From IMG/VR virus record IMGVR_UViG_3300020421_000003: a stretch of DNA of 64,000 nt, one strand, 5' to 3'. Origin of the DNA: a virus. Both the position numbers and the translations under genes were made by a program. The notes under the pieces are model-generated. The model saw only the letters and a list, made by a program, of their open reading frames with translations. It ran no database searches and had not been told where the DNA came from. Of this stretch, positions 1-64,000 are shown one piece after another (position 1 is the stretch's first letter; each line of letters begins with the position of its first letter).

Positions 1-224
1 TAAGTTTTTGCTTGCTCAATCATTTCGTCAGCTGTCTCGGCAACCACCTCCGTGGAGACGCTGATAAGGTCTGGACATTCTTTAAGTAGTCTTGATGCTA
101 CATTATAAAGGGTGTCACCCGATCTCAAAATCAATGTCGGATTTGTAGTGACGCCATCAATCAACCCCGTGCTGTATGCCTTCTTAATTTCAGAGACATC
201 AGCAGTATCTAAAAAGATTTTCAT
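1..224 (-). CDS. talC: Transaldolase TalC (5' part, truncated by window edge)
   Basis: Manual translation, not in the ORF track: MKIFLDTADVSEIKKAYSTGLIDGVTTNPTLILRSG...SVSTEVVAETADEMIEQAK. This matches the TalC/FSA N-terminal motifs (FLDTAD, GVTTNP, VSxEV). The ATG lies 3 nt after the petE stop. Confidence 0.93.
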   Translation of the reverse strand, partial: MKIFLDTADVSEIKKAYSTGLIDGVTTNPTLILRSGDTLYNVASRLLKECPDLISVSTEVVAETADEMIEQAKT

Positions 225-227
225 AAT

Positions 228-551
228 TTAGTTAACGTGAATAACGCCTGTCATACCAGCGCCTTGGTGAGGACCACAAAAGAATTCATAATCGCCTGCA
301 TCTGCAAACGTAATCTCCTGAGTTTCTCCAGGATTGAACATGAGTGATTCTCTGCTGAGGTCAGCACGACCTTCAACAATGATGTTGTGTGGGGGGAGCA
401 TACCATTTGTAAACGTGATGGTGTCCCCAGCGGAAATTGTAATATCGTTAGGCTCAAAAATGAGATTTCCGTTTGATCCCATTGTAACTTCTACTGCCCA
501 CGTTGGCAACGCGAGGAATAACGAAGCAAATAAAACTATGAAAAACTTCAT
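228..551 (-). CDS. petE: Plastocyanin (auxiliary metabolic gene)
   Basis: Signal peptide (MKFFIVLFASLFLALPTWA), FEP..ITI.AGDT.TF.N, and type-1 Cu ligands in PPHN and FFCGPHQGAGM. Confidence 0.96.
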   Translation of the reverse strand: MKFFIVLFASLFLALPTWAVEVTMGSNGNLIFEPNDITISAGDTITFTNGMLPPHNIIVEGRADLSRESLMFNPGETQEITFADAGDYEFFCGPHQGAGMTGVIHVN

Positions 552-571
552 ATGCTATTTGTGTAACTGTA

Positions 572-599
572 GTTATGTAGGGGGTTTATCCCCCATAAC
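572..599. promoter_or_regulatory. Intergenic hairpin upstream of petE
   Basis: GTTATG-TA-GGGGG-TTTAT-CCCCC-ATAAC dyad. It overlaps late-promoter-like variants (CATAACTA / CTACATAA on the minus strand). Confidence 0.35.
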
Positions 600-604
600 C
601 ACCC

Positions 605-892
605 TCAAATGTCAAGGTCTCGTAACTGTTTCATAGCGTCAGTTTTGCCCTTCAACATGCCGTCAATATACCCTGCTCTATACTCCCAAGTCTGACCACC
701 TTCTTTCCCTTTCTTGGGATTGATGCATTGTGCATCACCATACTTATTACATACCAGACCAGCAAGATCCAACTCTGAAGAGTCAGATGATGCTCCAGTC
801 CCACGCCAAACATGGACGCCATTGATCCACGTAGCACCACACTTCTCGCACTCTTTACGTTCCAACTTAAAGTCGGACAGTTCTTTAGTCAT
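605..892 (-). CDS. Hypothetical cyanophage protein with CxxC...C-x7-C (possible Zn binding)
   Basis: Clean ATG ORF packed between neighbours; contains CEKCGATW and DLAGLVCNKYGDAQCINP. Confidence 0.75.
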   Translation of the reverse strand: MTKELSDFKLERKECEKCGATWINGVHVWRGTGASSDSSELDLAGLVCNKYGDAQCINPKKGKEGGQTWEYRAGYIDGMLKGKTDAMKQLRDLDI

Positions 893-895
893 GAT

Positions 896-1165
896 TTAAC
901 AATTCCAAGCTCTAAGTGATTTGTTTATTCTACTATCTGGATCGCTCGCTGTCTTCTTAGATGTGAGTTTCCTCTTCATCCCACTCATTCGCGCACAAAA
1001 ACTCGCTCTACGAGGGTTCCCAACTTTCTTTGAAGGTGCCTTAAGATCGCTTCCTGGGTTTTCACGCTCATACGACTTCCGCCCTTTTTCATTTAGTCCT
1101 CCTTCAGAGTTTTTGCCTGACTTTTTCTGCCAGTCTTCAGTAATGAATTCATTAAAGGATTTCAT
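896..1165 (-). CDS. Small basic protein (DUF6321-like), putative internal head protein
   Basis: N-terminus MKSFNEFITE resembles the T4 IPII/IPIII capsid-targeting sequence MKTYQEFIAE. Contains the GKN..GGLN.KG...RRASFCARM...SRIN.SLR.WNC motif. Confidence 0.75.
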   Translation of the reverse strand: MKSFNEFITEDWQKKSGKNSEGGLNEKGRKSYERENPGSDLKAPSKKVGNPRRASFCARMSGMKRKLTSKKTASDPDSRINKSLRAWNC

Positions 1166-1287
1166 TCTTCTGTATTGTTAGGGTTATTGGCACAATTTGC
1201 CTCGTGCTTTTCCAACCACGTCTTAGGACGCTGGTGTCCAACAGGCACCGTGATGCCACAGTAACGACACTTCTTAGTTTCAGCCAT
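1162..1287 (-). CDS. 41-aa Zn-finger-like protein (CRYC...H...C)
   Basis: MAETKKCRYCGITVPVGHQRPKTWLEKHEANCANNPNNTEE. ATG at 1287 follows GGAG; ATGA overlap with the downstream gene. Confidence 0.6.
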   Translation of the reverse strand: MAETKKCRYCGITVPVGHQRPKTWLEKHEANCANNPNNTEE

Positions 1288-3373
1288 AATGATAAGCTCC
1301 TTTAGTAGTTTTCTTAGGTAGTTTGCCACCTCTAGCTTTGGTGCCAGAAGTTTCACCATACCCTTCAGGGTGTTTGCCTGCTTTAGTCTTACCAATAGAG
1401 TCAGACTTTGCCTTGCTACCCTTCTCAGTATAGTGAAGTTTAGCAGACTTGTCCTTGTCCTTGGTGATCACGGATTCTTGACCGTGCTTGCGTCCCATGC
1501 GACGCATAACTTTACCGAATCTGCGCTTGCTCATCTTATCAGGTTTTGAGGTCTGATAGGACACTTCGCGTCCAGTTTCTCCACTGTCATACTTATACTC
1601 ACCGACACCTTTCTTGTGTCCGATGCCATGCTTCTTTAGATCCTTTTCGAGTCCTTTACGACCCTCACGATTCTTTTTTTCGTCGGACCCCCTGTCAGCA
1701 CTGATGTGTCCAGTAACCTGAGTCTTTGACTTATGCATCATGCGACCAGTGGCATTACCTTCTGCAAGGAATGCACTGAATGAAAGTGTAGTCACTTCCT
1801 CACGCTTGATACCACCAATCTTATCGATTGCTTTACCGATTGCCTTACCGATCTTGTCGCGCTTACGCTCTTTGGGTTTGACGTTAGCACCTGCCTTAGC
1901 AAGACGCTCACGAGCAGTGCTACCACTCTTCATATAAGAAGATGCACCAGACTTTGCTGCCTTCTGACGCTTGGAATAGTCCATGTAGGACTCACCCTTC
2001 TTCAGTTTCTTGGGATCTTCTTTTGGTTTAGATGCTGCAGCACGATCTTCACGAGCACGAGCATTAGCACCAGGACCACCCAACTTACGATCCTTCTCAG
2101 GATCTGGATGCCACATGTCAGCACGCTCAATGACAGTCTCTTCACCCATTCTGCGTGCTACGTTACGAGCACCACGAGACAGGGATCTTGCACCAGCACC
2201 AACTGCTTTCTTGATACCACGCTTCAGTTTGCTACCAATTCTGCTGAGCAGACCAGGCTTCTTAGGACCTGAATCGCTGCTGCTAGAAGAGGAGTCACTG
2301 CTGCTAGAGGAAGAAGAAGATGAAGTAGTGGGATTAGAAGGGGTAGTCTCAGAATCGGAAGACGATTGGGTGGACTTGTAACCACTCTTAGCGGCACTAC
2401 CCATGTCTTTCGCGAGATTTTTCGCGTGTCCTGCTGCCTTACCAGCAACTTCAGCACCCTTGACAGCACCTTTACGTGCCAGTTTAGCGCCAGTCTTAAG
2501 ACCAGACTTCAGTGCAGACCCAACCTTCTGAGCAGCACTCTTAACTTTGGCAAGTTTATCGGATCTCGATGAAGATCCACTTCCGATACGACTCCTTGCT
2601 TCAGCACCTGCATCCTTACCAGCACTCTGACCTTGACCAGAAGCAGCAGATGCCTTGTCCTTCAAGCGAAGAGCATTGACCTTAGCAGGACTGGTGACCT
2701 CAGTAAGTAAACTCAGTGAGTAGTCAACAGACTCACAGAGCATCTCTGTGACGTGATCAATATCTCTACCTTCTGCCATCTCCTCAACGAAGACTTCTGC
2801 CACGATCTCTTCAATAAGAGTATCGCTAAGGAGTGAAACCTCCCAATCATTCAACTCAGCAAAGATATCAACTTGATCGAAGACACCTTCTTTCTGTAGT
2901 TTGGCAGCTCTCTTTGCCTTAGTCTTAGCAAGGATGCGTGCCTTTGCATCAGAAGCATCTTGCTTGGAAATCATTTTCACTGCGCCAACCTTCTGGTCAA
3001 CGTCACCAGGAGCATAACCTTCCACTTCAAGAGTCTTAGGATAATCCTTGTCACCTTTCTTAGCAGGTTTTTCACCACGCTTACGCTTGGCATGAATGTT
3101 TGCCCAGAGACCTTTCTTACCTTCTTCCAGGTCAGTCTCTTCTTTCTTAGTATTCATGATGGCACCCTTGCCATGCTTAGCAGTGATGTCTGCCTTCACT
3201 TTCTCAAGTGCAGACATACCATCGTAGTTGGATTTCTTCTTACCAAATGTATTTGGTTTACCAACAGGTGCTTTACTACTACGAGCTCCCATACCACCAC
3301 GCTCTAGTTGGCGGTCTTTCATCCTGTCGTAGTCTTCCTCACTGAGGGCAGCGATTTGTGAAAAGGATTTCAT
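1280..3373 (-). CDS. 697-aa Lys-rich modular protein, putative internal head polyprotein with a C-terminal SAM-lyase-like domain
   Basis: MKSFSQ... start, repeated (L/I/V)-X-E sites between modules, poly-Ser tract, and C-terminal ISADR..N..GEY..E.S..GQESV motifs. Confidence 0.7.
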   Translation of the reverse strand: MKSFSQIAALSEEDYDRMKDRQLERGGMGARSSKAPVGKPNTFGKKKSNYDGMSALEKVKADITAKHGKGAIMNTKKEETDLEEGKKGLWANIHAKRKRGEKPAKKGDKDYPKTLEVEGYAPGDVDQKVGAVKMISKQDASDAKARILAKTKAKRAAKLQKEGVFDQVDIFAELNDWEVSLLSDTLIEEIVAEVFVEEMAEGRDIDHVTEMLCESVDYSLSLLTEVTSPAKVNALRLKDKASAASGQGQSAGKDAGAEARSRIGSGSSSRSDKLAKVKSAAQKVGSALKSGLKTGAKLARKGAVKGAEVAGKAAGHAKNLAKDMGSAAKSGYKSTQSSSDSETTPSNPTTSSSSSSSSSDSSSSSSDSGPKKPGLLSRIGSKLKRGIKKAVGAGARSLSRGARNVARRMGEETVIERADMWHPDPEKDRKLGGPGANARAREDRAAASKPKEDPKKLKKGESYMDYSKRQKAAKSGASSYMKSGSTARERLAKAGANVKPKERKRDKIGKAIGKAIDKIGGIKREEVTTLSFSAFLAEGNATGRMMHKSKTQVTGHISADRGSDEKKNREGRKGLEKDLKKHGIGHKKGVGEYKYDSGETGREVSYQTSKPDKMSKRRFGKVMRRMGRKHGQESVITKDKDKSAKLHYTEKGSKAKSDSIGKTKAGKHPEGYGETSGTKARGGKLPKKTTKGAYHYG

Positions 3374-3400
3374 GTGCTTCTCTTTCTTTAATTAGTGTGA

Positions 3401-3934
3401 TCAACCACCAACCACTTGGACTTGCTCGACTACAACGTCGGCTCCTCCAGCAGTGAGTTTAACTGCACGCTTAAGTGCGGGGACAGTGCCTGCTGCAACC
3501 TTTGCAGTGCCCAGAGCATAATCAGCACTCGCTGCACTACTGTCATAGTCAGTAGTGATTGTGGTATCAGAAATTGCAGTTACTTTCTTACCACCAGATC
3601 CAGCAGATACAAAATCACTTGTAAACGCTGCATCACCGTTTGCTTCAGTTGCAATGAAGTCACCAACGGCAAACTTGTGTGCGGGGGTGCCACCACCAAG
3701 GACGGTGATAACAGCAGTTGCTGCATCAGTCATCGCATTGATTTGGGCATTCTTTGCTTTACCGCAAGACAGGAGCAGTGCTTCACCTGCTGCAAGCGTT
3801 ACGGCAGGACCGTCATCAATCTTAATTGTTGATGCGGATGCTGCATAGCAGCGGAGGACACCTGACTTCACCACAACGTAGCCATTGCCACTTGCAGAAA
3901 TGGTTTGGGTGTCAATGACATTTAATACTGACAT
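3401..3934 (-). CDS. Hypothetical virion structural protein (beta-rich)
   Basis: Ala/Gly/Thr-rich; GGAG RBS; preceded by late promoter GATAAATA. Confidence 0.7.
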   Translation of the reverse strand: MSVLNVIDTQTISASGNGYVVVKSGVLRCYAASASTIKIDDGPAVTLAAGEALLLSCGKAKNAQINAMTDAATAVITVLGGGTPAHKFAVGDFIATEANGDAAFTSDFVSAGSGGKKVTAISDTTITTDYDSSAASADYALGTAKVAAGTVPALKRAVKLTAGGADVVVEQVQVVGG

Positions 3935-3957
3935 TGTTAATACGTACTCCTACGATT

Positions 3958-4413
3958 CTATTTATCGCGTTGTTGTTTTAGAAACTTGGCGAGATCTGCT
4001 GTGCTACCTACAAACATTGTATTATTTGTAGTGTTAACTTCTTTGGACTTTTTGGGATTTTCTATATCGTTGACTTTCTTTTGAAGATCTACGAGTTTAT
4101 CCGCCACGTCGCCAACGTGCTTGATCAATTGACCAGCAACCTCAAACGCACGAGGTTGATCGGATTGTTGTGCTAACTCAAGAATTCCATCTACTGCTTC
4201 CTGACCTTTTTCAATCAGGGAGTATAGATTGCCACGAGTATACTCATAGTCTTTCTTCAGTTGATCCTGACTAGAGACGGGATTCTCTACAGGCACAATA
4301 GGTTCAGGTTTTGCTTCAGGGACGATTTCGCTAGCGACATCGAGTGCTTCCTCAATGCCGTCAAACTTACTCGTCTTGTCCTGTGACTGGGTTGTAATCT
4401 TTTGCATCGACAT
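3958..4413 (-). CDS. gp16: Terminase small subunit gp16 (start uncertain: 4413/4407 ATG or 4374 ACG)
   Basis: DYEYTRGNLYSLIEKGQEA..GILELA..SDQPRAFEV.GQLIK and TNNTMFVGSTADL motifs; directly follows gp15. Confidence 0.92.
   Translation of the reverse strand: MSMQKITTQSQDKTSKFDGIEEALDVASEIVPEAKPEPIVPVENPVSSQDQLKKDYEYTRGNLYSLIEKGQEAVDGILELAQQSDQPRAFEVAGQLIKHVGDVADKLVDLQKKVNDIENPKKSKEVNTTNNTMFVGSTADLAKFLKQQRDK
3959..3966 (-). promoter_or_regulatory. T4-type late promoter (GATAAATA)
   Basis: 7/8 match to TATAAATA, overlapping the gp16 stop, ~25 nt upstream of the next ATG. Confidence 0.7.
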
Positions 4414-5164
4414 AATGAGATGAGAACTCGGAGAATCCAAAATCGTCCGTAGGATCTGCATTGAGCGGATCTGGTTGGACGGTGTAACGCAATTCCCGTG
4501 GTGCCTGACGGTCCACAGTAGTAGCGTAGTCCACCTGGACTTTCTTGATGACTTCGCCTGTTGCGTCGTTTACAGGACCGTACAGGTAGGTCTTAGCAAC
4601 GAATTGCAGCGTATATACAAGTGTGCGACGTGTGTCGTAATCACCCTCATATTCATCGCTGTAATCCACTGACGTAAGAGTCACAGGATAGTCTCTTTTC
4701 TCACCGAGATCTGGGACCAGATTCATGGTGAGGTTAAAACTTGGTTGGAAGTATGGAAGAATCTGCTCTAGGATTTGCAGAGAGTCATCCTGATTCTTTG
4801 CAAGGATTGCTAATTCAAAATTGATGTTATATGGCACGGGCATGAATGCCTTTGTATTAGTGCCGTCGCCCTTAGTATTTCTGATCGCAGAGATAGGTGA
4901 CAACTTCCTAGTAGGATCATAAGAGATACCACCGATCTCAAACGAAACTCTAGGGAGTGTGATCTGTGCCTGATCTTGTGTGGACAGGTCACCTACTTGA
5001 CGGAGACGTGCCAAGAATTTTTGCTTAGGACCATATGCAAGGGGCACCTTCATAACTTCAGTCTTCGATCCCTTAGTGCGACGAAGCTCGATGTTATTAA
5101 ACAGTGTGCCAAATCCGACAACTGTCTTTCTTATAATCTCGTGATATGTGTAAGTGCCTAGCAT
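4367..5164 (-). CDS. gp15: Tail sheath stabilizer / tail terminator gp15
   Basis: Y.YHEIIRKTVVGFGTLFNNI, VPLAYGPKQKFLARL, LPR.SFE, PVPYN..FEL, QILEQILPYFQP; gp13-14-15-16 synteny. Confidence 0.95.
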   Translation of the reverse strand: MLGTYTYHEIIRKTVVGFGTLFNNIELRRTKGSKTEVMKVPLAYGPKQKFLARLRQVGDLSTQDQAQITLPRVSFEIGGISYDPTRKLSPISAIRNTKGDGTNTKAFMPVPYNINFELAILAKNQDDSLQILEQILPYFQPSFNLTMNLVPDLGEKRDYPVTLTSVDYSDEYEGDYDTRRTLVYTLQFVAKTYLYGPVNDATGEVIKKVQVDYATTVDRQAPRELRYTVQPDPLNADPTDDFGFSEFSSHYVDAKDYNPVTGQDE

Positions 5165-6045
5165 TACAGAGTGCCTCCAGAATTACCAAACTCACCGAAG
5201 GGATTAACCTCAGTAAAGTCCAGAATGCCATCTGCCTGTGTCTCGATAGTATAGTTAGTATCGATCGTGTCAGAAGTATTCACATTATTTAGGGTGTTGT
5301 AGTTTGCACTTGTCCAGGATGCACTAGACACATCTCCAGTGATGGTCTCAGGAATGGTGAATCTACCGTCACGATTGATGACGATCAACTTACCAGTAGC
5401 AGAGTCCCAAGACTTCACATCAGCGGTAGTATTGGAGGTACCGCCCGTAACAGTCTCACCAACGGTAAAGTCTCCTGTCCCACCTGCAGACATGGTGACG
5501 GTGATAGCGTTGGCAAAGTTGAGCTCAATAGCATCGACCTCTGCGACGCCAGTGTCGAAGTCTTCATCAGAGTATTCAAAGAGCTCACAACGTAAACCCC
5601 AGACATGAATCTTTCCGAGTTGATAGAAGGGTATCTCGTGCTCAACGAATTGGATCTCGAAAGTTTTGTTAGCAAGGGGGAAATGTATGAGGTCACCTTC
5701 ATTGGGTCGTCCTTCTACTATAAGTGTATGGTTGTCGTCTACTACTTCAGTAAACCTAGTGCGTGAAATAATGAATGTAACTTGGTCGGAGATTCTGACT
5801 CCGAATTTGCTAAACATGTCACCGTCGCCACGAAAACCGTTAGCGTCTTCAATGTATGCTTCTAGAAGATATGCACCATCAAATTTTGATAAAGTATCTT
5901 CTCCGAAAACAGTGTCTTCATTAACTAACGTCCTCGGTATATAGTAGACATCCTTACCGAACATCTTAATCTGCTCGACCACTAGATCTCCTACAAGATC
6001 TTGCTCGCCTGTTGTGCCTTGAGTGAAGAAACTATTAGTTGCCAT
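5164..6045 (-). CDS. gp14: Neck protein gp14
   Basis: EQ.L..DLV.EQIKMFG.DVYYIPR, SKFG...D...F.ISR.RF, RPNEGDLI.FP, FYQLGK, CELFEYSDE, DFTE.NPFG. Confidence 0.95.
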   Translation of the reverse strand: MATNSFFTQGTTGEQDLVGDLVVEQIKMFGKDVYYIPRTLVNEDTVFGEDTLSKFDGAYLLEAYIEDANGFRGDGDMFSKFGVRISDQVTFIISRTRFTEVVDDNHTLIVEGRPNEGDLIHFPLANKTFEIQFVEHEIPFYQLGKIHVWGLRCELFEYSDEDFDTGVAEVDAIELNFANAITVTMSAGGTGDFTVGETVTGGTSNTTADVKSWDSATGKLIVINRDGRFTIPETITGDVSSASWTSANYNTLNNVNTSDTIDTNYTIETQADGILDFTEVNPFGEFGNSGGTL

Positions 6046-6046
6046 G

Positions 6047-6847
6047 TTATCCGATCATGTCTAGAGGTGGTAATTCCCATTCGGTGCGTAGTTTCTCTTC
6101 TAGTATCTTGAGCTCATCTACAGCATCGTTATAAATCATCTCACCATTTAGAGACACGCCACCTGGCATTTGGACTCCAGTAAATTTGGTAAGATTGCTT
6201 CCCCATTGCTTTTTAATTTTGGCAGAGGCATAATCTTTGACCCACATCTGATTGTAAATCTCTGTCCATGTGTCTGGATTTAGAGCACGATATGCGTGGA
6301 TAACAATATACTGACCAACCAAAGCATCCATTGACCAGTCAAAGTCAATATACAATCTATCTTGCACAGCACTATATCTAACTGGTTTCATGCCTTCCAA
6401 CAGGAAGTCAATAGTTTCCAGGTGCTGCTGGACCATGTAGTAATTATAAAACTGAGTAGACGTGAAGTCATACAGATCATTCAGTCTCATCTGATAACGA
6501 ATATCAAACATATTCCTGGTGCCCTTATCGGTAAAACCGAAGAGACCTTCTACTGAGAGAATATGCTCAGGCATTTCAATATACCCATTTGCCTCTGCCC
6601 AGATATCATTACCACCATCAGACGTTGAGTTTGTGTTGGTCTTTGCTCTGTCAATGACATCCTGTGTCAACAGATGTTTCAGATAAACTTTCTCACATCC
6701 ATCATAATGAAACTGTTGAAATTTTTGTATCGTGTAGTCGATAGCATCATCAATCTGATCATCGGAGACATTGATCTCCAAGACTGGTTTACCCAGTCTA
6801 CGGAGGCAGTACTCCTTCAATTCTGCTTTAGAGGTAGGTTTTGCCAT
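6047..6847 (-). CDS. gp13: Neck protein gp13
   Basis: ELKEYCLRRLGKPVLEINV.DDQIDD, FHYDG, WVKDYA.A.IKKQWGSNL.KF.GVQMPGGV.LNG, ELPPLDMIG. Confidence 0.96.
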   Translation of the reverse strand: MAKPTSKAELKEYCLRRLGKPVLEINVSDDQIDDAIDYTIQKFQQFHYDGCEKVYLKHLLTQDVIDRAKTNTNSTSDGGNDIWAEANGYIEMPEHILSVEGLFGFTDKGTRNMFDIRYQMRLNDLYDFTSTQFYNYYMVQQHLETIDFLLEGMKPVRYSAVQDRLYIDFDWSMDALVGQYIVIHAYRALNPDTWTEIYNQMWVKDYASAKIKKQWGSNLTKFTGVQMPGGVSLNGEMIYNDAVDELKILEEKLRTEWELPPLDMIG

Positions 6848-6853
6848 TTGTTA

Positions 6854-9800
6854 TTAGAGAGCAGCGATTGCAGCCTTGAATGCTGCGAAATCAGCAGCAC
6901 CCGCAGCGACGGTCTTGAGAGTTGCGAGGGTAATAGTCTCTGCCTGTAGTGCAGAGTCAGCAGTTGCACCTTGTGCAGCAGTTGCATAATCAGTCGATGC
7001 TGTTGCAGCAGCAGTGCCAAGGGTGGGTTTACCCGTCAGATCTGCGTATGCTCCAGAGAATAGCGAAGGTTTGCCAGTCAGATCTGCATAGGCACCCGAG
7101 AAGAGTGTGGGCAGATTAGTAAGATCATTGTAAGATCCACTGGTTGCTACGGTTGCCAGATCTCCTGGTTGTGTAGCAGAAGCAGCAAGTGTGCCTTGGG
7201 CGGCAGTGGCATAAGCAGTCGCATCAGTAGTAGCAGCAGTGCCAAGATCTCCTGGTTGAGTAGCAGAAGCAGCGAGTGCGCCCTGTGCAGCAGTTGCATA
7301 TGCAGTTGCATTAGTGGTAGCAGCAGTGCCAAGACCCAAAGCGGTGATCGCTGCTGAGGCACGGGCATCAGCACGAGCGTCTGTGTAGTAGAGGTTAGTG
7401 CCCTCTGCCAGGTCACTCGTAGACTGGTTGCTCAGGTCAAGGTTTGTGCCAACATTCAGTGCAATACGAGTATCAGCAAGTCCATTTACTTGTGAATCAG
7501 TGCGCTGAGTGAAGGATAAGACGCCAGTAGAAGCGTTATAACCGAGATCGCCACTAGCACTAAATGCACCCCTAGCGCGAGAATTGGTAAAGAAGATATT
7601 GGTTGATCCTTCTGTGACATTATCAGTATCAATATCAGATTGGGTAACAGATAGGGTGCCGCTATTATGCTCAATACCAGTGCCATACGTGAAGTGTGAC
7701 CTTGTGCGTGCAGCAGTGGTGAATAGGGCATTAGACCCTTCTGTGATGTTGTCAGTGTTGATGTCGCCCTGAGTTGCACTCAGAGTCAGGATATTACCTG
7801 CATCATCATATGTAGCAGTGATACCAGTGCCACCTGAGATCAGAGCGTTAACTCTGTCATCAACTCTCTCATTAGTGAAGTAGAGGTTAGTGCCCTCTGC
7901 AAGATCATCAGTATCGTGGTTGGCGATACTACCAACCTGTGACTGGAAGAAGGTCAAAGCACCAGTAACATTCAAGTTACCCTGAATCTCAAAGTCAGTA
8001 ACTGACTTAAAGTTAGTAACCTGAAGGGTGTTAGTGCTTGGGTTGTAGGTAAGGTTTTGTGAGTCTGTGCGGACCTCAGTGAATCCGTTGTTAGCAGAAA
8101 CGAATGCAGGGAAGTAAGTCAGGTTAGAAGTTGCTGTCTCAGTAACATCAACCAGATTTGACTTGTCTGCAGTACCTGTAAGGTCACCAGTTACATTACC
8201 AGTGATCTGTCCAGTAACACCCAGCGTGCCACCCATGGTGGTGTTGTTTGTTACGTCAAGACTTCCAAGGGTGCTAAGACCAGTGATCTCGGCGTTACCT
8301 GAAGTGGAGTTAAGTGTAATCTTGTCAGTGCCACCACCATTCTGCAACTTGAGGGTCTTAGAAGCACCACGGAGGACCACGCTGTCCTTAAACAGTGAGG
8401 TGCTGTCAACCGTCAGTGTGCCATCCAGTTGCTGATTACCATCAACATTCAGATCAGAATCAAAGTCAACATTCTGTGTAACTTGCAGAGTATCATCAAT
8501 GATTGCTCTACCCGCAACGTCTAGGGTGCCAGCAACAGTAACGTTACCTGTTGATCCTTGGACGATAAACTTATTAGTGTTAACAAGGATCGATCCACCA
8601 ACGTTGACGTTAGAAGTCGTGTTAACAGTAGCAATGTTTGCTGTAGTAGCAGCAACTGTGGCAGAGGTGATTGTGCCGTCTGCAGTGATGTTACCTGTAG
8701 CACCGAAGAAGGTGATGGTTTCATTCTGGTCAGGTCCGATGAATACATCTTGACCGAAGTAAGAATCTTCATAGACTGCGATACCACCGTTAGGGACCAT
8801 CAGTGCTGCGTTAGCAGTCAGACGATCAGCAGTAGCGTTGACGTTAAGTGTGACCTTCTCAGCGAATGCAGCAGTGCTAGTGACTGCCAACGTGCCTTCC
8901 ACCAAACCGTTACCAACGGTAGCGAAGTTACCAGTTGCAGAGGCAACAGTAAACTTATCAGTAGTGCCAGAGCGGACAGCGAAGTCAGCATCAACATCTA
9001 CAAGACCATTCAACTCTGTGCGTCCACCAACAGTCAGTGTGCCAGAAGTATCCTGATTACCATTGTGATCAATGTTATCGTTGACAGTCAGCAGACCTTC
9101 AATCTGAGTTGTGCCAGCAATAAAGGTGTTACCGTTGTCAGTGTCAACAGTGAATCTGTCAACCAGAGAAGATCTGATGACAAAGTTTTCGTTAGTAGCA
9201 TCAATCAGCAGAGTGTCATTGACAGTCACCTGATCAGATACGACCAGAGTGCCACTGACTGTAGCGTCATCAGTAATGTTGACCGTGCCACCAGCAGAGT
9301 CAAGGACAAGGTTACCAGCAGTGGTGTCAATCTCGTTAGAAGCAGCAACACCAATTCTTACAGCATCAGCAGTGATGTCTGTAGAGGTAATAGCAGCATT
9401 AAAGGTTGACGTTGCATTGACTGTCAGAGTGTCGCCAGAAGCGTTACCCAGAGTTGTGTTGCTATCTACCTGAAGGTTGCCATCAACCTCGGCGTTGTCT
9501 GTAATGTGGACCTTTCCATCAGCGGAGTCGAGAATGAGGTTACCAGTTGTGGTACTAATCTCATTGTTAGCATCGACCCCGATCTGGATCGCGTCGGCGG
9601 TGATGTCAGTACTGGTGATTGCTTGGTTAAATGTAACCGTGCCAGTAACGGTGTGGTTATCTCCTGCCTGGTTGCCAATAGTAGCGTTACCATCAACAGT
9701 AAGAGTGCCATCGATTTGAGTATTGCCGTCAACATTTAAGTTACCATCTACGTCAGCATTGTCTGTGATATTAACAGTGCCGCCTGCAGAATCAAGAATC

Positions 9801-12800
9801 AGGTTACCTGAAGAGGTGCCGATTTCATTTGCAGCATCTGTGCCAACCTTAAGGTCGCGAATGTTAAGTCTTGCAGCAGCAGTCAGTGCTTGGTTAAACT
9901 GGACTGTGCCGTTAACAGTGTGAGAGTCACCTGACTGGTTACCAATCTGTGCATTACCATTGACATTGAATGTGCCGTTGGCAAATGTATTACCAGTCTG
10001 TGCATCTACAGTAAATGTAGTGGAGACTGCAAAGTCATCGGTGACATCCAGAGTGCCAGTGATGTCAACGTTACCCCCGAAGGAGCCATTGTCGGTAACA
10101 AAGAGATCGTCTCCCACATAAAGATCGAGACCGATACCAACACCGCCACCAACGATGAGAGCACCAGAAGAGGCGTTAGTTGCATTGGTTGTATCAAATA
10201 GTTTAATAGATCCAGCGTCAAGACCTGATCTTGTGCCACTGAATGCTTCACTGGAGTTGGTTGCGTTGTGATAGAGAGCATATCTTGCAGCACTCACATC
10301 CCAACCGAAGAAACCAACACGAGCAGTCGAGTCGTAGTATCGGAATTCGACACCACGATCTTTAGCATCCGACTGGGTAGGAGCAGTGTCTCCACCTAAA
10401 GTAATGACAGGATCATCCAGCGTCACTACTGTGCTGTTAACTGTAGTCGTAGTTCCGTTAACTGTCAAGTCCCCTTGAATAATGGCATTGCCATCAATGT
10501 CAAAGTCACCGTTGATAGTAACGTTATCAGTGAATGTAGAGACAGCGTTGACTGTCAAGACATCGGTATTTACATCACCGATAGTGGTCAGAGGACCATT
10601 GATTGTAAACCGCTCATTAAATGTAGCGTGACCATGGACAACGATAGCACCATCAGTAGCGTTACCCTGACCAACACGACCGATGGTTGTGAAACCAGAC
10701 TCGCCAAGGACAGAGAATTCAACGTTGTCGTTAGTGTTGACCTTACCAATGTAGAAGTCATCGCCAACATGCAGGTCTTGGACAATACCAACACCACCAG
10801 CAACTCTCAGTTGGGCATCAGCATCATCTGCAAAGGATGCGTTGTGTGCTGTGCCACCACCCAGATAGGTGCGGTATAGGACATCAACGTTATTAAGCAG
10901 GGAAGGACGGGTGCGAGCAGTGCCAGCATCCTTGACGACCAGACGGTCTGCCAGATAGATGTCACCACCAACACGGAGATCCTTATCCATGTTAACGCCA
11001 CCAGCGAAGGTAGCATTACCACCAGTGCTTAGAGTGATATCAGCATCAGTTTCAGCAATAGCGATATTGTTAGTGCGCTCAAAAGTGTTGACGCCCCCAA
11101 CATTAAGACTACCTTCGATATCTGTATTGCCATTTGTGCTCAGGATACGGAATGTTTGATTGCTGCCATTAGTAATAGTGAGATACTTACCAGTGACATC
11201 CATCAGGAAGTCATTGTGGAAGACCACATCATCGTCAACGTCGAGTGTTGCGTTGAAGGTTACATCACTATCAACATTAAGAGTCGAATCAAAGTCAACA
11301 CCTTGGACTACGTGTAGTGTCCCTTGGACATCAGTATTACCGTTATCAGAATCAACAGTAAACTTATTGACTGATCCAGCAGTGCGGATAATAAACTCTT
11401 TGTTATCAGCAGTGAGGATAAGATTATCTGTAATCTCAGTCTCAAGTTGAATGTCCAGGGTGCCTTCGATAACTGTGTTACCAGTTGCACTCTCGATAGT
11501 AAACTTGTCAGTGGTATTGTTTCTAACAGCGAAGTTGGCATCGATGTCAACTGTGCCGTCAATCTCAACGTTACCAAGAAGGTGAGTCGTGCCACCGACG
11601 TTAAGATTCTCAGAGATACCTGTGCCACCAGTCACCACCAAGGTGCCAGTTGCAGGTGTCTTCCAAGTAGAAGAAGTGCCTGTAGTTAGTCTGAGGTTAC
11701 CAGCAATGAGAGGAGCGTCAGTGCCAGTGTAGACTTCAGAGGTGTTAGTCGCATTGTAGAGGAACCTATACCCGCCAGTGCCAGACCAAATGTTAGAGTC
11801 TGCATAGTCTTCGTCCCAACCATAGAATCCGAATCGCTCTTGACTATCATAATACCTAAATTCAATACCACGGTCTTTGTTATCATCTGTTACTAACGTA
11901 TCCTCACCACCCAGCGTCATGATGGGGTCTTGGATAGTCACAACAGTTGAGTTGACAGTGGTTGTCACACCATCAACAGTCAGGTCACCACGAATACGGA
12001 CGGTGCCAGTAAGGTCATCGTCATCATTAGGATCCAACACCATGATGGCATTGGTTGTAGAGATAACGTTGTCCTGAATATGGAAATCTTCAATGTTGAC
12101 TCTGTGGTCAACGTCAGTCACGTTAATAGTGATGTCCTGATCAGCAGTCAGGTTGAAAGTTGCATCTCCAGCACCAGCATTGGTGACGTTGATGTCCATG
12201 GAGCGGTTTGTCGCTTCATTGACTTCAAGAGCAATCTCTAGATTTCCCGAGGTTCGCTTAATGAACTGGTCGGTTTTTGTAACATCAAGAGTAATGTTAC
12301 CACTGATGGTAGTATCGAGGTTAATGTCAACAGCGCCAGTGAGAGATGATCCACTGGTGGCACTACCGTTACCGTCAGCGTCATCAGCAGCAATAGCAGG
12401 ATAGGAGTTACCCTGACCCAGAATTCCAGGTTGGAAAGGATACTCACCAGTATCGTAACCAACGATACGGAATACGCTACCGCCAGTTCTGTTGTTAATG
12501 TTAATATGATTAAGCTTGGTAATGCCATGATAAGCATTATCAGTCGTCCTTTCGGGGTCCAGCTCAAAAGTTTCAGTAGCATTTTGATCCGTAAACATCA
12601 AATGCCCCAGTGATTGCAACTGGGAGTTTTCAATGGCGTTAGCCGCAATCGTTACATGACCGTTAGCATCTACGTTGAAGTCTTCCTGGTCGAAACTCGC
12701 AAGACCCTTTTGCTCGACGGTATCAGTACCCAGGTCTCTCCATCCACCTTGATCGTCTGCATCACCACCTTGGATGTTGTGGGAAGGCTCTCCGAGTCCC

Positions 12801-13771
12801 GATCCGATATCCCTAATAGCCGCTTGGTAGACGCGACCGTTAGTAGCAATAACCTTTGAAAATCTAGGATACGCAGTAGCGTTATCGTAAGTGGTGAAAG
12901 ATGTTCCATCCTTTGCTCCCTCAGTTGCCGTAGCAATCGGTGAGGTATTAGCATAAGTCAGGCGACCATATCTGTCAACTTGGAGGTTAACAGTGTTGAC
13001 TGTCTGCTCACCAGTTGTAGCACTGATCAAAGGATTGACCAGAGGATCCATTGAGTTGAGGGTATTATATCTACCCACCACAACTGTGGTATCTGCTAGG
13101 TCAATGAATGGGTTAGAAGACTGAGCGTTACCATTCTGTACAATGATACGCCCACTACCACCAGTGATGGTGCGGTTTACTAAGGTGCCTTCAGATTGAC
13201 GAGAGATGAAACCGAAACCTGACATATCTGCCAGAGAGGTCAAATCACTATCTAAAGGTTGTGCGTCACCAATACCATACTCAGCAAGAGTGCCAGGTGT
13301 CTCAGCATCGATAATACGACCACGAGAGTCCACCGTGATACGGGTGTAGGTGCCAGTTGCTGCTAGGTCATTCTCATCGTAGTGAGGCAATGCCACCACA
13401 TAATTCAATTCAGCAGTAATGGTCAGGTTTGAGGATCCATCAAACGTGCCAGCACCAGACATGTCACCACCCAGGGCGATCTGTCGTGCGTTTGCCAATC
13501 GGGTTGCTGTAGCAGCGTTACCGACAAGAGAAGCAGTAATTGCACCTGCCTCAAAGTTACCGTCAGCATCTCGTTTAACAAGAGTGTTAGCGGTATTTGA
13601 TTCCGTCTCGATCGGTCTCTCATATTTCAGAGAGTTCCATGCCGTGACACCATCACCGATTTTGATACGAGAAGTATCAATTTCGATGCCTAACTCACCT
13701 TGAGCGAGAATAGGGTTGACGTTTGCCCACTGCTGAGCACCGTCACGTCTTAATTGAATTCTATTTGCCAT
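6854..13771 (-). CDS. 2305-aa long fibre protein (tail/whisker fibre) with an Mtd_N-like N-terminal domain
   Basis: N-terminus RIQLRRD...W...NPILAQGELG.E.DT..IKIGDG...WNSL.Y; long G/T/N/D/V-rich beta repeats; TDxLxEGTNLYFT repeats; sits immediately upstream of gp13 (gp12/wac position in T4). Confidence 0.85.
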   Translation of the reverse strand: MANRIQLRRDGAQQWANVNPILAQGELGIEIDTSRIKIGDGVTAWNSLKYERPIETESNTANTLVKRDADGNFEAGAITASLVGNAATATRLANARQIALGGDMSGAGTFDGSSNLTITAELNYVVALPHYDENDLAATGTYTRITVDSRGRIIDAETPGTLAEYGIGDAQPLDSDLTSLADMSGFGFISRQSEGTLVNRTITGGSGRIIVQNGNAQSSNPFIDLADTTVVVGRYNTLNSMDPLVNPLISATTGEQTVNTVNLQVDRYGRLTYANTSPIATATEGAKDGTSFTTYDNATAYPRFSKVIATNGRVYQAAIRDIGSGLGEPSHNIQGGDADDQGGWRDLGTDTVEQKGLASFDQEDFNVDANGHVTIAANAIENSQLQSLGHLMFTDQNATETFELDPERTTDNAYHGITKLNHININNRTGGSVFRIVGYDTGEYPFQPGILGQGNSYPAIAADDADGNGSATSGSSLTGAVDINLDTTISGNITLDVTKTDQFIKRTSGNLEIALEVNEATNRSMDINVTNAGAGDATFNLTADQDITINVTDVDHRVNIEDFHIQDNVISTTNAIMVLDPNDDDDLTGTVRIRGDLTVDGVTTTVNSTVVTIQDPIMTLGGEDTLVTDDNKDRGIEFRYYDSQERFGFYGWDEDYADSNIWSGTGGYRFLYNATNTSEVYTGTDAPLIAGNLRLTTGTSSTWKTPATGTLVVTGGTGISENLNVGGTTHLLGNVEIDGTVDIDANFAVRNNTTDKFTIESATGNTVIEGTLDIQLETEITDNLILTADNKEFIIRTAGSVNKFTVDSDNGNTDVQGTLHVVQGVDFDSTLNVDSDVTFNATLDVDDDVVFHNDFLMDVTGKYLTITNGSNQTFRILSTNGNTDIEGSLNVGGVNTFERTNNIAIAETDADITLSTGGNATFAGGVNMDKDLRVGGDIYLADRLVVKDAGTARTRPSLLNNVDVLYRTYLGGGTAHNASFADDADAQLRVAGGVGIVQDLHVGDDFYIGKVNTNDNVEFSVLGESGFTTIGRVGQGNATDGAIVVHGHATFNERFTINGPLTTIGDVNTDVLTVNAVSTFTDNVTINGDFDIDGNAIIQGDLTVNGTTTTVNSTVVTLDDPVITLGGDTAPTQSDAKDRGVEFRYYDSTARVGFFGWDVSAARYALYHNATNSSEAFSGTRSGLDAGSIKLFDTTNATNASSGALIVGGGVGIGLDLYVGDDLFVTDNGSFGGNVDITGTLDVTDDFAVSTTFTVDAQTGNTFANGTFNVNGNAQIGNQSGDSHTVNGTVQFNQALTAAARLNIRDLKVGTDAANEIGTSSGNLILDSAGGTVNITDNADVDGNLNVDGNTQIDGTLTVDGNATIGNQAGDNHTVTGTVTFNQAITSTDITADAIQIGVDANNEISTTTGNLILDSADGKVHITDNAEVDGNLQVDSNTTLGNASGDTLTVNATSTFNAAITSTDITADAVRIGVAASNEIDTTAGNLVLDSAGGTVNITDDATVSGTLVVSDQVTVNDTLLIDATNENFVIRSSLVDRFTVDTDNGNTFIAGTTQIEGLLTVNDNIDHNGNQDTSGTLTVGGRTELNGLVDVDADFAVRSGTTDKFTVASATGNFATVGNGLVEGTLAVTSTAAFAEKVTLNVNATADRLTANAALMVPNGGIAVYEDSYFGQDVFIGPDQNETITFFGATGNITADGTITSATVAATTANIATVNTTSNVNVGGSILVNTNKFIVQGSTGNVTVAGTLDVAGRAIIDDTLQVTQNVDFDSDLNVDGNQQLDGTLTVDSTSLFKDSVVLRGASKTLKLQNGGGTDKITLNSTSGNAEITGLSTLGSLDVTNNTTMGGTLGVTGQITGNVTGDLTGTADKSNLVDVTETATSNLTYFPAFVSANNGFTEVRTDSQNLTYNPSTNTLQVTNFKSVTDFEIQGNLNVTGALTFFQSQVGSIANHDTDDLAEGTNLYFTNERVDDRVNALISGGTGITATYDDAGNILTLSATQGDINTDNITEGSNALFTTAARTRSHFTYGTGIEHNSGTLSVTQSDIDTDNVTEGSTNIFFTNSRARGAFSASGDLGYNASTGVLSFTQRTDSQVNGLADTRIALNVGTNLDLSNQSTSDLAEGTNLYYTDARADARASAAITALGLGTAATTNATAYATAAQGALAASATQPGDLGTAATTDATAYATAAQGTLAASATQPGDLATVATSGSYNDLTNLPTLFSGAYADLTGKPSLFSGAYADLTGKPTLGTAAATASTDYATAAQGATADSALQAETITLATLKTVAAGAADFAAFKAAIAAL
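7025..7335 (-). repeat. Tandem coding repeats at the fibre C-terminus
   Basis: Two 87-bp units (LGTAATTxATAYATAAQGxLAASATQPGD) and two 39-bp units (LFSGAYADLTGKP), recognisable at the DNA level. Confidence 0.8.
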
Positions 13772-13812
13772 TGCTTAAAAGGATCCTAGCACAACAGTTA
13801 GTCTGTCTGACT

Positions 13813-13820
13813 TATTTATG
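13813..13820 (-). promoter_or_regulatory. T4-type late promoter (CATAAATA)
   Basis: Intergenic, ~40 nt upstream of the fibre ATG and just downstream of a terminator. Confidence 0.75.
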
Positions 13821-13825
13821 TCACG

Positions 13826-13847
13826 AAAAACCCCCCTTTCGGGGGGT
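13826..13847 (-). terminator. Rho-independent terminator
   Basis: Minus strand reads ACCCCCC-GAAA-GGGGGGT-TTTT immediately after the stop at 13853. Confidence 0.85.
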
Positions 13848-13852
13848 AGGGG

Positions 13853-14095
13853 TCAAGTAGTTTCCAGGTCGTCGGGATCAATAGTCCCGTCTGGACGTGG
13901 CTCAACTTCTTCTTCAGTTGGTGGATTGAGATACTCTAGAGTCTCAATAGCACCCAAAAGTTTTAGAGCGGTAGCTTCATTGCTCTTAATCTTGTCTGCC
14001 ATCTCGCGGTTGTCCTTCAAAAGACCCTGGTAGCGAGTTTTGAATTGATCGAGCAATTCCTCTTGTGAGGCAGTTTCAGTCACATCAGCTGGCAT
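13853..14095 (-). CDS. Hypothetical acidic coiled-coil protein (possible fibre chaperone)
   Basis: ATG at 14095 follows GGAG; coiled-coil pattern; KLLGAIETLEYL. Confidence 0.7.
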   Translation of the reverse strand: MPADVTETASQEELLDQFKTRYQGLLKDNREMADKIKSNEATALKLLGAIETLEYLNPPTEEEVEPRPDGTIDPDDLETT

Positions 14096-14357
14096 TGTTG
14101 TCTCCGTGTAGTAATGATTTAAGTAGGTTTTTGATTTCACCGATATCCGATTTTAACTCAGATACCTCATCTTGTAAAGTGTTTAACTTCTCCTCTTTCT
14201 TGGATCGACGGGTGAATGCCGCCATATAGTTATCATACTCTGACACATTACAATTTACAATTGCATTTGAATCAGGGTCACGATACCAACCTTCCCTGCC
14301 CTCGACAGGGATTAGGTCTTCTTTGAAAGGTCTGATGTAATCAGATTCGCTTGACAT
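14085..14357 (-). CDS. Conserved cyanophage small protein with a C-terminal coiled coil
   Basis: VEG..G.YRD..SNAIVN...EY..Y...LK.DI.EIK.LL pattern, typical of the gene following DUF4815 structural genes. Confidence 0.75.
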   Translation of the reverse strand: MSSESDYIRPFKEDLIPVEGREGWYRDPDSNAIVNCNVSEYDNYMAAFTRRSKKEEKLNTLQDEVSELKSDIGEIKNLLKSLLHGDNNAS

Positions 14358-14386
14358 ATCCAAGAATAATTATTATAATAACCGTG

Positions 14387-17300
14387 TTAGGTTGCAAGAG
14401 CAATGGATCTAAGATCAGCTATGAGTGGTACTCGTGCTTGGTTTTTAGATCTCATAACAATCTTCACTTGGAAGGCGTTAAAGTTAAGTCCCCTTGCTTC
14501 ATATGTATAATCCTTCCAGAGGTATTCTTCTGTGGGAGTTGTATCATATGCTTCACCCAAGTTTTGATTGGAAGTGGGAAGACCCATTTGTGTCCAACCA
14601 ATAGTATTAGGATCAGTAGCATCACCAACCTTGAATGCCTTGTAGTAGATACGAAGCTCGGTAGCAGGGTGACGGGTGACTTGGAAATCAATCTTCAGTG
14701 AGCGTGCTTCTCTACCCAGACGTGCGAGACGTGTGATATAGACAGCATCGTTTTGATCACCGATTGCCAGAGTAGAAACATCTTGATCTCTATCGATCTG
14801 TGACTGTTGACCATAAGTTGATTGTCCACCTGGCCACATATTCACGCGGTTAGATGTTGTAATCAGTGACACACGGTCAAGGTCAATACAGGGAGAGAGG
14901 GATGATTTCTCAGTCTCAAGCATGATCGACATAGTAAGAGACTTGTTACCATCCAGTTTGTTTTGCTCGTTAATCTTAGATGCAACCATCTGAGGAGCAG
15001 TAAACTGGTTTTGCTCATTCAACACAATGTCTACATAAGTGCCATTGTTAATGAAGGAGTTTTGGTCAACCACCGTAGATCCATCACCAACGGATGTAGC
15101 AGTAGTGGTATTCAGTCTTGCTGACAGATTTGTATCTGCCATAACCATCGTAGACACCGTAGGTGTAATGGTTTCAAACTGGACATTCTGAGAAGCGTAA
15201 ACGTCAACACCACCGCCACGAATACCGTTAGTTGCAACACTATCAATGTGTAACATATAGGTATCCAACCATGGGCAGGAGATGTTGGTGTGGACCTTAT
15301 TGATTTCCGTTAGAGGAATACCATCAAGGTTGTAACATTCAACAATTGCACCAGAAGGGTGCTCAACATCAGCAGTGCCATTGTTACCTCTACCAGAGGT
15401 TGCCACTGTGATGACTTGACCGTTACCAGAAATTGCGGAGTATTGAATGATCTCATCTTCAATCTTAAGATAACCCTGATTAAGGTTACCGATTGGAGAT
15501 CCACCGATAATGGTATGGAATTGAGATCCATCATTAACCTGAATTGAGGTTGCTCCAGCAGTCAAGGTAGTGGTCAGTGTGGTAGAAGGCACTTCAGAGA
15601 TAATGCCCTCAACCTCAACGTTGTTACTACGTTGGTGCATACCGTGGTTTCTATGATAAACCAACACTTCCTTGTCATCGTTAGGATAAGAAGGAGCAGA
15701 AGTTGGGAATGCATCATAGGAGTCACCGCTGTAGTTAACGCTAGTAATCGTTGCGGATGTGCCACCTGGCTCAGACAGAGTATCCGAAACATCGAATGCT
15801 CTAGTAATGTAGTTGAGTGTCAGAGTCTGTGTGCCCGTGTCATATGCTGTGACAACACCAGTTGAAGCAGATGTAGATCCACTTACAACATCACCAACCT
15901 CAAACGTGCCGTTGAAGATCGCAGACAGGATAATCGTAGCGACAGATTGTGAGGAAGCGATGCCTTGGAATGTATTGTTGTTGGCATCAAGGAAACCAGC
16001 AGACCAGATACCATCAATATCTGAGATAGTGATAGTTTCAGGATCAGAAGTTGCATCAAATTCAACAATAGTGCCTTCTGCACCAGAAGGTGTTTGGATG
16101 ATTCGTGCTCCAACTGTAAAGGTATAGTTACTACCAACAGGAAGTGTGAGAGTTTGCTTGGGTTTCAGAGTCTGGATTGGATTTTCAATCAGTCTATGAA
16201 TACCATTGTTACCCTTACCAAGCTCAGCGTTGTTAAAGATCGCTGTGCCTAAGTTTGAGGTAAACTCAGCACGATACATGGTAAACTTCAGATCCTCATA
16301 CTGGTCAGCAGTCCAGGTAGAAGCGTTTTGGGACTTGAAGAGCACACCAGCATATGGTTGCTCAGAGATTGTCCTCGTGCCTGTTACGTCAACGTCGCCC
16401 ATTCTGGAGATCCAAACGTTATATTCGTTGGAGTCAGACAGAAGCACGAAACAATATTCAATGTTTGACTTAATGTAAACAGGAGATCTGAATGTAAATC
16501 TTGTAGGAATACTTGCGTTTTCCGACAACTCAACAGTGTCAGGATCGATAGTAGTATCAGAGAAAGGAATGATATCCTTAGTAGGATAACCATTCTCCAT
16601 GGTCCTGATCTGAATTGAGATAGGAATGTTAGCGTCCTTAGTCCTGAAGAAGATGTCAACACCTGTCAGGAATACGCCGCCTTCCGAATCGCAAATAAAG
16701 GATTGTGCAAGAGGGTCATACCAACCAATCTGACGTTGCTCAGTCCTGGTAGTAATAACAGTCCTTTGGTCGTTAACTGTATCGCGGACGATCTCAGCAT
16801 TACGGACGGCAAGAATGTTTTCTCTAACAGTCTGCAAGGTGCCAGTTGCAGAGTATGATGCGTCTGCAGAGGAATCCACGTTTCCAGGAGTCCTATCATT
16901 CGTATCCGAAGTTGTGACTCTAACCGTCCTTGTGCCAGTTGCCCAGCGGGGGTTTGAATCATTCTTAGGAGAAGGAATGAAGAAGGTGCCTTGTAGGTTA
17001 CCAACGTTATCAGCAAGGAGACGACGATCTCTCACAACAGCACGAGCGCCAGAGGTCAATCCAAGAAGGACTTCACCCACGTTGACGTTACCGTAGAAGT
17101 TGGGGTTGACTGTCTCTGCCATTGCAGTGATGTCAATATTCAGGAAGTTGGTTTGTGATGCATAAGACTCAGCAAGTGCAGCAGCACCAACACCATAAGG
17201 GTCAGTCTTGTATCCATCATTAGCAGGAGCAACTAATACTCTTGCTCCAGAGGTCTGACCCACCACAGTCTCACCAACAACGAAAGGTGTCTCGTTAGAG

Positions 17301-20300
17301 TTGGGATCTTGAGTGGAGGACTTAGTAAGCTCAATAACCTTAGGAGTCACATAACCGCTGACATTGACGCCATCGAAGAAGTAATACATTCTTGTGCGAG
17401 GCTTCAGACGGTCGATGTTGAAACCGATGTTTCTGGATCTAATCCAGGGGATTGCTGTTTGTGACAGCATGGTATCACCCAAAGACTTTCTATCAATCTT
17501 GGGCGTAACGCGAGTTCTCACGCCTTGACGTGCCTGGTTGTTAACAACACGATAGGTGCGTCTCTCGTGGATAAACAGAGGTTGACGACCCTGACCGTGA
17601 CCCAATCTACCAAGTCTACGACCACCAGAAGAGAAACTACCAGATCTGTTAGAGAATCTAGAAGTAGACTGGACGGATTCACCAGTCCAGTTGGTTTGCC
17701 AACCACCCCATTGGATAGGAGCAAAACCATTCTGGTCAATTTGAAGGTCTCTAGCAACAGCAGAGAAGTCACCTTCAACGTTTTCAACACGAGCAGGAAG
17801 ACGCTCGATATCAATCCAGTCGTCAGATGCAGGTGTCAGGTCAATACGACCAATGAATGTAAACACGTTGAATGGGTTAACATTCTCAGTCCTAGATGCA
17901 TATGGTTGGGTAATGATTTCCAGATCTTCATAAGGAAGCATCACCATGTTTCCAGAAGTCTTAACGACGTTACTGGATGCACCCATGTTAATTTGCAGGG
18001 GCACGTTAGTGGTGTAGTGCGAAGGACGGAGGTGACCCTCTTTGAAGTCCATGGAGCACTTATAGTCAATGTTGAGCACGTCACCAACAGTGTGGTCGGT
18101 GAAGTCATCCACAACATAACCATTCTTCAGACGGTCGAAACCGTTATCATCATAGGTCTTAGTGTTGTCTGCTTGTACTTCCAGCAGAGACAGTGAGGTG
18201 TAATACTCAACGTGGGAGAGTCTGGTCTCCAGATCTCCGATGTCCTTCATGGTATAACGCTTGATGATCTCAGGATAGATCAGGACATCACGCTCAACGT
18301 CATACACATATGGACGCATCTCAATCGTTGCGAGAAGCATCGCATTGTCAATCTTATCAGGATGAGGAAGATCCTCAGAGGACACACCTTTAACAATCTT
18401 CAGTTGATTGTCATGTGTCAAATACAACTTGTCTGCTCTAGGAAGGTAGTAGCAGTAGTCACATCTAAATTCTGTGTTAACCTTAGGAATGTCAAAGATG
18501 GTAGATCCACCGACACCACCAGAGGTATCAAACTGTCTAGATCCAAAATCAAGCGAAGCACAATTCACAAAGAAAGGTGAAGTAATCGTGCCTGATCCAG
18601 ATGCTAATTCACCGATGCCAGGACGGAAGTCAATCTGGTCACGGATATAGTTAATCGATCCATCCAGTTTATACTTGGGGATTTCCTTATAAAGGATACC
18701 AGTGTAAGACTGGGAGGAGAAGTAGTCGCCTGAAGACTCATGCAAGAAGTAGTCAAAGACCACAAGTATCTTACGGATTGGTGGGGAGAATCCAGGAAGA
18801 CGAGTCAGTTTACAAACATCATAGAAATGTGCTTTCTGACCAGACTCTAACTCAAACTGAGTTGTGATAACTTTAGATCCCTTAGAAACAGATCCTTCAG
18901 AGTCATCGACAATTGCCTGCAGAGGAGTGCTGTCATCATCAACACCATCAATGGTCTCACCAGGGATGAATGGAATTTCGTTAAGTGCAACAAAGTATAG
19001 TCTCAGTGTGCTGTTAACAAACTGGATAACTCGACCACGAGCACCAGAGGTCTTACCTACAACAACTGATCCGTTATCAAAGAAGGTAGATTCTGACAAC
19101 ACCATATAAGGTGACTCAGCGTCACTGTCATTTTCAGACTCATATACAGCATGAATCTTATAGACATCATTCAGTGCGAATGAAATCTCTTCATCCTCAA
19201 TACGAGTGCCATACAGGTTACCATATGCCAAACCATACTTAGTCTGGTCATTGTTAACTCTTGTGCGAGTCACCTTCATTGCACGCATCTTAGCGGCAGT
19301 CTTAATCTTTCTGGTGACGATATTCTTAGAGATAAGAGCAGTCAACTTAACAGTGTTGACGTTAGTCAAACCAGAGATGGTAATAGACTGTGCATCAGCA
19401 CCGAAGGTAACAGTCAGAGATCCAAGGTCATTGAGGTTATCAATGTCAAGGTTATCACCAACGTTATATGAAGATCCAGACTCAGCAACAATCGTCAACA
19501 CATAGTTTTCATCATCGAGTGATGCAAACTGCTCTGATTCAGGCAGAGACACAGTAACACCACCAGACACAACGGTCTTGTTAGCGAATGTCCTGTAGAC
19601 AAAGAATGATTCGTCAGAGATTGACTTCATCGATGTGCGAGGTGTGTCAATAGACAACTCACCATTCTGATAGTCTTTCTGGAAGATGAAAGGACGCATC
19701 CTTACCATCTCAGCATACTCACCATCAGCATTGCCACTACCCTTCTTGAGGGTGGCATCCATAACGGCGGTTTGGTTGAGGTAGTCAAAGATTGGTGTGC
19801 CACCTGTAGCGATGTTACCTGTGTTGGTAGCGATCGATGTGGGGTCAATTCTCTTAATTCTTAAAGTGTTGCCACCATTCAGACCAGATGCAGTTGTAGT
19901 GACAACATCACCAGGACGGAGATCCTGTGCAAACTTGGTCCTGAAACCTGTAGCAAGAGCACCCGATCCACTTACAGTAACAGTAGAAGACTCAATAGAA
20001 GCGTTGTCATTGAGCAACCAGTTTGCTGCGAATGTTACAACGTTGCTATCATTTCTACCGATACAACGGCGGACATCAGATAGGTTATAGGTATGTGCTG
20101 CTTCCAGTGTGCCAATAACACGACCATCTCTTTCAATAACTTCATTATTAAGGAAGAGACCAGAGACCTGCTCTAGTCTGCAGTTAGTGCCTGATCCTGA
20201 TTCAGCAACGAAACCACGAGCACCAGAGGTGCGACCTCTGAGCACATCACCAACAGAAACAGAGTTGTTACCAGATGCAAAGTTGATAGCAGTAAACATC

Positions 20301-21694
20301 TGTGGGTCAAAGAACCACATGTCATACTGGTTTGCTTGATCAACTTGGATCTGGACGATACGAGCACGACCGATTTGATTACCGATGATGCTGTTGGATA
20401 CGCCAGTATTCCAATCATCATACATTTCGATAACTTGGTATGCATCAGACACACCCTCACCAGTTAGGTTAGGCCAACCATACTGATCGTAGACCTTAAC
20501 AAAGTTACCAAGTCTGAAGTGGATAATACCGTTTTCTACACAGGCAAAATCTCTAGGTTTGGGGGAGTCAATATACTGAGGTGTCAGGAATTCAGTCCTG
20601 TACCCTTTCACGTACGCTCTACCAGGAGAGATCTCATAAGTTAGGAGATCATCTGTAGGAGAATTGTTTTGCTGAGTCGTCTGAGCAGGAGTGTAGACCC
20701 CGTTGTTAAAGCCATCATCCAGACACTCTCTTGGTTTAATACTGAAAGTGTCGATAACATAGTCGCCAGACTCTTCGTAGGTCCGACGTGCCATCGACTT
20801 CTCAAGCTCTGAGTATGCAGTATGATCAACAAACTGCTCAACTTTACTATTATTGATTCGTAGTAATTCAACGAAGTTTTTGTCAGTTGAATCATTGATT
20901 GCCTTCTTGACAAGAGTGGTCTTAATCTTAAATCTGTGACCGCCAGGTGCTGAGTAGTTTGAAGTGCCTGCAGCGTTGTCATTCAGTGACGGATCGTCTT
21001 CTGGAGTAACAATAGACTCACTAACTTCCAAACCAACCCTGTAAGAAGGGTTATTGCTATATTGCTCAAGGATCAAGTTTGCTGATTGGACATCAACAAA
21101 GTGACCTCTAATAAAGTACACACCATTGTTAATGTATGCAGCAGATGCAACCGCAGTAGAGTCAACGGGTAGCAACTGTCCAAATGGTGATCCAATTTCG
21201 ATCAGTGTTGTGCCGAAAGTAATCTCGTTTTCAGCAAGCAACTGCTCGTTTGATTGGAATCCTTTAATGCTGGTATCAGAAACTGTGTCACCAGACTCAA
21301 TATACTTAACGTATATCGTAACGTAACCACGCTCAGATTCTGAAGCAGGAATTGAATACAAGACCTTTGCTTTCACGCCAGTCGTGATGCCCTCAATGAT
21401 CTGACCGTGAAGTTGTGTCCTATAGGTTTCAACATCGACACCCAGGAAGGATTGTTGCAGGATGATTGCCTGCACATTCAGGTCATATCCGACCTGACCA
21501 GGGATAACCATCGCACCTTCTTTGAAGAAGTGTTGACCGATGGATTCAATTTGATTCTGGAGAATCGATTGCAGAGTCGTTAACTCACGCGCTTGGATAG
21601 GATACCCAGGGCGAAATAGCACTCGGTAGAAATTCTTGTCCTTATCGAAGTCGTCGAAATAAGGAGCAATATTTAGATTGGTATTCTGGGGCAT
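14387..21694 (-). CDS. 2435-aa virion structural protein (DUF4815 / VrlC-like)
   Basis: MPQNTNLNIAPYFDDFD..KNFYRVLFRPG..IQARELT.LQSILQNQ, ARRTYEESGDY, RLKNG.VVDDF, DPLAQSF, GVLFKSQNASTW...Q.EDLKF, DLR.IALA; follows gp8. Confidence 0.9.
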   Translation of the reverse strand: MPQNTNLNIAPYFDDFDKDKNFYRVLFRPGYPIQARELTTLQSILQNQIESIGQHFFKEGAMVIPGQVGYDLNVQAIILQQSFLGVDVETYRTQLHGQIIEGITTGVKAKVLYSIPASESERGYVTIYVKYIESGDTVSDTSIKGFQSNEQLLAENEITFGTTLIEIGSPFGQLLPVDSTAVASAAYINNGVYFIRGHFVDVQSANLILEQYSNNPSYRVGLEVSESIVTPEDDPSLNDNAAGTSNYSAPGGHRFKIKTTLVKKAINDSTDKNFVELLRINNSKVEQFVDHTAYSELEKSMARRTYEESGDYVIDTFSIKPRECLDDGFNNGVYTPAQTTQQNNSPTDDLLTYEISPGRAYVKGYRTEFLTPQYIDSPKPRDFACVENGIIHFRLGNFVKVYDQYGWPNLTGEGVSDAYQVIEMYDDWNTGVSNSIIGNQIGRARIVQIQVDQANQYDMWFFDPQMFTAINFASGNNSVSVGDVLRGRTSGARGFVAESGSGTNCRLEQVSGLFLNNEVIERDGRVIGTLEAAHTYNLSDVRRCIGRNDSNVVTFAANWLLNDNASIESSTVTVSGSGALATGFRTKFAQDLRPGDVVTTTASGLNGGNTLRIKRIDPTSIATNTGNIATGGTPIFDYLNQTAVMDATLKKGSGNADGEYAEMVRMRPFIFQKDYQNGELSIDTPRTSMKSISDESFFVYRTFANKTVVSGGVTVSLPESEQFASLDDENYVLTIVAESGSSYNVGDNLDIDNLNDLGSLTVTFGADAQSITISGLTNVNTVKLTALISKNIVTRKIKTAAKMRAMKVTRTRVNNDQTKYGLAYGNLYGTRIEDEEISFALNDVYKIHAVYESENDSDAESPYMVLSESTFFDNGSVVVGKTSGARGRVIQFVNSTLRLYFVALNEIPFIPGETIDGVDDDSTPLQAIVDDSEGSVSKGSKVITTQFELESGQKAHFYDVCKLTRLPGFSPPIRKILVVFDYFLHESSGDYFSSQSYTGILYKEIPKYKLDGSINYIRDQIDFRPGIGELASGSGTITSPFFVNCASLDFGSRQFDTSGGVGGSTIFDIPKVNTEFRCDYCYYLPRADKLYLTHDNQLKIVKGVSSEDLPHPDKIDNAMLLATIEMRPYVYDVERDVLIYPEIIKRYTMKDIGDLETRLSHVEYYTSLSLLEVQADNTKTYDDNGFDRLKNGYVVDDFTDHTVGDVLNIDYKCSMDFKEGHLRPSHYTTNVPLQINMGASSNVVKTSGNMVMLPYEDLEIITQPYASRTENVNPFNVFTFIGRIDLTPASDDWIDIERLPARVENVEGDFSAVARDLQIDQNGFAPIQWGGWQTNWTGESVQSTSRFSNRSGSFSSGGRRLGRLGHGQGRQPLFIHERRTYRVVNNQARQGVRTRVTPKIDRKSLGDTMLSQTAIPWIRSRNIGFNIDRLKPRTRMYYFFDGVNVSGYVTPKVIELTKSSTQDPNSNETPFVVGETVVGQTSGARVLVAPANDGYKTDPYGVGAAALAESYASQTNFLNIDITAMAETVNPNFYGNVNVGEVLLGLTSGARAVVRDRRLLADNVGNLQGTFFIPSPKNDSNPRWATGTRTVRVTTSDTNDRTPGNVDSSADASYSATGTLQTVRENILAVRNAEIVRDTVNDQRTVITTRTEQRQIGWYDPLAQSFICDSEGGVFLTGVDIFFRTKDANIPISIQIRTMENGYPTKDIIPFSDTTIDPDTVELSENASIPTRFTFRSPVYIKSNIEYCFVLLSDSNEYNVWISRMGDVDVTGTRTISEQPYAGVLFKSQNASTWTADQYEDLKFTMYRAEFTSNLGTAIFNNAELGKGNNGIHRLIENPIQTLKPKQTLTLPVGSNYTFTVGARIIQTPSGAEGTIVEFDATSDPETITISDIDGIWSAGFLDANNNTFQGIASSQSVATIILSAIFNGTFEVGDVVSGSTSASTGVVTAYDTGTQTLTLNYITRAFDVSDTLSEPGGTSATITSVNYSGDSYDAFPTSAPSYPNDDKEVLVYHRNHGMHQRSNNVEVEGIISEVPSTTLTTTLTAGATSIQVNDGSQFHTIIGGSPIGNLNQGYLKIEDEIIQYSAISGNGQVITVATSGRGNNGTADVEHPSGAIVECYNLDGIPLTEINKVHTNISCPWLDTYMLHIDSVATNGIRGGGVDVYASQNVQFETITPTVSTMVMADTNLSARLNTTTATSVGDGSTVVDQNSFINNGTYVDIVLNEQNQFTAPQMVASKINEQNKLDGNKSLTMSIMLETEKSSLSPCIDLDRVSLITTSNRVNMWPGGQSTYGQQSQIDRDQDVSTLAIGDQNDAVYITRLARLGREARSLKIDFQVTRHPATELRIYYKAFKVGDATDPNTIGWTQMGLPTSNQNLGEAYDTTPTEEYLWKDYTYEARGLNFNAFQVKIVMRSKNQARVPLIADLRSIALAT

Positions 21695-21697
21695 CGT

Positions 21698-23233
21698 TTA
21701 GAACTCTACTACGATCTTAATGTCTTCGATTTGGTCACCAGCACGAGTGATAGCGCCTCTATTATCTATGTAAATAACCCGACCTGAATTTGGCTCAACC
21801 TCTGGTTTTGCATAACCGTTGGTAAAAGACATACCCAAGTCATACTCAGTGTTGTTAATAACACGAGTAGAGGATCCTGATACAATTGGGAAGTTAATAT
21901 CAGGGTCGGCAGATGCACCAGATGTTGCACCCACGACAGGGTTACCACCCTCAAATTCAATCAAACTACCAGTGAATTCAGGGAAGACACCATCAATTCT
22001 ATTCTGGTAATACTTAAGCACTTTGGTTGTGCTATTCCATGAGATCACACGCCCACGGGCAGTCACTTGCTGACCACCAATCGTACGAGACTGTGTGATA
22101 ATTTCGTCAGTAGCAAAGTTACCTGTAAAGGTAGGAGCAAAGATCACTGACTTTGTGGCGGACAGAGTAAGATCTGCTGCCAATTCTGTTGTGCCGAATT
22201 TGTTGGGGTTGATCACCAGACCAATACGACGGTAGTCGTTATCAGTTGGGAAGTCACCACTACCCTCAGCATAGGTAAACTTGGTGTTAATCATGACGCG
22301 ATATCCACCCATCTCTGTCCCTGGCTCAGCACCATGACCGACAGTTGGAGGAATGATCACTTCAACGGTGCCGCCTGATCCTGCACCTGCACCGATACCG
22401 TTGACTTCATCGATGATGACTTTACCGAAGGTGTATCCTGATCCACCCGAAGTAACAGTAGCAGATACAATGCGACCCCCATCGACAACCAGAGAAACAC
22501 GACCGCCAACACCATCTCCTTTGATAGGCACATTCTCGTAGGTTCCATTGTTATACCCAGCACCAGAAGATGAAATAATAACTGTATCAATCTCACCACC
22601 GATTGCATCGGACACCACAGCGGTGTCACTCAGCACAGGCATATACTCATTGGAGAAGAATTTCAATACGAGACCCACAGGGATCGTATACATATACTTC
22701 CAACGATAACCGTCAGCAGTGGTAATAATAGAAGTTGAAGTACCCGTAGGCTCAACAGTAGAAGGCTTACCGTTAGGATCACTAGGGGATGTCCCGTTAT
22801 AGATGCACTTATAGACTTGATACGATGAGTTAACAACGTAAAAGTCTGCATCATAAAGTTTGGTAGCACCAGAAGACGCGGTTTTAGTTGCGCTGTAGTC
22901 ATGACGATACATATCATAAACATAACCCAAGCCACCAGTGGTTTGCTCAGGAGGAATCCAGTCAGTCCTACGAATAACTTGAATAGTATCATTCGCCAGC
23001 ACCCGCTTCATTGATATCATGTCAGCGAAGTCATCGCTAAACTCTTGGAAAGAGTCTACAGGATCGGGCGCTGCATTCTCGTTATCCCAAGGTTGGGGAC
23101 GACCGATGAAAACATACAGACGATCACGACTACTTCCAGCTTCGCTATCAGTCTGAGCAGGATCGGGTCCTTGCAGAGACTTGATAAGTCGGCTGGCAGT
23201 AAAAATTCTAAATTGGTCGGTTAGTAGCGCCAT
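21698..23233 (-). CDS. gp8: Baseplate wedge subunit gp8
   Basis: LYVFIGRPQPW, YDMYRHDY, FYVVNS.Y.VYKCIYNG, DGYRWKYMYTI, YIDNR..I.R..DQ.EDIKIV.EF. Confidence 0.95.
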   Translation of the reverse strand: MALLTDQFRIFTASRLIKSLQGPDPAQTDSEAGSSRDRLYVFIGRPQPWDNENAAPDPVDSFQEFSDDFADMISMKRVLANDTIQVIRRTDWIPPEQTTGGLGYVYDMYRHDYSATKTASSGATKLYDADFYVVNSSYQVYKCIYNGTSPSDPNGKPSTVEPTGTSTSIITTADGYRWKYMYTIPVGLVLKFFSNEYMPVLSDTAVVSDAIGGEIDTVIISSSGAGYNNGTYENVPIKGDGVGGRVSLVVDGGRIVSATVTSGGSGYTFGKVIIDEVNGIGAGAGSGGTVEVIIPPTVGHGAEPGTEMGGYRVMINTKFTYAEGSGDFPTDNDYRRIGLVINPNKFGTTELAADLTLSATKSVIFAPTFTGNFATDEIITQSRTIGGQQVTARGRVISWNSTTKVLKYYQNRIDGVFPEFTGSLIEFEGGNPVVGATSGASADPDINFPIVSGSSTRVINNTEYDLGMSFTNGYAKPEVEPNSGRVIYIDNRGAITRAGDQIEDIKIVVEF

Positions 23234-23257
23234 TTGTTACCAATTATCCTATAGATT

Positions 23258-23265
23258 TATTTATG
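23258..23265 (-). promoter_or_regulatory. T4-type late promoter (CATAAATA)
   Basis: Intergenic, ~25 nt upstream of the gp8 ATG. Confidence 0.75.
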
Positions 23266-23268
23266 GGG

Positions 23269-25152
23269 TTAATACTCACCCTCATTTCTGAGGAAGTTGT
23301 TATACTCAACTGCGATGATTCTTGCTTGGGCACCAGAGGTGTTTCCTTGCACTGTCTCACCAACAGCAAATTTGTAAGTTGGGTCATTATCTTGAATCGA
23401 CTTAACATCTAGATAGAATTGACCTGTCTTAGGTCCAAGTCTTCTATTTGTCGTTGTTGCAGCAACACCAGATGTTTGTCCAGTAACAATCTCTTCACCA
23501 CCTGCAGATGGGACAAAGAATAGAGATGAAGTAATGTATTCAATTGTAATAATACCAGTGCTGATATGGGCATCACCATCTCCTAAAGCACCTGCAGACT
23601 GGATAGTAGCAACTAACTGGTTAGGACTACCATCATAAATCTGATCACCAATCTGGAAGAGCGTGGTGTTGGTGCCACCTAATTCTTCCTCAATACCATA
23701 TTTAGACGAGGCAATGCCCCCATCTAAATTAACTTGGTTTTCATAATCTGTGCCGACATTCAAAATGTCGGGAATGCCATCTCCAAACTGCTGCACACCT
23801 TCAGCATCAACAAACTCCTCATCGTCATCTTCAAACCTTCTGTTTTGAATGACTGACAAAGGTGTAGTAAATGCAACAATTTCGCTGCCTTCTGCTTCAA
23901 TCAAAGTATGTGGTGCAACACCAGTGCCACTTGATCCAGAAGTGCCTGCAAAGAATGCAATAATCTTAGACTTCTCACCTGATCTGCCAGCATCAATAAA
24001 TGCCAACTCGTCAACCTGGAATGTCAGATATAATGCTCTTTCAGTCTCATCCCAATCATAAACGATAGCGACTCTGTTACTTGCAGATTCAATGACACGT
24101 CTAACTTTATCCGTAACTTGGAAATCATAAAGCGTGTCTCCAGTACTAGGATCATTCTGGAGAGTGTCGAGAATGACCTTCTGGTCAAATCTAAAGTTTG
24201 TGCCCCTATCACATCCAATAAATGATGTGTCAGTTTTACCTGTATATCTGACAACTTCTCTACCGAGAAGAAATTTACCAGATCCAGGATAAGGTGCAGT
24301 TGACTCAACGTGAATGGTTTCATCACCAGTGCCAACGTCAGTCAGAATACCTGACAAATTGTAAACAACAGAGTTTAGAGACTGTCTGTTTCTTGCAGTC
24401 TTGATCAGGTTTGTATCTCTAGTAAAGATAACCTGAGGAGCATTTACATAACCATCACCACCTGCTAGGAGGTCAATAGATGTAATAGATCCAAGATCAA
24501 TAAATGCCGAAGCACTAGCACCAGATCCACCACCACCAATAATTTGAATTAGAGGAGGATCTTCAAAGAATTCACCAGGATTGGTGAGGGTAATTGCAGT
24601 AACTTTACCGAATGGATTGACACCAGCAACACCAGTTGCACCTTGTCCACCACCACCTGAGATGATAATGTTGACATCTTCTTCAGTATAGTTTCTGCCA
24701 AACTCTTCAATAGCAAGACCTGTAACCAGACCTGTAATAGGCACCAACTCAGATCCAGATCCACCACCACCTTTAACTTCTGCTGCAGCGGCAAAGTATT
24801 CATCACCAAACTGAGTCATCTGGATGAAGTCAATAGCACCGTCTTGCTTCAGGAAGATCTTTCCTTCAGCGGGGACAGTTGCACCATCATCAGTAATTTC
24901 CAGACGCATGGGATCATACCCTTCGCCAGGATCAAGGACTTCTACAGCAGTGATCTCACCCAGACTGCCATCGATGACTGGTCTAAGCACAGCATCCCTA
25001 ATAGGAGTGCCACAATTTTCAATACGAAGTCTAGGGGGGTCAGCAGGATCATACCCACTACCTCCCGCAGTAACATAAACTTCTCTTACCCCGAATATAC
25101 TATTAAATACGGGAAAAATTGAAGCACCAGATCCAGGGACTGTTCTTGTCAT
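23269..25152 (-). CDS. 627-aa baseplate-associated structural protein
   Basis: Repeats of I.x.x.G.GY...P.V...GGGG.GA.A shared with gp7/gp8; TAATG coupling to the upstream gene. Confidence 0.75.
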   Translation of the reverse strand: MTRTVPGSGASIFPVFNSIFGVREVYVTAGGSGYDPADPPRLRIENCGTPIRDAVLRPVIDGSLGEITAVEVLDPGEGYDPMRLEITDDGATVPAEGKIFLKQDGAIDFIQMTQFGDEYFAAAAEVKGGGGSGSELVPITGLVTGLAIEEFGRNYTEEDVNIIISGGGGQGATGVAGVNPFGKVTAITLTNPGEFFEDPPLIQIIGGGGSGASASAFIDLGSITSIDLLAGGDGYVNAPQVIFTRDTNLIKTARNRQSLNSVVYNLSGILTDVGTGDETIHVESTAPYPGSGKFLLGREVVRYTGKTDTSFIGCDRGTNFRFDQKVILDTLQNDPSTGDTLYDFQVTDKVRRVIESASNRVAIVYDWDETERALYLTFQVDELAFIDAGRSGEKSKIIAFFAGTSGSSGTGVAPHTLIEAEGSEIVAFTTPLSVIQNRRFEDDDEEFVDAEGVQQFGDGIPDILNVGTDYENQVNLDGGIASSKYGIEEELGGTNTTLFQIGDQIYDGSPNQLVATIQSAGALGDGDAHISTGIITIEYITSSLFFVPSAGGEEIVTGQTSGVAATTTNRRLGPKTGQFYLDVKSIQDNDPTYKFAVGETVQGNTSGAQARIIAVEYNNFLRNEGEY

Positions 25153-26636
25153 TAGACAACCACGATATTACCGACCATTCCAGAGTGAATGGTGCATTGA
25201 TAGACATATGATGTGCCTGCTGCAAGCGTCATAGGCACGGTCCAGTATTGGACACCAGATTGAGATCCACTCACACCAGCAGTTACAGCAGATCCACCAC
25301 TCGTCTGTCTCAGAGCAAATGGGTGAGCCGTAGTAGTGGTGTTGTTGAATCTATATGTGAAACCACGATAGACATAGATGGTTGGGTTTCCACTTCCATT
25401 CCATCCATTGTTGGAGAAGCTATATCCAGTACCTGTGCTTCCAGAAATCTCGAAACCAACAGCAGCAGATGCAACCGCTTCAATCTCACCGTTTGTATTA
25501 GTGATGAAACTCTGATTCTCTGATAGAGACTGACCACTAGCAAGAAACAATTCAGCAGCAACACTAAGTGTGCTACCAGAAACAGATGTAGTAATACCGT
25601 TTCCACCAGCAATAGTTGCTGATGCTGAAGTAGATCCAGCAGTGATTGTGCCAGTGTCTCCGCTGATTCCACTAAAGATATTCTGGTCAGCGTTAGGTGA
25701 ATCGTTAGTAATCGTTAGATTATCACCAGAAACAGCAGTGGAGATCCCAGTGCCACCAACAAGATTAATAGTAGCAGTGGCAGAATTAGCTGTTTTGGAT
25801 CCCGAATCAGATCCGACAGTCGCGAAAAGGTTTTGATCAACATCTCCCAACGCTCCTGTCATGTCAATTGTTAACGTATCTCCAGCAATGGTCGTGGAAA
25901 TGTTTGTGCCACCAGCCACAGTGAGCACGTCAGTAGGAGCAGACGCAGTAGTAGACCCCGTATCAGCATTAATACCCTCAAATAAATTTTGTGTAGTGCT
26001 GCCACCACCAGATGCAGTAGCATCATTGTCTGGATACCAGTTGCTATTAGCAGCAGACCACTTGAGGACCTGACCATCGGAGGGACCACCACCAACTGTC
26101 ATGTCAACATCGTTTAGCTCACCGATACCAGATCCAGCATCAATCAGTTGGACCCAAGCACCACCATGTGCAAAGTATCCATGATTCTCAGCATGGACAT
26201 GTGCAAACATACCATGATGATCTCCTGCAGCAGGAAGATCTGCTGTTTCGGCAAAATGGTTTGTATACTTTAACTTACCATCTGTGCCATCAATATAGGT
26301 CAGAGCACTTCCAGTGCCACCTGCCCAAAACTTAATATCACCGCTACCATGAGGTTTGATAACTACATCACCATTAGATGTAGATCCAATCTCAAATCCA
26401 CCAACGTCTAAATTTGAAGTTAGCGTGTCAAAATTTCCCTCAGCAAATTGAGATCCATTCCATTTCATTAATTGTCCTGCGGAAGGACTTCCAATATTCA
26501 CCAACAGGTTGGTGTCATTACCAAGAGCGGTATATAGTTCGTCAATAACGCTATTCAGTTTGATAGCACCATCTCTGAGACTATCACCTGTCCCGTCGTT
26601 TGCTGACGATCCAATACTAAGATTCTGTTTTGCCAT
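25152..26636 (-). CDS. gp9/gp10-like baseplate-attached fibre with a C-terminal cupredoxin-like domain
   Basis: N-terminus MAKQ...IG...NDGTGD.LRDGA.K.N....ELY (gp9/10 N-terminal motif); three T..A....D.L...GG..I.T repeats; C-terminal HPF...YQCTIHSGM.G.I.V. Confidence 0.8.
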   Translation of the reverse strand: MAKQNLSIGSSANDGTGDSLRDGAIKLNSVIDELYTALGNDTNLLVNIGSPSAGQLMKWNGSQFAEGNFDTLTSNLDVGGFEIGSTSNGDVVIKPHGSGDIKFWAGGTGSALTYIDGTDGKLKYTNHFAETADLPAAGDHHGMFAHVHAENHGYFAHGGAWVQLIDAGSGIGELNDVDMTVGGGPSDGQVLKWSAANSNWYPDNDATASGGGSTTQNLFEGINADTGSTTASAPTDVLTVAGGTNISTTIAGDTLTIDMTGALGDVDQNLFATVGSDSGSKTANSATATINLVGGTGISTAVSGDNLTITNDSPNADQNIFSGISGDTGTITAGSTSASATIAGGNGITTSVSGSTLSVAAELFLASGQSLSENQSFITNTNGEIEAVASAAVGFEISGSTGTGYSFSNNGWNGSGNPTIYVYRGFTYRFNNTTTTAHPFALRQTSGGSAVTAGVSGSQSGVQYWTVPMTLAAGTSYVYQCTIHSGMVGNIVVV

Positions 26637-26661
26637 GGTTGGTAGATTTCTACAGTGTTAT

Positions 26662-28254
26662 TTAGGTGCCATCGAAGGTTTGTGCCGTAGAGTCAAGAGT
26701 GCTCTGCGTGCTATCGAATCTATTATCGGTAGATCCGCTTCCACCGCCAGATCCAGTAACAGTCAATACTGCTGCATTGGAATCAAGTGGTGAGTTTTCT
26801 GCCTGCTGTGATACTCCAAGAGGACCGACGATACGACAACGGAATCTGTATCCCGTCATGTATGCAAGGGTGCTGAGTGTATAGGAGTTTGTAGTTGCTC
26901 CTGTAATAGCAGCGAATGCAAAACCACCGTCTGTGGAGCGATACCACTGATAAGCAATAGGTCCGTCTTCTGGACTGATCGCTGCCTGGACAGAGAATGT
27001 TGCTGTTTCTCCTGGGTTTGCCGTAGCATTCTGAGGTTGTGATGTAAATACCAGAGTTGGAAGTACTGGTGGTCCACCATCACCACCGCCACCACTGGGT
27101 GGAGCAACAGGTGCTTGTAATGTAAAGTTTGTATTGATAGTCTCCCTAGTGGAAGATCCAATCATGTATGGAAACTCAGGATGATCAATATCATCTGGGT
27201 CTACAGATAAGAAATATGCATAGGTGCCACCCTGGAATTCTGGAGTAATGCAAAATCTACCATTATGAAGGTCTAGGTCACCCGTTGCCTCAACATACTC
27301 CCAGTCCTGCACCAGAGCGCCTGCAGGGGGGTTTGCGATGGTGTTACCATAGTCAGGTCTACCTGCTGCCTCAACTGATAAAGTTGAATAGGAAGACTGC
27401 ATAATTCTGGGAGTAGTCAGATTGTCCCATGGAGATGAATATGCATAAGGTCCATAGATGGGGAATCCATCAAACGCAATACCAACGATCTTAGAATGAC
27501 CGTCAGGATGTCTCAGGTTGTCACCGTTATATTGTGTGCTTCCATAATAATCGTTGTATCCTGCCATCGAGGACCCTGCTCGCCAGCAATCTAAGAAGTG
27601 TGTATCGTGATAATGATACTGACCACTTTGCTCAGGATGTCCACCACATTCATCATCACCAAAATCTACAGGAGATTGTGGATAGTGGGCATTCCAACTG
27701 AATCCTACTGGGGGGTTTCCACCAGCGCCAGCAGAAGGGTTAAACAAAGCAACGCCATTAGCGGCAATACCAATAGTGCCAAGGGGAGTTGCGCTTCGAC
27801 CATTTCGTTGATCATAATACTCATAGGTGCCGCTAGTTAGAGACTCTTGGTCTCTCATAATAAGGTCAAGTCTATCGGATGATGCTAACCAACACTCATC
27901 TTCGATGGAGGTAAAAGTAGTGCCCTTATAAAGGAATACTCTTTTAATACCATCACTGAAGGTAAACATAAGTCTGTCACCCACCTGAATCTCATTGTTA
28001 AACAATGAGTTATCATTACCAGAAATGACTATAGACCTAATGAATCCGTCTTGATTCCAAGCGTTAGTGTCGAATGTGCGACTAATACCAAAGGACCCAC
28101 CACGGTAAGTAAAAGCATGATCGAAATCTTGCTCCGTTACTGTGTTTGGGTTGTTGGCATTAGGAAACGTGCCAAACCCTACAGGAGACGGAAGACCGTC
28201 CGCCTCTACTGTAAGAATGTCAGTGGCATCGTTATAACTTGCGGTTGCCCCCAT
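26662..28254 (-). CDS. YHYH-domain protein with a C-terminal Ig-like domain
   Basis: GTIGIAANGV.LFNP, D.CGGHP...QYHYH, HS.IVG.AFDGFPIYGPY, DLD.HNGRFC.TPE...GTYAY; Ig I-set-like QPQN.T...G..ATF.V...YQWY. Confidence 0.88.
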   Translation of the reverse strand: MGATASYNDATDILTVEADGLPSPVGFGTFPNANNPNTVTEQDFDHAFTYRGGSFGISRTFDTNAWNQDGFIRSIVISGNDNSLFNNEIQVGDRLMFTFSDGIKRVFLYKGTTFTSIEDECWLASSDRLDLIMRDQESLTSGTYEYYDQRNGRSATPLGTIGIAANGVALFNPSAGAGGNPPVGFSWNAHYPQSPVDFGDDECGGHPEQSGQYHYHDTHFLDCWRAGSSMAGYNDYYGSTQYNGDNLRHPDGHSKIVGIAFDGFPIYGPYAYSSPWDNLTTPRIMQSSYSTLSVEAAGRPDYGNTIANPPAGALVQDWEYVEATGDLDLHNGRFCITPEFQGGTYAYFLSVDPDDIDHPEFPYMIGSSTRETINTNFTLQAPVAPPSGGGGDGGPPVLPTLVFTSQPQNATANPGETATFSVQAAISPEDGPIAYQWYRSTDGGFAFAAITGATTNSYTLSTLAYMTGYRFRCRIVGPLGVSQQAENSPLDSNAAVLTVTGSGGGSGSTDNRFDSTQSTLDSTAQTFDGT

Positions 28255-28268
28255 GGTTTTACTTTTAT

Positions 28269-31200
28269 TTAGATGTCGTCGAAGATTTGATCTGGAGTGA
28301 AGTTACTGATCACAGTAGCACCAGTCTGGACCGTGAGGATAGCAGACAGTGAGTAGACAGGTGTAGCACCTGCAGCAGTGATTGCAACTCTGTATTCGTC
28401 ACCATCGTCTGCCTGAGCGGCATCGTTGGTGTTGTATGTTGACTGGTTAGCACCGATGATGTTACTCCAGGTCTGAGTGCCGTATTCCTTCTTCTGCCAC
28501 TGGTAGTTGAGTTGCTGACCGTTGGTGACGGTAGCAGCAACCGTGAAGGATGCAGTCTGACCTTGGTTAACTGTTACGTTGACAGGATCTTGAGAGATCG
28601 CAATCGCGCCAGGATCGATTGTATTTGTTTCACCGTCGATTGCCTCGTCAGCGTTGTAGATATCTCTACCACCGTTAACAGGCGTGCCTGAAGGATTAAC
28701 AAAGTCATCTGGGACCTCGCTATCGATAGCAACGATTGGTTGCAGGTAAGAAGTGCCAGGGGTCTTCACGTCAATGCGTGTGATACCCATGAGTGCCTTG
28801 ATGCGACCATCGAAACCAGAGGATGAAATCACGTCCACGTTGGGGCGTGAGGTGTAACCATCACCAGAGTTGGTGAGAATTGCAGTCTCCAACTGACCAG
28901 AGCGGATCTGGGCAAGTGCAGCAGCGTTACGACCCTTAACGGATCCTGTGTATTCAAAGGTGATCAGTGAGTTGGAAGATTCGATCAGAGCAACGTCACG
29001 AGCGAATTCTTCACCATCAATCTCAAGTTTGTCACCTGCTTCCACAGGTGGCACAACGGTTGCAGCGATCACGTCAGTGTCAGATCCAATGTAGGAGAAT
29101 CCAACAAAGGTTGATCCTGCGCGAGGCACTTCAGCGAAGATGATTCTAGATCCGACGATCTCGTATGCGACGCCAGGTTCTTGAATAATACCGTTGAGTG
29201 AAACGATGATGTTGTTTTCTGGGCGAATCACGTTAGACGAAACACCCTCAGTCAGAGTCAGCGAGTAGAAGAGACCTTCACGTCTGAGGTTGAAGGACGA
29301 GCGCAAGGAGTCAAACTCGAAGCTGATATCGTCCATCTGACGGAGTTTACCAACGTAGTAACCAACGAATTCAGATCCAATGTCAGGTGCCTCAGAGAAG
29401 TTAATCTTGTCGGAGAATGCGACATAGGAGTTGTTACCACCAGGAGGTTGCAGGATGCCATTGACGAAGATGAGCATGTGACCAGCGGGATCTGGGAAGT
29501 ATGCTTCACCATTGCTGATCGTGATATCAAACTGTGTTTGACTACCGTCGAAACCACGGAAGTAACGATCAACACGACCCTCAAGTGTGCGTGCGCTGGA
29601 GACTGCACCACCCCAACCGTAGTCAGAGGCGACGGTCATGTTGTTAAGGAAATCGCCCTTAACATTTTCCAACCAGACGGTTGCTGTGATACCCTGCTGA
29701 TTGATAGCAGCCACGCGCCCGTAAGAGTTGTATGCAGTGTCAGTGTAGGAAACAACGTTAGCGTAGATGCTTGGGAAGTTAGATCCAAGATCAAGTTTAC
29801 CGATGTTATTAGCACCTGTAATGACATCAGAGATGTCAGTGCCTGTGCCCACAGGGACCAAGTTACCGATAAACAAGCGATGGATGCCATAGTTTGGATC
29901 GGTAGGATCTGCGTTGACCCCGTTGATATATTCTGTGACCGTGGCACGGAAACCAGGATCCTTCAGTGTGGTGCCCTGCAGGAGGACGATCTCATCACCC
30001 ACTCGGAATGTATCAGAAACGCCCGTGTCAACGATTGCAGTGCCAAGCTCCAACTGATAGATGTTGGTGCCGTGGATATACTGGTTAAGTTGAATCTGTG
30101 TGCCCGAGAGACCCTTAATTTCGAGGATGTAGTCAGTGACGCTACCGTAGATGATATCGCCAGCATCCCATGCATCTCCGATGGTTTCAACGTCAATCGT
30201 AATACGACCACCGTCATTACCCGTAAGGGATCCAGACTTATTGAGGTATCCGTTAGCGTATGCCTCAACAGCAGAATTCTTATCAAACAACCAATCGCCT
30301 TGTGCGAATGATCCTTTCTCGACGTTAATCAACATGCGAGAATCGAAGGAAACAACATCAGCAGTTGTGCCGCTGTCATCACCAACCAGGGTATCGCCTA
30401 CGCTAATAACGCCTGCGACAGAAACCAAGTTGACGAAGTTTAGACCGTTTGAATCAGTTGTGCCAGTCTGTAGACATTGACCATTGATTACTGGGTTTCC
30501 ATTGACTCTAATAACTTCACCGTTGATGAAGTTTTCATAGACGCCAAGATTTGTGCTGACGTTATTCAACTCGAAACGAGTGTAGAGTCTATTGATCTCT
30601 GCTTGGTTGAGCGAGACGCTACCAATTTCAGAAGAGGATTCCGAAGTGGTGCCGTAGATAACATCTGCGGGGTTGAATCCACCCTGGATAGGAGTCTGTG
30701 AAGGATCTTCTGGGAAGAGAGGAGTAGACCTATTGATACCACTACGTCTGACGACGGAGAAGATCTGCTGACCAGTGTTGGCAGTGTTAACTTCAACTCT
30801 TCTAAATCTACCATCGTGGATGTAGTGAGCACCAACCTCAAACCACTGAGGAGTTGCAGTCATCACATACCAGTAAGTTTGATTAGTAAATGCTGCGACT
30901 GAAGTCTCAGATGCTGGGATATACTGGAGGATGTCACCACGACGGAAGGAGTTAACGCGGTTAATTCTGACTCTATATTCAGCGCGGTCGAAACCAACGG
31001 GGACGATAGGAGTAAGAGTAACCAAAGCAGGATCGGTGTTGTAATCGAATCCTAACTCATACTTGGTATTGATGTTAACTGCATCGCTACTTGGGACCCA
31101 AGTAACGCTACCTTCTGTTGGGAAGTTAGATGTTTCTAGTGAATACTCAATACAGTTGATTGAGGAGTCAATGATAAATTCAGATGCCTCACGGTTGTAA

Positions 31201-34200
31201 TCCAAGCGACCATTGATACCTAACTGATAGGTATTGTAGGTTGCCCAACCAGGATCTTCAGTCAACTGATACAAGACAGACTTGACATACTCACGCACGC
31301 GAGTGTTTGCGTAAATCAAGTGTGTGCGAGACACATCTTGGAATGCAATGAAGTTGCCCTCACCGTCAAACCAGTTTTGGACCAGTCTAAATGCACCTGC
31401 GTTACCACCAGTAACCATGTCATATCTGACTGCCTTGAGGATGTCAGCACAGAAGTCCACTGTCATTTCAGTGGTGCCATAGTAAGTCACAGTCTCATCG
31501 AATGCTCTTTGTGCGATAGCATCCTGGTTAAAGAGCAGCATGTTGGCAATTGTCTTGTCGGAGTTTAATCCACCGCCAAGAGTGTCCACCATGATGTCAA
31601 ACAGGGTGTCGATTGCGGACTGTGGTCCTTCACATGTGCCTGCCTGATAGCTGCTATTTACGTTAGCGTCAAGTCTAGTCGTCCTGAGAATAGTATCTAA
31701 CTTGTTAACATTACTATTTGCTGCCTCTTCGATTGTATCGATATAGATCTCAAGGAGTGTATCGATAGCAGAAGCAACTTCAGCACAAGTCTGATTCCAT
31801 TCAGCAGCAGAGTTGTTGTAAGTAACAGTCACATCTCTAACCGCAATATCAGGCGTATATTTAATAGGCCATATGCTAGGTAGAGTGCTAGTGCGGTTTG
31901 CAACGTTACTAGGATTGCTGATCGCGTCTGTAACCAGTGCCATCAAAGTATCAATCTCGGTTGCAACAGCATCAGACTCACTACCTGTGTAGGTAGGATC
32001 AACCAGACGTGATCTGTAGTATGACATATCACCTGTTGTGTATGCCCATGCTGCTGTAGGCTCGCCTTGTGGGACGGTGCTGTCAGAAGACATTGTGGCA
32101 AAACCACCAGGAGAGCTGCCTGCCAGCAATCCACCTGCCTCATAAAGACCAGTGTTTAATCCAGGGGTATTTGCTGCACCGATTTCGTTGCCATCAATCC
32201 AAAGTTTGACACGACCAGATCCAGCTCCAACAGTGCCACCAATTCTAATCTCCCAAGTGATCTCATGCTCACCACCATCGAAGTAGTCTGACAGACTAGA
32301 AACAGGCACGTCAAGAAGTGCAAGACCAGCGTCAGCAGAAGTGCTTGCACCACCTGCATATGAGTTAGCACCATTACCAGCACGGAGACGGAGGTATGTG
32401 CCGCTGTCTCGGATACCGAGGAATGCTCCAGCACCGTTTCCACCAAGCTCCCATAGGACGCCATCAGAAGGTGTGCCAGCAGGAAGTATTGTTACACAAC
32501 TACCGACCATATCTTCATCATTGGTAATACCAGTTGAAGAAGCAGATCCACTTGCAATGTTGTTTGTGCCGTTAGTAAATATGCGAGTAGCGGTGTTGTT
32601 ATAATTTCCAGCAAGGACGATACCATTATCAACTACTGAATTGCGAAGTACCGTAGTAGGTTTGGGGACTGCCTCAGAGAATGTCTGGACGCCACCGCTA
32701 TATGCTGCAATGTTAGTGATAATCTGACCACGCATTGCACGCTTCACCAGTCTCTTCGCCTCTTCCAGAATCCAATTTACCTCTGTTGCCAGAGATGTAA
32801 CGTGGGCGAGAGATCCACCGTATGTTGTATAGAATTCAGATACCCAGTTGATCCAGTTATCTCCACCATACTTAAGGTTGAAGACCAGTCCTCTGAGGAT
32901 GTCAGTCACGTCATGGACGCAATCGATGCTACCGTTAGCAACAACAGCACCTTCATGTGCATTGACAAAGGTATGAGTATATTGCTCACCTGCAGGAGAT
33001 GCACCAACGTTGATCGTAATCGTATCAGTGGTATGTGCAGTAATTAATCTAGATGTGGTGTATGCAGGATCACCTTTACGGGGGTAGTAGTTGGTAACGT
33101 TGTTACCATCAAGTGTGCATGTAAATCCAATAGAATCAGGTCTAACGGTAACTCTGTTACCTGTAACTAAACCATGACCTGCCATGGTAATGACCATCTC
33201 ACCACTTGATGCAATGTAAGTTGCATCCGATGGGGTGTATTGCTGACCACCGTAAATTCCACCGTTAATACTCAGTGAAGGATACTGTGTTTCACCTGCC
33301 TTAACTGCTTGCTCAGCAATCCAACGAATGTTTGCATCGATAGCATCACCACAATCTGCAAAGATTTGCTCCTTGGGGTTTGCTTCATAGGTGCCTGGAT
33401 CAACGTTGTTAGGATCGTTGCCAGGGATATAATCTCTACCGAAACCATTTCTCATGGTTATGGTTGCAATGTCTCTAACGAGTTTCATGACAGTGACAGT
33501 TGCTTCCCAATCATCTTCGATATGCTTCAGAGAATTATTCTCTGTCTCAACGTAGAGACTTGCAGCATCCCATGTCCTTTCATTACAGTTGTAGTTGAGG
33601 TCATGGATAAGAGCATTAAGGATATCCTTAACGTCATCACTACAGTTAACAGGACCACCCTTGATTTGGAATAGGGCATACTTGGACATGTCATTCATTG
33701 TCTCGACTGCCTCATGTGCAATCAGATCAATGTTTGCCTTAAGAGCGTTGGTAGCATCCTTATAACGATTCCAGTTAGAAACGCTATCCTGAGGATATCC
33801 TTCATCATCGATAATGATGGTATCATCTCTGTATGCGCCACGGGCAGTAAACAGAGGTGTGTGATAATCATCTTGTGCCCATGCTGCGATACCAAAATCA
33901 CTAGCAACCTCACCAGGGGAGAGGAGCAAGTTGTTAGCTGCTTTCTGTGTGAGATACTTGGCATGATGGAATGCGTCAAGCATTGGATTCAACTCATGCT
34001 CAACATGGAGCACATTATTTTGATCATCCAGATACTTATCAACGACTGCTTCCACGTTGTATGTGCCACCCGTGCAAAGGTCAGCAATCACAGCAGGGAG
34101 AATGAATTGCTTAATATCTCTCTCGCAATATGGTTGACCATAACCAGGCATCACCAAGAATTGTGTGACAGTGCCGTTGAGGTCAATCTCATACTTATCG

Positions 34201-37200
34201 AGAATGTATCCAGCAACTTCTTCTGCGATATAGTCGCGGTTTTTCCAGATCAGGACACCACTGTCTCTGAAGATATCAGGATTAGGTGCAAGGACTTCCA
34301 GCACTTCACGACCCAGTTGATCAAACTCATCCTGGATGGATTGAGATGCAGGAGATGCAAAGTTGTTGGGAAGTCTCAATCTGTTTGTATAGGTGCCAGA
34401 CAGATCTGTGTCAGTTGTAGTAATTACATACTTACAAAGGACGAATGCCTGATCCCATGCATACAGAGTTTGCAGAATCTCGTTACCAACGTGCTTCAGT
34501 TTGCCTGATGCCTCAAGGTAAGTACGAGCGGTGTAGAGAGAGTTGTAGTTACCACCGTCTCTCAAGTCCTTGACAAGAGCGCCGATGATGTAGTCTTTAG
34601 TATCCCTGATACACTTGTTGGTGCCACCATAACTACCTTCGGCCACGTTGTTGCCTGGGATGACAAAATCAGGGAATGCTGCTTCCATTCTACCGACTGC
34701 TTCTTCAGCAATCCAGGCAGCGTTAAGGTCGATAATATCAGCACAGTTTCTGTGATCTGATCTACCAAGATCAACGTTTTCAATGATTGCAAAGTTTTGA
34801 TCGTAGTTAAGTTCCTTGACAGCAGCAGAGGAGATACGCTGACCAGTGTAGATAGCATATGTTTCCTGATTATCAATGACGAATGGTTGCTCACCATCAA
34901 GACCAAACTTGACATACTGGTTAGAGTAGTCGATCTGGGTGGGAGGCACGAATGCAGTATTGAAGTCGGACTCTCCATTCTTAACAACCACGTTGTCCAT
35001 ATAACCGCCAAACTGGTTGGCAGCGTTAAAGTCAGCACCGATGTAGATGGCAGCGTAACCGTAGTCATTGGTATCAGCGTAGTTACCACCAACCTGCACG
35101 CCATCGACATAGAGTTGCAAGACGCTAGTAGTCCTGACAACTGCAATGTGATGCCAGTTGTTAGCAAGCAGCGTGCCACCAGTCAGCAGTTGAGACGTGC
35201 CGTTATAGACAGTGATTGCACCATTGGTTTGGAGAGTAATTCTCAAACCAGAGGCAGCAGACAGACGACGGAAGTCGAATAGATGCTGTGTGGTGAGAAG
35301 GTTATCTGCTCTAATCCACGCTTGGACGGTAAAGTCTGCAGTGTTACCGAAGGAGAAGTCGTAACTATCTCTAGTAACCAGATATCCGTTAGATGGGAAT
35401 TTGATAGACTTCTTACCGCTAAGTCTCTTGTATTTCTGGACAACACTTAGAGAAACGCCGTTTTGGTTAGAAGTGGTGGAGTTGGTAAGATACTCACCAT
35501 CCTGGAATGATCCAGTAACGGCATCAGCAAAGATCCATTTCAGACCAGAGTTAGATCCGATTGCTTCAAAGTTTGCACCGCTAGTAACACCAGTAATAGT
35601 GTCTCCAACAATAAACAAACCACCCGCACGATCCTTGTATGCAATCTTCGTTGTGCGAATATTTTCGTTAGCAACGAATGTGCCATCGGTGATGCTCGCG
35701 AGAGCGTTAATATTATTGAGGTTTTGTGCTGCAATCGCAGTCGTAGAGATGTCTACGAGCGTAGCGATATATGCCTGGACGTTAGCACAATTCTGGATTG
35801 TTTCATTTCGGCCTGAGTAGTAATTGGGGTCGAAATACTTGGCAGTTGTGCCACCGCCAGTGAAGACTGCATTATCCAGTGCCTTGACGAATGTATGGGT
35901 ATATCCACCACCGCTACTAACTGCATTAGCAGAAGCACCAGCCCATGTGTGAGCATACTGTTGACCCTCAGGAGAGTTACCAACGTTAACCGTGATGGTT
36001 GTTGCGGTAACACCATGGATAAACAGACGACGACCAGCAGCAGGGTCACTTGCTCTAGGATATGTCTGGGCAGCGACGTTACCATCAGAATCACATGTGA
36101 ATGATATCGAGTCGGTAGCAATACTTACATAGTCATTAAGCTCAAGACTATGTGCTCCGATGGTCAATGTCATATCACCCGTTGCTGGGTCATAGGTGCC
36201 ACCAGTTGGGGTGTATTGGACTAGAGGAGATGCGCCAACGTTGACTGTGATTGTAGTGCCAGTCTCAGCACTAATAGCAAGAGGAGTGTTGAATGCAGGA
36301 TCTCCAGCACGAGGATAGTCGTGGAAGGATGCATCGTTATCAGAATCACAAGTAAACTTCAGAGAGTGTGGACGGATCGTAACGGTATCCGAAGTTGTCA
36401 GTGAGTGAGTGCCAATGGTAAGGACCATTTGACCATTTGAAGGTGTGTAGACTGCAGAAGACACGTCGAATTCTTGCAGATCATCTTCACCACCACTGTA
36501 GGATCCCTGATATGTTGTAGGATCTTTCAGCATGAATCCAGTGACAGAAGTCCTGGAATTGACTTGATAATAGAGAAGGTTGTTGATTGCCTGGAAGGAC
36601 AAGTGCATTGCCTTATCGATAGCAGTCAGAGATTCTGCATACTCACCGATTAGACCGTTAGCAATAGGTGCTCCAGCAGCATCGAAATACTTCTTAGTGA
36701 ATTCGATGATGTTGTAGTTGCCACCCTGAGAAACGTCTTCTGCCAAGGCATCGATCATCAGACCGATGTCACGACGACACTTGATTTGACCAGGAGAATA
36801 GGTGCCTTTCGACTCATCAGGAAGGTCAACCAGCGTGCCATTCAGCAGAGTTTCATCAACCACATCATAGAGAGTGGTGATTGCTGCTTGGACATCACTG
36901 CAGTTGTCAGTGCCATTGTTGGACTGGTTAGCACCGTTAGTGCCGTATGGATCGTTAGGTGATGGATCGGGATTGATACCGTTGCCATCATAACCACCAT
37001 GATCTATCTCGCTCCAAGGGACGTAGGTGATACCATCATTAGGTTGACCAGCAGGCACCGTGAAACTAGAAGTCAGATTGTTGACGATTGCCAACTTCAT
37101 CATGTCTTTTGCTTTTTCAAATCCATAACGAGTCTCAGCAGACTCATTGTTGACATACACAAAGTTGCCATTTACATCAAAGTATTTCTGGCAGAGTTTA

Positions 37201-40200
37201 CGAGTATATTGGTTACCACCACGGAAAATGTCAATGGAGATAGCATCGATATACAACTCAAGGTCACGGATACACTTATTAGGATCAGGCACAGTAAGTG
37301 ACGTATATTGCGTCATCATCTCATCGTATGCCTTATTAGCAATGTAAGACTTATTCTTTTGAATCAGACGATATGCATCAGAGTATCTGCTCCAGGAGTT
37401 AGTGATAACATCACCAGGGAAGTAGAATCTAGGGTGCTTAACAGCAATTTCTGCTTCAGCAAAATCAACGATTTGATCTTTGTTGCCAAGGATCATTGCC
37501 GAAGCATCTTTGAATCTGTTGGTAGCAACACCATGGAAAACAGAGGTTGGATTACCGTAGTTTGCTCTGTTGTTGATAACAATATCACCTTCATCGAAGG
37601 TGCCACCAGACAACTGAGTGTATTCAACTTCAGTATTTCTAACTTCTTCAAAGTCGAGGAAGTCAGCATTAATTCTGTTAGCAGTATTGTAAAGCTCAGT
37701 AGGTGTAATAGAAGATTGTGAAATGTTATCGATGATAACGTTAGGATTAGTAATACTAACCAGACGCTCAAACAGCAGACCGTAGAATGTAGATCCTGGG
37801 TTGATAATCAACTCATCAACAGCATCCTGGGTGGCAGGATCAATATAAGGTGAGATGTATGTAATTTGACCAGCAATCTTAGATGATGCTGAGTAAACAA
37901 ACTCATTAAGTCTCAGATCAAAGATACCAGTTTCAAACTGTGCAGTACCTGAGGTCTTACTAACCACGATAGCGTCAGTGACATTGCCATCGGGATCAAT
38001 ATTAGTTTCTTCAATAATAGCAGTGTCGCCTTCAAGGTTAGTGATAGACTCACCAAACTGGAAGATCGTTTCGCTATTCAATAGAGTAACACTCTGGACA
38101 AGTCCTGAGAAGAGGGTGCCACGAGTGATCTCCTCATTCAGGTTGAATGATCCACCAACCAAGTTGATAACATCAATAGTAGTCGTGCCAGAATCGATAA
38201 CAGTAGCAACAACGTCACTATCTGCACCTTGGACTTGCTGACCTATCGTTGGGAAGATTCCGAAGTTTGGTGGACCTGCCTGACCAGAATACAATTGAAT
38301 TCTGTAAATTGGTGTAGGAGTAACCTCCAGAGATCTATAGTTAACTCTAGATGCTGGTTTTGGTGCCTCACCAAATACGATCTGTCCACCAACGATGGAG
38401 TAAGAAACGCCAGGTGCCTGAATCACACCGTTGATAGTAATCAGCAGTTGATTCTGTTGGACGATAACTTGCTCACCTTCTACAGTAAGTGGGAATTGCT
38501 TATCAATACCGTTAAACTGAGGTGAAATATCATCAAGTTTCTTCACGATAGAGGTCAAGATTTCCTCAGAGGAAGTCAGACGCTTTTTACGGAAGAGGAC
38601 TTCAGTATTGTTGTAATCGGTGTAAATTGGTTGTGCTGCACCGAAAGATGTGATCTGGTTGACGTTGGAGTAGTTATTGATGTTAACTTCCTTCGTAAAC
38701 TCAGTGCCGACCTTTCTGCCCGAAACATCCTTACCACCAACGATCTGCAACTGTCCAAACATGTTGAAACCAGCAGGGTGGTTGTTTTCAAGGATTTGAG
38801 TCTTCCATTTGGTAATGGGGATCTCAGACTTAACAACGTAAGAGAAGTTTTGATAGAAGAAGGAATCTTGGATTTTTTGGACGATTTCGGATGGTTTACC
38901 AACATTATCGATAAACTTACCAGGAGTCTTAGTCAAAGATCCAATATTCAAGACACCACGAGCAATACTCATGTTATCGATAACACCAGATGCTTTGGAG
39001 ATGGATCCAGTGACTTTTTCGCCCATTTTCCAATCACCGTCGTAATCGACGATCTTGAGGATCTTAGGACCGATTTGCCAACCAGTATTGGTAGAAACCT
39101 TACCAGTTGCACTTGCAAGCTCAACTGCACTACCCTGGAAGACTTCTTCGCCTTCAAGGAAGCGAGATGTCTCAACAACTGCTTCTGCTTTACCACCGAA
39201 GACTTCGGTGAGCAATACTTGACGACCACTACCCTGAGTCAAGAATGTGATGTAATCACCTGCTTGTGCTGACTGTAGAGTCAATCCAAAGCGGATTTGG
39301 TCGGATTCCAGTGAATTTGCCTGACCAGCGATTGCATAGTAGATCTGACCAGCAATCAATGAAGTCAAACCTGCGCTGGATGGTTTGGGAAGGATACCTT
39401 CAGTGCTACCAACATCTTCAGCACGGAATTGGATTTCTGCACCAGTTGTGATGCCGTGAGGGAAGTTAAACTGCAGATAGTTGAGGTCAAGGTTAACAAC
39501 GTAGTTAAACTCAGACTTCAGCGTGACGATGGGCTCAGAAGAGTAACCAGCACCAGGATTCTTGATAATAATCTCATTGAGTCGGTTATTCTTAATAACA
39601 GCAACTGCATCAGCACCTTGACCGCCACCACCTTCAATAACAACTGCAGGAGTTGATGTATAACCAGCACCAGGATCTGTGATCTTGATCTCGGAAAGAA
39701 TCGACGTATTGAAGAGTTGGAGGTTAACAGGGAAGGTGATTTCGGGTTTCAGGGTGTAATCATGTGAATATCCGAAACCAAACTCATTATTCTTGAGTCT
39801 CTTAATCTTACCAATGTTTCTACCTGTCAAGAAGACAGATGCACCACTACCTTCGCTAGGAATGATAACATTTACAGCGCCACCAGATCCAGACAGTGTG
39901 GGACCAAGGATACCAGTAATAGCGTCAATATCTACAGTAGCAACGGTATAACCCTTACCAGGATCTGCAACATTGACTTCAGCGATTGCACCAGACCCAG
40001 TTTCATCATCTAGAAGGACTGTGACGGTAACTTTACCACCTTCGCCGTCTCCATTAACAGGAACGTCGTAGTAGACGCCAGGTGCGTATTCTGTGCCGCC
40101 ATCAACGATCTCGACCTTCTCAATTTGACGGAAGGATGCAATATCGGAGATGATGGGCAGTTTCTTATAGAATCCACCAGGAGAAACCAGTTTGATGCTA

Positions 40201-43200
40201 TTAATAGGACCAACTGCTCTGGTAGATGTCGTAGAGTAGTATGAATACTCATTTCCTTGATCATCAGATCCGATCTCAGCGTTTGCACGCTCAGGCTCTC
40301 TGTTGAGTGGGAATTTGAATTCAGTATCGCTTACAATCTCACTAATGTTAAATCTACCCTGGTATGGAGTTGTGATAACGTCAATGTATGAGTTTTCACC
40401 AACTGGGGAGTCATCTCCAGTCCTTGATGGGTCGAAGTAGTAAGAGATGTTAGTAACATCACCAAGCACCAAGAATTTAACAAATGGAGTGCTTGCACCT
40501 GCACCTTGGATACCAGGAGTGCCCTCTCTAACAGTATTGTTGAAGGAATACTCCAGTTTATACTGGTTATCCTGAGAGAATGACAGATAGTAACCGAAGT
40601 TGGAAGGATCGCTAAGCTCGAAGTTATACTGGTGATTTCTAGTGAAAATCAGAGTAGGATGCTTAGCATAGATGTTGACGTTTGCAATTCCATTGTTTAC
40701 AAACGTTGGATCTGACACTGCGGTGTCTCTAATACCAAATGTGAATTCTCTAGATCCAATAACATCATCGATGAAGAATGATCCGTTATATTGAGCACCA
40801 GAGAATCCTTCAGTGAAGATAATCTCATCTTCTTTGTAGAAGTGTGGAGAATTAGATGTGCAATAGACTTTATCAGTCCTAACGCTGCTAGCAAGAAGAA
40901 TATCTTTCTCAAGACGTGCAGTAACACGAATCTTCTTAACAGATGCAAAACCAGAGATCTCTACAGACTTCTCATCTTCTGACAGAGTGATATTGTTGGT
41001 GTTGACACTAACAACGTCATTAGGAATGAAGTTTGATCCAGGTTGGACTTCTAAGATTTCAATACTATAGTTGTTACCTTGATCATAAGGCATCAAACGG
41101 GTGTACTGACTGATTGCCTCGTTAGTCTCAACGAAGGACCAAGTAACAGTGCCGTCAGAAACGTCACCAGTGGTATGAGTAGGGGGAGTAGTTGTAGTAA
41201 CACCACCGCCACCAACAGCAACCTGATAAACGTTGAGTTTATACCACACACGCTGACCAACAGCATATAGACGATGTGGCAACCACTCAGGCATATCCAG
41301 ACCAGTAAATTCAGGTCTAGGGAAGGGATGCTCAGTCAGATCAACAGTAAACTTACCTGCATCGTCAATGAATGCCCAGTTAATAACACCATCGGAAACA
41401 ACACCAGTGTTGTGCTGAGGTGAAATAGTGCCAGATGTGCCAGCACCTTGTGCTTCATAGATTCTCTTTTGGTTGTAGACACGATCACCTTGTGCATATG
41501 CAGTTGATGCTGCCCAAGGAGATTCCTCTTCAATAGTATCGAAGTAAGTGCCTTCAATCTGGTTGATATCTCCACCAGGAGTTGTAGTGCGGAATCTATC
41601 AGTATTATTAAATGTGCCAAAGATCTTACCAACTCTATACTTGGTGCCAATACCAGGATTCTGCAGAGTGCCTGCAGGGACTTCTGTGATAGTTGCAAAA
41701 GCAGTAGTAGTGCCAATGTTGTTAAACTGCTGCAGTATAGAATACTGAGTAAGTCTAATTGGTTGAGTAAACGTAAATTCTTGGACGTTATCAATCTTCT
41801 GATATAGAGCATCCCTCATGTAGAATTTGGGGATAACATCAGCAGAGATAATTAGTCTCTTACCACGAGGTGATGGGATAGTAGAAGTCTTGGATGCATA
41901 CTGGTCATACGCTGAAGATAGTGTATATGTACCAGGGATCAACGTGGAGAAAGTCTGGGACATGTCCAGAATTTGCAGACCACCAGGACCCTCTAACCAT
42001 GTAGAAATTGCACCTGGAGAAACACTCGTCCAAGTCATACCGATAGTATGATCGGTGAATGCAATATCACTATACTTGTTAAGACCAGTCAGGGTGTAAG
42101 ATGCACGCTGAGTATGTGCTCTATCAAACTTGATCAGTGCAACATCAGAGTTGGACGTAGTAATTGCAATCTCAGAAGTGGGCACAGTGTAAGAAGTGCC
42201 AGGATAAGGTGCAGCATCATCGAGCACAAAGTCGTCGATGTTACCACGGAAACTATTTGCAACTGTTGGAGGACTGGAAGGACCACAGATAACAACGTCA
42301 TCAAGAGCAACATCAGTAGTGCTCTGATAAGTGATCTGCTGGTTACCGCCAATGAATACCTCATAACGATACAGACCCAGAGATTCTTGACGTTTCTGGA
42401 CAGTAACATGGACCCATGCTGCAGCAGCAAAGGCATCCCAGTTAGTTGCAGCAACAGAAGAAGCAACCTGAGTGCCATTCAAGTAAAGAATAACCTTCTG
42501 ATAGTCAGGATCGGTGTTATCACCCTGAATAGTTGCAGTAATTGAGTTGGTATTAGTTGCATCGTTAAAATGCAGCAATGTGGGCTCGTGTGCAGTATTC
42601 CATGCTGTCGTATTCATGGACATCCACATTCTGCCACTCCACTCAACAGGGGTCAGACCCAAGTCAGCGATAGTGATAGGTGCAACGTCATTAAACTTCA
42701 GAGATCCGCCGTCAAACTTGTAAACAGCAGCATCATGAGTGATATCAGACTGACTGAAGTAGTTGTAGGTGCCAAGATTTTGCTTGGTGGTATCCTCAAC
42801 AGGATTTTGATCATTACCCATTCTCCAAGAGACGAGCTGATCAGATTGCTGACGGTTGACAGCAAGAATAGTATCACCAGAGTTATCCAGAGCATGAGTA
42901 GTTGCTTGGAAACCGATACTCGCAGTATCATCAACCTTAGTTTGATACAGCAGAGTGCCGTCATACTTCATATAAGTGATAACTGAATATCTCTGATTCT
43001 GTGCTTCAGTAACGTCAGAAACGAGAGTATAGTTACCCCACTGGTCATAAGAAATGCCAGCATGGTGCATTTCAAGGAAATCACCAGAAGTTGTAACTGT
43101 CTTACTCCAATCCCACTCAGTTTGTGCAGTGGAAAGGAGGAATTTGTTGATCTGGATCTTATCGTACTTAGATGCTGCAGAGTTGAAGATATCCCAAGCA

Positions 43201-46200
43201 ACAATGATTGCACCATAGTCATCCATGACCATTGTTGGGTTGACAACACGTCCACCCACCGTAGGAATCTGCTTGATCCAATCCATCTCAAGGTTTGCAC
43301 CATCGTAGAAGAATTCACCGAAGATCAAGTCATCATTTTGGTCATTAACACCGATAAAGAAGAATCTATCATCGGAAACCATCATGATCTGATGCATTTT
43401 CTCGGAATCATCCTGAGATGCAACCTTACGCTTCTCAACCAGATCGCCTTCAATACCACACTGGATGATCCACATATCATCGGGATCAACAGAGTTAGTA
43501 TCGGTATAACCGCAAAGGTATATACGTTGCTCCTGGTCAAGAGCGATAGAAGTCACAAAGTCTCTTCTGGTGCTACCAGAGATACCAGCAATTGCTCTCT
43601 GCCACTGCAGGATACCGTCAGGATCGTTTGCATTGTTGAATCCAGACTCGTATAGACCTAACCAGATGTCTGGGTTGTAGACATCGTTGTCAGGATTCTT
43701 TGTTTGGCCTGTAACATATATGAGGTCGTTTTCTGGAGCAGAATTGACCACCATCTTGAGGAATTCAGCCCTCTTCTGGTTAGCATTGGTAGGAATGAGA
43801 GTCCTCTCCCAGATCTTCTGACCCAAGTCATCAAACTTGGCAAGGAATCCAGATTCATCACCATCTGTCTCAGTGATCTTACCGCAGATATAGGTATAGC
43901 GTTGCTCGGTAACCTTAATATCGTTGACTTGCACGATACCATCTGCTTCCATGTATTCGGTCAACCAATAGCGAGTTTTCTTAAACTGCTGTGGGTGGGA
44001 GACACGAATTTGAGGAGGCTCCTCAGGGTCATAACCATTACCAGAGTTGATAATGTTAACACTGTTGATCTGACCAGTATTTTGTAGGACAATCTCTAGT
44101 TGACCATCTTGACCAGCAGATGTGATCAATTCAAATGTAGGAGGAATGTCTTCGTTGTAACCAACACCAACCTGGGTTACATTGATACGCTCAATACCAG
44201 ATACAACTTTAACTTTGAAGTTTTTGTTGGTGTTATCAATGACAGGAGAAGAGTTAAGAATCAACTCATCTTGCTGACGCAAATCATGATCAGTAGAAGT
44301 TACGATTACACCATAAGGGCGATCACCGATGATCTCCTTACTGTATGATTGGATAACTTGACCCTTAACAGATTCGATAAGTGCAGAAGCACCAAAACCA
44401 CCAGTACCTTCATCATCGAAGAAGATGGTGTCATTAACCTGATAAGACTCGCCTGGGTTTTCAATAACGAAACCGTCGATCTGAGCATCTTCAAACTGAG
44501 TAGTTGTCTCAACTTCGATGTCAACTCTAGACTCTTCAGAAACCTGAGGGAAGTAATCATAGATTTGTAGAGTTGCCTCTTCAGACATCTCAAGGACTTC
44601 TTGCTGCTCATTAGCATCAATGATTCCGTCGTTATTACTGTCCTGGACCTCAAAGATAAGAGGATAACCTTCAATCTCAGTCGTTAGGACATCTGCTTCC
44701 TGGTTAGGTTGACGATCAACATCAATATCAACGTTAACATAAGGATCTCTATACCTTACAACGTTTTGTGGAATGTTTTCCTGGGTTGCACCTTGGGTGA
44801 AATTCCAAGGATCAGGCAGTGAGTTAAACTGAGGACCAAGGATATATGGGAATTCAGCAACACCTGCTTCCGATGCATCAATAGTAATAAAGTATGCATA
44901 GGTGCCATTAGGATACTGAGGTGTCTTACAGAAACGACCGTTATAGTTGTCGAGATCACCAGACTGGAAGTCATACTCATAGTCAGCAACAAACGATCCA
45001 GCAGGATATGAGGACAGTGTAGGTCCATCAATACGAGCAGGATTGGGGTTAGTTGCTAGGTCATATACAACGTTATCTTTTAGTTTATATGAAGTGCGAA
45101 GTCTCCTGATTCCGCTATTCTGGTCAGTTGGGTCAATGTAACCGTAGGGACCGTAGATTGGGTTACCATCATACGCCCAACCCAGAATAGGAGAGTGCTC
45201 ATAGTTGGATTCAACTTCTTGGAATTGTTGTGTAACAGCATTTAGGAAGACGTTATCGCCAACCACATAACGAAGCTCTTTAGGATCGCTAAGGTGAGCA
45301 TATTCACCACCAAACTGGTTATTCAGACCAGTAAAGACGTATCCTCGTGCTCCATCATACCTAGTAGAAAGATCATACTGAAGGTTTTTATTCCACTCAA
45401 ATACTTGTGGAGTAAACTCAGCAAAGTCGCCAACAGACTCAAGTCTAACAGTGGTAAGACCTTGGGTATATCCAATACCTCTGTTACTGATGTCAACGCT
45501 AAGGACTCTACCTTTATCTTCGCCAATAGTGCCGATAACTGCTCTTGCAATAGCACCGAAACCATCGCCATTGATGACAATAGTAGGAGCAGTAGTATAT
45601 CCACTACCTGAGTTAATGATAGCGATAGAAACAATACGACCATTGATAACAATGGGTTGTGCCAAAGCACCTTCACCAGAGTTAACTCTGATATCAGGCA
45701 GGTCTGTATAACCACTACCATTGGCAGTGATACTAACACTTTGAATAGGACCACGGACGTTTGCATTTGCCGTAGCACCTGTGCCACCACCACCAGTAAT
45801 AGAAATACTAGGTTGTGAAGTATATCCTGATCCTGGTTGCTCAACCAGAATTCTGGTGACACGACCACCAGTAACGATGGCTTGTGCAGTTGCTCCAATA
45901 CCACCACCGCCAACGATGGAGACTAGAGGAGATTCTATGTATCCGCTACCTTCTGCAGTAACATCAAGTGAAGTCAGACTACCATTAACAACAACTTCAC
46001 CAGTAGCACCTGTACCGCCACCACCAGCAATTTCCAGAGCAGGTTTGGATCCTGCATCATAATCTTGACCAGTGTTAGTAACAGTGATGCCAGTCAGAGG
46101 ACCGAATCTAACAAAGTCGCCAGACTTGTATGCCCAGATAGACACACCATTCACCCATGCACCAATTGAGGTGTTTGCTTGAATATCTTGACGCTCAGAG

Positions 46201-49200
46201 ATGGTCTGGACGTTACGGGGGAGACGAATCAGTTTACGCTGGTTACCAGGGATCAGTGCCGATCCCGTGAAAGGACCAACCTTATAATTGGGTAGACCAG
46301 AGGAAGCAACATAAACATACTCATCATTAAAGAAGGAGTTTTGGATATTTGTTGTAAACTCGCTAACAACACTGTTGATGGAATTGACATCGGACTTACC
46401 TCTGTTAAGGTCCACAGATAGAAGGATATTACCTTCAGGGATTATCTCTGTGGGAGTATTGATCTGATATGTAAATTGGAATGCATCAATACGAGAAGTA
46501 ACGGTAAACGTGCCATTGAATACAACAGGGTTAGCACCATAAATCGTCACCTGATCAGATACCAGAAGACCATGTGGGTTACCACAGACAACCGTAGCAG
46601 TCTGGTTATTAACACCACCAGGAGTGATGCTGGTAACCTGAATTAGTTTCTTAACGTTATACAACCAGGAAGACAGTCTCTCATCTTCAGAAGAAGATCC
46701 GAGTTTAGCAACCTTCAGTTTGTCGCCTTGCAGATAGTAAGATCCAGTATCTTCCAGGATCGTTGTACCTGCTTCTGCAATACCAAGCACTCTGAGTTTA
46801 CACTCAGTAGGTGTATCCTTATTGACATATACAAAGATGTCAGAGAATATAATCGTGCCAGGATCCCAGTCTTCTACAACACCATTCTGTGATCTGGTGC
46901 ATTCGATAAACTGGTTAAGTGATTTCTCTTTATACTGTACGATCTCCCTATCGTTAATACGGATGGTGCCGTTTCTTTCTGGCCATCCAATCGTGGAGTC
47001 AACGGTAATAATCTGACCAGTTGTATTCAACGGCTCAACTAGAGTCGTCTTATAAGGAATGATGAAATCGCCATTGAGGGTCTCCTCAGAGATTGCCAAT
47101 TCGTAGATAGTGTCCTTACCTTCAATAATGGTAATGACGTTTTCAATCAGAGCATTTGCTGCCCTGACACTAAGGTCAACAGGATCAGCATACTGAATAA
47201 GTTGTGAGTCAATCAGATTAGCAGGGTCACCTGAGATCAACTCAGCACGCAGCACCGTATCAACAACCCAGGTTGCAGCAGATGGTGAGATGATTTCTTC
47301 ACGGGGATAGTAGATATCCACCTGCTCACCAAACATGATCTTAAACAGATACTGTGTAGCAAGCTCAGTACCTTTACTGATGTAAAAGTCACTAATACTC
47401 TTAATTACCTGGACTGGATTGATTACAGAATAATCAATCTTAATATTGGGCAGATATTGTCTTCTAAATTTGTCAAAGACTTCTTTGATAAACAAAGAGT
47501 CTAGGTTAATGACCGTAGATGCTGCAGGGTGAGTAGACTGACGCAGTGCTGCTTCACCTGCATAGATTTCATTATGAAGGTTGTCATATCCAACAGCACC
47601 AGATACACCACGACTACATCCTAAGAATGCAGAAGGTGAATATCCACTACCTCTTTCAATGATCTCATAACCAGTCAGCTCGTTGAAACCAACAGCAACA
47701 GATGCTCTTGCTGCTTGAGGCTCAGCAATGAAAATCTTAGGAGGCTCTGTCTCAGAATATCCAGTACCGAAGTTGGTAATGTTGATATCGGTGATTTCGC
47801 CGTTAAAGATAGTTGCAGCAGCAGTTGCACCTGTGCCACCAATGGGATCACCGTAAGGATCCTTTCTATCATCAACAATGTATACAGAAGGAGCATCGGT
47901 ATAACCTCTGCCACCTGTCAACATTTGAATGTTGGTAACGTTACCAGATGCGACAGTAACGTCAAGCACCTGAGCACCAATAGGTTGAATAATCCTTGCT
48001 CTAGGTGGGGTTACATACCCTCTACCTCTATTTGTAATAACGATCTCGTAGACTTGACCGTCTTGGTTGATTCTGGAAATTGCCTGAGCATTAATACCAC
48101 CCTCAGGTGCTGGATCCAGATATACAATAGGAGGATTACTATAGTTCAGTCCAAATTCTTCGACAGCAATACTGTCAATGTTTACACGACCTTCACTATC
48201 AATTGTAGGTTGACCAATTTTACAACCACCAGGATTAACAAACGAAATAGCAGGGATAAAGTCATATCCACTACCAGAATTCATAATAGTCAGACTATCG
48301 ACCTGACCTGTTGTATCATCTACAGTCAGAGCGACTTTTGCCAGTGTGCCACCCGTAGGAGCGCCTACAAGGGCAAGAGGAGGGTTATATGATGTGTAAC
48401 CCTGTCCACCATCAATTAGGTTGATATCCTTGATACCACTAACCAAAGTTTTGGCAGTTGCACCTACACCTTCACTGTGCTGGACTGTAACCTTAGGTGC
48501 AAAGTCTAGTCGGTATCCACTACCACCAGTTTTAGGAATCAGGCGGTCAACTTGACCATTATCGTCAACAGAGACAACTGCAGATGCTCCAGATCCAAAA
48601 GAAGGAGCAATATACTCAACAGAGCGAATATGGATATCATCAGCAGCACCCAATGGGAATCTGAAGATAATTTCACTTCCATATACGGTATAGTCGGTAT
48701 ATGCCTCAAGTTGGCGATTGTTTTTCTTGACAATCAGACCAATTGCTGAAGTTGGGGTATATGGTTGTGTATTTACTCTGAGAGGATATTCTTTCTTACC
48801 TTGATACTCTTCAAAGGGAATTGCATCAGTTGTGACGATCGTTTGATCGGCATACCCAACCAAATAGACAATTTCAGTGAATGCAGAGTCGTCAGCACCA
48901 GATCTTTCACGGGGAGCAACAGCAAAGCGAATTTCATCGCCTTCCAGAAAATAGTCAGTCCCAGGGACCAACATATCATTATATGTGATAACAATTAGGT
49001 GATCTGCAGAAGGGGGATTTACAGGAGTGCCTAAAAAGTTAAGAGGGAATTTATTTCTAGTCCCATCAAACAAAGCGAAGGGATTTTCGAGTTGTTGTTT
49101 CTTTTTATCAAACTGACCAGGAGAAACACCTGGAGTAACAATAGCATCAGGTCCACGAGTAACAGTCTCGTAGTAGATTACCTCATTATCGATCTGGATA

Positions 49201-49487
49201 GATCCATCGGTCTCTTTGAAACCATCGATGGACTCAATTCTGATAGTTTTATCGTACAGACCAATATCACTCAATAAGAGTGTGTCATTTGACAATTCGT
49301 CTGAGGTATATCCGTCGAGATCCAAATAACCCAGAAGGTTATTCAGGATATCGTAAGGACGACCTGTTTTTTCTTGAGACTTGTAATACTGGAAGAGAAA
49401 GTCAACAAATTGTCGATCTTCCTCCCTAATGAATTCTGGGAGTTGATTTTCAACTCTATCCGAAATGGTGATATTCTTGTGTGGCAT
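28269..49487 (-). CDS. gp7: Giant 7072-aa gp7-like baseplate wedge protein with multiple accessory domains
   Basis: N-terminal ISDRVENQLPEFIREE...F..FL..YY.SQE, FY.SKGT.....YLFK..FGE, IQDSFFYQNFSY..KS, HPAGF..FG are gp7-type motifs; lies between gp6 and gp8. Also carries YHYH-like, beta-propeller, LamG, CBM-like, helical Cys repeats and a C-terminal Ig domain. Confidence 0.85.
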   Translation of the reverse strand: MPHKNITISDRVENQLPEFIREEDRQFVDFLFQYYKSQEKTGRPYDILNNLLGYLDLDGYTSDELSNDTLLLSDIGLYDKTIRIESIDGFKETDGSIQIDNEVIYYETVTRGPDAIVTPGVSPGQFDKKKQQLENPFALFDGTRNKFPLNFLGTPVNPPSADHLIVITYNDMLVPGTDYFLEGDEIRFAVAPRERSGADDSAFTEIVYLVGYADQTIVTTDAIPFEEYQGKKEYPLRVNTQPYTPTSAIGLIVKKNNRQLEAYTDYTVYGSEIIFRFPLGAADDIHIRSVEYIAPSFGSGASAVVSVDDNGQVDRLIPKTGGSGYRLDFAPKVTVQHSEGVGATAKTLVSGIKDINLIDGGQGYTSYNPPLALVGAPTGGTLAKVALTVDDTTGQVDSLTIMNSGSGYDFIPAISFVNPGGCKIGQPTIDSEGRVNIDSIAVEEFGLNYSNPPIVYLDPAPEGGINAQAISRINQDGQVYEIVITNRGRGYVTPPRARIIQPIGAQVLDVTVASGNVTNIQMLTGGRGYTDAPSVYIVDDRKDPYGDPIGGTGATAAATIFNGEITDINITNFGTGYSETEPPKIFIAEPQAARASVAVGFNELTGYEIIERGSGYSPSAFLGCSRGVSGAVGYDNLHNEIYAGEAALRQSTHPAASTVINLDSLFIKEVFDKFRRQYLPNIKIDYSVINPVQVIKSISDFYISKGTELATQYLFKIMFGEQVDIYYPREEIISPSAATWVVDTVLRAELISGDPANLIDSQLIQYADPVDLSVRAANALIENVITIIEGKDTIYELAISEETLNGDFIIPYKTTLVEPLNTTGQIITVDSTIGWPERNGTIRINDREIVQYKEKSLNQFIECTRSQNGVVEDWDPGTIIFSDIFVYVNKDTPTECKLRVLGIAEAGTTILEDTGSYYLQGDKLKVAKLGSSSEDERLSSWLYNVKKLIQVTSITPGGVNNQTATVVCGNPHGLLVSDQVTIYGANPVVFNGTFTVTSRIDAFQFTYQINTPTEIIPEGNILLSVDLNRGKSDVNSINSVVSEFTTNIQNSFFNDEYVYVASSGLPNYKVGPFTGSALIPGNQRKLIRLPRNVQTISERQDIQANTSIGAWVNGVSIWAYKSGDFVRFGPLTGITVTNTGQDYDAGSKPALEIAGGGGTGATGEVVVNGSLTSLDVTAEGSGYIESPLVSIVGGGGIGATAQAIVTGGRVTRILVEQPGSGYTSQPSISITGGGGTGATANANVRGPIQSVSITANGSGYTDLPDIRVNSGEGALAQPIVINGRIVSIAIINSGSGYTTAPTIVINGDGFGAIARAVIGTIGEDKGRVLSVDISNRGIGYTQGLTTVRLESVGDFAEFTPQVFEWNKNLQYDLSTRYDGARGYVFTGLNNQFGGEYAHLSDPKELRYVVGDNVFLNAVTQQFQEVESNYEHSPILGWAYDGNPIYGPYGYIDPTDQNSGIRRLRTSYKLKDNVVYDLATNPNPARIDGPTLSSYPAGSFVADYEYDFQSGDLDNYNGRFCKTPQYPNGTYAYFITIDASEAGVAEFPYILGPQFNSLPDPWNFTQGATQENIPQNVVRYRDPYVNVDIDVDRQPNQEADVLTTEIEGYPLIFEVQDSNNDGIIDANEQQEVLEMSEEATLQIYDYFPQVSEESRVDIEVETTTQFEDAQIDGFVIENPGESYQVNDTIFFDDEGTGGFGASALIESVKGQVIQSYSKEIIGDRPYGVIVTSTDHDLRQQDELILNSSPVIDNTNKNFKVKVVSGIERINVTQVGVGYNEDIPPTFELITSAGQDGQLEIVLQNTGQINSVNIINSGNGYDPEEPPQIRVSHPQQFKKTRYWLTEYMEADGIVQVNDIKVTEQRYTYICGKITETDGDESGFLAKFDDLGQKIWERTLIPTNANQKRAEFLKMVVNSAPENDLIYVTGQTKNPDNDVYNPDIWLGLYESGFNNANDPDGILQWQRAIAGISGSTRRDFVTSIALDQEQRIYLCGYTDTNSVDPDDMWIIQCGIEGDLVEKRKVASQDDSEKMHQIMMVSDDRFFFIGVNDQNDDLIFGEFFYDGANLEMDWIKQIPTVGGRVVNPTMVMDDYGAIIVAWDIFNSAASKYDKIQINKFLLSTAQTEWDWSKTVTTSGDFLEMHHAGISYDQWGNYTLVSDVTEAQNQRYSVITYMKYDGTLLYQTKVDDTASIGFQATTHALDNSGDTILAVNRQQSDQLVSWRMGNDQNPVEDTTKQNLGTYNYFSQSDITHDAAVYKFDGGSLKFNDVAPITIADLGLTPVEWSGRMWMSMNTTAWNTAHEPTLLHFNDATNTNSITATIQGDNTDPDYQKVILYLNGTQVASSVAATNWDAFAAAAWVHVTVQKRQESLGLYRYEVFIGGNQQITYQSTTDVALDDVVICGPSSPPTVANSFRGNIDDFVLDDAAPYPGTSYTVPTSEIAITTSNSDVALIKFDRAHTQRASYTLTGLNKYSDIAFTDHTIGMTWTSVSPGAISTWLEGPGGLQILDMSQTFSTLIPGTYTLSSAYDQYASKTSTIPSPRGKRLIISADVIPKFYMRDALYQKIDNVQEFTFTQPIRLTQYSILQQFNNIGTTTAFATITEVPAGTLQNPGIGTKYRVGKIFGTFNNTDRFRTTTPGGDINQIEGTYFDTIEEESPWAASTAYAQGDRVYNQKRIYEAQGAGTSGTISPQHNTGVVSDGVINWAFIDDAGKFTVDLTEHPFPRPEFTGLDMPEWLPHRLYAVGQRVWYKLNVYQVAVGGGGVTTTTPPTHTTGDVSDGTVTWSFVETNEAISQYTRLMPYDQGNNYSIEILEVQPGSNFIPNDVVSVNTNNITLSEDEKSVEISGFASVKKIRVTARLEKDILLASSVRTDKVYCTSNSPHFYKEDEIIFTEGFSGAQYNGSFFIDDVIGSREFTFGIRDTAVSDPTFVNNGIANVNIYAKHPTLIFTRNHQYNFELSDPSNFGYYLSFSQDNQYKLEYSFNNTVREGTPGIQGAGASTPFVKFLVLGDVTNISYYFDPSRTGDDSPVGENSYIDVITTPYQGRFNISEIVSDTEFKFPLNREPERANAEIGSDDQGNEYSYYSTTSTRAVGPINSIKLVSPGGFYKKLPIISDIASFRQIEKVEIVDGGTEYAPGVYYDVPVNGDGEGGKVTVTVLLDDETGSGAIAEVNVADPGKGYTVATVDIDAITGILGPTLSGSGGAVNVIIPSEGSGASVFLTGRNIGKIKRLKNNEFGFGYSHDYTLKPEITFPVNLQLFNTSILSEIKITDPGAGYTSTPAVVIEGGGGQGADAVAVIKNNRLNEIIIKNPGAGYSSEPIVTLKSEFNYVVNLDLNYLQFNFPHGITTGAEIQFRAEDVGSTEGILPKPSSAGLTSLIAGQIYYAIAGQANSLESDQIRFGLTLQSAQAGDYITFLTQGSGRQVLLTEVFGGKAEAVVETSRFLEGEEVFQGSAVELASATGKVSTNTGWQIGPKILKIVDYDGDWKMGEKVTGSISKASGVIDNMSIARGVLNIGSLTKTPGKFIDNVGKPSEIVQKIQDSFFYQNFSYVVKSEIPITKWKTQILENNHPAGFNMFGQLQIVGGKDVSGRKVGTEFTKEVNINNYSNVNQITSFGAAQPIYTDYNNTEVLFRKKRLTSSEEILTSIVKKLDDISPQFNGIDKQFPLTVEGEQVIVQQNQLLITINGVIQAPGVSYSIVGGQIVFGEAPKPASRVNYRSLEVTPTPIYRIQLYSGQAGPPNFGIFPTIGQQVQGADSDVVATVIDSGTTTIDVINLVGGSFNLNEEITRGTLFSGLVQSVTLLNSETIFQFGESITNLEGDTAIIEETNIDPDGNVTDAIVVSKTSGTAQFETGIFDLRLNEFVYSASSKIAGQITYISPYIDPATQDAVDELIINPGSTFYGLLFERLVSITNPNVIIDNISQSSITPTELYNTANRINADFLDFEEVRNTEVEYTQLSGGTFDEGDIVINNRANYGNPTSVFHGVATNRFKDASAMILGNKDQIVDFAEAEIAVKHPRFYFPGDVITNSWSRYSDAYRLIQKNKSYIANKAYDEMMTQYTSLTVPDPNKCIRDLELYIDAISIDIFRGGNQYTRKLCQKYFDVNGNFVYVNNESAETRYGFEKAKDMMKLAIVNNLTSSFTVPAGQPNDGITYVPWSEIDHGGYDGNGINPDPSPNDPYGTNGANQSNNGTDNCSDVQAAITTLYDVVDETLLNGTLVDLPDESKGTYSPGQIKCRRDIGLMIDALAEDVSQGGNYNIIEFTKKYFDAAGAPIANGLIGEYAESLTAIDKAMHLSFQAINNLLYYQVNSRTSVTGFMLKDPTTYQGSYSGGEDDLQEFDVSSAVYTPSNGQMVLTIGTHSLTTSDTVTIRPHSLKFTCDSDNDASFHDYPRAGDPAFNTPLAISAETGTTITVNVGASPLVQYTPTGGTYDPATGDMTLTIGAHSLELNDYVSIATDSISFTCDSDGNVAAQTYPRASDPAAGRRLFIHGVTATTITVNVGNSPEGQQYAHTWAGASANAVSSGGGYTHTFVKALDNAVFTGGGTTAKYFDPNYYSGRNETIQNCANVQAYIATLVDISTTAIAAQNLNNINALASITDGTFVANENIRTTKIAYKDRAGGLFIVGDTITGVTSGANFEAIGSNSGLKWIFADAVTGSFQDGEYLTNSTTSNQNGVSLSVVQKYKRLSGKKSIKFPSNGYLVTRDSYDFSFGNTADFTVQAWIRADNLLTTQHLFDFRRLSAASGLRITLQTNGAITVYNGTSQLLTGGTLLANNWHHIAVVRTTSVLQLYVDGVQVGGNYADTNDYGYAAIYIGADFNAANQFGGYMDNVVVKNGESDFNTAFVPPTQIDYSNQYVKFGLDGEQPFVIDNQETYAIYTGQRISSAAVKELNYDQNFAIIENVDLGRSDHRNCADIIDLNAAWIAEEAVGRMEAAFPDFVIPGNNVAEGSYGGTNKCIRDTKDYIIGALVKDLRDGGNYNSLYTARTYLEASGKLKHVGNEILQTLYAWDQAFVLCKYVITTTDTDLSGTYTNRLRLPNNFASPASQSIQDEFDQLGREVLEVLAPNPDIFRDSGVLIWKNRDYIAEEVAGYILDKYEIDLNGTVTQFLVMPGYGQPYCERDIKQFILPAVIADLCTGGTYNVEAVVDKYLDDQNNVLHVEHELNPMLDAFHHAKYLTQKAANNLLLSPGEVASDFGIAAWAQDDYHTPLFTARGAYRDDTIIIDDEGYPQDSVSNWNRYKDATNALKANIDLIAHEAVETMNDMSKYALFQIKGGPVNCSDDVKDILNALIHDLNYNCNERTWDAASLYVETENNSLKHIEDDWEATVTVMKLVRDIATITMRNGFGRDYIPGNDPNNVDPGTYEANPKEQIFADCGDAIDANIRWIAEQAVKAGETQYPSLSINGGIYGGQQYTPSDATYIASSGEMVITMAGHGLVTGNRVTVRPDSIGFTCTLDGNNVTNYYPRKGDPAYTTSRLITAHTTDTITINVGASPAGEQYTHTFVNAHEGAVVANGSIDCVHDVTDILRGLVFNLKYGGDNWINWVSEFYTTYGGSLAHVTSLATEVNWILEEAKRLVKRAMRGQIITNIAAYSGGVQTFSEAVPKPTTVLRNSVVDNGIVLAGNYNNTATRIFTNGTNNIASGSASSTGITNDEDMVGSCVTILPAGTPSDGVLWELGGNGAGAFLGIRDSGTYLRLRAGNGANSYAGGASTSADAGLALLDVPVSSLSDYFDGGEHEITWEIRIGGTVGAGSGRVKLWIDGNEIGAANTPGLNTGLYEAGGLLAGSSPGGFATMSSDSTVPQGEPTAAWAYTTGDMSYYRSRLVDPTYTGSESDAVATEIDTLMALVTDAISNPSNVANRTSTLPSIWPIKYTPDIAVRDVTVTYNNSAAEWNQTCAEVASAIDTLLEIYIDTIEEAANSNVNKLDTILRTTRLDANVNSSYQAGTCEGPQSAIDTLFDIMVDTLGGGLNSDKTIANMLLFNQDAIAQRAFDETVTYYGTTEMTVDFCADILKAVRYDMVTGGNAGAFRLVQNWFDGEGNFIAFQDVSRTHLIYANTRVREYVKSVLYQLTEDPGWATYNTYQLGINGRLDYNREASEFIIDSSINCIEYSLETSNFPTEGSVTWVPSSDAVNINTKYELGFDYNTDPALVTLTPIVPVGFDRAEYRVRINRVNSFRRGDILQYIPASETSVAAFTNQTYWYVMTATPQWFEVGAHYIHDGRFRRVEVNTANTGQQIFSVVRRSGINRSTPLFPEDPSQTPIQGGFNPADVIYGTTSESSSEIGSVSLNQAEINRLYTRFELNNVSTNLGVYENFINGEVIRVNGNPVINGQCLQTGTTDSNGLNFVNLVSVAGVISVGDTLVGDDSGTTADVVSFDSRMLINVEKGSFAQGDWLFDKNSAVEAYANGYLNKSGSLTGNDGGRITIDVETIGDAWDAGDIIYGSVTDYILEIKGLSGTQIQLNQYIHGTNIYQLELGTAIVDTGVSDTFRVGDEIVLLQGTTLKDPGFRATVTEYINGVNADPTDPNYGIHRLFIGNLVPVGTGTDISDVITGANNIGKLDLGSNFPSIYANVVSYTDTAYNSYGRVAAINQQGITATVWLENVKGDFLNNMTVASDYGWGGAVSSARTLEGRVDRYFRGFDGSQTQFDITISNGEAYFPDPAGHMLIFVNGILQPPGGNNSYVAFSDKINFSEAPDIGSEFVGYYVGKLRQMDDISFEFDSLRSSFNLRREGLFYSLTLTEGVSSNVIRPENNIIVSLNGIIQEPGVAYEIVGSRIIFAEVPRAGSTFVGFSYIGSDTDVIAATVVPPVEAGDKLEIDGEEFARDVALIESSNSLITFEYTGSVKGRNAAALAQIRSGQLETAILTNSGDGYTSRPNVDVISSSGFDGRIKALMGITRIDVKTPGTSYLQPIVAIDSEVPDDFVNPSGTPVNGGRDIYNADEAIDGETNTIDPGAIAISQDPVNVTVNQGQTASFTVAATVTNGQQLNYQWQKKEYGTQTWSNIIGANQSTYNTNDAAQADDGDEYRVAITAAGATPVYSLSAILTVQTGATVISNFTPDQIFDDI

Positions 49488-49492
49488 CTATC

Positions 49493-51676
49493 TCAGAAAC
49501 AGGAGGTATCTACTGGATATGTGAAACTATCCGTGGGATAATCAATGATATTTATCCCACTTGGGTCACCGTAATTGTAACCGCTAAAGTTGTTTGGATC
49601 GAAGTTGGGGATTGAGATGTCATTGGTCTTCCAATCGATTGGGAAGACGCTAGGATCGAATAATGTGGGATCAACGCCAGGTGGGACTGTGATAGATCCA
49701 CCATATGGCAATACTTGCATCGGCAGACGCTCTGTGTCGTCTGGCGTGCCTCCAATTGCAATGGGTCCTACACAAACCTGACCTTTTTCATAATCAACGC
49801 TACCAACAGCATTATTTAACACAACTTCAACCTCGTCTCTTTTTGTGACAAGGAGAAGATTGCCTTTTCCGTCATCTCTGATGTTAACGGGGACCAAAAC
49901 TTGATTTTCGTCAGCAATAGACTGGGACGATACAACAGGGGCAGTTGAATTAGTGCCAGCGCCTTGCATGGTCAGATTAACAAGATCTTCAGTGAAACCT
50001 GTTGCATAGAATGTGCCAGATTTAACTACGGAGAAGGAAGGATCGCATTTTCCACTGTTTCCACCACCAGCATTGGGATCTTGTTGGCAAGTGCCATCTA
50101 TACAGATCTGACCTTCAGGACAATCTGCATCTGTGGAGCAAGGAGTGCCACTACCGCCACTTGGACTGCCTGAATAGTTGGATGGGTTGTAAAGTGGGTT
50201 TCCAAAGTCAAGACATTGAGTAAATACGTTACCAAACTCAAATTTATCAAGATTTTGACCGATAGTCATCTGAGTGACACTACCAGAAATTGCAGGATCA
50301 CTATTATCAAGCATCGAGTTGTATTTCGACGTATCAACACGACCACCGAAGCGATTGTTTTGACCATTCTTGTTAAATTGGTCAACATTACGCAAAACGT
50401 CACTTGCTAGTTGAGCGCCACTCTTATTAGTGTTATTCCCGTCATAATAAACGTAAGATTTGGGAATAATGTAGTAAGTAGTGGGATCAATGATCACAGG
50501 ATCGATTGATGCAACTGTATAAGGCTTCAGATCATTCTTGATCTTTGCTTTTGTCGTCTCATTCAGTTTGTTACCCGTTTTTGGACGGATAGCAACATAG
50601 ACTTTACCGTAAATGGGTGGAGTAAGTTTCTCACCACCGTATGCGGTCACAGATGCTGCCTGAGGATAGATCTCTGAGACAATATGCTCATAGTCCGTCT
50701 CAGTCACTGCTCTGTTTTGAGTAGCGAAGGATCTAGGTGCCCTAAACTTGATGGATAGCGCACTTTCGCGTGCTTCACCGTCTGCTGCAGCCTCTCTGGT
50801 GACAACTGCGATGTTTGCAGGTGCAATTGCGCGTTGATCACTGTCTCTAATGGTGCCAATGAAGGCAAAGTCCTTACAACCGTTTGCTTCTTCACCAAAA
50901 GTAGTCACATAGGACAGTCTGATGAATTCACCATCGATCAATTTACGCCCAAGGACGCCATCACCAAAGACTAGGCGGTATCTGAGGTCATCAGACTCCT
51001 CAAGGTAGTAAACACGAGAGGTGCTGTTGAGCGTAGTTACGTTTGCAGCGAGGTTGTAGGTGTCAATCTCTTGCGACTGTGCGTTAGGAGAGATATCGAC
51101 GTAAACCAAGGCGGTGTCTACGTTTTCAGTGGGGATAATATAGTCTTGTCTCTTCGTATAGTCAACAGTGTAGTTGAATGTGAGCAAGTTACCCTGATAT
51201 ACCAACACAGGGTCAAACACCGCAATGCCAGTTGAGGCATCTACGGTAGTTTGGAGGTCACGAGTCACACAGAAGGTGTAAGTATCGTTAAAGTTACGGG
51301 CAACAAACACATCTCCTGCAGACAATGTGCAGAATTCTGGAAATGTGGTGCCATTTAGCGACTGTTGCGTCTGCACACGGATAGTTACACACGCTCTAGG
51401 TGCTTTAATTGACCTAGGAGTGTAATTTAACTGCTTTGCAATGCGGACTACGTTGTCTCTTACCGTAGCAGACTCAAGAAATGCTTCATTCAGCGCCATG
51501 TTAGCGTTGAATGCCGTATAATATGTGTTATAAGCGAGGGTATCGATAAGATACGACGCAGCACTACCCTCAAAGTCGTAATCTGTAAACTCGTTACGCG
51601 TTCTGAGGTAGGATTTGATAGACTCTTTAATCTCAAAGAAGTCTAGCGATGTTAGTTGTGATGGGATAGCAGCCAT
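49493..51676 (-). CDS. gp6: Baseplate wedge subunit gp6
   Basis: LDF.EIK.SIK.YLR...EFTDYDFEGS, LAYNTYY.AFNANM..NE.FL.SA..R.NVV..AK.L.Y.PRS, FGDGVLGRKL, QNRAVT..DY. Confidence 0.96.
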   Translation of the reverse strand: MAAIPSQLTSLDFFEIKESIKSYLRTRNEFTDYDFEGSAASYLIDTLAYNTYYTAFNANMALNEAFLESATVRDNVVRIAKQLNYTPRSIKAPRACVTIRVQTQQSLNGTTFPEFCTLSAGDVFVARNFNDTYTFCVTRDLQTTVDASTGIAVFDPVLVYQGNLLTFNYTVDYTKRQDYIIPTENVDTALVYVDISPNAQSQEIDTYNLAANVTTLNSTSRVYYLEESDDLRYRLVFGDGVLGRKLIDGEFIRLSYVTTFGEEANGCKDFAFIGTIRDSDQRAIAPANIAVVTREAAADGEARESALSIKFRAPRSFATQNRAVTETDYEHIVSEIYPQAASVTAYGGEKLTPPIYGKVYVAIRPKTGNKLNETTKAKIKNDLKPYTVASIDPVIIDPTTYYIIPKSYVYYDGNNTNKSGAQLASDVLRNVDQFNKNGQNNRFGGRVDTSKYNSMLDNSDPAISGSVTQMTIGQNLDKFEFGNVFTQCLDFGNPLYNPSNYSGSPSGGSGTPCSTDADCPEGQICIDGTCQQDPNAGGGNSGKCDPSFSVVKSGTFYATGFTEDLVNLTMQGAGTNSTAPVVSSQSIADENQVLVPVNIRDDGKGNLLLVTKRDEVEVVLNNAVGSVDYEKGQVCVGPIAIGGTPDDTERLPMQVLPYGGSITVPPGVDPTLFDPSVFPIDWKTNDISIPNFDPNNFSGYNYGDPSGINIIDYPTDSFTYPVDTSCF

Positions 51677-51677
51677 T

Positions 51678-52091
51678 TCAGGTCTTCTCTAAGAGGAATG
51701 TTACTTCTTGGGTTATGTTTTCTCCAGTGATCTTATATTCAAGCTCAACTTGAATTTCATTCAGATCACTGTTATCTTCAATCCGCACATCTTGTACAGT
51801 AATACGTGGCTCAAGACGACCGAGACAATCACTGATTTCAGTCTTGATAGCATCTGCCGAGAACGGATCCCATGGCTCAAAAAGAAGACCCTTCACCCGA
51901 CTTCCAATGTTCGGCTGAAAAGGTCTTTCACCTAATATAGTTAATAGTAAATTTCTTACAGACTGATTGATTGCTCTCTCATTCTTTACAGCACCAAAGT
52001 CATCAGTAGAAGGATTTGAATTAAAGGAAATTGCTAAGTCCTTAAACCCTCTACTGACGTACTGGTCTGATCTGAATCTGTAAGCAGGCAT
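51678..52091 (-). CDS. gp25: Baseplate wedge subunit gp25
   Basis: FKDL..SF..NP.T.D....KNE.AI.QSVRNL.LT..GERPF.P..GS, EPRI. Confidence 0.95.
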   Translation of the reverse strand: MPAYRFRSDQYVSRGFKDLAISFNSNPSTDDFGAVKNERAINQSVRNLLLTILGERPFQPNIGSRVKGLLFEPWDPFSADAIKTEISDCLGRLEPRITVQDVRIEDNSDLNEIQVELEYKITGENITQEVTFLLEKT

Positions 52092-52238
52092 TTAACCCTC
52101 TTTTTTCTTTGGTCTCTCAGGTGGTTGGATGTTACGACTCACCTTATGAAGATATTTATCACTTCGTGGGTCGGTTATTAGACGCATACCCGATTTGATA
52201 AAGTCTTCGCTCTGGTCAGGTACTGGACTGTTAGCCAC
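52092..52238 (-). CDS. 48-aa conserved hypothetical protein
   Basis: Manual translation MANSPVPDQSEDFIKSGMRLITDPRSDKYLHKVSRNIQPPERPKKKEG; GTG start after GGAGG; stop abuts the gp25 ATG. Confidence 0.7.
   Translation of the reverse strand: MANSPVPDQSEDFIKSGMRLITDPRSDKYLHKVSRNIQPPERPKKKEG
52153..52160 (-). promoter_or_regulatory. T4-type late promoter (GATAAATA) for gp25
   Basis: 7/8 match to TATAAATA, ~60 nt upstream of gp25. Confidence 0.55.
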
Positions 52239-52262
52239 GATGATTCCTCCACATGGTGATTT

Positions 52263-52270
52263 TATTTATG
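52263..52270 (-). promoter_or_regulatory. T4-type late promoter (CATAAATA)
   Basis: Intergenic, 25 nt upstream of the GTG at 52238. Confidence 0.7.
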
Positions 52271-52271
52271 G

Positions 52272-52928
52272 TCATTGAGAAGATTCCTCCTCAGGGGTTT
52301 GCCAATGGTAATCATTGGTATCTCCTAACCTGCCCCACTTGATACCATTTTCGACTTGATAGTATTTGGTTGATACTTTGAAGTCTGGTGTCTTGGGCTC
52401 GCTAGGAGTGATCGACAGATCAAAGATTCTGATCCTATTGTTTGGATACAAAGCAAACTGACCATTCTCTAGGAGAATGCAGTTGTGTGATTTGTGCTCC
52501 TGTGGGTTTTCACTGACGTTGGTGTCGATGATGTCAACATCAGCGTGGAAGTTGTCTAGTGTAAAAAGATACTGACCAGCAACATTCCCATGATCACGAG
52601 TGCGACACTCAAAGTCCATGCTGCCAATAAATTGCTTTTGTATGCAGCGCACCCCATAGTCCATACAATTCCAAAATTGTAGGTTAGGCAGATCCATGTC
52701 TACCACTGGAGTTTTAGGATCACTCACAAATGCACTGATAGGCAACTTATCATACATGGCGGCATACTCAGGTAAGTATGTCTCAAAATAAAAAGCACGT
52801 CCAGGAATTGACTTTGCCGATACCCAGACGCCCTCTACAAATTCGCCATGTCCATCAACATGGTCCCTAAGATATTCCTTACGGACCCAAACCTTAGTTG
52901 CTGGTAGGTTGACGATTAATTGACTCAT
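52272..52928 (-). CDS. Conserved cyanophage hypothetical protein
   Basis: NLP...VWVRKEYL.D...GHGEFVEG.WVS.KSIPGRAFYFETYL, LQFWNCMDY, EHKS.N...L.NGQ.ALYPNNR. Confidence 0.85.
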   Translation of the reverse strand: MSQLIVNLPATKVWVRKEYLRDHVDGHGEFVEGVWVSAKSIPGRAFYFETYLPEYAAMYDKLPISAFVSDPKTPVVDMDLPNLQFWNCMDYGVRCIQKQFIGSMDFECRTRDHGNVAGQYLFTLDNFHADVDIIDTNVSENPQEHKSHNCILLENGQFALYPNNRIRIFDLSITPSEPKTPDFKVSTKYYQVENGIKWGRLGDTNDYHWQTPEEESSQ

Positions 52929-53082
52929 TTTCTACTTCATAGGTTGGGGGATGAAAATTGCAATACTCGTTGAAGGTAATCTTCATCTCTTTTTCCGTGA
53001 GATTGCAATGCTTGGCTGCTTTAGGAAGATTCCATTTAGCAGACCAAAGCATTTCCATTGCCTCTCGGGTCTCGACTCTCAT
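52894..53082 (-). CDS. Small conserved protein, HTH-like (WNLPKAAKHCNLT.KEMK..F.EY)
   Basis: ATGA-coupled to the upstream ORF; short helical pattern. Confidence 0.7.
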   Translation of the reverse strand: MRVETREAMEMLWSAKWNLPKAAKHCNLTEKEMKITFNEYCNFHPPTYEVENESINRQPTSN

Positions 53083-53228
53083 CGACCCTGCCCACGGTAA
53101 CGCTTACCTTTGTTGTTACGAGATGTTGCAGAATATTTAGTATTTTTAGAGGTACCCTGTCGAGTCATTTTTGGTTTACCAGGCACCCATCCATCTTTAA
53201 CCAGTCCTGTCGTTGCGCGTGCGGGCAT
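53079..53228 (-). CDS. 49-aa basic protein
   Basis: Manual translation MPARATTGLVKDGWVPGKPKMTRQGTSKNTKYSATSRNNKGKRYRGQGR, with the PK.TRQG...KRYRGQG motif seen next to PAAR genes in cyanomyoviruses. Confidence 0.75.
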   Translation of the reverse strand: MPARATTGLVKDGWVPGKPKMTRQGTSKNTKYSATSRNNKGKRYRGQGR

Positions 53229-53247
53229 TAGTCCCTTTCAAACTACC

Positions 53248-53781
53248 TTAGGATGATAGCACAGTCGGATGCCCAAAAGCAACCACTGAAGAGCATGGAT
53301 ATGAGAATCCAGGGAATCCGACACCTAGTGGATCTAGGATCCTCGCAACAGGAATCTTGAATGCAAACACAGTCAACGTAGTGGGGAAGAGGACTCTAGG
53401 GTGTCCGACACCACCCATATCCTCAATAGTCAGTGTGCTGCATGGGATGGGTGTAGGGATAGGACAAACACCCTTACCGCAAGGGCAGATGTAAATCACA
53501 ATATTTGTACACAACGCAATGTGTGGCGTGAATGTATCTCCACCGATCATGATAGGGATAAACTGCACAAGCACACACGCTCTTAGTGGGTTGACCGCTG
53601 AGAGTGGAATTAGAGGTGTGGGTGGCCACCAGCATGTAAAATTCTTAATGACGATGCTGTAGGGCACTGGAGGGGTGCCACACGCTTGTACTGAGTGGAT
53701 AGTGGATGGTAAGCAAAGACCATGCCCTGAGCAGGGCAGACCATTCAGTGATGCAACTGGTTTTAGAAATCCGTATGCCAT
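53248..53781 (-). CDS. PAAR-like spike-tip protein (gp5.4-like), expanded and Cys-rich
   Basis: CSGH...PP..., GDTFTPH, GH, TVF..KIPVARI.DP, C.S.VA.G.PTV reproduce the PAAR repeat and His/Cys Zn-ligand pattern. Confidence 0.75.
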   Translation of the reverse strand: MAYGFLKPVASLNGLPCSGHGLCLPSTIHSVQACGTPPVPYSIVIKNFTCWWPPTPLIPLSAVNPLRACVLVQFIPIMIGGDTFTPHIALCTNIVIYICPCGKGVCPIPTPIPCSTLTIEDMGGVGHPRVLFPTTLTVFAFKIPVARILDPLGVGFPGFSYPCSSVVAFGHPTVLSS

Positions 53782-56700
53782 TAAAATTCTTGGTTAATAT
53801 CTTTACCTGCAGTATCAGGTCTAGCAACATCACATTCAGAGAAGTATGGGTTGCCAAAGTTATTTAATGAGTTACTTAGTGCCTGGATACCGCCAGTCAA
53901 CCAATTCCTTACACGCATTGTGCCGCTATAAGATCCCATCTTGAATACCTTGTCGCCATCTGAGTTGGTATACATTCTTGATGGGTCAATAGCAATAGAC
54001 GCATCATTAACATTTTCCAAACCAGCAGCAGGAGGTCCACCAAAGATCCAAGCATAGTAACTCGTTGCAGCAGGTGTGCAGGTTGCACAGAATGGATTGA
54101 CTGGTCCTGTAGGACTATTCTGTACGGTGCCTACGCCTGGTCCTGTGATCTCCCAGAAGCGGTTTCCAGGGATTGGGTTACCCTCGCTATCATATCCACA
54201 ATAAACGTCTAGAGGGGCGTCTGAGGGCGCTCCTGTCTTCCTTGCATAGGTATCCCAGCACTCATGGTTAGGCACATTGGTAGAAGCGGGGTTAGGATTG
54301 CAATCCACACCAAATGCAGTGTATGTGCCGTTGCCAGAATACGATGTAGTTGTGCTACTTGTGGTCGATTCTCCAGTTTCAGGGTCTGTAGTGGTGGTAG
54401 ATGTAGTCTCATCCCATGACCAACCCACTGATGCGCCACCTGTGAGTGCTCCACCAGTCAAATTGTCACCCAACCAGAGCTGGAATTGCTCGTATTCACT
54501 AAAACCTAGACGGTTATAGTCAAAAGTGTTCTCATCTAGACCCACTGGGACGAAAATAATGTCATTTTGGTCGTTAGGATCGCGATAACAGCGCCCATCG
54601 ACCGCTCCATTGTTACAATTCCACGTTTTATAACCACCAGACACCTTTCTTCGCGCTGTTACCTTGGGTTTTTTGAAACTTTCCATGAAATCCATGAAAG
54701 CAGGACCCTGAGATCCCGTAACTTTGCCTTCAATCATGATTGATACGTTAAATTCTGCCTCTTTGATCTTAGAAGCGCAGTATTTGTAAGGCAAATAACC
54801 GAAAGCACGCTCATCAGTGAGGTTTCTACCCTTCTCAATCATGTCAAGAGTGGCAGATCCCCTCTCAGTGTTGCTAATGTACGCACATGGCATGTCAAAC
54901 CAGCGTTTAATGTTGTAAACCTTGGGTTGTCCCATGGTCAAACAGCGGTCTTTCTGGAAAGGACCGTAAACATGCGACACTGAGTCCTGATATTCGTCCA
55001 ATTCCATCACTGTTTTGTAGACATCAGGCATAACTTCCGACTCAAACTTGCGAATCTTGTCGTTAGTGCCACTCATGATCTGCCAGAAGTCCTCTTTAGG
55101 GATAGCATCGATCACATTACCGCGACCATTCACCTCCAAACAGTTAGGTGGGAGGTCAAAACACAGTTTTGTTTCGTTTTCTGTGTCAAGCTCCGCCATT
55201 CTGATGTAAGAATCGGGTGCTGCAGAGGCAATAGGGGTGCTCATAATGGTGAAACCCGTGTTTGCAACCTGATTAGGGGAGGTTGGAGACCCAACACCCG
55301 TAGTACCTAGACTCTGAAACTCAGTAGGTGCGCCTCTAAAGTCATTATCAGTGTTAGTATTGATCCATTCCGTAGGATCTTGCTGCTTACCAGTAGGTAA
55401 ACTACTATCAACGTTGGCAAACTGATCAGAAATACCCTGTCCTAGCGCAGCAATGTCCCCAATGTCGGGACTTTCATACTCAATAAACTCAGGATCGCTA
55501 ATAAACACGTCAGGTGGCTCTTCAGGATCGTATCCTGATCCAGGTTTGACCACTCTAACTCTCTTAATACCACCAATCTCGTCGAATGCAGCGATCTTTA
55601 ACTTGGCACCACGAAGTTTTACTCCAATATTATCGTGGTCAACAGGGAATTCTAGAGCTCCACTCGATGCACCAGACGCAACTTGCACATCTTTGATGGG
55701 ATCCTCCCCCGAAAATGAGGATTCTGTAAAACCAATTGCCCTATTCCAGTCATCATCCTTAAGGATTAGGTCTTCTAGTTGCTTTGTAGTGTCTGTAGCA
55801 GAGAAATTCTTGAGGACTTTAGGTGTAATTGCGGTAACCTTTGCGTTTTTAGAGTAACCACGTCCGCTATTAATGATAACAATCTCATCAATACCGCCTT
55901 TGTCATTGATAACTGCCTCAAGTTTCGCCTCATCCAGTGTACGATTGGGCACAAGTGCCTTAGGAGAGAGCTCAACCTTGTAGTATGCCACCTTTTTAGG
56001 GAATTCATACACTCCAGCAAACGCACATTTGTCTGCAATGCCGTATCCAGCAAGGATTTCGCACTGACCACCGTCTGTAGAAGTGAAATTCTGCTGATAA
56101 GTGAAGGCACTTCCGCTACCTTCCAACTCCATGATGCCACATTTGAGTTGATCACCGTAATAAAGGACGGAAACTATATTCCAACCGTTGATTTGCTCAC
56201 CTCTATTGAAGTCACCAGTCCTTGTTAGGTATCTAAACAGGACTTTAGTGCTGTCTGTGTCAATAGTTTCAAAGGATTCGTTAACTGCATTGGTAGATTC
56301 ATCAGTTAATACACACCTAGTCTTAGTAGTCTCCCATGAGTCTTCCCTAATTTTATAGAAGTGTGAGTAGAAATGCTCGTTAGGTAGGCATATAGGATTA
56401 CCCTCATCGTCATCAGCGTTAGGACAACACGGAATATCATTCAATGCATACTGGATACCGAAGAGAGGACCATTCCAAGGGTATGATGTGTCATACAAGT
56501 AGTAGTAAAACTGTGAGTCATACGAATCCTCAAACCCTAGGAAGCGTGGCACAGCACCTTTGATCGCTCCATTGAGTCCATACATCCACTCAAAGTTTGC
56601 TGCTTCACTTATCTTCTCTGCATTGTCAGGATTACCAAAACCAACAACACCAGGAGTGCTGGTTGCTCTGTAATATCCAGGTCTTGAGTAGGGACCATCC

Positions 56701-57587
56701 TCTTCAAATGCATACCAGGATGACTTGTCTACACACTGACCAGTAGGTCCTAACTTACCAACGTCTATAACACGCTCCTGTGGACTGTTAGGGGCGTCTG
56801 CAGGATACACATACCCAACGATACCCACATACTGATAATCCCTATCCATGGGTTTCTTACATGGGATAGGACTATCAACTAGATTAACTTCCTCTGCAGG
56901 GTTAATAGTATAGAAGTCATCGATATCTTTACCACTACCTGCACTGTAACTACCATAGCGGTAATGATACAGAGGCACAGCATCAGGTCCATACTCCTGT
57001 GCGTCAGATAGATTCGTGCAAATATACCCAATGGTATAGCACTCATAATATTTTCCTTTACCACAACCAGTGCTAACACCAGAAGGACTACCAGTGCTTA
57101 GAATAGTATTGTCAGGCCAATATGAATACCACACTTTGAGTGGCACACTATTCTCTCTCTGACGATCTAGACAGAAGAAGTATGGAGTGCCTTTCCTAGG
57201 CTCATGATTATATCCACTACCTGCTTTCTTCCAGGACTCATTCTCACATCCTAGATCTGCTTCAATTAGTGATGAATTCTTTGTATACTTATGATCACGC
57301 TTTGCACCACGATACCATCTGTATACTGGTGCTCGGGTATATCCGCAGTATGCTACACACGTCTCCTCTTGATCACCGATATAGTGTACAGCATCTTTAC
57401 CCAGAGGATAGGATCCAGGTCCGCTACCCTCAAAGGTAATAAAGTAATCTGTCCCGCTTCCAAGTCCATTACCTGACGAATGACTCTCATAGTCACCACT
57501 CGATGGTCTTTTCCAGGTTGTATTATACTCCTCTCCGTTAATAGGATTAGGAAAACTCCGAGCAGATTCTAGGAGATATGCTGGCAT
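53781..57587 (-). CDS. 1268-aa Cys-rich putative virion protein with DUF5648-like repeats
   Basis: PVYRWY....DH.YT / VPLYHY....DDFYT...E repeats, I..I.I.N.G.GY baseplate-type repeats, many Cys; TAATG-coupled to PAAR; GGAG RBS. Confidence 0.75.
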   Translation of the reverse strand: MPAYLLESARSFPNPINGEEYNTTWKRPSSGDYESHSSGNGLGSGTDYFITFEGSGPGSYPLGKDAVHYIGDQEETCVAYCGYTRAPVYRWYRGAKRDHKYTKNSSLIEADLGCENESWKKAGSGYNHEPRKGTPYFFCLDRQRENSVPLKVWYSYWPDNTILSTGSPSGVSTGCGKGKYYECYTIGYICTNLSDAQEYGPDAVPLYHYRYGSYSAGSGKDIDDFYTINPAEEVNLVDSPIPCKKPMDRDYQYVGIVGYVYPADAPNSPQERVIDVGKLGPTGQCVDKSSWYAFEEDGPYSRPGYYRATSTPGVVGFGNPDNAEKISEAANFEWMYGLNGAIKGAVPRFLGFEDSYDSQFYYYLYDTSYPWNGPLFGIQYALNDIPCCPNADDDEGNPICLPNEHFYSHFYKIREDSWETTKTRCVLTDESTNAVNESFETIDTDSTKVLFRYLTRTGDFNRGEQINGWNIVSVLYYGDQLKCGIMELEGSGSAFTYQQNFTSTDGGQCEILAGYGIADKCAFAGVYEFPKKVAYYKVELSPKALVPNRTLDEAKLEAVINDKGGIDEIVIINSGRGYSKNAKVTAITPKVLKNFSATDTTKQLEDLILKDDDWNRAIGFTESSFSGEDPIKDVQVASGASSGALEFPVDHDNIGVKLRGAKLKIAAFDEIGGIKRVRVVKPGSGYDPEEPPDVFISDPEFIEYESPDIGDIAALGQGISDQFANVDSSLPTGKQQDPTEWINTNTDNDFRGAPTEFQSLGTTGVGSPTSPNQVANTGFTIMSTPIASAAPDSYIRMAELDTENETKLCFDLPPNCLEVNGRGNVIDAIPKEDFWQIMSGTNDKIRKFESEVMPDVYKTVMELDEYQDSVSHVYGPFQKDRCLTMGQPKVYNIKRWFDMPCAYISNTERGSATLDMIEKGRNLTDERAFGYLPYKYCASKIKEAEFNVSIMIEGKVTGSQGPAFMDFMESFKKPKVTARRKVSGGYKTWNCNNGAVDGRCYRDPNDQNDIIFVPVGLDENTFDYNRLGFSEYEQFQLWLGDNLTGGALTGGASVGWSWDETTSTTTTDPETGESTTSSTTTSYSGNGTYTAFGVDCNPNPASTNVPNHECWDTYARKTGAPSDAPLDVYCGYDSEGNPIPGNRFWEITGPGVGTVQNSPTGPVNPFCATCTPAATSYYAWIFGGPPAAGLENVNDASIAIDPSRMYTNSDGDKVFKMGSYSGTMRVRNWLTGGIQALSNSLNNFGNPYFSECDVARPDTAGKDINQEF

Positions 57588-57593
57588 TACGAA

Positions 57594-57836
57594 TCATTTG
57601 TCTTCCAAATTATTTAGACGGGTATATAGATCGTCAAATAACTCAGGTAAATTAGAATACTCTTCGTTGCCTGGTATCTTATATTTAATCATATCCGCAC
57701 CAGGAGGCGGAAACTTTTGTATTGCCTGCTCTAAGGCAGTTACGCGATTAGTCAGTTGGACTAACGCTTGGGATAGTTGCTCAAAACCCCAGTTGGTATA
57801 TTCTTCTAGGGTTTCAAACTTTGGATTTTCATTCAT
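57594..57836 (-). CDS. Hypothetical coiled-coil protein
   Basis: RVTALEQ...K..Y..PG...Y..L.E..D.LY.RLN.LE; clean ATG ORF. Confidence 0.7.
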   Translation of the reverse strand: MNENPKFETLEEYTNWGFEQLSQALVQLTNRVTALEQAIQKFPPPGADMIKYKIPGNEEYSNLPELFDDLYTRLNNLEDK

Positions 57837-57865
57837 AATGTTGGACGCGGTTTTTCGCGGATTTT

Positions 57866-58030
57866 TTAAGTCACTACTTTTGTCAAGATAATGGATCCGT
57901 CGATGTCTTCAGAGTATTCTAAGACATCTCCCACGTCCCACTGTGCTTCTTCAAGCAATTGATCAGGTAGTGTAACGAAGCACTCACCGTGCTCATCTAC
58001 CTCGACTTCTAGGACATAGCGTTTCGACAT
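57866..58030 (-). CDS. 54-aa AbrB/MazE/SpoVT-like DNA-binding protein
   Basis: Manual translation MSKRYVLEVEVDEHGECFVTLPDQLLEEAQWDVGDVLEYSEDIDGSIILTKVVT matches the swapped-hairpin pattern (G...LP..L.....W..GD.L......G.I.L.K). Confidence 0.75.
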   Translation of the reverse strand: MSKRYVLEVEVDEHGECFVTLPDQLLEEAQWDVGDVLEYSEDIDGSIILTKVVT

Positions 58031-58050
58031 ACGTTAGTTGTTTCTACACC

Positions 58051-58533
58051 TTATGTAGACTTCTTGCGAATTGCGCCGATACAACTTGTATTCCAAATAC
58101 GATTACCATCTTTCTCTAGATCTACAATCATACTCGTAGCATCATATGGATGGTGTAGCATGAAACCATTACCTAGGTAAATCCCTCCATGATTCGGTGC
58201 TCTGCCCCGTGGTGCTGAGTATGATCCTCCTAATGGATTGGTATACAACCTAAACAGAATTACATCCTCAGGAAGGAGTGTAGAGAAGTCTGTCTCCTCT
58301 CCCCATTCACTCTCCCACAGTTTCTCTGCACCACCCTCTTCGATTGCTTCATCAGTAAAGGTGATAATCCCCCGTGCATTGAAGTCTGGTAGATCGTCAT
58401 CATGGATATACTTATAATACTTACGAATGATTTCATAACATCCGTAGATACGTCGTCCTGTCCAGGGCAATCCTATGAGATCACTGTATTGCTCTCTAAG
58501 GGCAATCATTTCTTCTTTGCGAGAAATACTCAT
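58051..58533 (-). CDS. NlpC/P60 (C40) peptidase-like protein
   Basis: LIGLPW....YGCYEII, DVILF, PNHGGIYLGNGFMLHH give a Cys-His-His triad pattern like the NlpC/P60 domain of lambdoid gpK. Confidence 0.8.
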   Translation of the reverse strand: MSISRKEEMIALREQYSDLIGLPWTGRRIYGCYEIIRKYYKYIHDDDLPDFNARGIITFTDEAIEEGGAEKLWESEWGEETDFSTLLPEDVILFRLYTNPLGGSYSAPRGRAPNHGGIYLGNGFMLHHPYDATSMIVDLEKDGNRIWNTSCIGAIRKKST

Positions 58534-58697
58534 GTTTTGGTAGTCTTGTTTGTAAGTTTGGCGAGAAGCGCCTTAGCGGCGATCCTAGCGGTCTCTGAGA
58601 GTGATTCCCAGATATAATTCAACTGTGCTCTCAAAGGGGTTGAGAGAGTAAAATTATACTGGGAATTTTTTTGTGTAGGGGGGACCCGAAGTTTCAT
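58530..58697 (-). CDS. 55-aa hypothetical protein
   Basis: Manual translation MKLRVPPTQKNSQYNFTLSTPLRAQLNYIWESLSETARIAAKALLAKLTNKTTKT; ATGA overlap with NlpC/P60. Confidence 0.5.
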   Translation of the reverse strand: MKLRVPPTQKNSQYNFTLSTPLRAQLNYIWESLSETARIAAKALLAKLTNKTTKT

Positions 58698-58804
58698 TTT
58701 GATTAATATAGAGCTTTCGGATAGTTACTTTTGTAGGTTAGGGACTTAAGCGTTTTTAATATACCCGCTTCGCGGTAACACAAACCATGCACAAAAACAC
58801 TGTC

Positions 58805-59011
58805 CTAAGTGTCTCCTACCTCTACATCATAGCACATACCCTCAGCAATGCAATAGTCACAGAATTGTTGATACTGTCGCAGGTCATCATCTAGATCTAA
58901 ATCTATTAACTCCTGTGCCAGTTGTACTTGCTCAGATGGTGGTAGTTGTCCCTCATCGTATAACTCTAGAAGCATCTCTAGTTTATTAGATAGGGATGAT
59001 GATTGTTTCAT
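58805..59011 (-). CDS. 68-aa acidic hypothetical protein
   Basis: ATGA-coupled; acidic helical sequence ending YCIAEGMCYDV. Confidence 0.7.
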   Translation of the reverse strand: MKQSSSLSNKLEMLLELYDEGQLPPSEQVQLAQELIDLDLDDDLRQYQQFCDYCIAEGMCYDVEVGDT

Positions 59012-59175
59012 AGTTGTGCTGAGAATGTGCGTGCGTCGTTAACTGCTTGCTGCTGACTCTTAAACGGACCATTCTTAGGACAACCCTCGTAATCGTATCG
59101 CCAAAAGTAACGCTTACTCTTCTCCCATAGTTTTACCTCTACAGGGGGATTGGTGTCGAGTGTGATGCTTTTCAT
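59008..59175 (-). CDS. 55-aa hypothetical protein
   Basis: Manual translation MKSITLDTNPPVEVKLWEKSKRYFWRYDYEGCPKNGPFKSQQQAVNDARTFSAQL; ATGA overlaps at both ends. Confidence 0.7.
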   Translation of the reverse strand: MKSITLDTNPPVEVKLWEKSKRYFWRYDYEGCPKNGPFKSQQQAVNDARTFSAQL

Positions 59176-59279
59176 TGGTCTGTGTAGGTGTCAGATAGGG
59201 TGTCTTCAGTTAAGTCATCATACTCGGGGAATTCATCCTCTAGCATGTCATCAATCCAATCGTTGTCGATGTCATTCAT
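59172..59279 (-). CDS. 35-aa highly acidic peptide
   Basis: Manual translation MNDIDNDWIDDMLEDEFPEYDDLTEDTLSDTYTDQ; ATGA overlaps at both ends. Confidence 0.65.
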   Translation of the reverse strand: MNDIDNDWIDDMLEDEFPEYDDLTEDTLSDTYTDQ

Positions 59280-59464
59280 GAGTTGTAATCCTCTGGGCGT
59301 TGTTGGGCATTAGGGGGCGATGGGCGTTGATACTTTCCTGTGGATTCATCTGTGGAAAACTCATCGCTCACTGTGCGATTAGTCTTTGAATACTGTCTCT
59401 TTTCTCTGATAGATTTGGGGCGTCGTGAGTTGTGCAGGTCGTTGCGTTTGTAGGTCCTTCCCAT
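59276..59464 (-). CDS. 62-aa basic protein
   Basis: MGRTYKRND...RPKSIREKRQ; first gene after a near-consensus sigma70 promoter. Confidence 0.7.
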   Translation of the reverse strand: MGRTYKRNDLHNSRRPKSIREKRQYSKTNRTVSDEFSTDESTGKYQRPSPPNAQQRPEDYNS

Positions 59465-59504
59465 TGTCAGCAGATCAAAAGTGTCCTTGGTTAACTACTC
59501 AACC

Positions 59505-59533
59505 AATATAGAATCGATTGGCATGATTGTCAA
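59505..59533 (-). promoter_or_regulatory. Early sigma70-type promoter
   Basis: TTGACA-17 bp-TATATT on the minus strand. Confidence 0.8.
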
Positions 59534-59570
59534 GTGGTCTGTGTGGGTTTGTGTTGTGTCCTCATAGTAT

Positions 59571-59599
59571 TTGACAAAAAAATGTCGTTGTGCTACGGT
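59571..59599 (+). promoter_or_regulatory. Possible divergent sigma70-type promoter
   Basis: TTGACA-17 bp-TACGGT with TGn extension on the plus strand; no ORF follows. Confidence 0.4.
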
Positions 59600-59660
59600 C
59601 TTAGGTAACAATAACTCCGTAGATATAATTCTCGGAGGTATATTTATTAAGACATTTTAA

Positions 59661-59703
59661 TTATCCACAGGAAATGCGGAAACTGTGGAAATCGTGTGGA
59701 AAA
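59661..59703. promoter_or_regulatory. Cluster of DnaA-box-like nonamers
   Basis: TTATCCACA (+, 59661-59669), GTTTCCGCA (-, 59675-59683), ATTTCCACA (-, 59684-59692) and TTTTCCACA (-, 59695-59703), next to an AT-rich tract. Confidence 0.55.
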
Positions 59704-59706
59704 CTA

Positions 59707-60333
59707 TTAGATTGGGACAACATTAGCAGTGATAGTGATACGTTGATCTGAAGGGTTAGAGTCATACCCGTGAGTGATATTAGAGGGATAGATTAATATG
59801 TCTCCCTCTGACTGTTGGAATGTTGCTTCTGTCATATTGTAGGGAGATAACTCTTTTGTATCTAGTTGAATGACTGGGTAAAAATGTGATGCAACGTTTC
59901 GTCTCCACTTCATATAAGCGTGTTGTTTCTCATCATAGTTAACAAGGTAGGTGAGAGAGTAGAGGCAATTAGAATGCTCATGAGGAGCATAGATTGCGTC
60001 TTTGTTTGCAATTTCAAGGTAGGAATCAGAGAAGGCAAAGGAGGTGTTATATTTGAGGGAGTTGTCGTTATGTAGTGTGACAGCGTTGATTAATAGTTGG
60101 GCAAGATCGGGGATGTCATTAATTAGTTTGTTATTTGCCCCTACTTGTAAGACATTGTGACAGATTGCATTTCTGTTGTGATCTTGTTGAATTTCTTGAG
60201 TACTCATCCAAGTGAGTATTTGTTGTTTAATGTCCTCATGATTAGTAACAGAATAACGGGTGATAGGGATTGGAAAGAGACCGTAAGTTTCTTGTGTTAC
60301 TTTATTATCGAGAGAATCAGAGAGGGATGTCAT
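59707..60333 (-). CDS. 2OG-Fe(II) oxygenase (TIGR02466-like)
   Basis: LFPIPI start, PHEHSNC..S..Y.V (HxH facial triad), EGDILIYPSN..HG, RITI..N. Confidence 0.85.
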   Translation of the reverse strand: MTSLSDSLDNKVTQETYGLFPIPITRYSVTNHEDIKQQILTWMSTQEIQQDHNRNAICHNVLQVGANNKLINDIPDLAQLLINAVTLHNDNSLKYNTSFAFSDSYLEIANKDAIYAPHEHSNCLYSLTYLVNYDEKQHAYMKWRRNVASHFYPVIQLDTKELSPYNMTEATFQQSEGDILIYPSNITHGYDSNPSDQRITITANVVPI

Positions 60334-60513
60334 TTAATGAGGTGTCAGTAATGCGTATTTAGTGTAGTGAGTAGTGCCTCTTATTTGTCGTTTAGGAGAT
60401 TGTTTGATTCTTAATGACATAGAGGGGAATTGATGAAATTGAGAGATTAGAGCGATCGGGATAGATTCTTGTGAGAGGTGTGAAGAATGTCCAGATGTGA
60501 TCAACGTAAGTTG

Positions 60514-60642
60514 TTATTGACATAAGTCCTCAAAGCGTTTAATAGTGATCAATTCTTGTGATTCAGGTGAAAGAGTAGGGAAATCTTCTTGCACCTCTTC
60601 AAAGATAGATTCTAGGATTGATTCGTTATTGATGTTTGACAT
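60514..60642 (-). CDS. 42-aa acidic hypothetical protein
   Basis: Manual translation MSNINNESILESIFEEVQEDFPTLSPESQELITIKRFEDLCQ; TAATG overlap. Confidence 0.7.
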   Translation of the reverse strand: MSNINNESILESIFEEVQEDFPTLSPESQELITIKRFEDLCQ

Positions 60643-60968
60643 TATTCTGCGAAGGTGTAACCGTTAGCGAAAGAAACGGTTTGATTGTTGTCACGCACAA
60701 ACCACTGATAATTCTTTTGAAATACTCCATCAGTCGCAGCATTACAGAAACGATCGATGAGAGCGTTAAGGCGTGATTTGGTGGTTACAGTCTGCCAACC
60801 GCCATCAAAGATGCGAAGGAAGTCATCACCGATCTCAGCGATCTTGTTGCCATGAAGTCTCACGATTGAGAGATTTTCTTCTTCATTGAAATGAACTGTG
60901 GTGTTGCCTGATGTCCAGTTAGTGGAGTTGGCAACCGCTTGATTCATTTGAGTTTCGATCTTACGCAT
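60642..60968 (-). CDS. Conserved phage early protein
   Basis: MRKIE..MN.A.....W...NT.V, V.LHGN.IA, FDGGWQT.TTKSRLNA, VFQK.Y.WF motifs. Confidence 0.85.
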   Translation of the reverse strand: MRKIETQMNQAVANSTNWTSGNTTVHFNEEENLSIVRLHGNKIAEIGDDFLRIFDGGWQTVTTKSRLNALIDRFCNAATDGVFQKNYQWFVRDNNQTVSFANGYTFAE

Positions 60969-61024
60969 GAGTCTGAATTTAGGTGAGTTGTGAGAGGCGG
61001 TCTTCTGTGCCCCTCGTTGTTTTA

Positions 61025-61094
61025 ATTATAGAGCATGAGCGCACCCCTGTGAAGGGGTTAACCGTATTTTGGGTACAGTTGTTACACTGTCACA
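61025..61094 (-). promoter_or_regulatory. Early promoter with stem-loop and upstream conserved dyad (copy 1)
   Basis: TTCACA-17-TATAAT; ACCCCT/AGGGGT stem around the -35; plus strand ATTTTGGGTACAGT-n8-TGTCACA. Confidence 0.75.
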
Positions 61095-61610
61095 TTACAT
61101 CTTGTTTATGTAATTCATTATGAAATGATGCTTATCCTCGAAGAAATTACGATTTGGTGTTGCTATCAGTGGCAGGCGTAAGAATTGATCAGGCAAAGGA
61201 TTAGCAGAGGCAGTGATAGTGCTACCCTGTATTTTCACGTTATAGAGTTGATGACCATGACACCATGCGATCTTCATGTTTCTGTAATCAGTGAAGAGAT
61301 AGTAATCAGCAGCGTGAAATCTATCTAATGATGGTGCTCCATATCCATTCGCTACGATCACACCACGCACTGCATTCACTCCTTTATTCTTGAATGTGAT
61401 GCCTTTAGATTCGTAGGTCTTAGAGTCCTCAGCACCCAATAGATCAACGCCTTTCTTGTTAACTCTGATCAATTGATCATCACTGAATTCTTGCCATGCA
61501 AACTCAATCATTCTGCCTAAGTCGAAATACTCAGTGGGATCAGTATTACCGCTCAATGTATGCATCAAGCGGGTCATTCTGTCTATCTGGAAGCGAGAGA
61601 AATCAATCAT
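61095..61610 (-). CDS. PD-(D/E)XK-like nuclease
   Basis: G.MIE...GVD...YESK...ADYYLF pattern; ATG at 61610 overlaps the helicase stop (TGATG). Confidence 0.6.
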   Translation of the reverse strand: MIDFSRFQIDRMTRLMHTLSGNTDPTEYFDLGRMIEFAWQEFSDDQLIRVNKKGVDLLGAEDSKTYESKGITFKNKGVNAVRGVIVANGYGAPSLDRFHAADYYLFTDYRNMKIAWCHGHQLYNVKIQGSTITASANPLPDQFLRLPLIATPNRNFFEDKHHFIMNYINKM

Positions 61611-62848
61611 CAAACGAGTGCAGTAGCGGGGACACCTTTAACAAAAATCTCATCAACAATACGCTGGAGACGCTTACAAACAGCGGCACCATAATTGCGA
61701 TGCACAGGCACAGTCACAAAACCTGTGGGTTTGTTATACAAACTCCACTGCTGTGGTTGTAACTCACCTGACTGCAATCGTGCAGCGTCATCACGATCGA
61801 GACGGATAACTCTGCCGATCGTTTGTGCCATCTCAACAACGTTAAGATTACGGAGTAAAATGCAATGAGTGAGACCAGGGACGTTGATACCCTCAGACAA
61901 AATAGAATAGTGGAAGATCACAAACTTGCGATCCTTTTCTTTGCCCCATTGTGTCAACGTCTCAAAGAATACCTCACGCGATACCTTGGTGCGATTGACA
62001 TATGCACCGAATTTAGATGTTACATGAAGCACATCGTAACCACGCTCAAACAACTCATGGAGGATATCTGTGCTGCCGAGGATGTTACCCAGCACACGAG
62101 AAGAAGGCACAGCAACCAACACTTTTGCAGCGTCAGTCTCATCGAGATTGTCGATGATGTCTTGCACAGTGTTACTGTGGACAAGGTGTGGATTCTTCTT
62201 ATCTACGCTGTGATCTGTCTCGAAAGGGACAATCGTAGGGGGGAGAATGTGACCGCCTTGGACTAACTCAGGAGCAGGCACATTGCACAGCACAGGACCA
62301 AAAACCTCAACGTTATTCATGCCACGATCATGACGATTAGAGACACGAGGTGTTGCAGTGAAAAAATACTTCATATCTGCATGAAGACTCATTGCAGCAA
62401 CAGGAATGAAGAAATTACGTGTGCAAGCATTGTGTGCTTCATCGAAATAGATAGCATCAACATCGATGCCACTATCTACAACACGGCGCAAAGAGTGATA
62501 AGTCGTGAATATAATGCAGGACTCATTTGCTGCTCGCGCAGTGTTATTGAAGAGAGCAAGTTTGTCGCTCTTAGTAGTAGAGAAATGATGTGTTTCACCG
62601 CTGTGGCAGTGTGCGACGTGTGTCCATGTGCCGCTGATGTGCTCCATGAACTCATCGCTGAGTTGATTAGCGAGCAGGATGCGCGGAGCAACGACGACGA
62701 TGGTGCGAGGTCCGTGCGTCAGCAGGTGACGAGCGTGCTCGATCATGATGATGGTCTTACCACCGCCCGTGGGGACGATCACCTGACCGTGACCAGTGGA
62801 GCAAAGCGCGTCGAGAGCGCGTGACTGGTGGGGACGGAGTGTGATCAA
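61610..62848 (-). CDS. SF2 DEAH-box helicase (ResIII-like)
   Basis: LRPHQ, VPTGGGKT, APRILLANQ, TTYHS, DEAH, TATP, SEGINVP, QTIGRVIR. Likely TTG start at 62848, because the track start lies upstream of a -10 box. Confidence 0.9.
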   Translation of the reverse strand: MITLRPHQSRALDALCSTGHGQVIVPTGGGKTIIMIEHARHLLTHGPRTIVVVAPRILLANQLSDEFMEHISGTWTHVAHCHSGETHHFSTTKSDKLALFNNTARAANESCIIFTTYHSLRRVVDSGIDVDAIYFDEAHNACTRNFFIPVAAMSLHADMKYFFTATPRVSNRHDRGMNNVEVFGPVLCNVPAPELVQGGHILPPTIVPFETDHSVDKKNPHLVHSNTVQDIIDNLDETDAAKVLVAVPSSRVLGNILGSTDILHELFERGYDVLHVTSKFGAYVNRTKVSREVFFETLTQWGKEKDRKFVIFHYSILSEGINVPGLTHCILLRNLNVVEMAQTIGRVIRLDRDDAARLQSGELQPQQWSLYNKPTGFVTVPVHRNYGAAVCKRLQRIVDEIFVKGVPATALV

Positions 62849-62874
62849 AATCTTGTTTGTTTGTCGATATAACA

Positions 62875-62944
62875 AGTATACAGGAAAACCCATGAAAAAG
62901 CACCCCCTAGAGGGTGCTGGTGTGCAGGTTAGTCGATTGTCACA
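62875..62944 (-). promoter_or_regulatory. Early promoter/terminator with upstream dyad (copy 2)
   Basis: -10 TATACT (62875-62880); hairpin AGCACCC/GGGTGCT plus U-tract (62895-62918); TGTGCAGGT...TCGATTGTCACA. Confidence 0.6.
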
Positions 62945-62947
62945 CTC

Positions 62948-63109
62948 TCAACGGTAGTCGCTGCAGATGTCATCGTAACTAGCACCAACGGGGACAGATT
63001 GACAGAATCGTGTCATCTTAGTCTCTTGAAATTGTGATACCTTGTTGATAGCACTGATGCCTATATTAGCACCAACGATGACAACAATCGCAGCAAGGAT
63101 AATTCTCAC
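62948..63109 (-). CDS. 53-aa small membrane protein
   Basis: Manual translation MRIILAAIVVIVGANIGISAINKVSQFQETKMTRFCQSVPVGASYDDICSDYR; GTGA overlap; N-terminal TM helix and two Cys. Confidence 0.7.
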   Translation of the reverse strand: MRIILAAIVVIVGANIGISAINKVSQFQETKMTRFCQSVPVGASYDDICSDYR

Positions 63110-63447
63110 TTAAGTGCCTCCAATGCGTTGCGGTGCTGATCATCGAAGATCGCTTGAGATACTGACTCGTTGATATACTCAAAGATGAATTGTTTGCACT
63201 CGTCAATGGTGTCAAACGTGGTGATTTGTGGGAAAATGTAGATTAGAGTGTGGTCTGCTGTGTATTGCTGACGACGTGCATTTACTCTATATTTTCCACC
63301 TTCTGCCATATTTTCAGTGATCTGAAATGCAGGAACTTTGATGCCTGCATCATTATAAATGCAGTCAAATTGAATGAATACGTCCTCACTGTAGAGGATA
63401 GAAGTGCCACTCACTGTGGTGTAATCAATGTCGATAGTCTCAATCAT
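63106..63447 (-). CDS. Hypothetical early protein
   Basis: Track ORF 63106..63486; the ATG at 63447 is preferred as start. Confidence 0.65.
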   Translation of the reverse strand: MIETIDIDYTTVSGTSILYSEDVFIQFDCIYNDAGIKVPAFQITENMAEGGKYRVNARRQQYTADHTLIYIFPQITTFDTIDECKQFIFEYINESVSQAIFDDQHRNALEALK

Positions 63448-63482
63448 GATGTTGTTAGATAGTGTGATTAGGTTAGACTCAA

Positions 63483-63680
63483 TCAAGCGTCGAAAGTCTC
63501 GTTGTAGACATCATAAAAGAGATCGAAGGCAGCGAGGTCACCAGCGAAGGGACGGGACTGATCAGCGACCCAATCGTATGCCATATCGAGATCAGCATCA
63601 GTGCTGAGCAGGAAGGCAGGCAGGTCGCGCAGCGCCTGGATGAAGGAGGAATCGGTGAGAAGCATTTTCTTGTTTGTCAT
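63483..63680 (-). CDS. Hypothetical acidic early protein, probably leaderless
   Basis: ATG at 63680 lies 6 nt after a TATGAT -10 box; AYDWV.D...DLFYDV.N. Confidence 0.65.
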   Translation of the reverse strand: MTNKKMLLTDSSFIQALRDLPAFLLSTDADLDMAYDWVADQSRPFAGDLAAFDLFYDVYNETFDA

Positions 63681-63686
63681 GTGCCA

Positions 63687-63755
63687 ATCATACCAGAACC
63701 AGGGGACCATGCAACGGGTTTTCCTGATTTTGGGTACAGTGCCTCGATTGGCACA
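63687..63755 (-). promoter_or_regulatory. Early promoter with upstream dyad (copy 3)
   Basis: TTGCAT-16-TATGAT; plus strand ATTTTGGGTACAGT-n8-TGGCACA. Confidence 0.7.
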
Positions 63756-63760
63756 CGGTC

Positions 63761-63946
63761 TCAGGTGTCGCTGGTGAGGTCGTCTGGATGTGCATTAGTT
63801 AATGCTAATTGTCGTTGAAGTTCATACTTTACAACGTTAGTGTGCTTGAGAATGTGCTTTGAATAATGGAAATCCTCAGCAAGTTTCTCAATGCTTCTAA
63901 TCTGTTGTAAAGCAGTCCTCAATCTACTAGCATTATTCAGGGACAT
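63761..63946 (-). CDS. Hypothetical early protein
   Basis: AL.QI..I..L.....Y...I..H...VKYEL.RQL.LT pattern; clean ATG ORF. Confidence 0.7.
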   Translation of the reverse strand: MSLNNASRLRTALQQIRSIEKLAEDFHYSKHILKHTNVVKYELQRQLALTNAHPDDLTSDT

Positions 63947-64000
63947 TACATCAATTAATCAGGGTATTATTTGGGATGAAGATAAACTCATACTCACCAT

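What the first reader, a model, noticed from the sequence alone, without database searches (positions are those of the whole stretch)
31130..37520. Tandem phycobiliprotein-like repeats, with both bilin-attachment Cys motifs, inside the giant baseplate protein
Seen: aa ~3990-6120 of the 7072-aa ORF hold about 6-7 helical repeats built from three motifs. Motif (a): R..DA...I..N...IA.EA...M...(F/Y)P...P, e.g. IDLNAAWIAEEAVGRMEAAFPDFVIPGNN. Motif (b): C-x-R-D followed by GG-N, e.g. KCIRDLELYIDAISIDIFRGGN (C4072), KCRRDIGLMIDALAEDVSQGGN (C4237), KCIRDTKDY (C4959), YCERDIKQF (C5121), with degenerate copies at C5282, C5523 and C6013. Motif (c): C-x6-I-x3-(F/Y)-D, e.g. NCSDVQAAITTLYD (C4196), NCANVQAYIATLVD (C4567), TCAEVASAIDTLLE (C5901), TCEGPQSAIDTLFD (C5952). 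Established (recalled consensus): alpha-phycocyanin has [22 protein letters not shown] (Cys84, Arg86, Asp87, same spacing to GG); beta subunits have NAS.IV..A.......P.LI.PGGN and GDCSALMSEIAGYFD (Cys155, the site served by CpcT/CpeT lyases). Many cyanomyoviruses encode CpeT, and some encode bilin enzymes (Ho1, PebS, PcyA), without a clear phage substrate. Inference: the virion may display globin-fold phycobiliprotein domains that could be chromophorylated, for light-gated adsorption, photoprotection or host mimicry. The alternative is a chromophore-free, disulfide-stabilised scaffold. I cannot confirm whether this has been reported before.
Basis: partly seen in the sequence, partly recalled or inferred. 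Interest (0 to 1): 0.92.

Follow-up and report, generated by a model that had tools for sequence, protein, structure and literature searches.

The report
Phycobiliprotein domains in cyanophage baseplate protein
The giant baseplate protein of this marine cyanobacterial virus contains seven true copies of the fold its host uses to hold light-harvesting pigments, with both pigment-attachment cysteine sites kept, so whether the virus particle carries pigment and senses light can now be tested; no pigment has been shown.

Summary
Residues 3989-6125 of the 7072-aa ORF (window 28269-49487, minus strand) hold seven units of the phycobiliprotein (PBP) globin fold.

- **Sequence:** Pfam PF00502 is matched above its curated cut-off. 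A 139-unit profile finds only PBPs among solved structures (best E 5e-6).
- **Structure:** AlphaFold models match phycoerythrin beta (Z 16, rmsd 2.4 A over 146 residues).
- **Insertions:** beta-domains and a further unassigned domain are nested in unit loops; a LamG domain lies between units.
- **Distribution:** units occur only in cyanophages (357 of 357 tblastn records). They are absent from T4, KVP40, the SAR11 myophage HTVC008M and podovirus P-SSP7. They are present in P-HM1 and S-PM2, which the literature reports as adsorbing only in light.

Pigment attachment is untested. I put it at about 0.45, against about 0.4 for a pigment-free scaffold.

No paper describing these domains was found. 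This scan has already flagged the same feature in at least 50 other cyanophage genomes.

The parts
28269..49487 (-). 7072-aa ORF, a gp7-like giant baseplate wedge or virion protein that carries the array
   Evidence: Single open frame. Weak Pfam Baseplate_wedge match at aa 691-732, 23.2 bits against a cut-off of 27. Neighbours are baseplate wedge PHROGs. Relatives are annotated 'baseplate wedge initiator' or 'structural protein'.
37410..37523 (-). Orphan A-B helix hairpin (aa 3989-4026) upstream of R1
   Evidence: Weak unit-profile hit, columns 4-41. phmmer aligns it to allophycocyanin alpha-B residues 43-71.
36837..37403 (-). R1 (aa 4029-4217), a complete beta-type PBP domain. It has helices A, B, E (KCIRD, Cys4072), F and G, a disordered G-H loop of about 55 aa, and helix H with Cys4196 (motif c).
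   Evidence: Pfam PF00502 scores 27.1 bits, above the 22.2 cut-off. AF2 plus VIA: model 1..188 against phycoerythrin beta 5aqd_M 26..184, Z 16.0, rmsd 2.4 A over 146 residues. Cys4072, Cys4196 and the D-V-Q after it are invariant or nearly so in 24 orthologues down to 32% identity.
36528..36803 (-). R2 core (aa 4229-4320): helices E (KCRRD, Cys4237), F and G, with no A-B pair of its own
   Evidence: Unit profile. AF2 helices 208-227, 231-238 and 256-274. K-C-R-R-D is invariant in orthologues.
35823..36485 (-). Two beta-domains of about 85 aa (FTC..D / YPR..DP motif) inserted in the G-H loop of R2
   Evidence: AF2 gives all-beta structure at model residues 311-516. No Pfam match. VIA Z about 7 to small beta-barrels.
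35700..35792 (-). Helix H of R2 (motif c, Cys4567)
   Evidence: AF2 helix 540-560. VIA rows span model 208..562, so this helix is aligned together with the R2 E-G helices. N-C-A-x-V-Q-A is conserved in orthologues. Model confidence here is moderate.
34983..35384 (-). LamG / concanavalin-like domain between R2 and R3
   Evidence: Pfam PF13385, E 3e-20. PDB sequence match to 4qvs_A.
34290..34769 (-). R3 (aa 4907-5066), a complete unit with helices A, B, E (KCIRD, Cys4959), F, G and H. Ser5048 sits at the beta-Cys153-type position.
   Evidence: AF2 pLDDT 89.7, pTM 0.85. The Foldseek top 50 are all PBP beta chains, TM 0.60-0.69. VIA Z 16.0 to 5aqd_M, with the top 8 rows all PBPs.
33888..34289 (-). 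R4 (aa 5067-5200): helices A, B, E (YCERD, Cys5121), F and G
   Evidence: Unit profile 145.5 bits. Alignment.
33426..33782 (-). R5 (aa 5236-5354): helices A, B, E (NCSDD, Cys5282; Arg86 position is Asp), F and G
   Evidence: Unit profile 128.2 bits. Alignment.
32694..33380 (-). R6 (aa 5370-5598): helices A-B, then one beta-domain inserted in the B-E loop (aa 5416-5507), then helices E (DCVHD, Cys5523), F and G
   Evidence: The unit-profile hit is split in two parts, 5375-5415 and 5508-5589. The inserted domain has the same motifs as the R2 inserts.
31803..32693 (-). 297-aa insert of unknown family after the G helix of R6
   Evidence: No Pfam match at E <= 1. Not modelled.
31575..31790 (-). Two motif (c) helices (Cys5901, Cys5952). 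The first is probably helix H of R6. The second is unassigned.
   Evidence: Motif match. The assignment is by analogy with R1 and R2 only and was not modelled.
31233..31574 (-). R7 (aa 5972-6085), a degenerate unit. Met6008 sits at the Cys84 position, the Asp is kept, and Cys6013 lies two residues after the Asp.
   Evidence: Unit profile 111.7 bits. Alignment.

Best explanation
The array consists of seven domains descended from a host beta-type phycobiliprotein gene. The domains were duplicated and interrupted by nested insertions, and they sit in the distal half of the gp7-like baseplate protein.

Shown here: homology, the fold, retention of the two bilin-site cysteines with their partner residues, and restriction to cyanophages.

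Inferred: the domains are still bilin-binding. On this reading a phycoerythrobilin- or phycocyanobilin-type pigment is thioether-linked during assembly in the host cytoplasm. At Cys84-type sites the attachment would be autocatalytic, as in ApcE, or made by host S/U-type lyases. At Cys153-type sites it would be made by a T-type lyase, which is the type that cyanomyoviruses of clusters A and B themselves encode.

A further and weaker inference is that the pigmented appendage makes adsorption depend on light.
For: Homology:
- PF00502 is matched above its cut-off.
- Profile searches against PDB sequences return only PBPs at the top, with a best E of 5e-6 and 142 hits.
- hhalign to phycocyanin alpha gives 86% probability and to phycocyanin beta 50%.

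Fold:
- AF2 pLDDT is 89.7.
- All top Foldseek and VIA hits are PBPs.
- R1 matches phycoerythrin beta at Z 16 with rmsd 2.4 A over 146 residues.

Sites:
- Over 138 non-redundant units, the Cys84 position is Cys in 107 and the Asp87 position is Asp in 132. Over the 139 aligned units, Arg86 is Arg in 83 and Lys83 is Lys in 61.
- Among strict helix-E motifs in 150 representative relatives, 768 carry the Cys and 17 do not.
- A lone Cys84-type Cys is the commonest Cys pattern, which fits poorly with an obligate intradomain disulfide.
- The motif (c) Cys lies 19 residues before the point that superposes on the PBP C-terminus. That is the same spacing as Cys153 in phycocyanin beta. It is invariant in orthologues.
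- The conserved D-A of helix A aligns with beta Asp39-Ala40. From memory, Asp39 is the ligand of the beta155 bilin.

Distribution:
- All 357 tblastn hits are cyanophages.
- The profile finds nothing in T4, KVP40, HTVC008M or P-SSP7, and six units in P-HM1.
- All credible BFVD structure hits are cyanophage or uncultured-phage proteins, including one from S-PM2.

Context from the literature:
- P-HM1, P-HM2 and S-PM2 adsorb only in light, by an unknown mechanism that does not depend on photosynthesis (PMC6628666).
- Bilin-synthesis and lyase genes occur only in cyanomyoviruses, with a single podovirus carrying pebS as the exception (PMC10452541).
- All lyases of cyanomyovirus clusters A and B are T-type (PMC10665884).
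- CpeT is present in the nearest relatives P-TIM40 and S-WAM1, and in 235 cyanophage records.
Against: - No pigment has ever been reported on cyanophage particles, and nothing here measures one.
- The X-Y hairpin of PBPs is absent.
- The B-E loop is about 8 residues shorter than in PBPs, so the Asn72 and Arg77/78 region is lost.
- R2-type units lack helices A-B.
- 22% of units lack the Cys84-type Cys, and most units lack a motif (c) helix.
- Only about two thirds of unit-bearing phage records have a CpeT match (235 against 357). That co-occurrence is also confounded by shared ancestry.
- The inserted beta-domains also carry one conserved Cys each, so conserved thiols are not unique to the bilin sites.
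- Sequence similarity does not extend past helix E. The C-terminal equivalence rests on predicted structure only. The second model has a mean pLDDT of just 67.
Confidence: 0.45

Rival explanations
1. Pigment-free scaffold. The PBP fold was captured from the host and is kept only as a stable helical building block of a long baseplate appendage. The conserved cysteines serve packing, redox chemistry, or inter-domain or inter-subunit disulfides that form after release into oxic seawater.
For: - The domains sit in a structural protein among LamG, beta-barrel and propeller modules.
- X-Y helices and part of the B-E loop are lost, and some units lack helices A-B.
- The inserted beta-domains also have conserved single Cys, giving six conserved Cys in aa 4028-4600.
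- Motif (c) helices that lie just upstream of a helix E always co-occur with the helix-E Cys, in 33 of 33 cases.
- No report of coloured virions was found.
- Cofactor-free globin-fold modules exist, for example RsbR, which appears among the VIA matches.
Against: - The residues kept best, Cys84 and above all Asp87, are ones that in PBPs contact only the bilin (from memory). Arg86 is kept in 83 and Lys83 in 61 of 139 aligned units.
- In 98% of strict helix-E motifs the position is Cys, not Ala, Ser or Val.
- A lone Cys is the commonest pattern.
- The two Cys positions are far apart in the PBP fold. From memory, the beta84 and beta155 chromophores are about 34 A apart. No partner geometry for a disulfide is evident.
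- The restriction to cyanophages is not explained by a purely mechanical role.
Confidence: 0.4
2. The domains bind something other than a bilin, such as another tetrapyrrole, a metal or a host surface ligand, and use the old cleft as a receptor-binding or sensor pocket. This would resemble sensor globins.
For: Below the PBPs, the next structural matches are sensor globins (DosC, Z 11.5, rmsd 3.3 A), photocobilin and the stressosome RsbR. Helix E carries a phage-specific invariant Asp at the PBP-98 position, followed by GGN.
Against: No heme-ligand histidine pattern was seen. The conserved signature is the bilin one. Sequence profiles hit only PBPs.
Confidence: 0.1
3. The similarity to phycobiliproteins is chance or convergence in generic helical repeats.
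For: Single-sequence E-values are weak. Helical bundles often give middling structural Z-scores (note).
Against: - Pfam is matched above its curated cut-off.
- Profiles of 6, 24 and 139 sequences all return PBPs almost exclusively.
- PBPs stand above all other folds, at Z 13-16 against 11.5 or less.
- Motif register is shared at Asp39-Ala40-Ile44-Asn47, Lys83-Cys84-x-Arg86-Asp87-x-Gly89 and Gly102-Gly103.
Confidence: 0.02

Closest known systems
Phycobiliprotein beta subunits (CpcB, CpeB, cryptophyte beta chains; Pfam PF00502)
   Same: Globin-like helices A, B, E, F, G and H. The K-C-x-R-D signature at the start of helix E. The D-A-x3-I-x2-N signature of helix A-B, including beta-type Asp39. 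A G-H loop that ends in a Cys immediately before helix H, in the register of beta-Cys153/155.
   Different: - No X-Y hairpin, so no evidence of alpha-beta heterodimers or rings.
- A shorter B-E loop.
- Tandem copies within one 7072-aa virion protein.
- Large domains nested in the B-E and G-H loops.
- About 15% identity to PBPs.
- A phage-specific invariant Asp at position 98 and GGN after helix E.
- No pigment shown.
ApcE (core-membrane linker LCM), N-terminal phycobiliprotein-like domain
   Same: A PBP-fold domain embedded in a large multidomain protein. It has a large loop inserted between helices B and E, as R6 has. It is among the top structural matches (4xxi_A at Z 15.0 and 13.9; 7sc7_BD, 7eyd_19, 9wg7_N2). 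From memory, it binds its bilin without a lyase, which shows how a non-standard PBP domain can be pigmented.
   Different: ApcE has one PBP domain followed by REP linker domains and sits in the phycobilisome core. Here there are seven PBP domains in a virion protein, and the canonical Cys84 position is used rather than a displaced Cys.
Cofactor-free or sensor globin-fold modules (RsbR N-terminal domain, globin-coupled sensors)
   Same: The same general fold used as a module in a larger assembly. Structural matches reach Z 9-11.5 with low rmsd.
   Different: No sequence relationship was detected. They lack the bilin signature, and they score below every PBP.
T4 gp7 baseplate wedge protein
   Same: Gene position between gp6-like and other wedge genes. 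A weak N-terminal Baseplate_wedge match. Relatives are annotated as baseplate wedge initiator.
   Different: T4 gp7 is about 1000 aa and has no PBP-like domain. The unit profile finds nothing in T4.

Membership tests
Phycobiliprotein family (Pfam PF00502) | Sequence match to the family profile above the curated threshold | tested here: met
   The region scores 32.4 bits and R1 alone 27.1 bits, against a cut-off of 22.2. R3 scores 16.8 bits, and the other units fall below reporting. A relative carries PF00502 in precomputed annotation.
Phycobiliprotein family (Pfam PF00502) | Globin-like fold with helices A, B, E, F, G and H | tested here: met
   For R3, pLDDT is 89.7, the Foldseek top 50 are all PBP beta chains (TM 0.60-0.69), and VIA Z is 16.0. 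For R1, VIA Z is 16.0 with rmsd 2.4 A over 146 residues against phycoerythrin beta.
Phycobiliprotein family (Pfam PF00502) | Cys84 thioether site with Arg86 and Asp87 on helix E | tested here: met
   Profile alignments place the unit Cys, Arg and Asp on Cys84, Arg86 and Asp87. Cys is present in 6 of the 7 window units and in 107 of 138 non-redundant units. Asp is present in 132 of 138.
Phycobiliprotein family (Pfam PF00502), beta type | Second attachment Cys (beta-153/155) at the end of the G-H loop, with Asp39 on helix A | tested here: met
   R1 Cys4196 lies 19 residues before the residue that superposes on the C-terminus of every PBP chain, as does Cys153 in phycocyanin beta. The register is inferred from alignment ranges, because no residue-level structural alignment was printed. 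D4037-A aligns with beta Asp39-Ala40. The Cys is present in R1 and R2, and probably in R6. It is Ser in R3.
Phycobiliprotein family (Pfam PF00502) | N-terminal X-Y helix hairpin that forms the alpha-beta monomer | tested here: not met
   Units start at helix A. Superpositions begin at PBP residues 17-33, and sequence alignments begin at residue 23 or later.
Phycobiliprotein family (Pfam PF00502) | Covalently bound bilin chromophore | not testable with these tools
   This needs spectroscopy, Zn-blot or mass spectrometry of virions or of recombinant domains.
Phycobiliprotein family (Pfam PF00502) | Assembly into (alpha-beta)3 rings and phycobilisome rods | not tested
   No multimer was modelled. 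The lack of X-Y helices and the tandem covalent linkage make this unlikely.
T4 gp7-type baseplate wedge protein | Match to the baseplate wedge profile and a position in the wedge gene cluster | tested here: inconclusive
   PF23786 scores 23.2 bits, below its cut-off of 27. Flanking genes match wedge PHROGs 219, 677 and 438.

The most novel reading that the evidence does not exclude
Cyanomyovirus particles carry covalently bound bilins on these baseplate domains. The phage T-type lyase CpeT loads the beta155-type sites, and phage Ho1, PebS and PcyA supply pigment where the host makes little. The pigmented appendage would act as a virion-borne photoreceptor that gates adsorption. This would explain light-dependent adsorption, and also the long-unexplained bilin genes of Prochlorococcus phages.
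Probability: 0.25. Interest if true: 0.95.

Novelty: new variant of a known kind. Interest (0 to 1): 0.82.

Why it matters
Two open questions in cyanophage biology become directly testable.

- **Light-dependent adsorption.** Some cyanomyoviruses (S-PM2, P-HM1, P-HM2) adsorb only in light, independently of host photosynthesis (PMC6628666). It is not known why.
- **Phage bilin genes.** Cyanomyoviruses carry a T-type bilin lyase and bilin-synthesis genes. Apart from one podovirus with pebS, other cyanophages do not. These genes occur even in phages whose Prochlorococcus hosts lack phycobilisomes (PMC3037559, PMC10452541, PMC10665884).

A virion protein holding dozens of PBP domains with both attachment sites intact is a concrete candidate substrate and photoreceptor.

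If the domains turn out to be pigment-free, this is still a clear case of a host light-harvesting protein fold turned into a virion building block. It has expanded to up to 36 profile-matched stretches in one protein. About 1500 protein clusters carry it, apparently without comment in the literature.

Tried and rejected
**My own rejected reading**
- I first read motif (c) as a variant of the A-B helices, lying N-terminal to Cys84 and therefore not beta155-like. That came from MAFFT and HMM alignments and from Cys co-occurrence.
- I dropped it once the R1-R2 model and its superpositions showed the motif (c) helix to be helix H of the preceding unit. P-HM1 and more divergent loci also showed motif (c) following helix G.

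**Searches that gave nothing**
- Megablast of the region against phages: no match.
- The window's own genome is not held, so cpeT, pebS and PF00502 could not be sought in it. Related IMG/VR contigs were used instead.
- The search for related loci with the six-unit alignment failed for lack of a conserved stretch.
- Reaching host genomes through the window's petE found only mis-binned MAG contigs. Phycocyanin genes were fetched by a DNA pattern instead.
- Four literature searches for a prior description found none.
- The CpeT structure paper, PMC5336146, is not held.
- Pfam finds nothing in the beta-inserts or the 297-aa insert.

**Limits of what was tested**
- Sequence profiles and hhalign never extend beyond helix E. 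The C-terminal half is matched by structure only.

Full report
**What is there**

The window carries one open frame of 7072 codons on the minus strand, at 28269-49487. It lies among baseplate wedge genes: PHROGs 219, 677 and 438 on either side.

The nearest cultured relatives by protein similarity are the marine cyanomyoviruses P-TIM40 (40% identity), S-WAM1 and P-RSM6. There is no nucleotide-level match in the phage collection. IMG/VR holds contigs 85-98% identical over one unit.

All five C-x-[RHK]-D motifs of the protein fall there, as do the four C-x6-I-x3-[FYLV]-[DE] motifs.

**The repeat**

Aligning the stretches gives a unit of about 120-130 residues. Its consensus is D-A-x3-I-x2-N-x3-I-A-x-E-A ... 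P-G-x2-K-C-x-R-D-x-G ... D-L-x2-G-G-N ... Y-F ... G-E ... A-x2-N-x-L.

A profile built from six units finds seven in the protein, one of them split by an insertion. It also finds an orphan N-terminal hairpin. The same profile finds 529 units in 80 related viral contigs.

**Homology to phycobiliproteins**

- Pfam PF00502 scores 32.4 bits on the region and 27.1 bits on R1 alone, against a curated cut-off of 22.2.
- A profile of only the six window units, searched against all PDB sequences, gives 42 matches, of which 39 are phycobiliproteins.
- A profile of 139 units gives 142 matches. The 60 listed are all phycobiliproteins: alpha and beta chains of phycocyanin, phycoerythrin, allophycocyanin, phycoerythrocyanin and the cryptophyte antennae. 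The best E is 5e-6.
- The alignments put the unit's Cys, Arg and Asp on Cys84, Arg86 and Asp87, its preceding Lys on Lys83, and its G-G on residues 102-103.
- hhalign against phycocyanin sequences fetched from cyanobacterial genomes gives 86% probability for alpha and 50% for beta. The beta alignment pairs the unit's D-A...I...N with beta Asp39-Ala40, Ile44 and Asn47.
- Sequence similarity stops after helix E in every search.

**Fold**

An AlphaFold2 model of R3 (aa 4896-5072, with 139 aligned units) has pLDDT 89.7 and pTM 0.85, with six helices.

- Foldseek against the PDB lists only phycobiliprotein beta chains in its top 50. TM is 0.60-0.69 over 160-177 columns, with modest E values of about 4e-3.
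- The Foldseek-independent VIA search of 48,161 chains puts eight phycobiliproteins first, at Z 13.2-16.0. These include the ApcE bilin-binding domain. Sensor globins follow at Z 11.5 or less.
- A second model covers aa 4028-4600 (25 orthologues, pLDDT 67). It superposes R1 on phycoerythrin beta at Z 16.0 with rmsd 2.4 A over 146 residues.

The units therefore have the globin-like core, helices A, B, E, F, G and H. They lack the X-Y hairpin, because superpositions start at PBP residues 17-33.

**What motif (c) is**

I first took motif (c) for a variant of helix A-B, because the profile aligned it there in R2. The second model shows otherwise.

- The helix that begins at Cys4196 is model residues 170-189. 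It belongs to the R1 superposition, which runs from model 1 to 188 and ends on the last residue of every PBP chain.
- Cys4196 is model residue 169, which is 19 residues before that end. In phycocyanin beta, Cys153 is 19 residues before the C-terminus at residue 172.
- Local sequence agrees. N-G-T-D-N-C-S-D-V-Q-A-A-I-T-T-L-Y-D compares with N-G-I-T-Q-G-D-C-T-A-L-M-S-E-I-G-T-Y-F-D.
- In P-HM1 and in more divergent loci, motif (c) follows helix G after a loop of 25-40 residues.

So motif (c) is the end of the G-H loop plus helix H of a beta-type phycobiliprotein. Its Cys sits in the register of the beta-153/155 attachment site. The register is read from alignment ranges, since no residue-level structural alignment is printed.

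- R3 has Ser5048 at that position.
- R2 consists of helices E, F and G, two inserted beta-domains and a motif (c) helix (Cys4567). VIA rows spanning model 208..562 align these together, at moderate model confidence.
- By analogy only, Cys5901 would be helix H of R6, after a 297-aa insert.

**Conservation**

Over 138 units non-redundant at 90% identity:
- The Cys84 position is Cys in 107.
- The Asp87 position is Asp in 132.
- A phage-specific Asp at PBP position 98 is present in 132.
- G-G-N follows in 113-126.
- The commonest Cys pattern is a single Cys at the 84 position (32 units).

Over the 139 aligned units, the Arg86 position is Arg in 83 and the Lys83 position is Lys in 61.

In 150 representative giant relatives there are 1552 units. 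Of the strict helix-E motifs, 768 carry the Cys and 17 do not. There are 232 motif (c) helices, with the consensus N-x-[ND]-P-x-[SA]-C-A-[DN]-V-Q-x2-I-D-T-L.

Across 24-25 orthologues down to 32% identity, Cys4196, Cys4237 and the residues beside them are invariant, and Cys4072 is kept in at least 90%. The single Cys of each inserted beta-domain is also invariant. That keeps a thiol or disulfide role in play.

**Distribution**

- tblastn of a pure-unit stretch (R3-R5, 459 aa) against 50,697 phage records hits 357, all of them cyanophages.
- The few Pseudomonas and Acidovorax hits obtained with a longer query disappear when the LamG and beta-insert parts are left out.
- The 139-unit profile finds nothing in T4, Vibrio phage KVP40, the SAR11 myophage HTVC008M (same family, Kyanoviridae) or the cyanopodovirus P-SSP7. 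It finds six units in two giant ORFs of P-HM1.
- Foldseek against predicted viral structures gives credible matches only to cyanophage or uncultured-phage proteins, including one from S-PM2.
- A full HMMER scan of 1.84 billion representatives finds 1494 proteins. The best 150 listed are nearly all giant multi-unit proteins, with up to 36 matched stretches.

**Pigment genes**

The window's own genome is not held.

- Among five related IMG/VR contigs, a CpeT match is present in the one complete genome and in one 60% fragment. No bilin reductase is found.
- A CpeT query hits 235 phage records, all cyanophages, including P-TIM40 and S-WAM1.
- The literature states that more than 60% of T4-like cyanophages carry cpeT, and that all lyases of clusters A and B are T-type (PMC10665884).
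- It also states that Ho1, PcyA, PebS and CpeT occur only in cyanomyoviruses, with a single podovirus carrying pebS as the exception (PMC10452541), and that the role of the bilin genes is unexplained (PMC3037559).
- T-type lyases serve beta-Cys153/155 (PMC10452541).
- These co-occurrences are lineage traits and are confounded by shared ancestry.

**Mechanism**

Shown here: these are true beta-type phycobiliprotein domains. Both attachment positions and their partner residues are kept under apparent selection. The domains are confined to phages of bilin-making hosts.

Inferred, at about 0.45: they still bind bilin covalently.

Reasons for:
- From memory, every known family member binds bilin.
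- From memory, Asp87, the most conserved residue after the fold-defining glycines, has no known role in PBPs other than holding the pigment.
- Cys is kept rather than replaced by Ala or Ser.
- From memory, the beta84 and beta155 sites are about 34 A apart in PBPs, so the two Cys cannot bond to each other within a domain.

Reasons against:
- The X-Y hairpin is absent and the B-E loop is shortened.
- Some units lack helices A-B.
- Many units lack one or both Cys.
- Conserved Cys also occur in the inserts.
- There is no report of coloured virions. By my estimate, 100-200 bilins per particle would be hard to see below about 1e12-1e13 particles per ml.

The main rival, at about 0.4, is a pigment-free scaffold whose thiols serve cross-linking or packing.

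Light-gated adsorption is a further step (PMC6628666 describes the phenomenon). I put the full chain at about 0.25.

**Novelty**

Four full-text searches found no description of these domains. Automatic annotation does flag PF00502 on a relative.

This scan has noted the same feature in at least 50 other cyanophage genomes, with the same conclusions. My analysis reached its reading before those notes were read.

Noticed in passing
window 35823-36485 and 32967-33242 (-), aa 4335-4555 and 5416-5507: A beta-domain of about 85 aa, with conserved F-T-C-x2-D and Y-P-R-x2-D-P motifs and one invariant Cys, is inserted into different loops of the phycobiliprotein units. There are two copies in the G-H loop of R2 and one in the B-E loop of R6. 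In more divergent loci it sits in the F-G region. It has no Pfam match, and VIA gives Z about 7 to small beta-barrels such as that of the phi92 endosialidase.
   Followed up: partly
window 31803-32693 (-), aa 5599-5895: A 297-aa Gly/Ala-rich insert after the G helix of R6 has no Pfam match at E <= 1. By eye it looks like a second concanavalin-like jelly roll. It was not modelled.
   Followed up: partly
window 228-551 (-): A plastocyanin (petE) gene with a signal-like N-terminus. Its best match in the prokaryote genome collection (71% identity) lies in a contig binned as Verrucomicrobiales. That contig is probably a mis-binned phage contig.
   Followed up: partly
P0067 / P0166: Multi-unit phycobiliprotein-repeat proteins are deposited in MAGs labelled Candidatus Nanopelagicaceae (freshwater actinobacteria), on contigs of 2-5 kb. 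This is likely mis-binned cyanophage DNA, and it suggests that freshwater relatives carry the domain too.
   Followed up: no
window about 44873-45311 (-), aa 1393-1538, and aa 1970-1997: The N-terminal half of the same protein carries a YHYH domain (PF14240, E 9e-29) and a beta-propeller SBBP repeat.
   Followed up: no
window 14387-21694 and 6854-13771 (-): Two further giant virion ORFs, of 2435 and 2305 aa, lie downstream and match PHROGs 358 and 697. Neither was checked for phycobiliprotein units. In P-HM1 the units occur in two separate giant ORFs.
   Followed up: no
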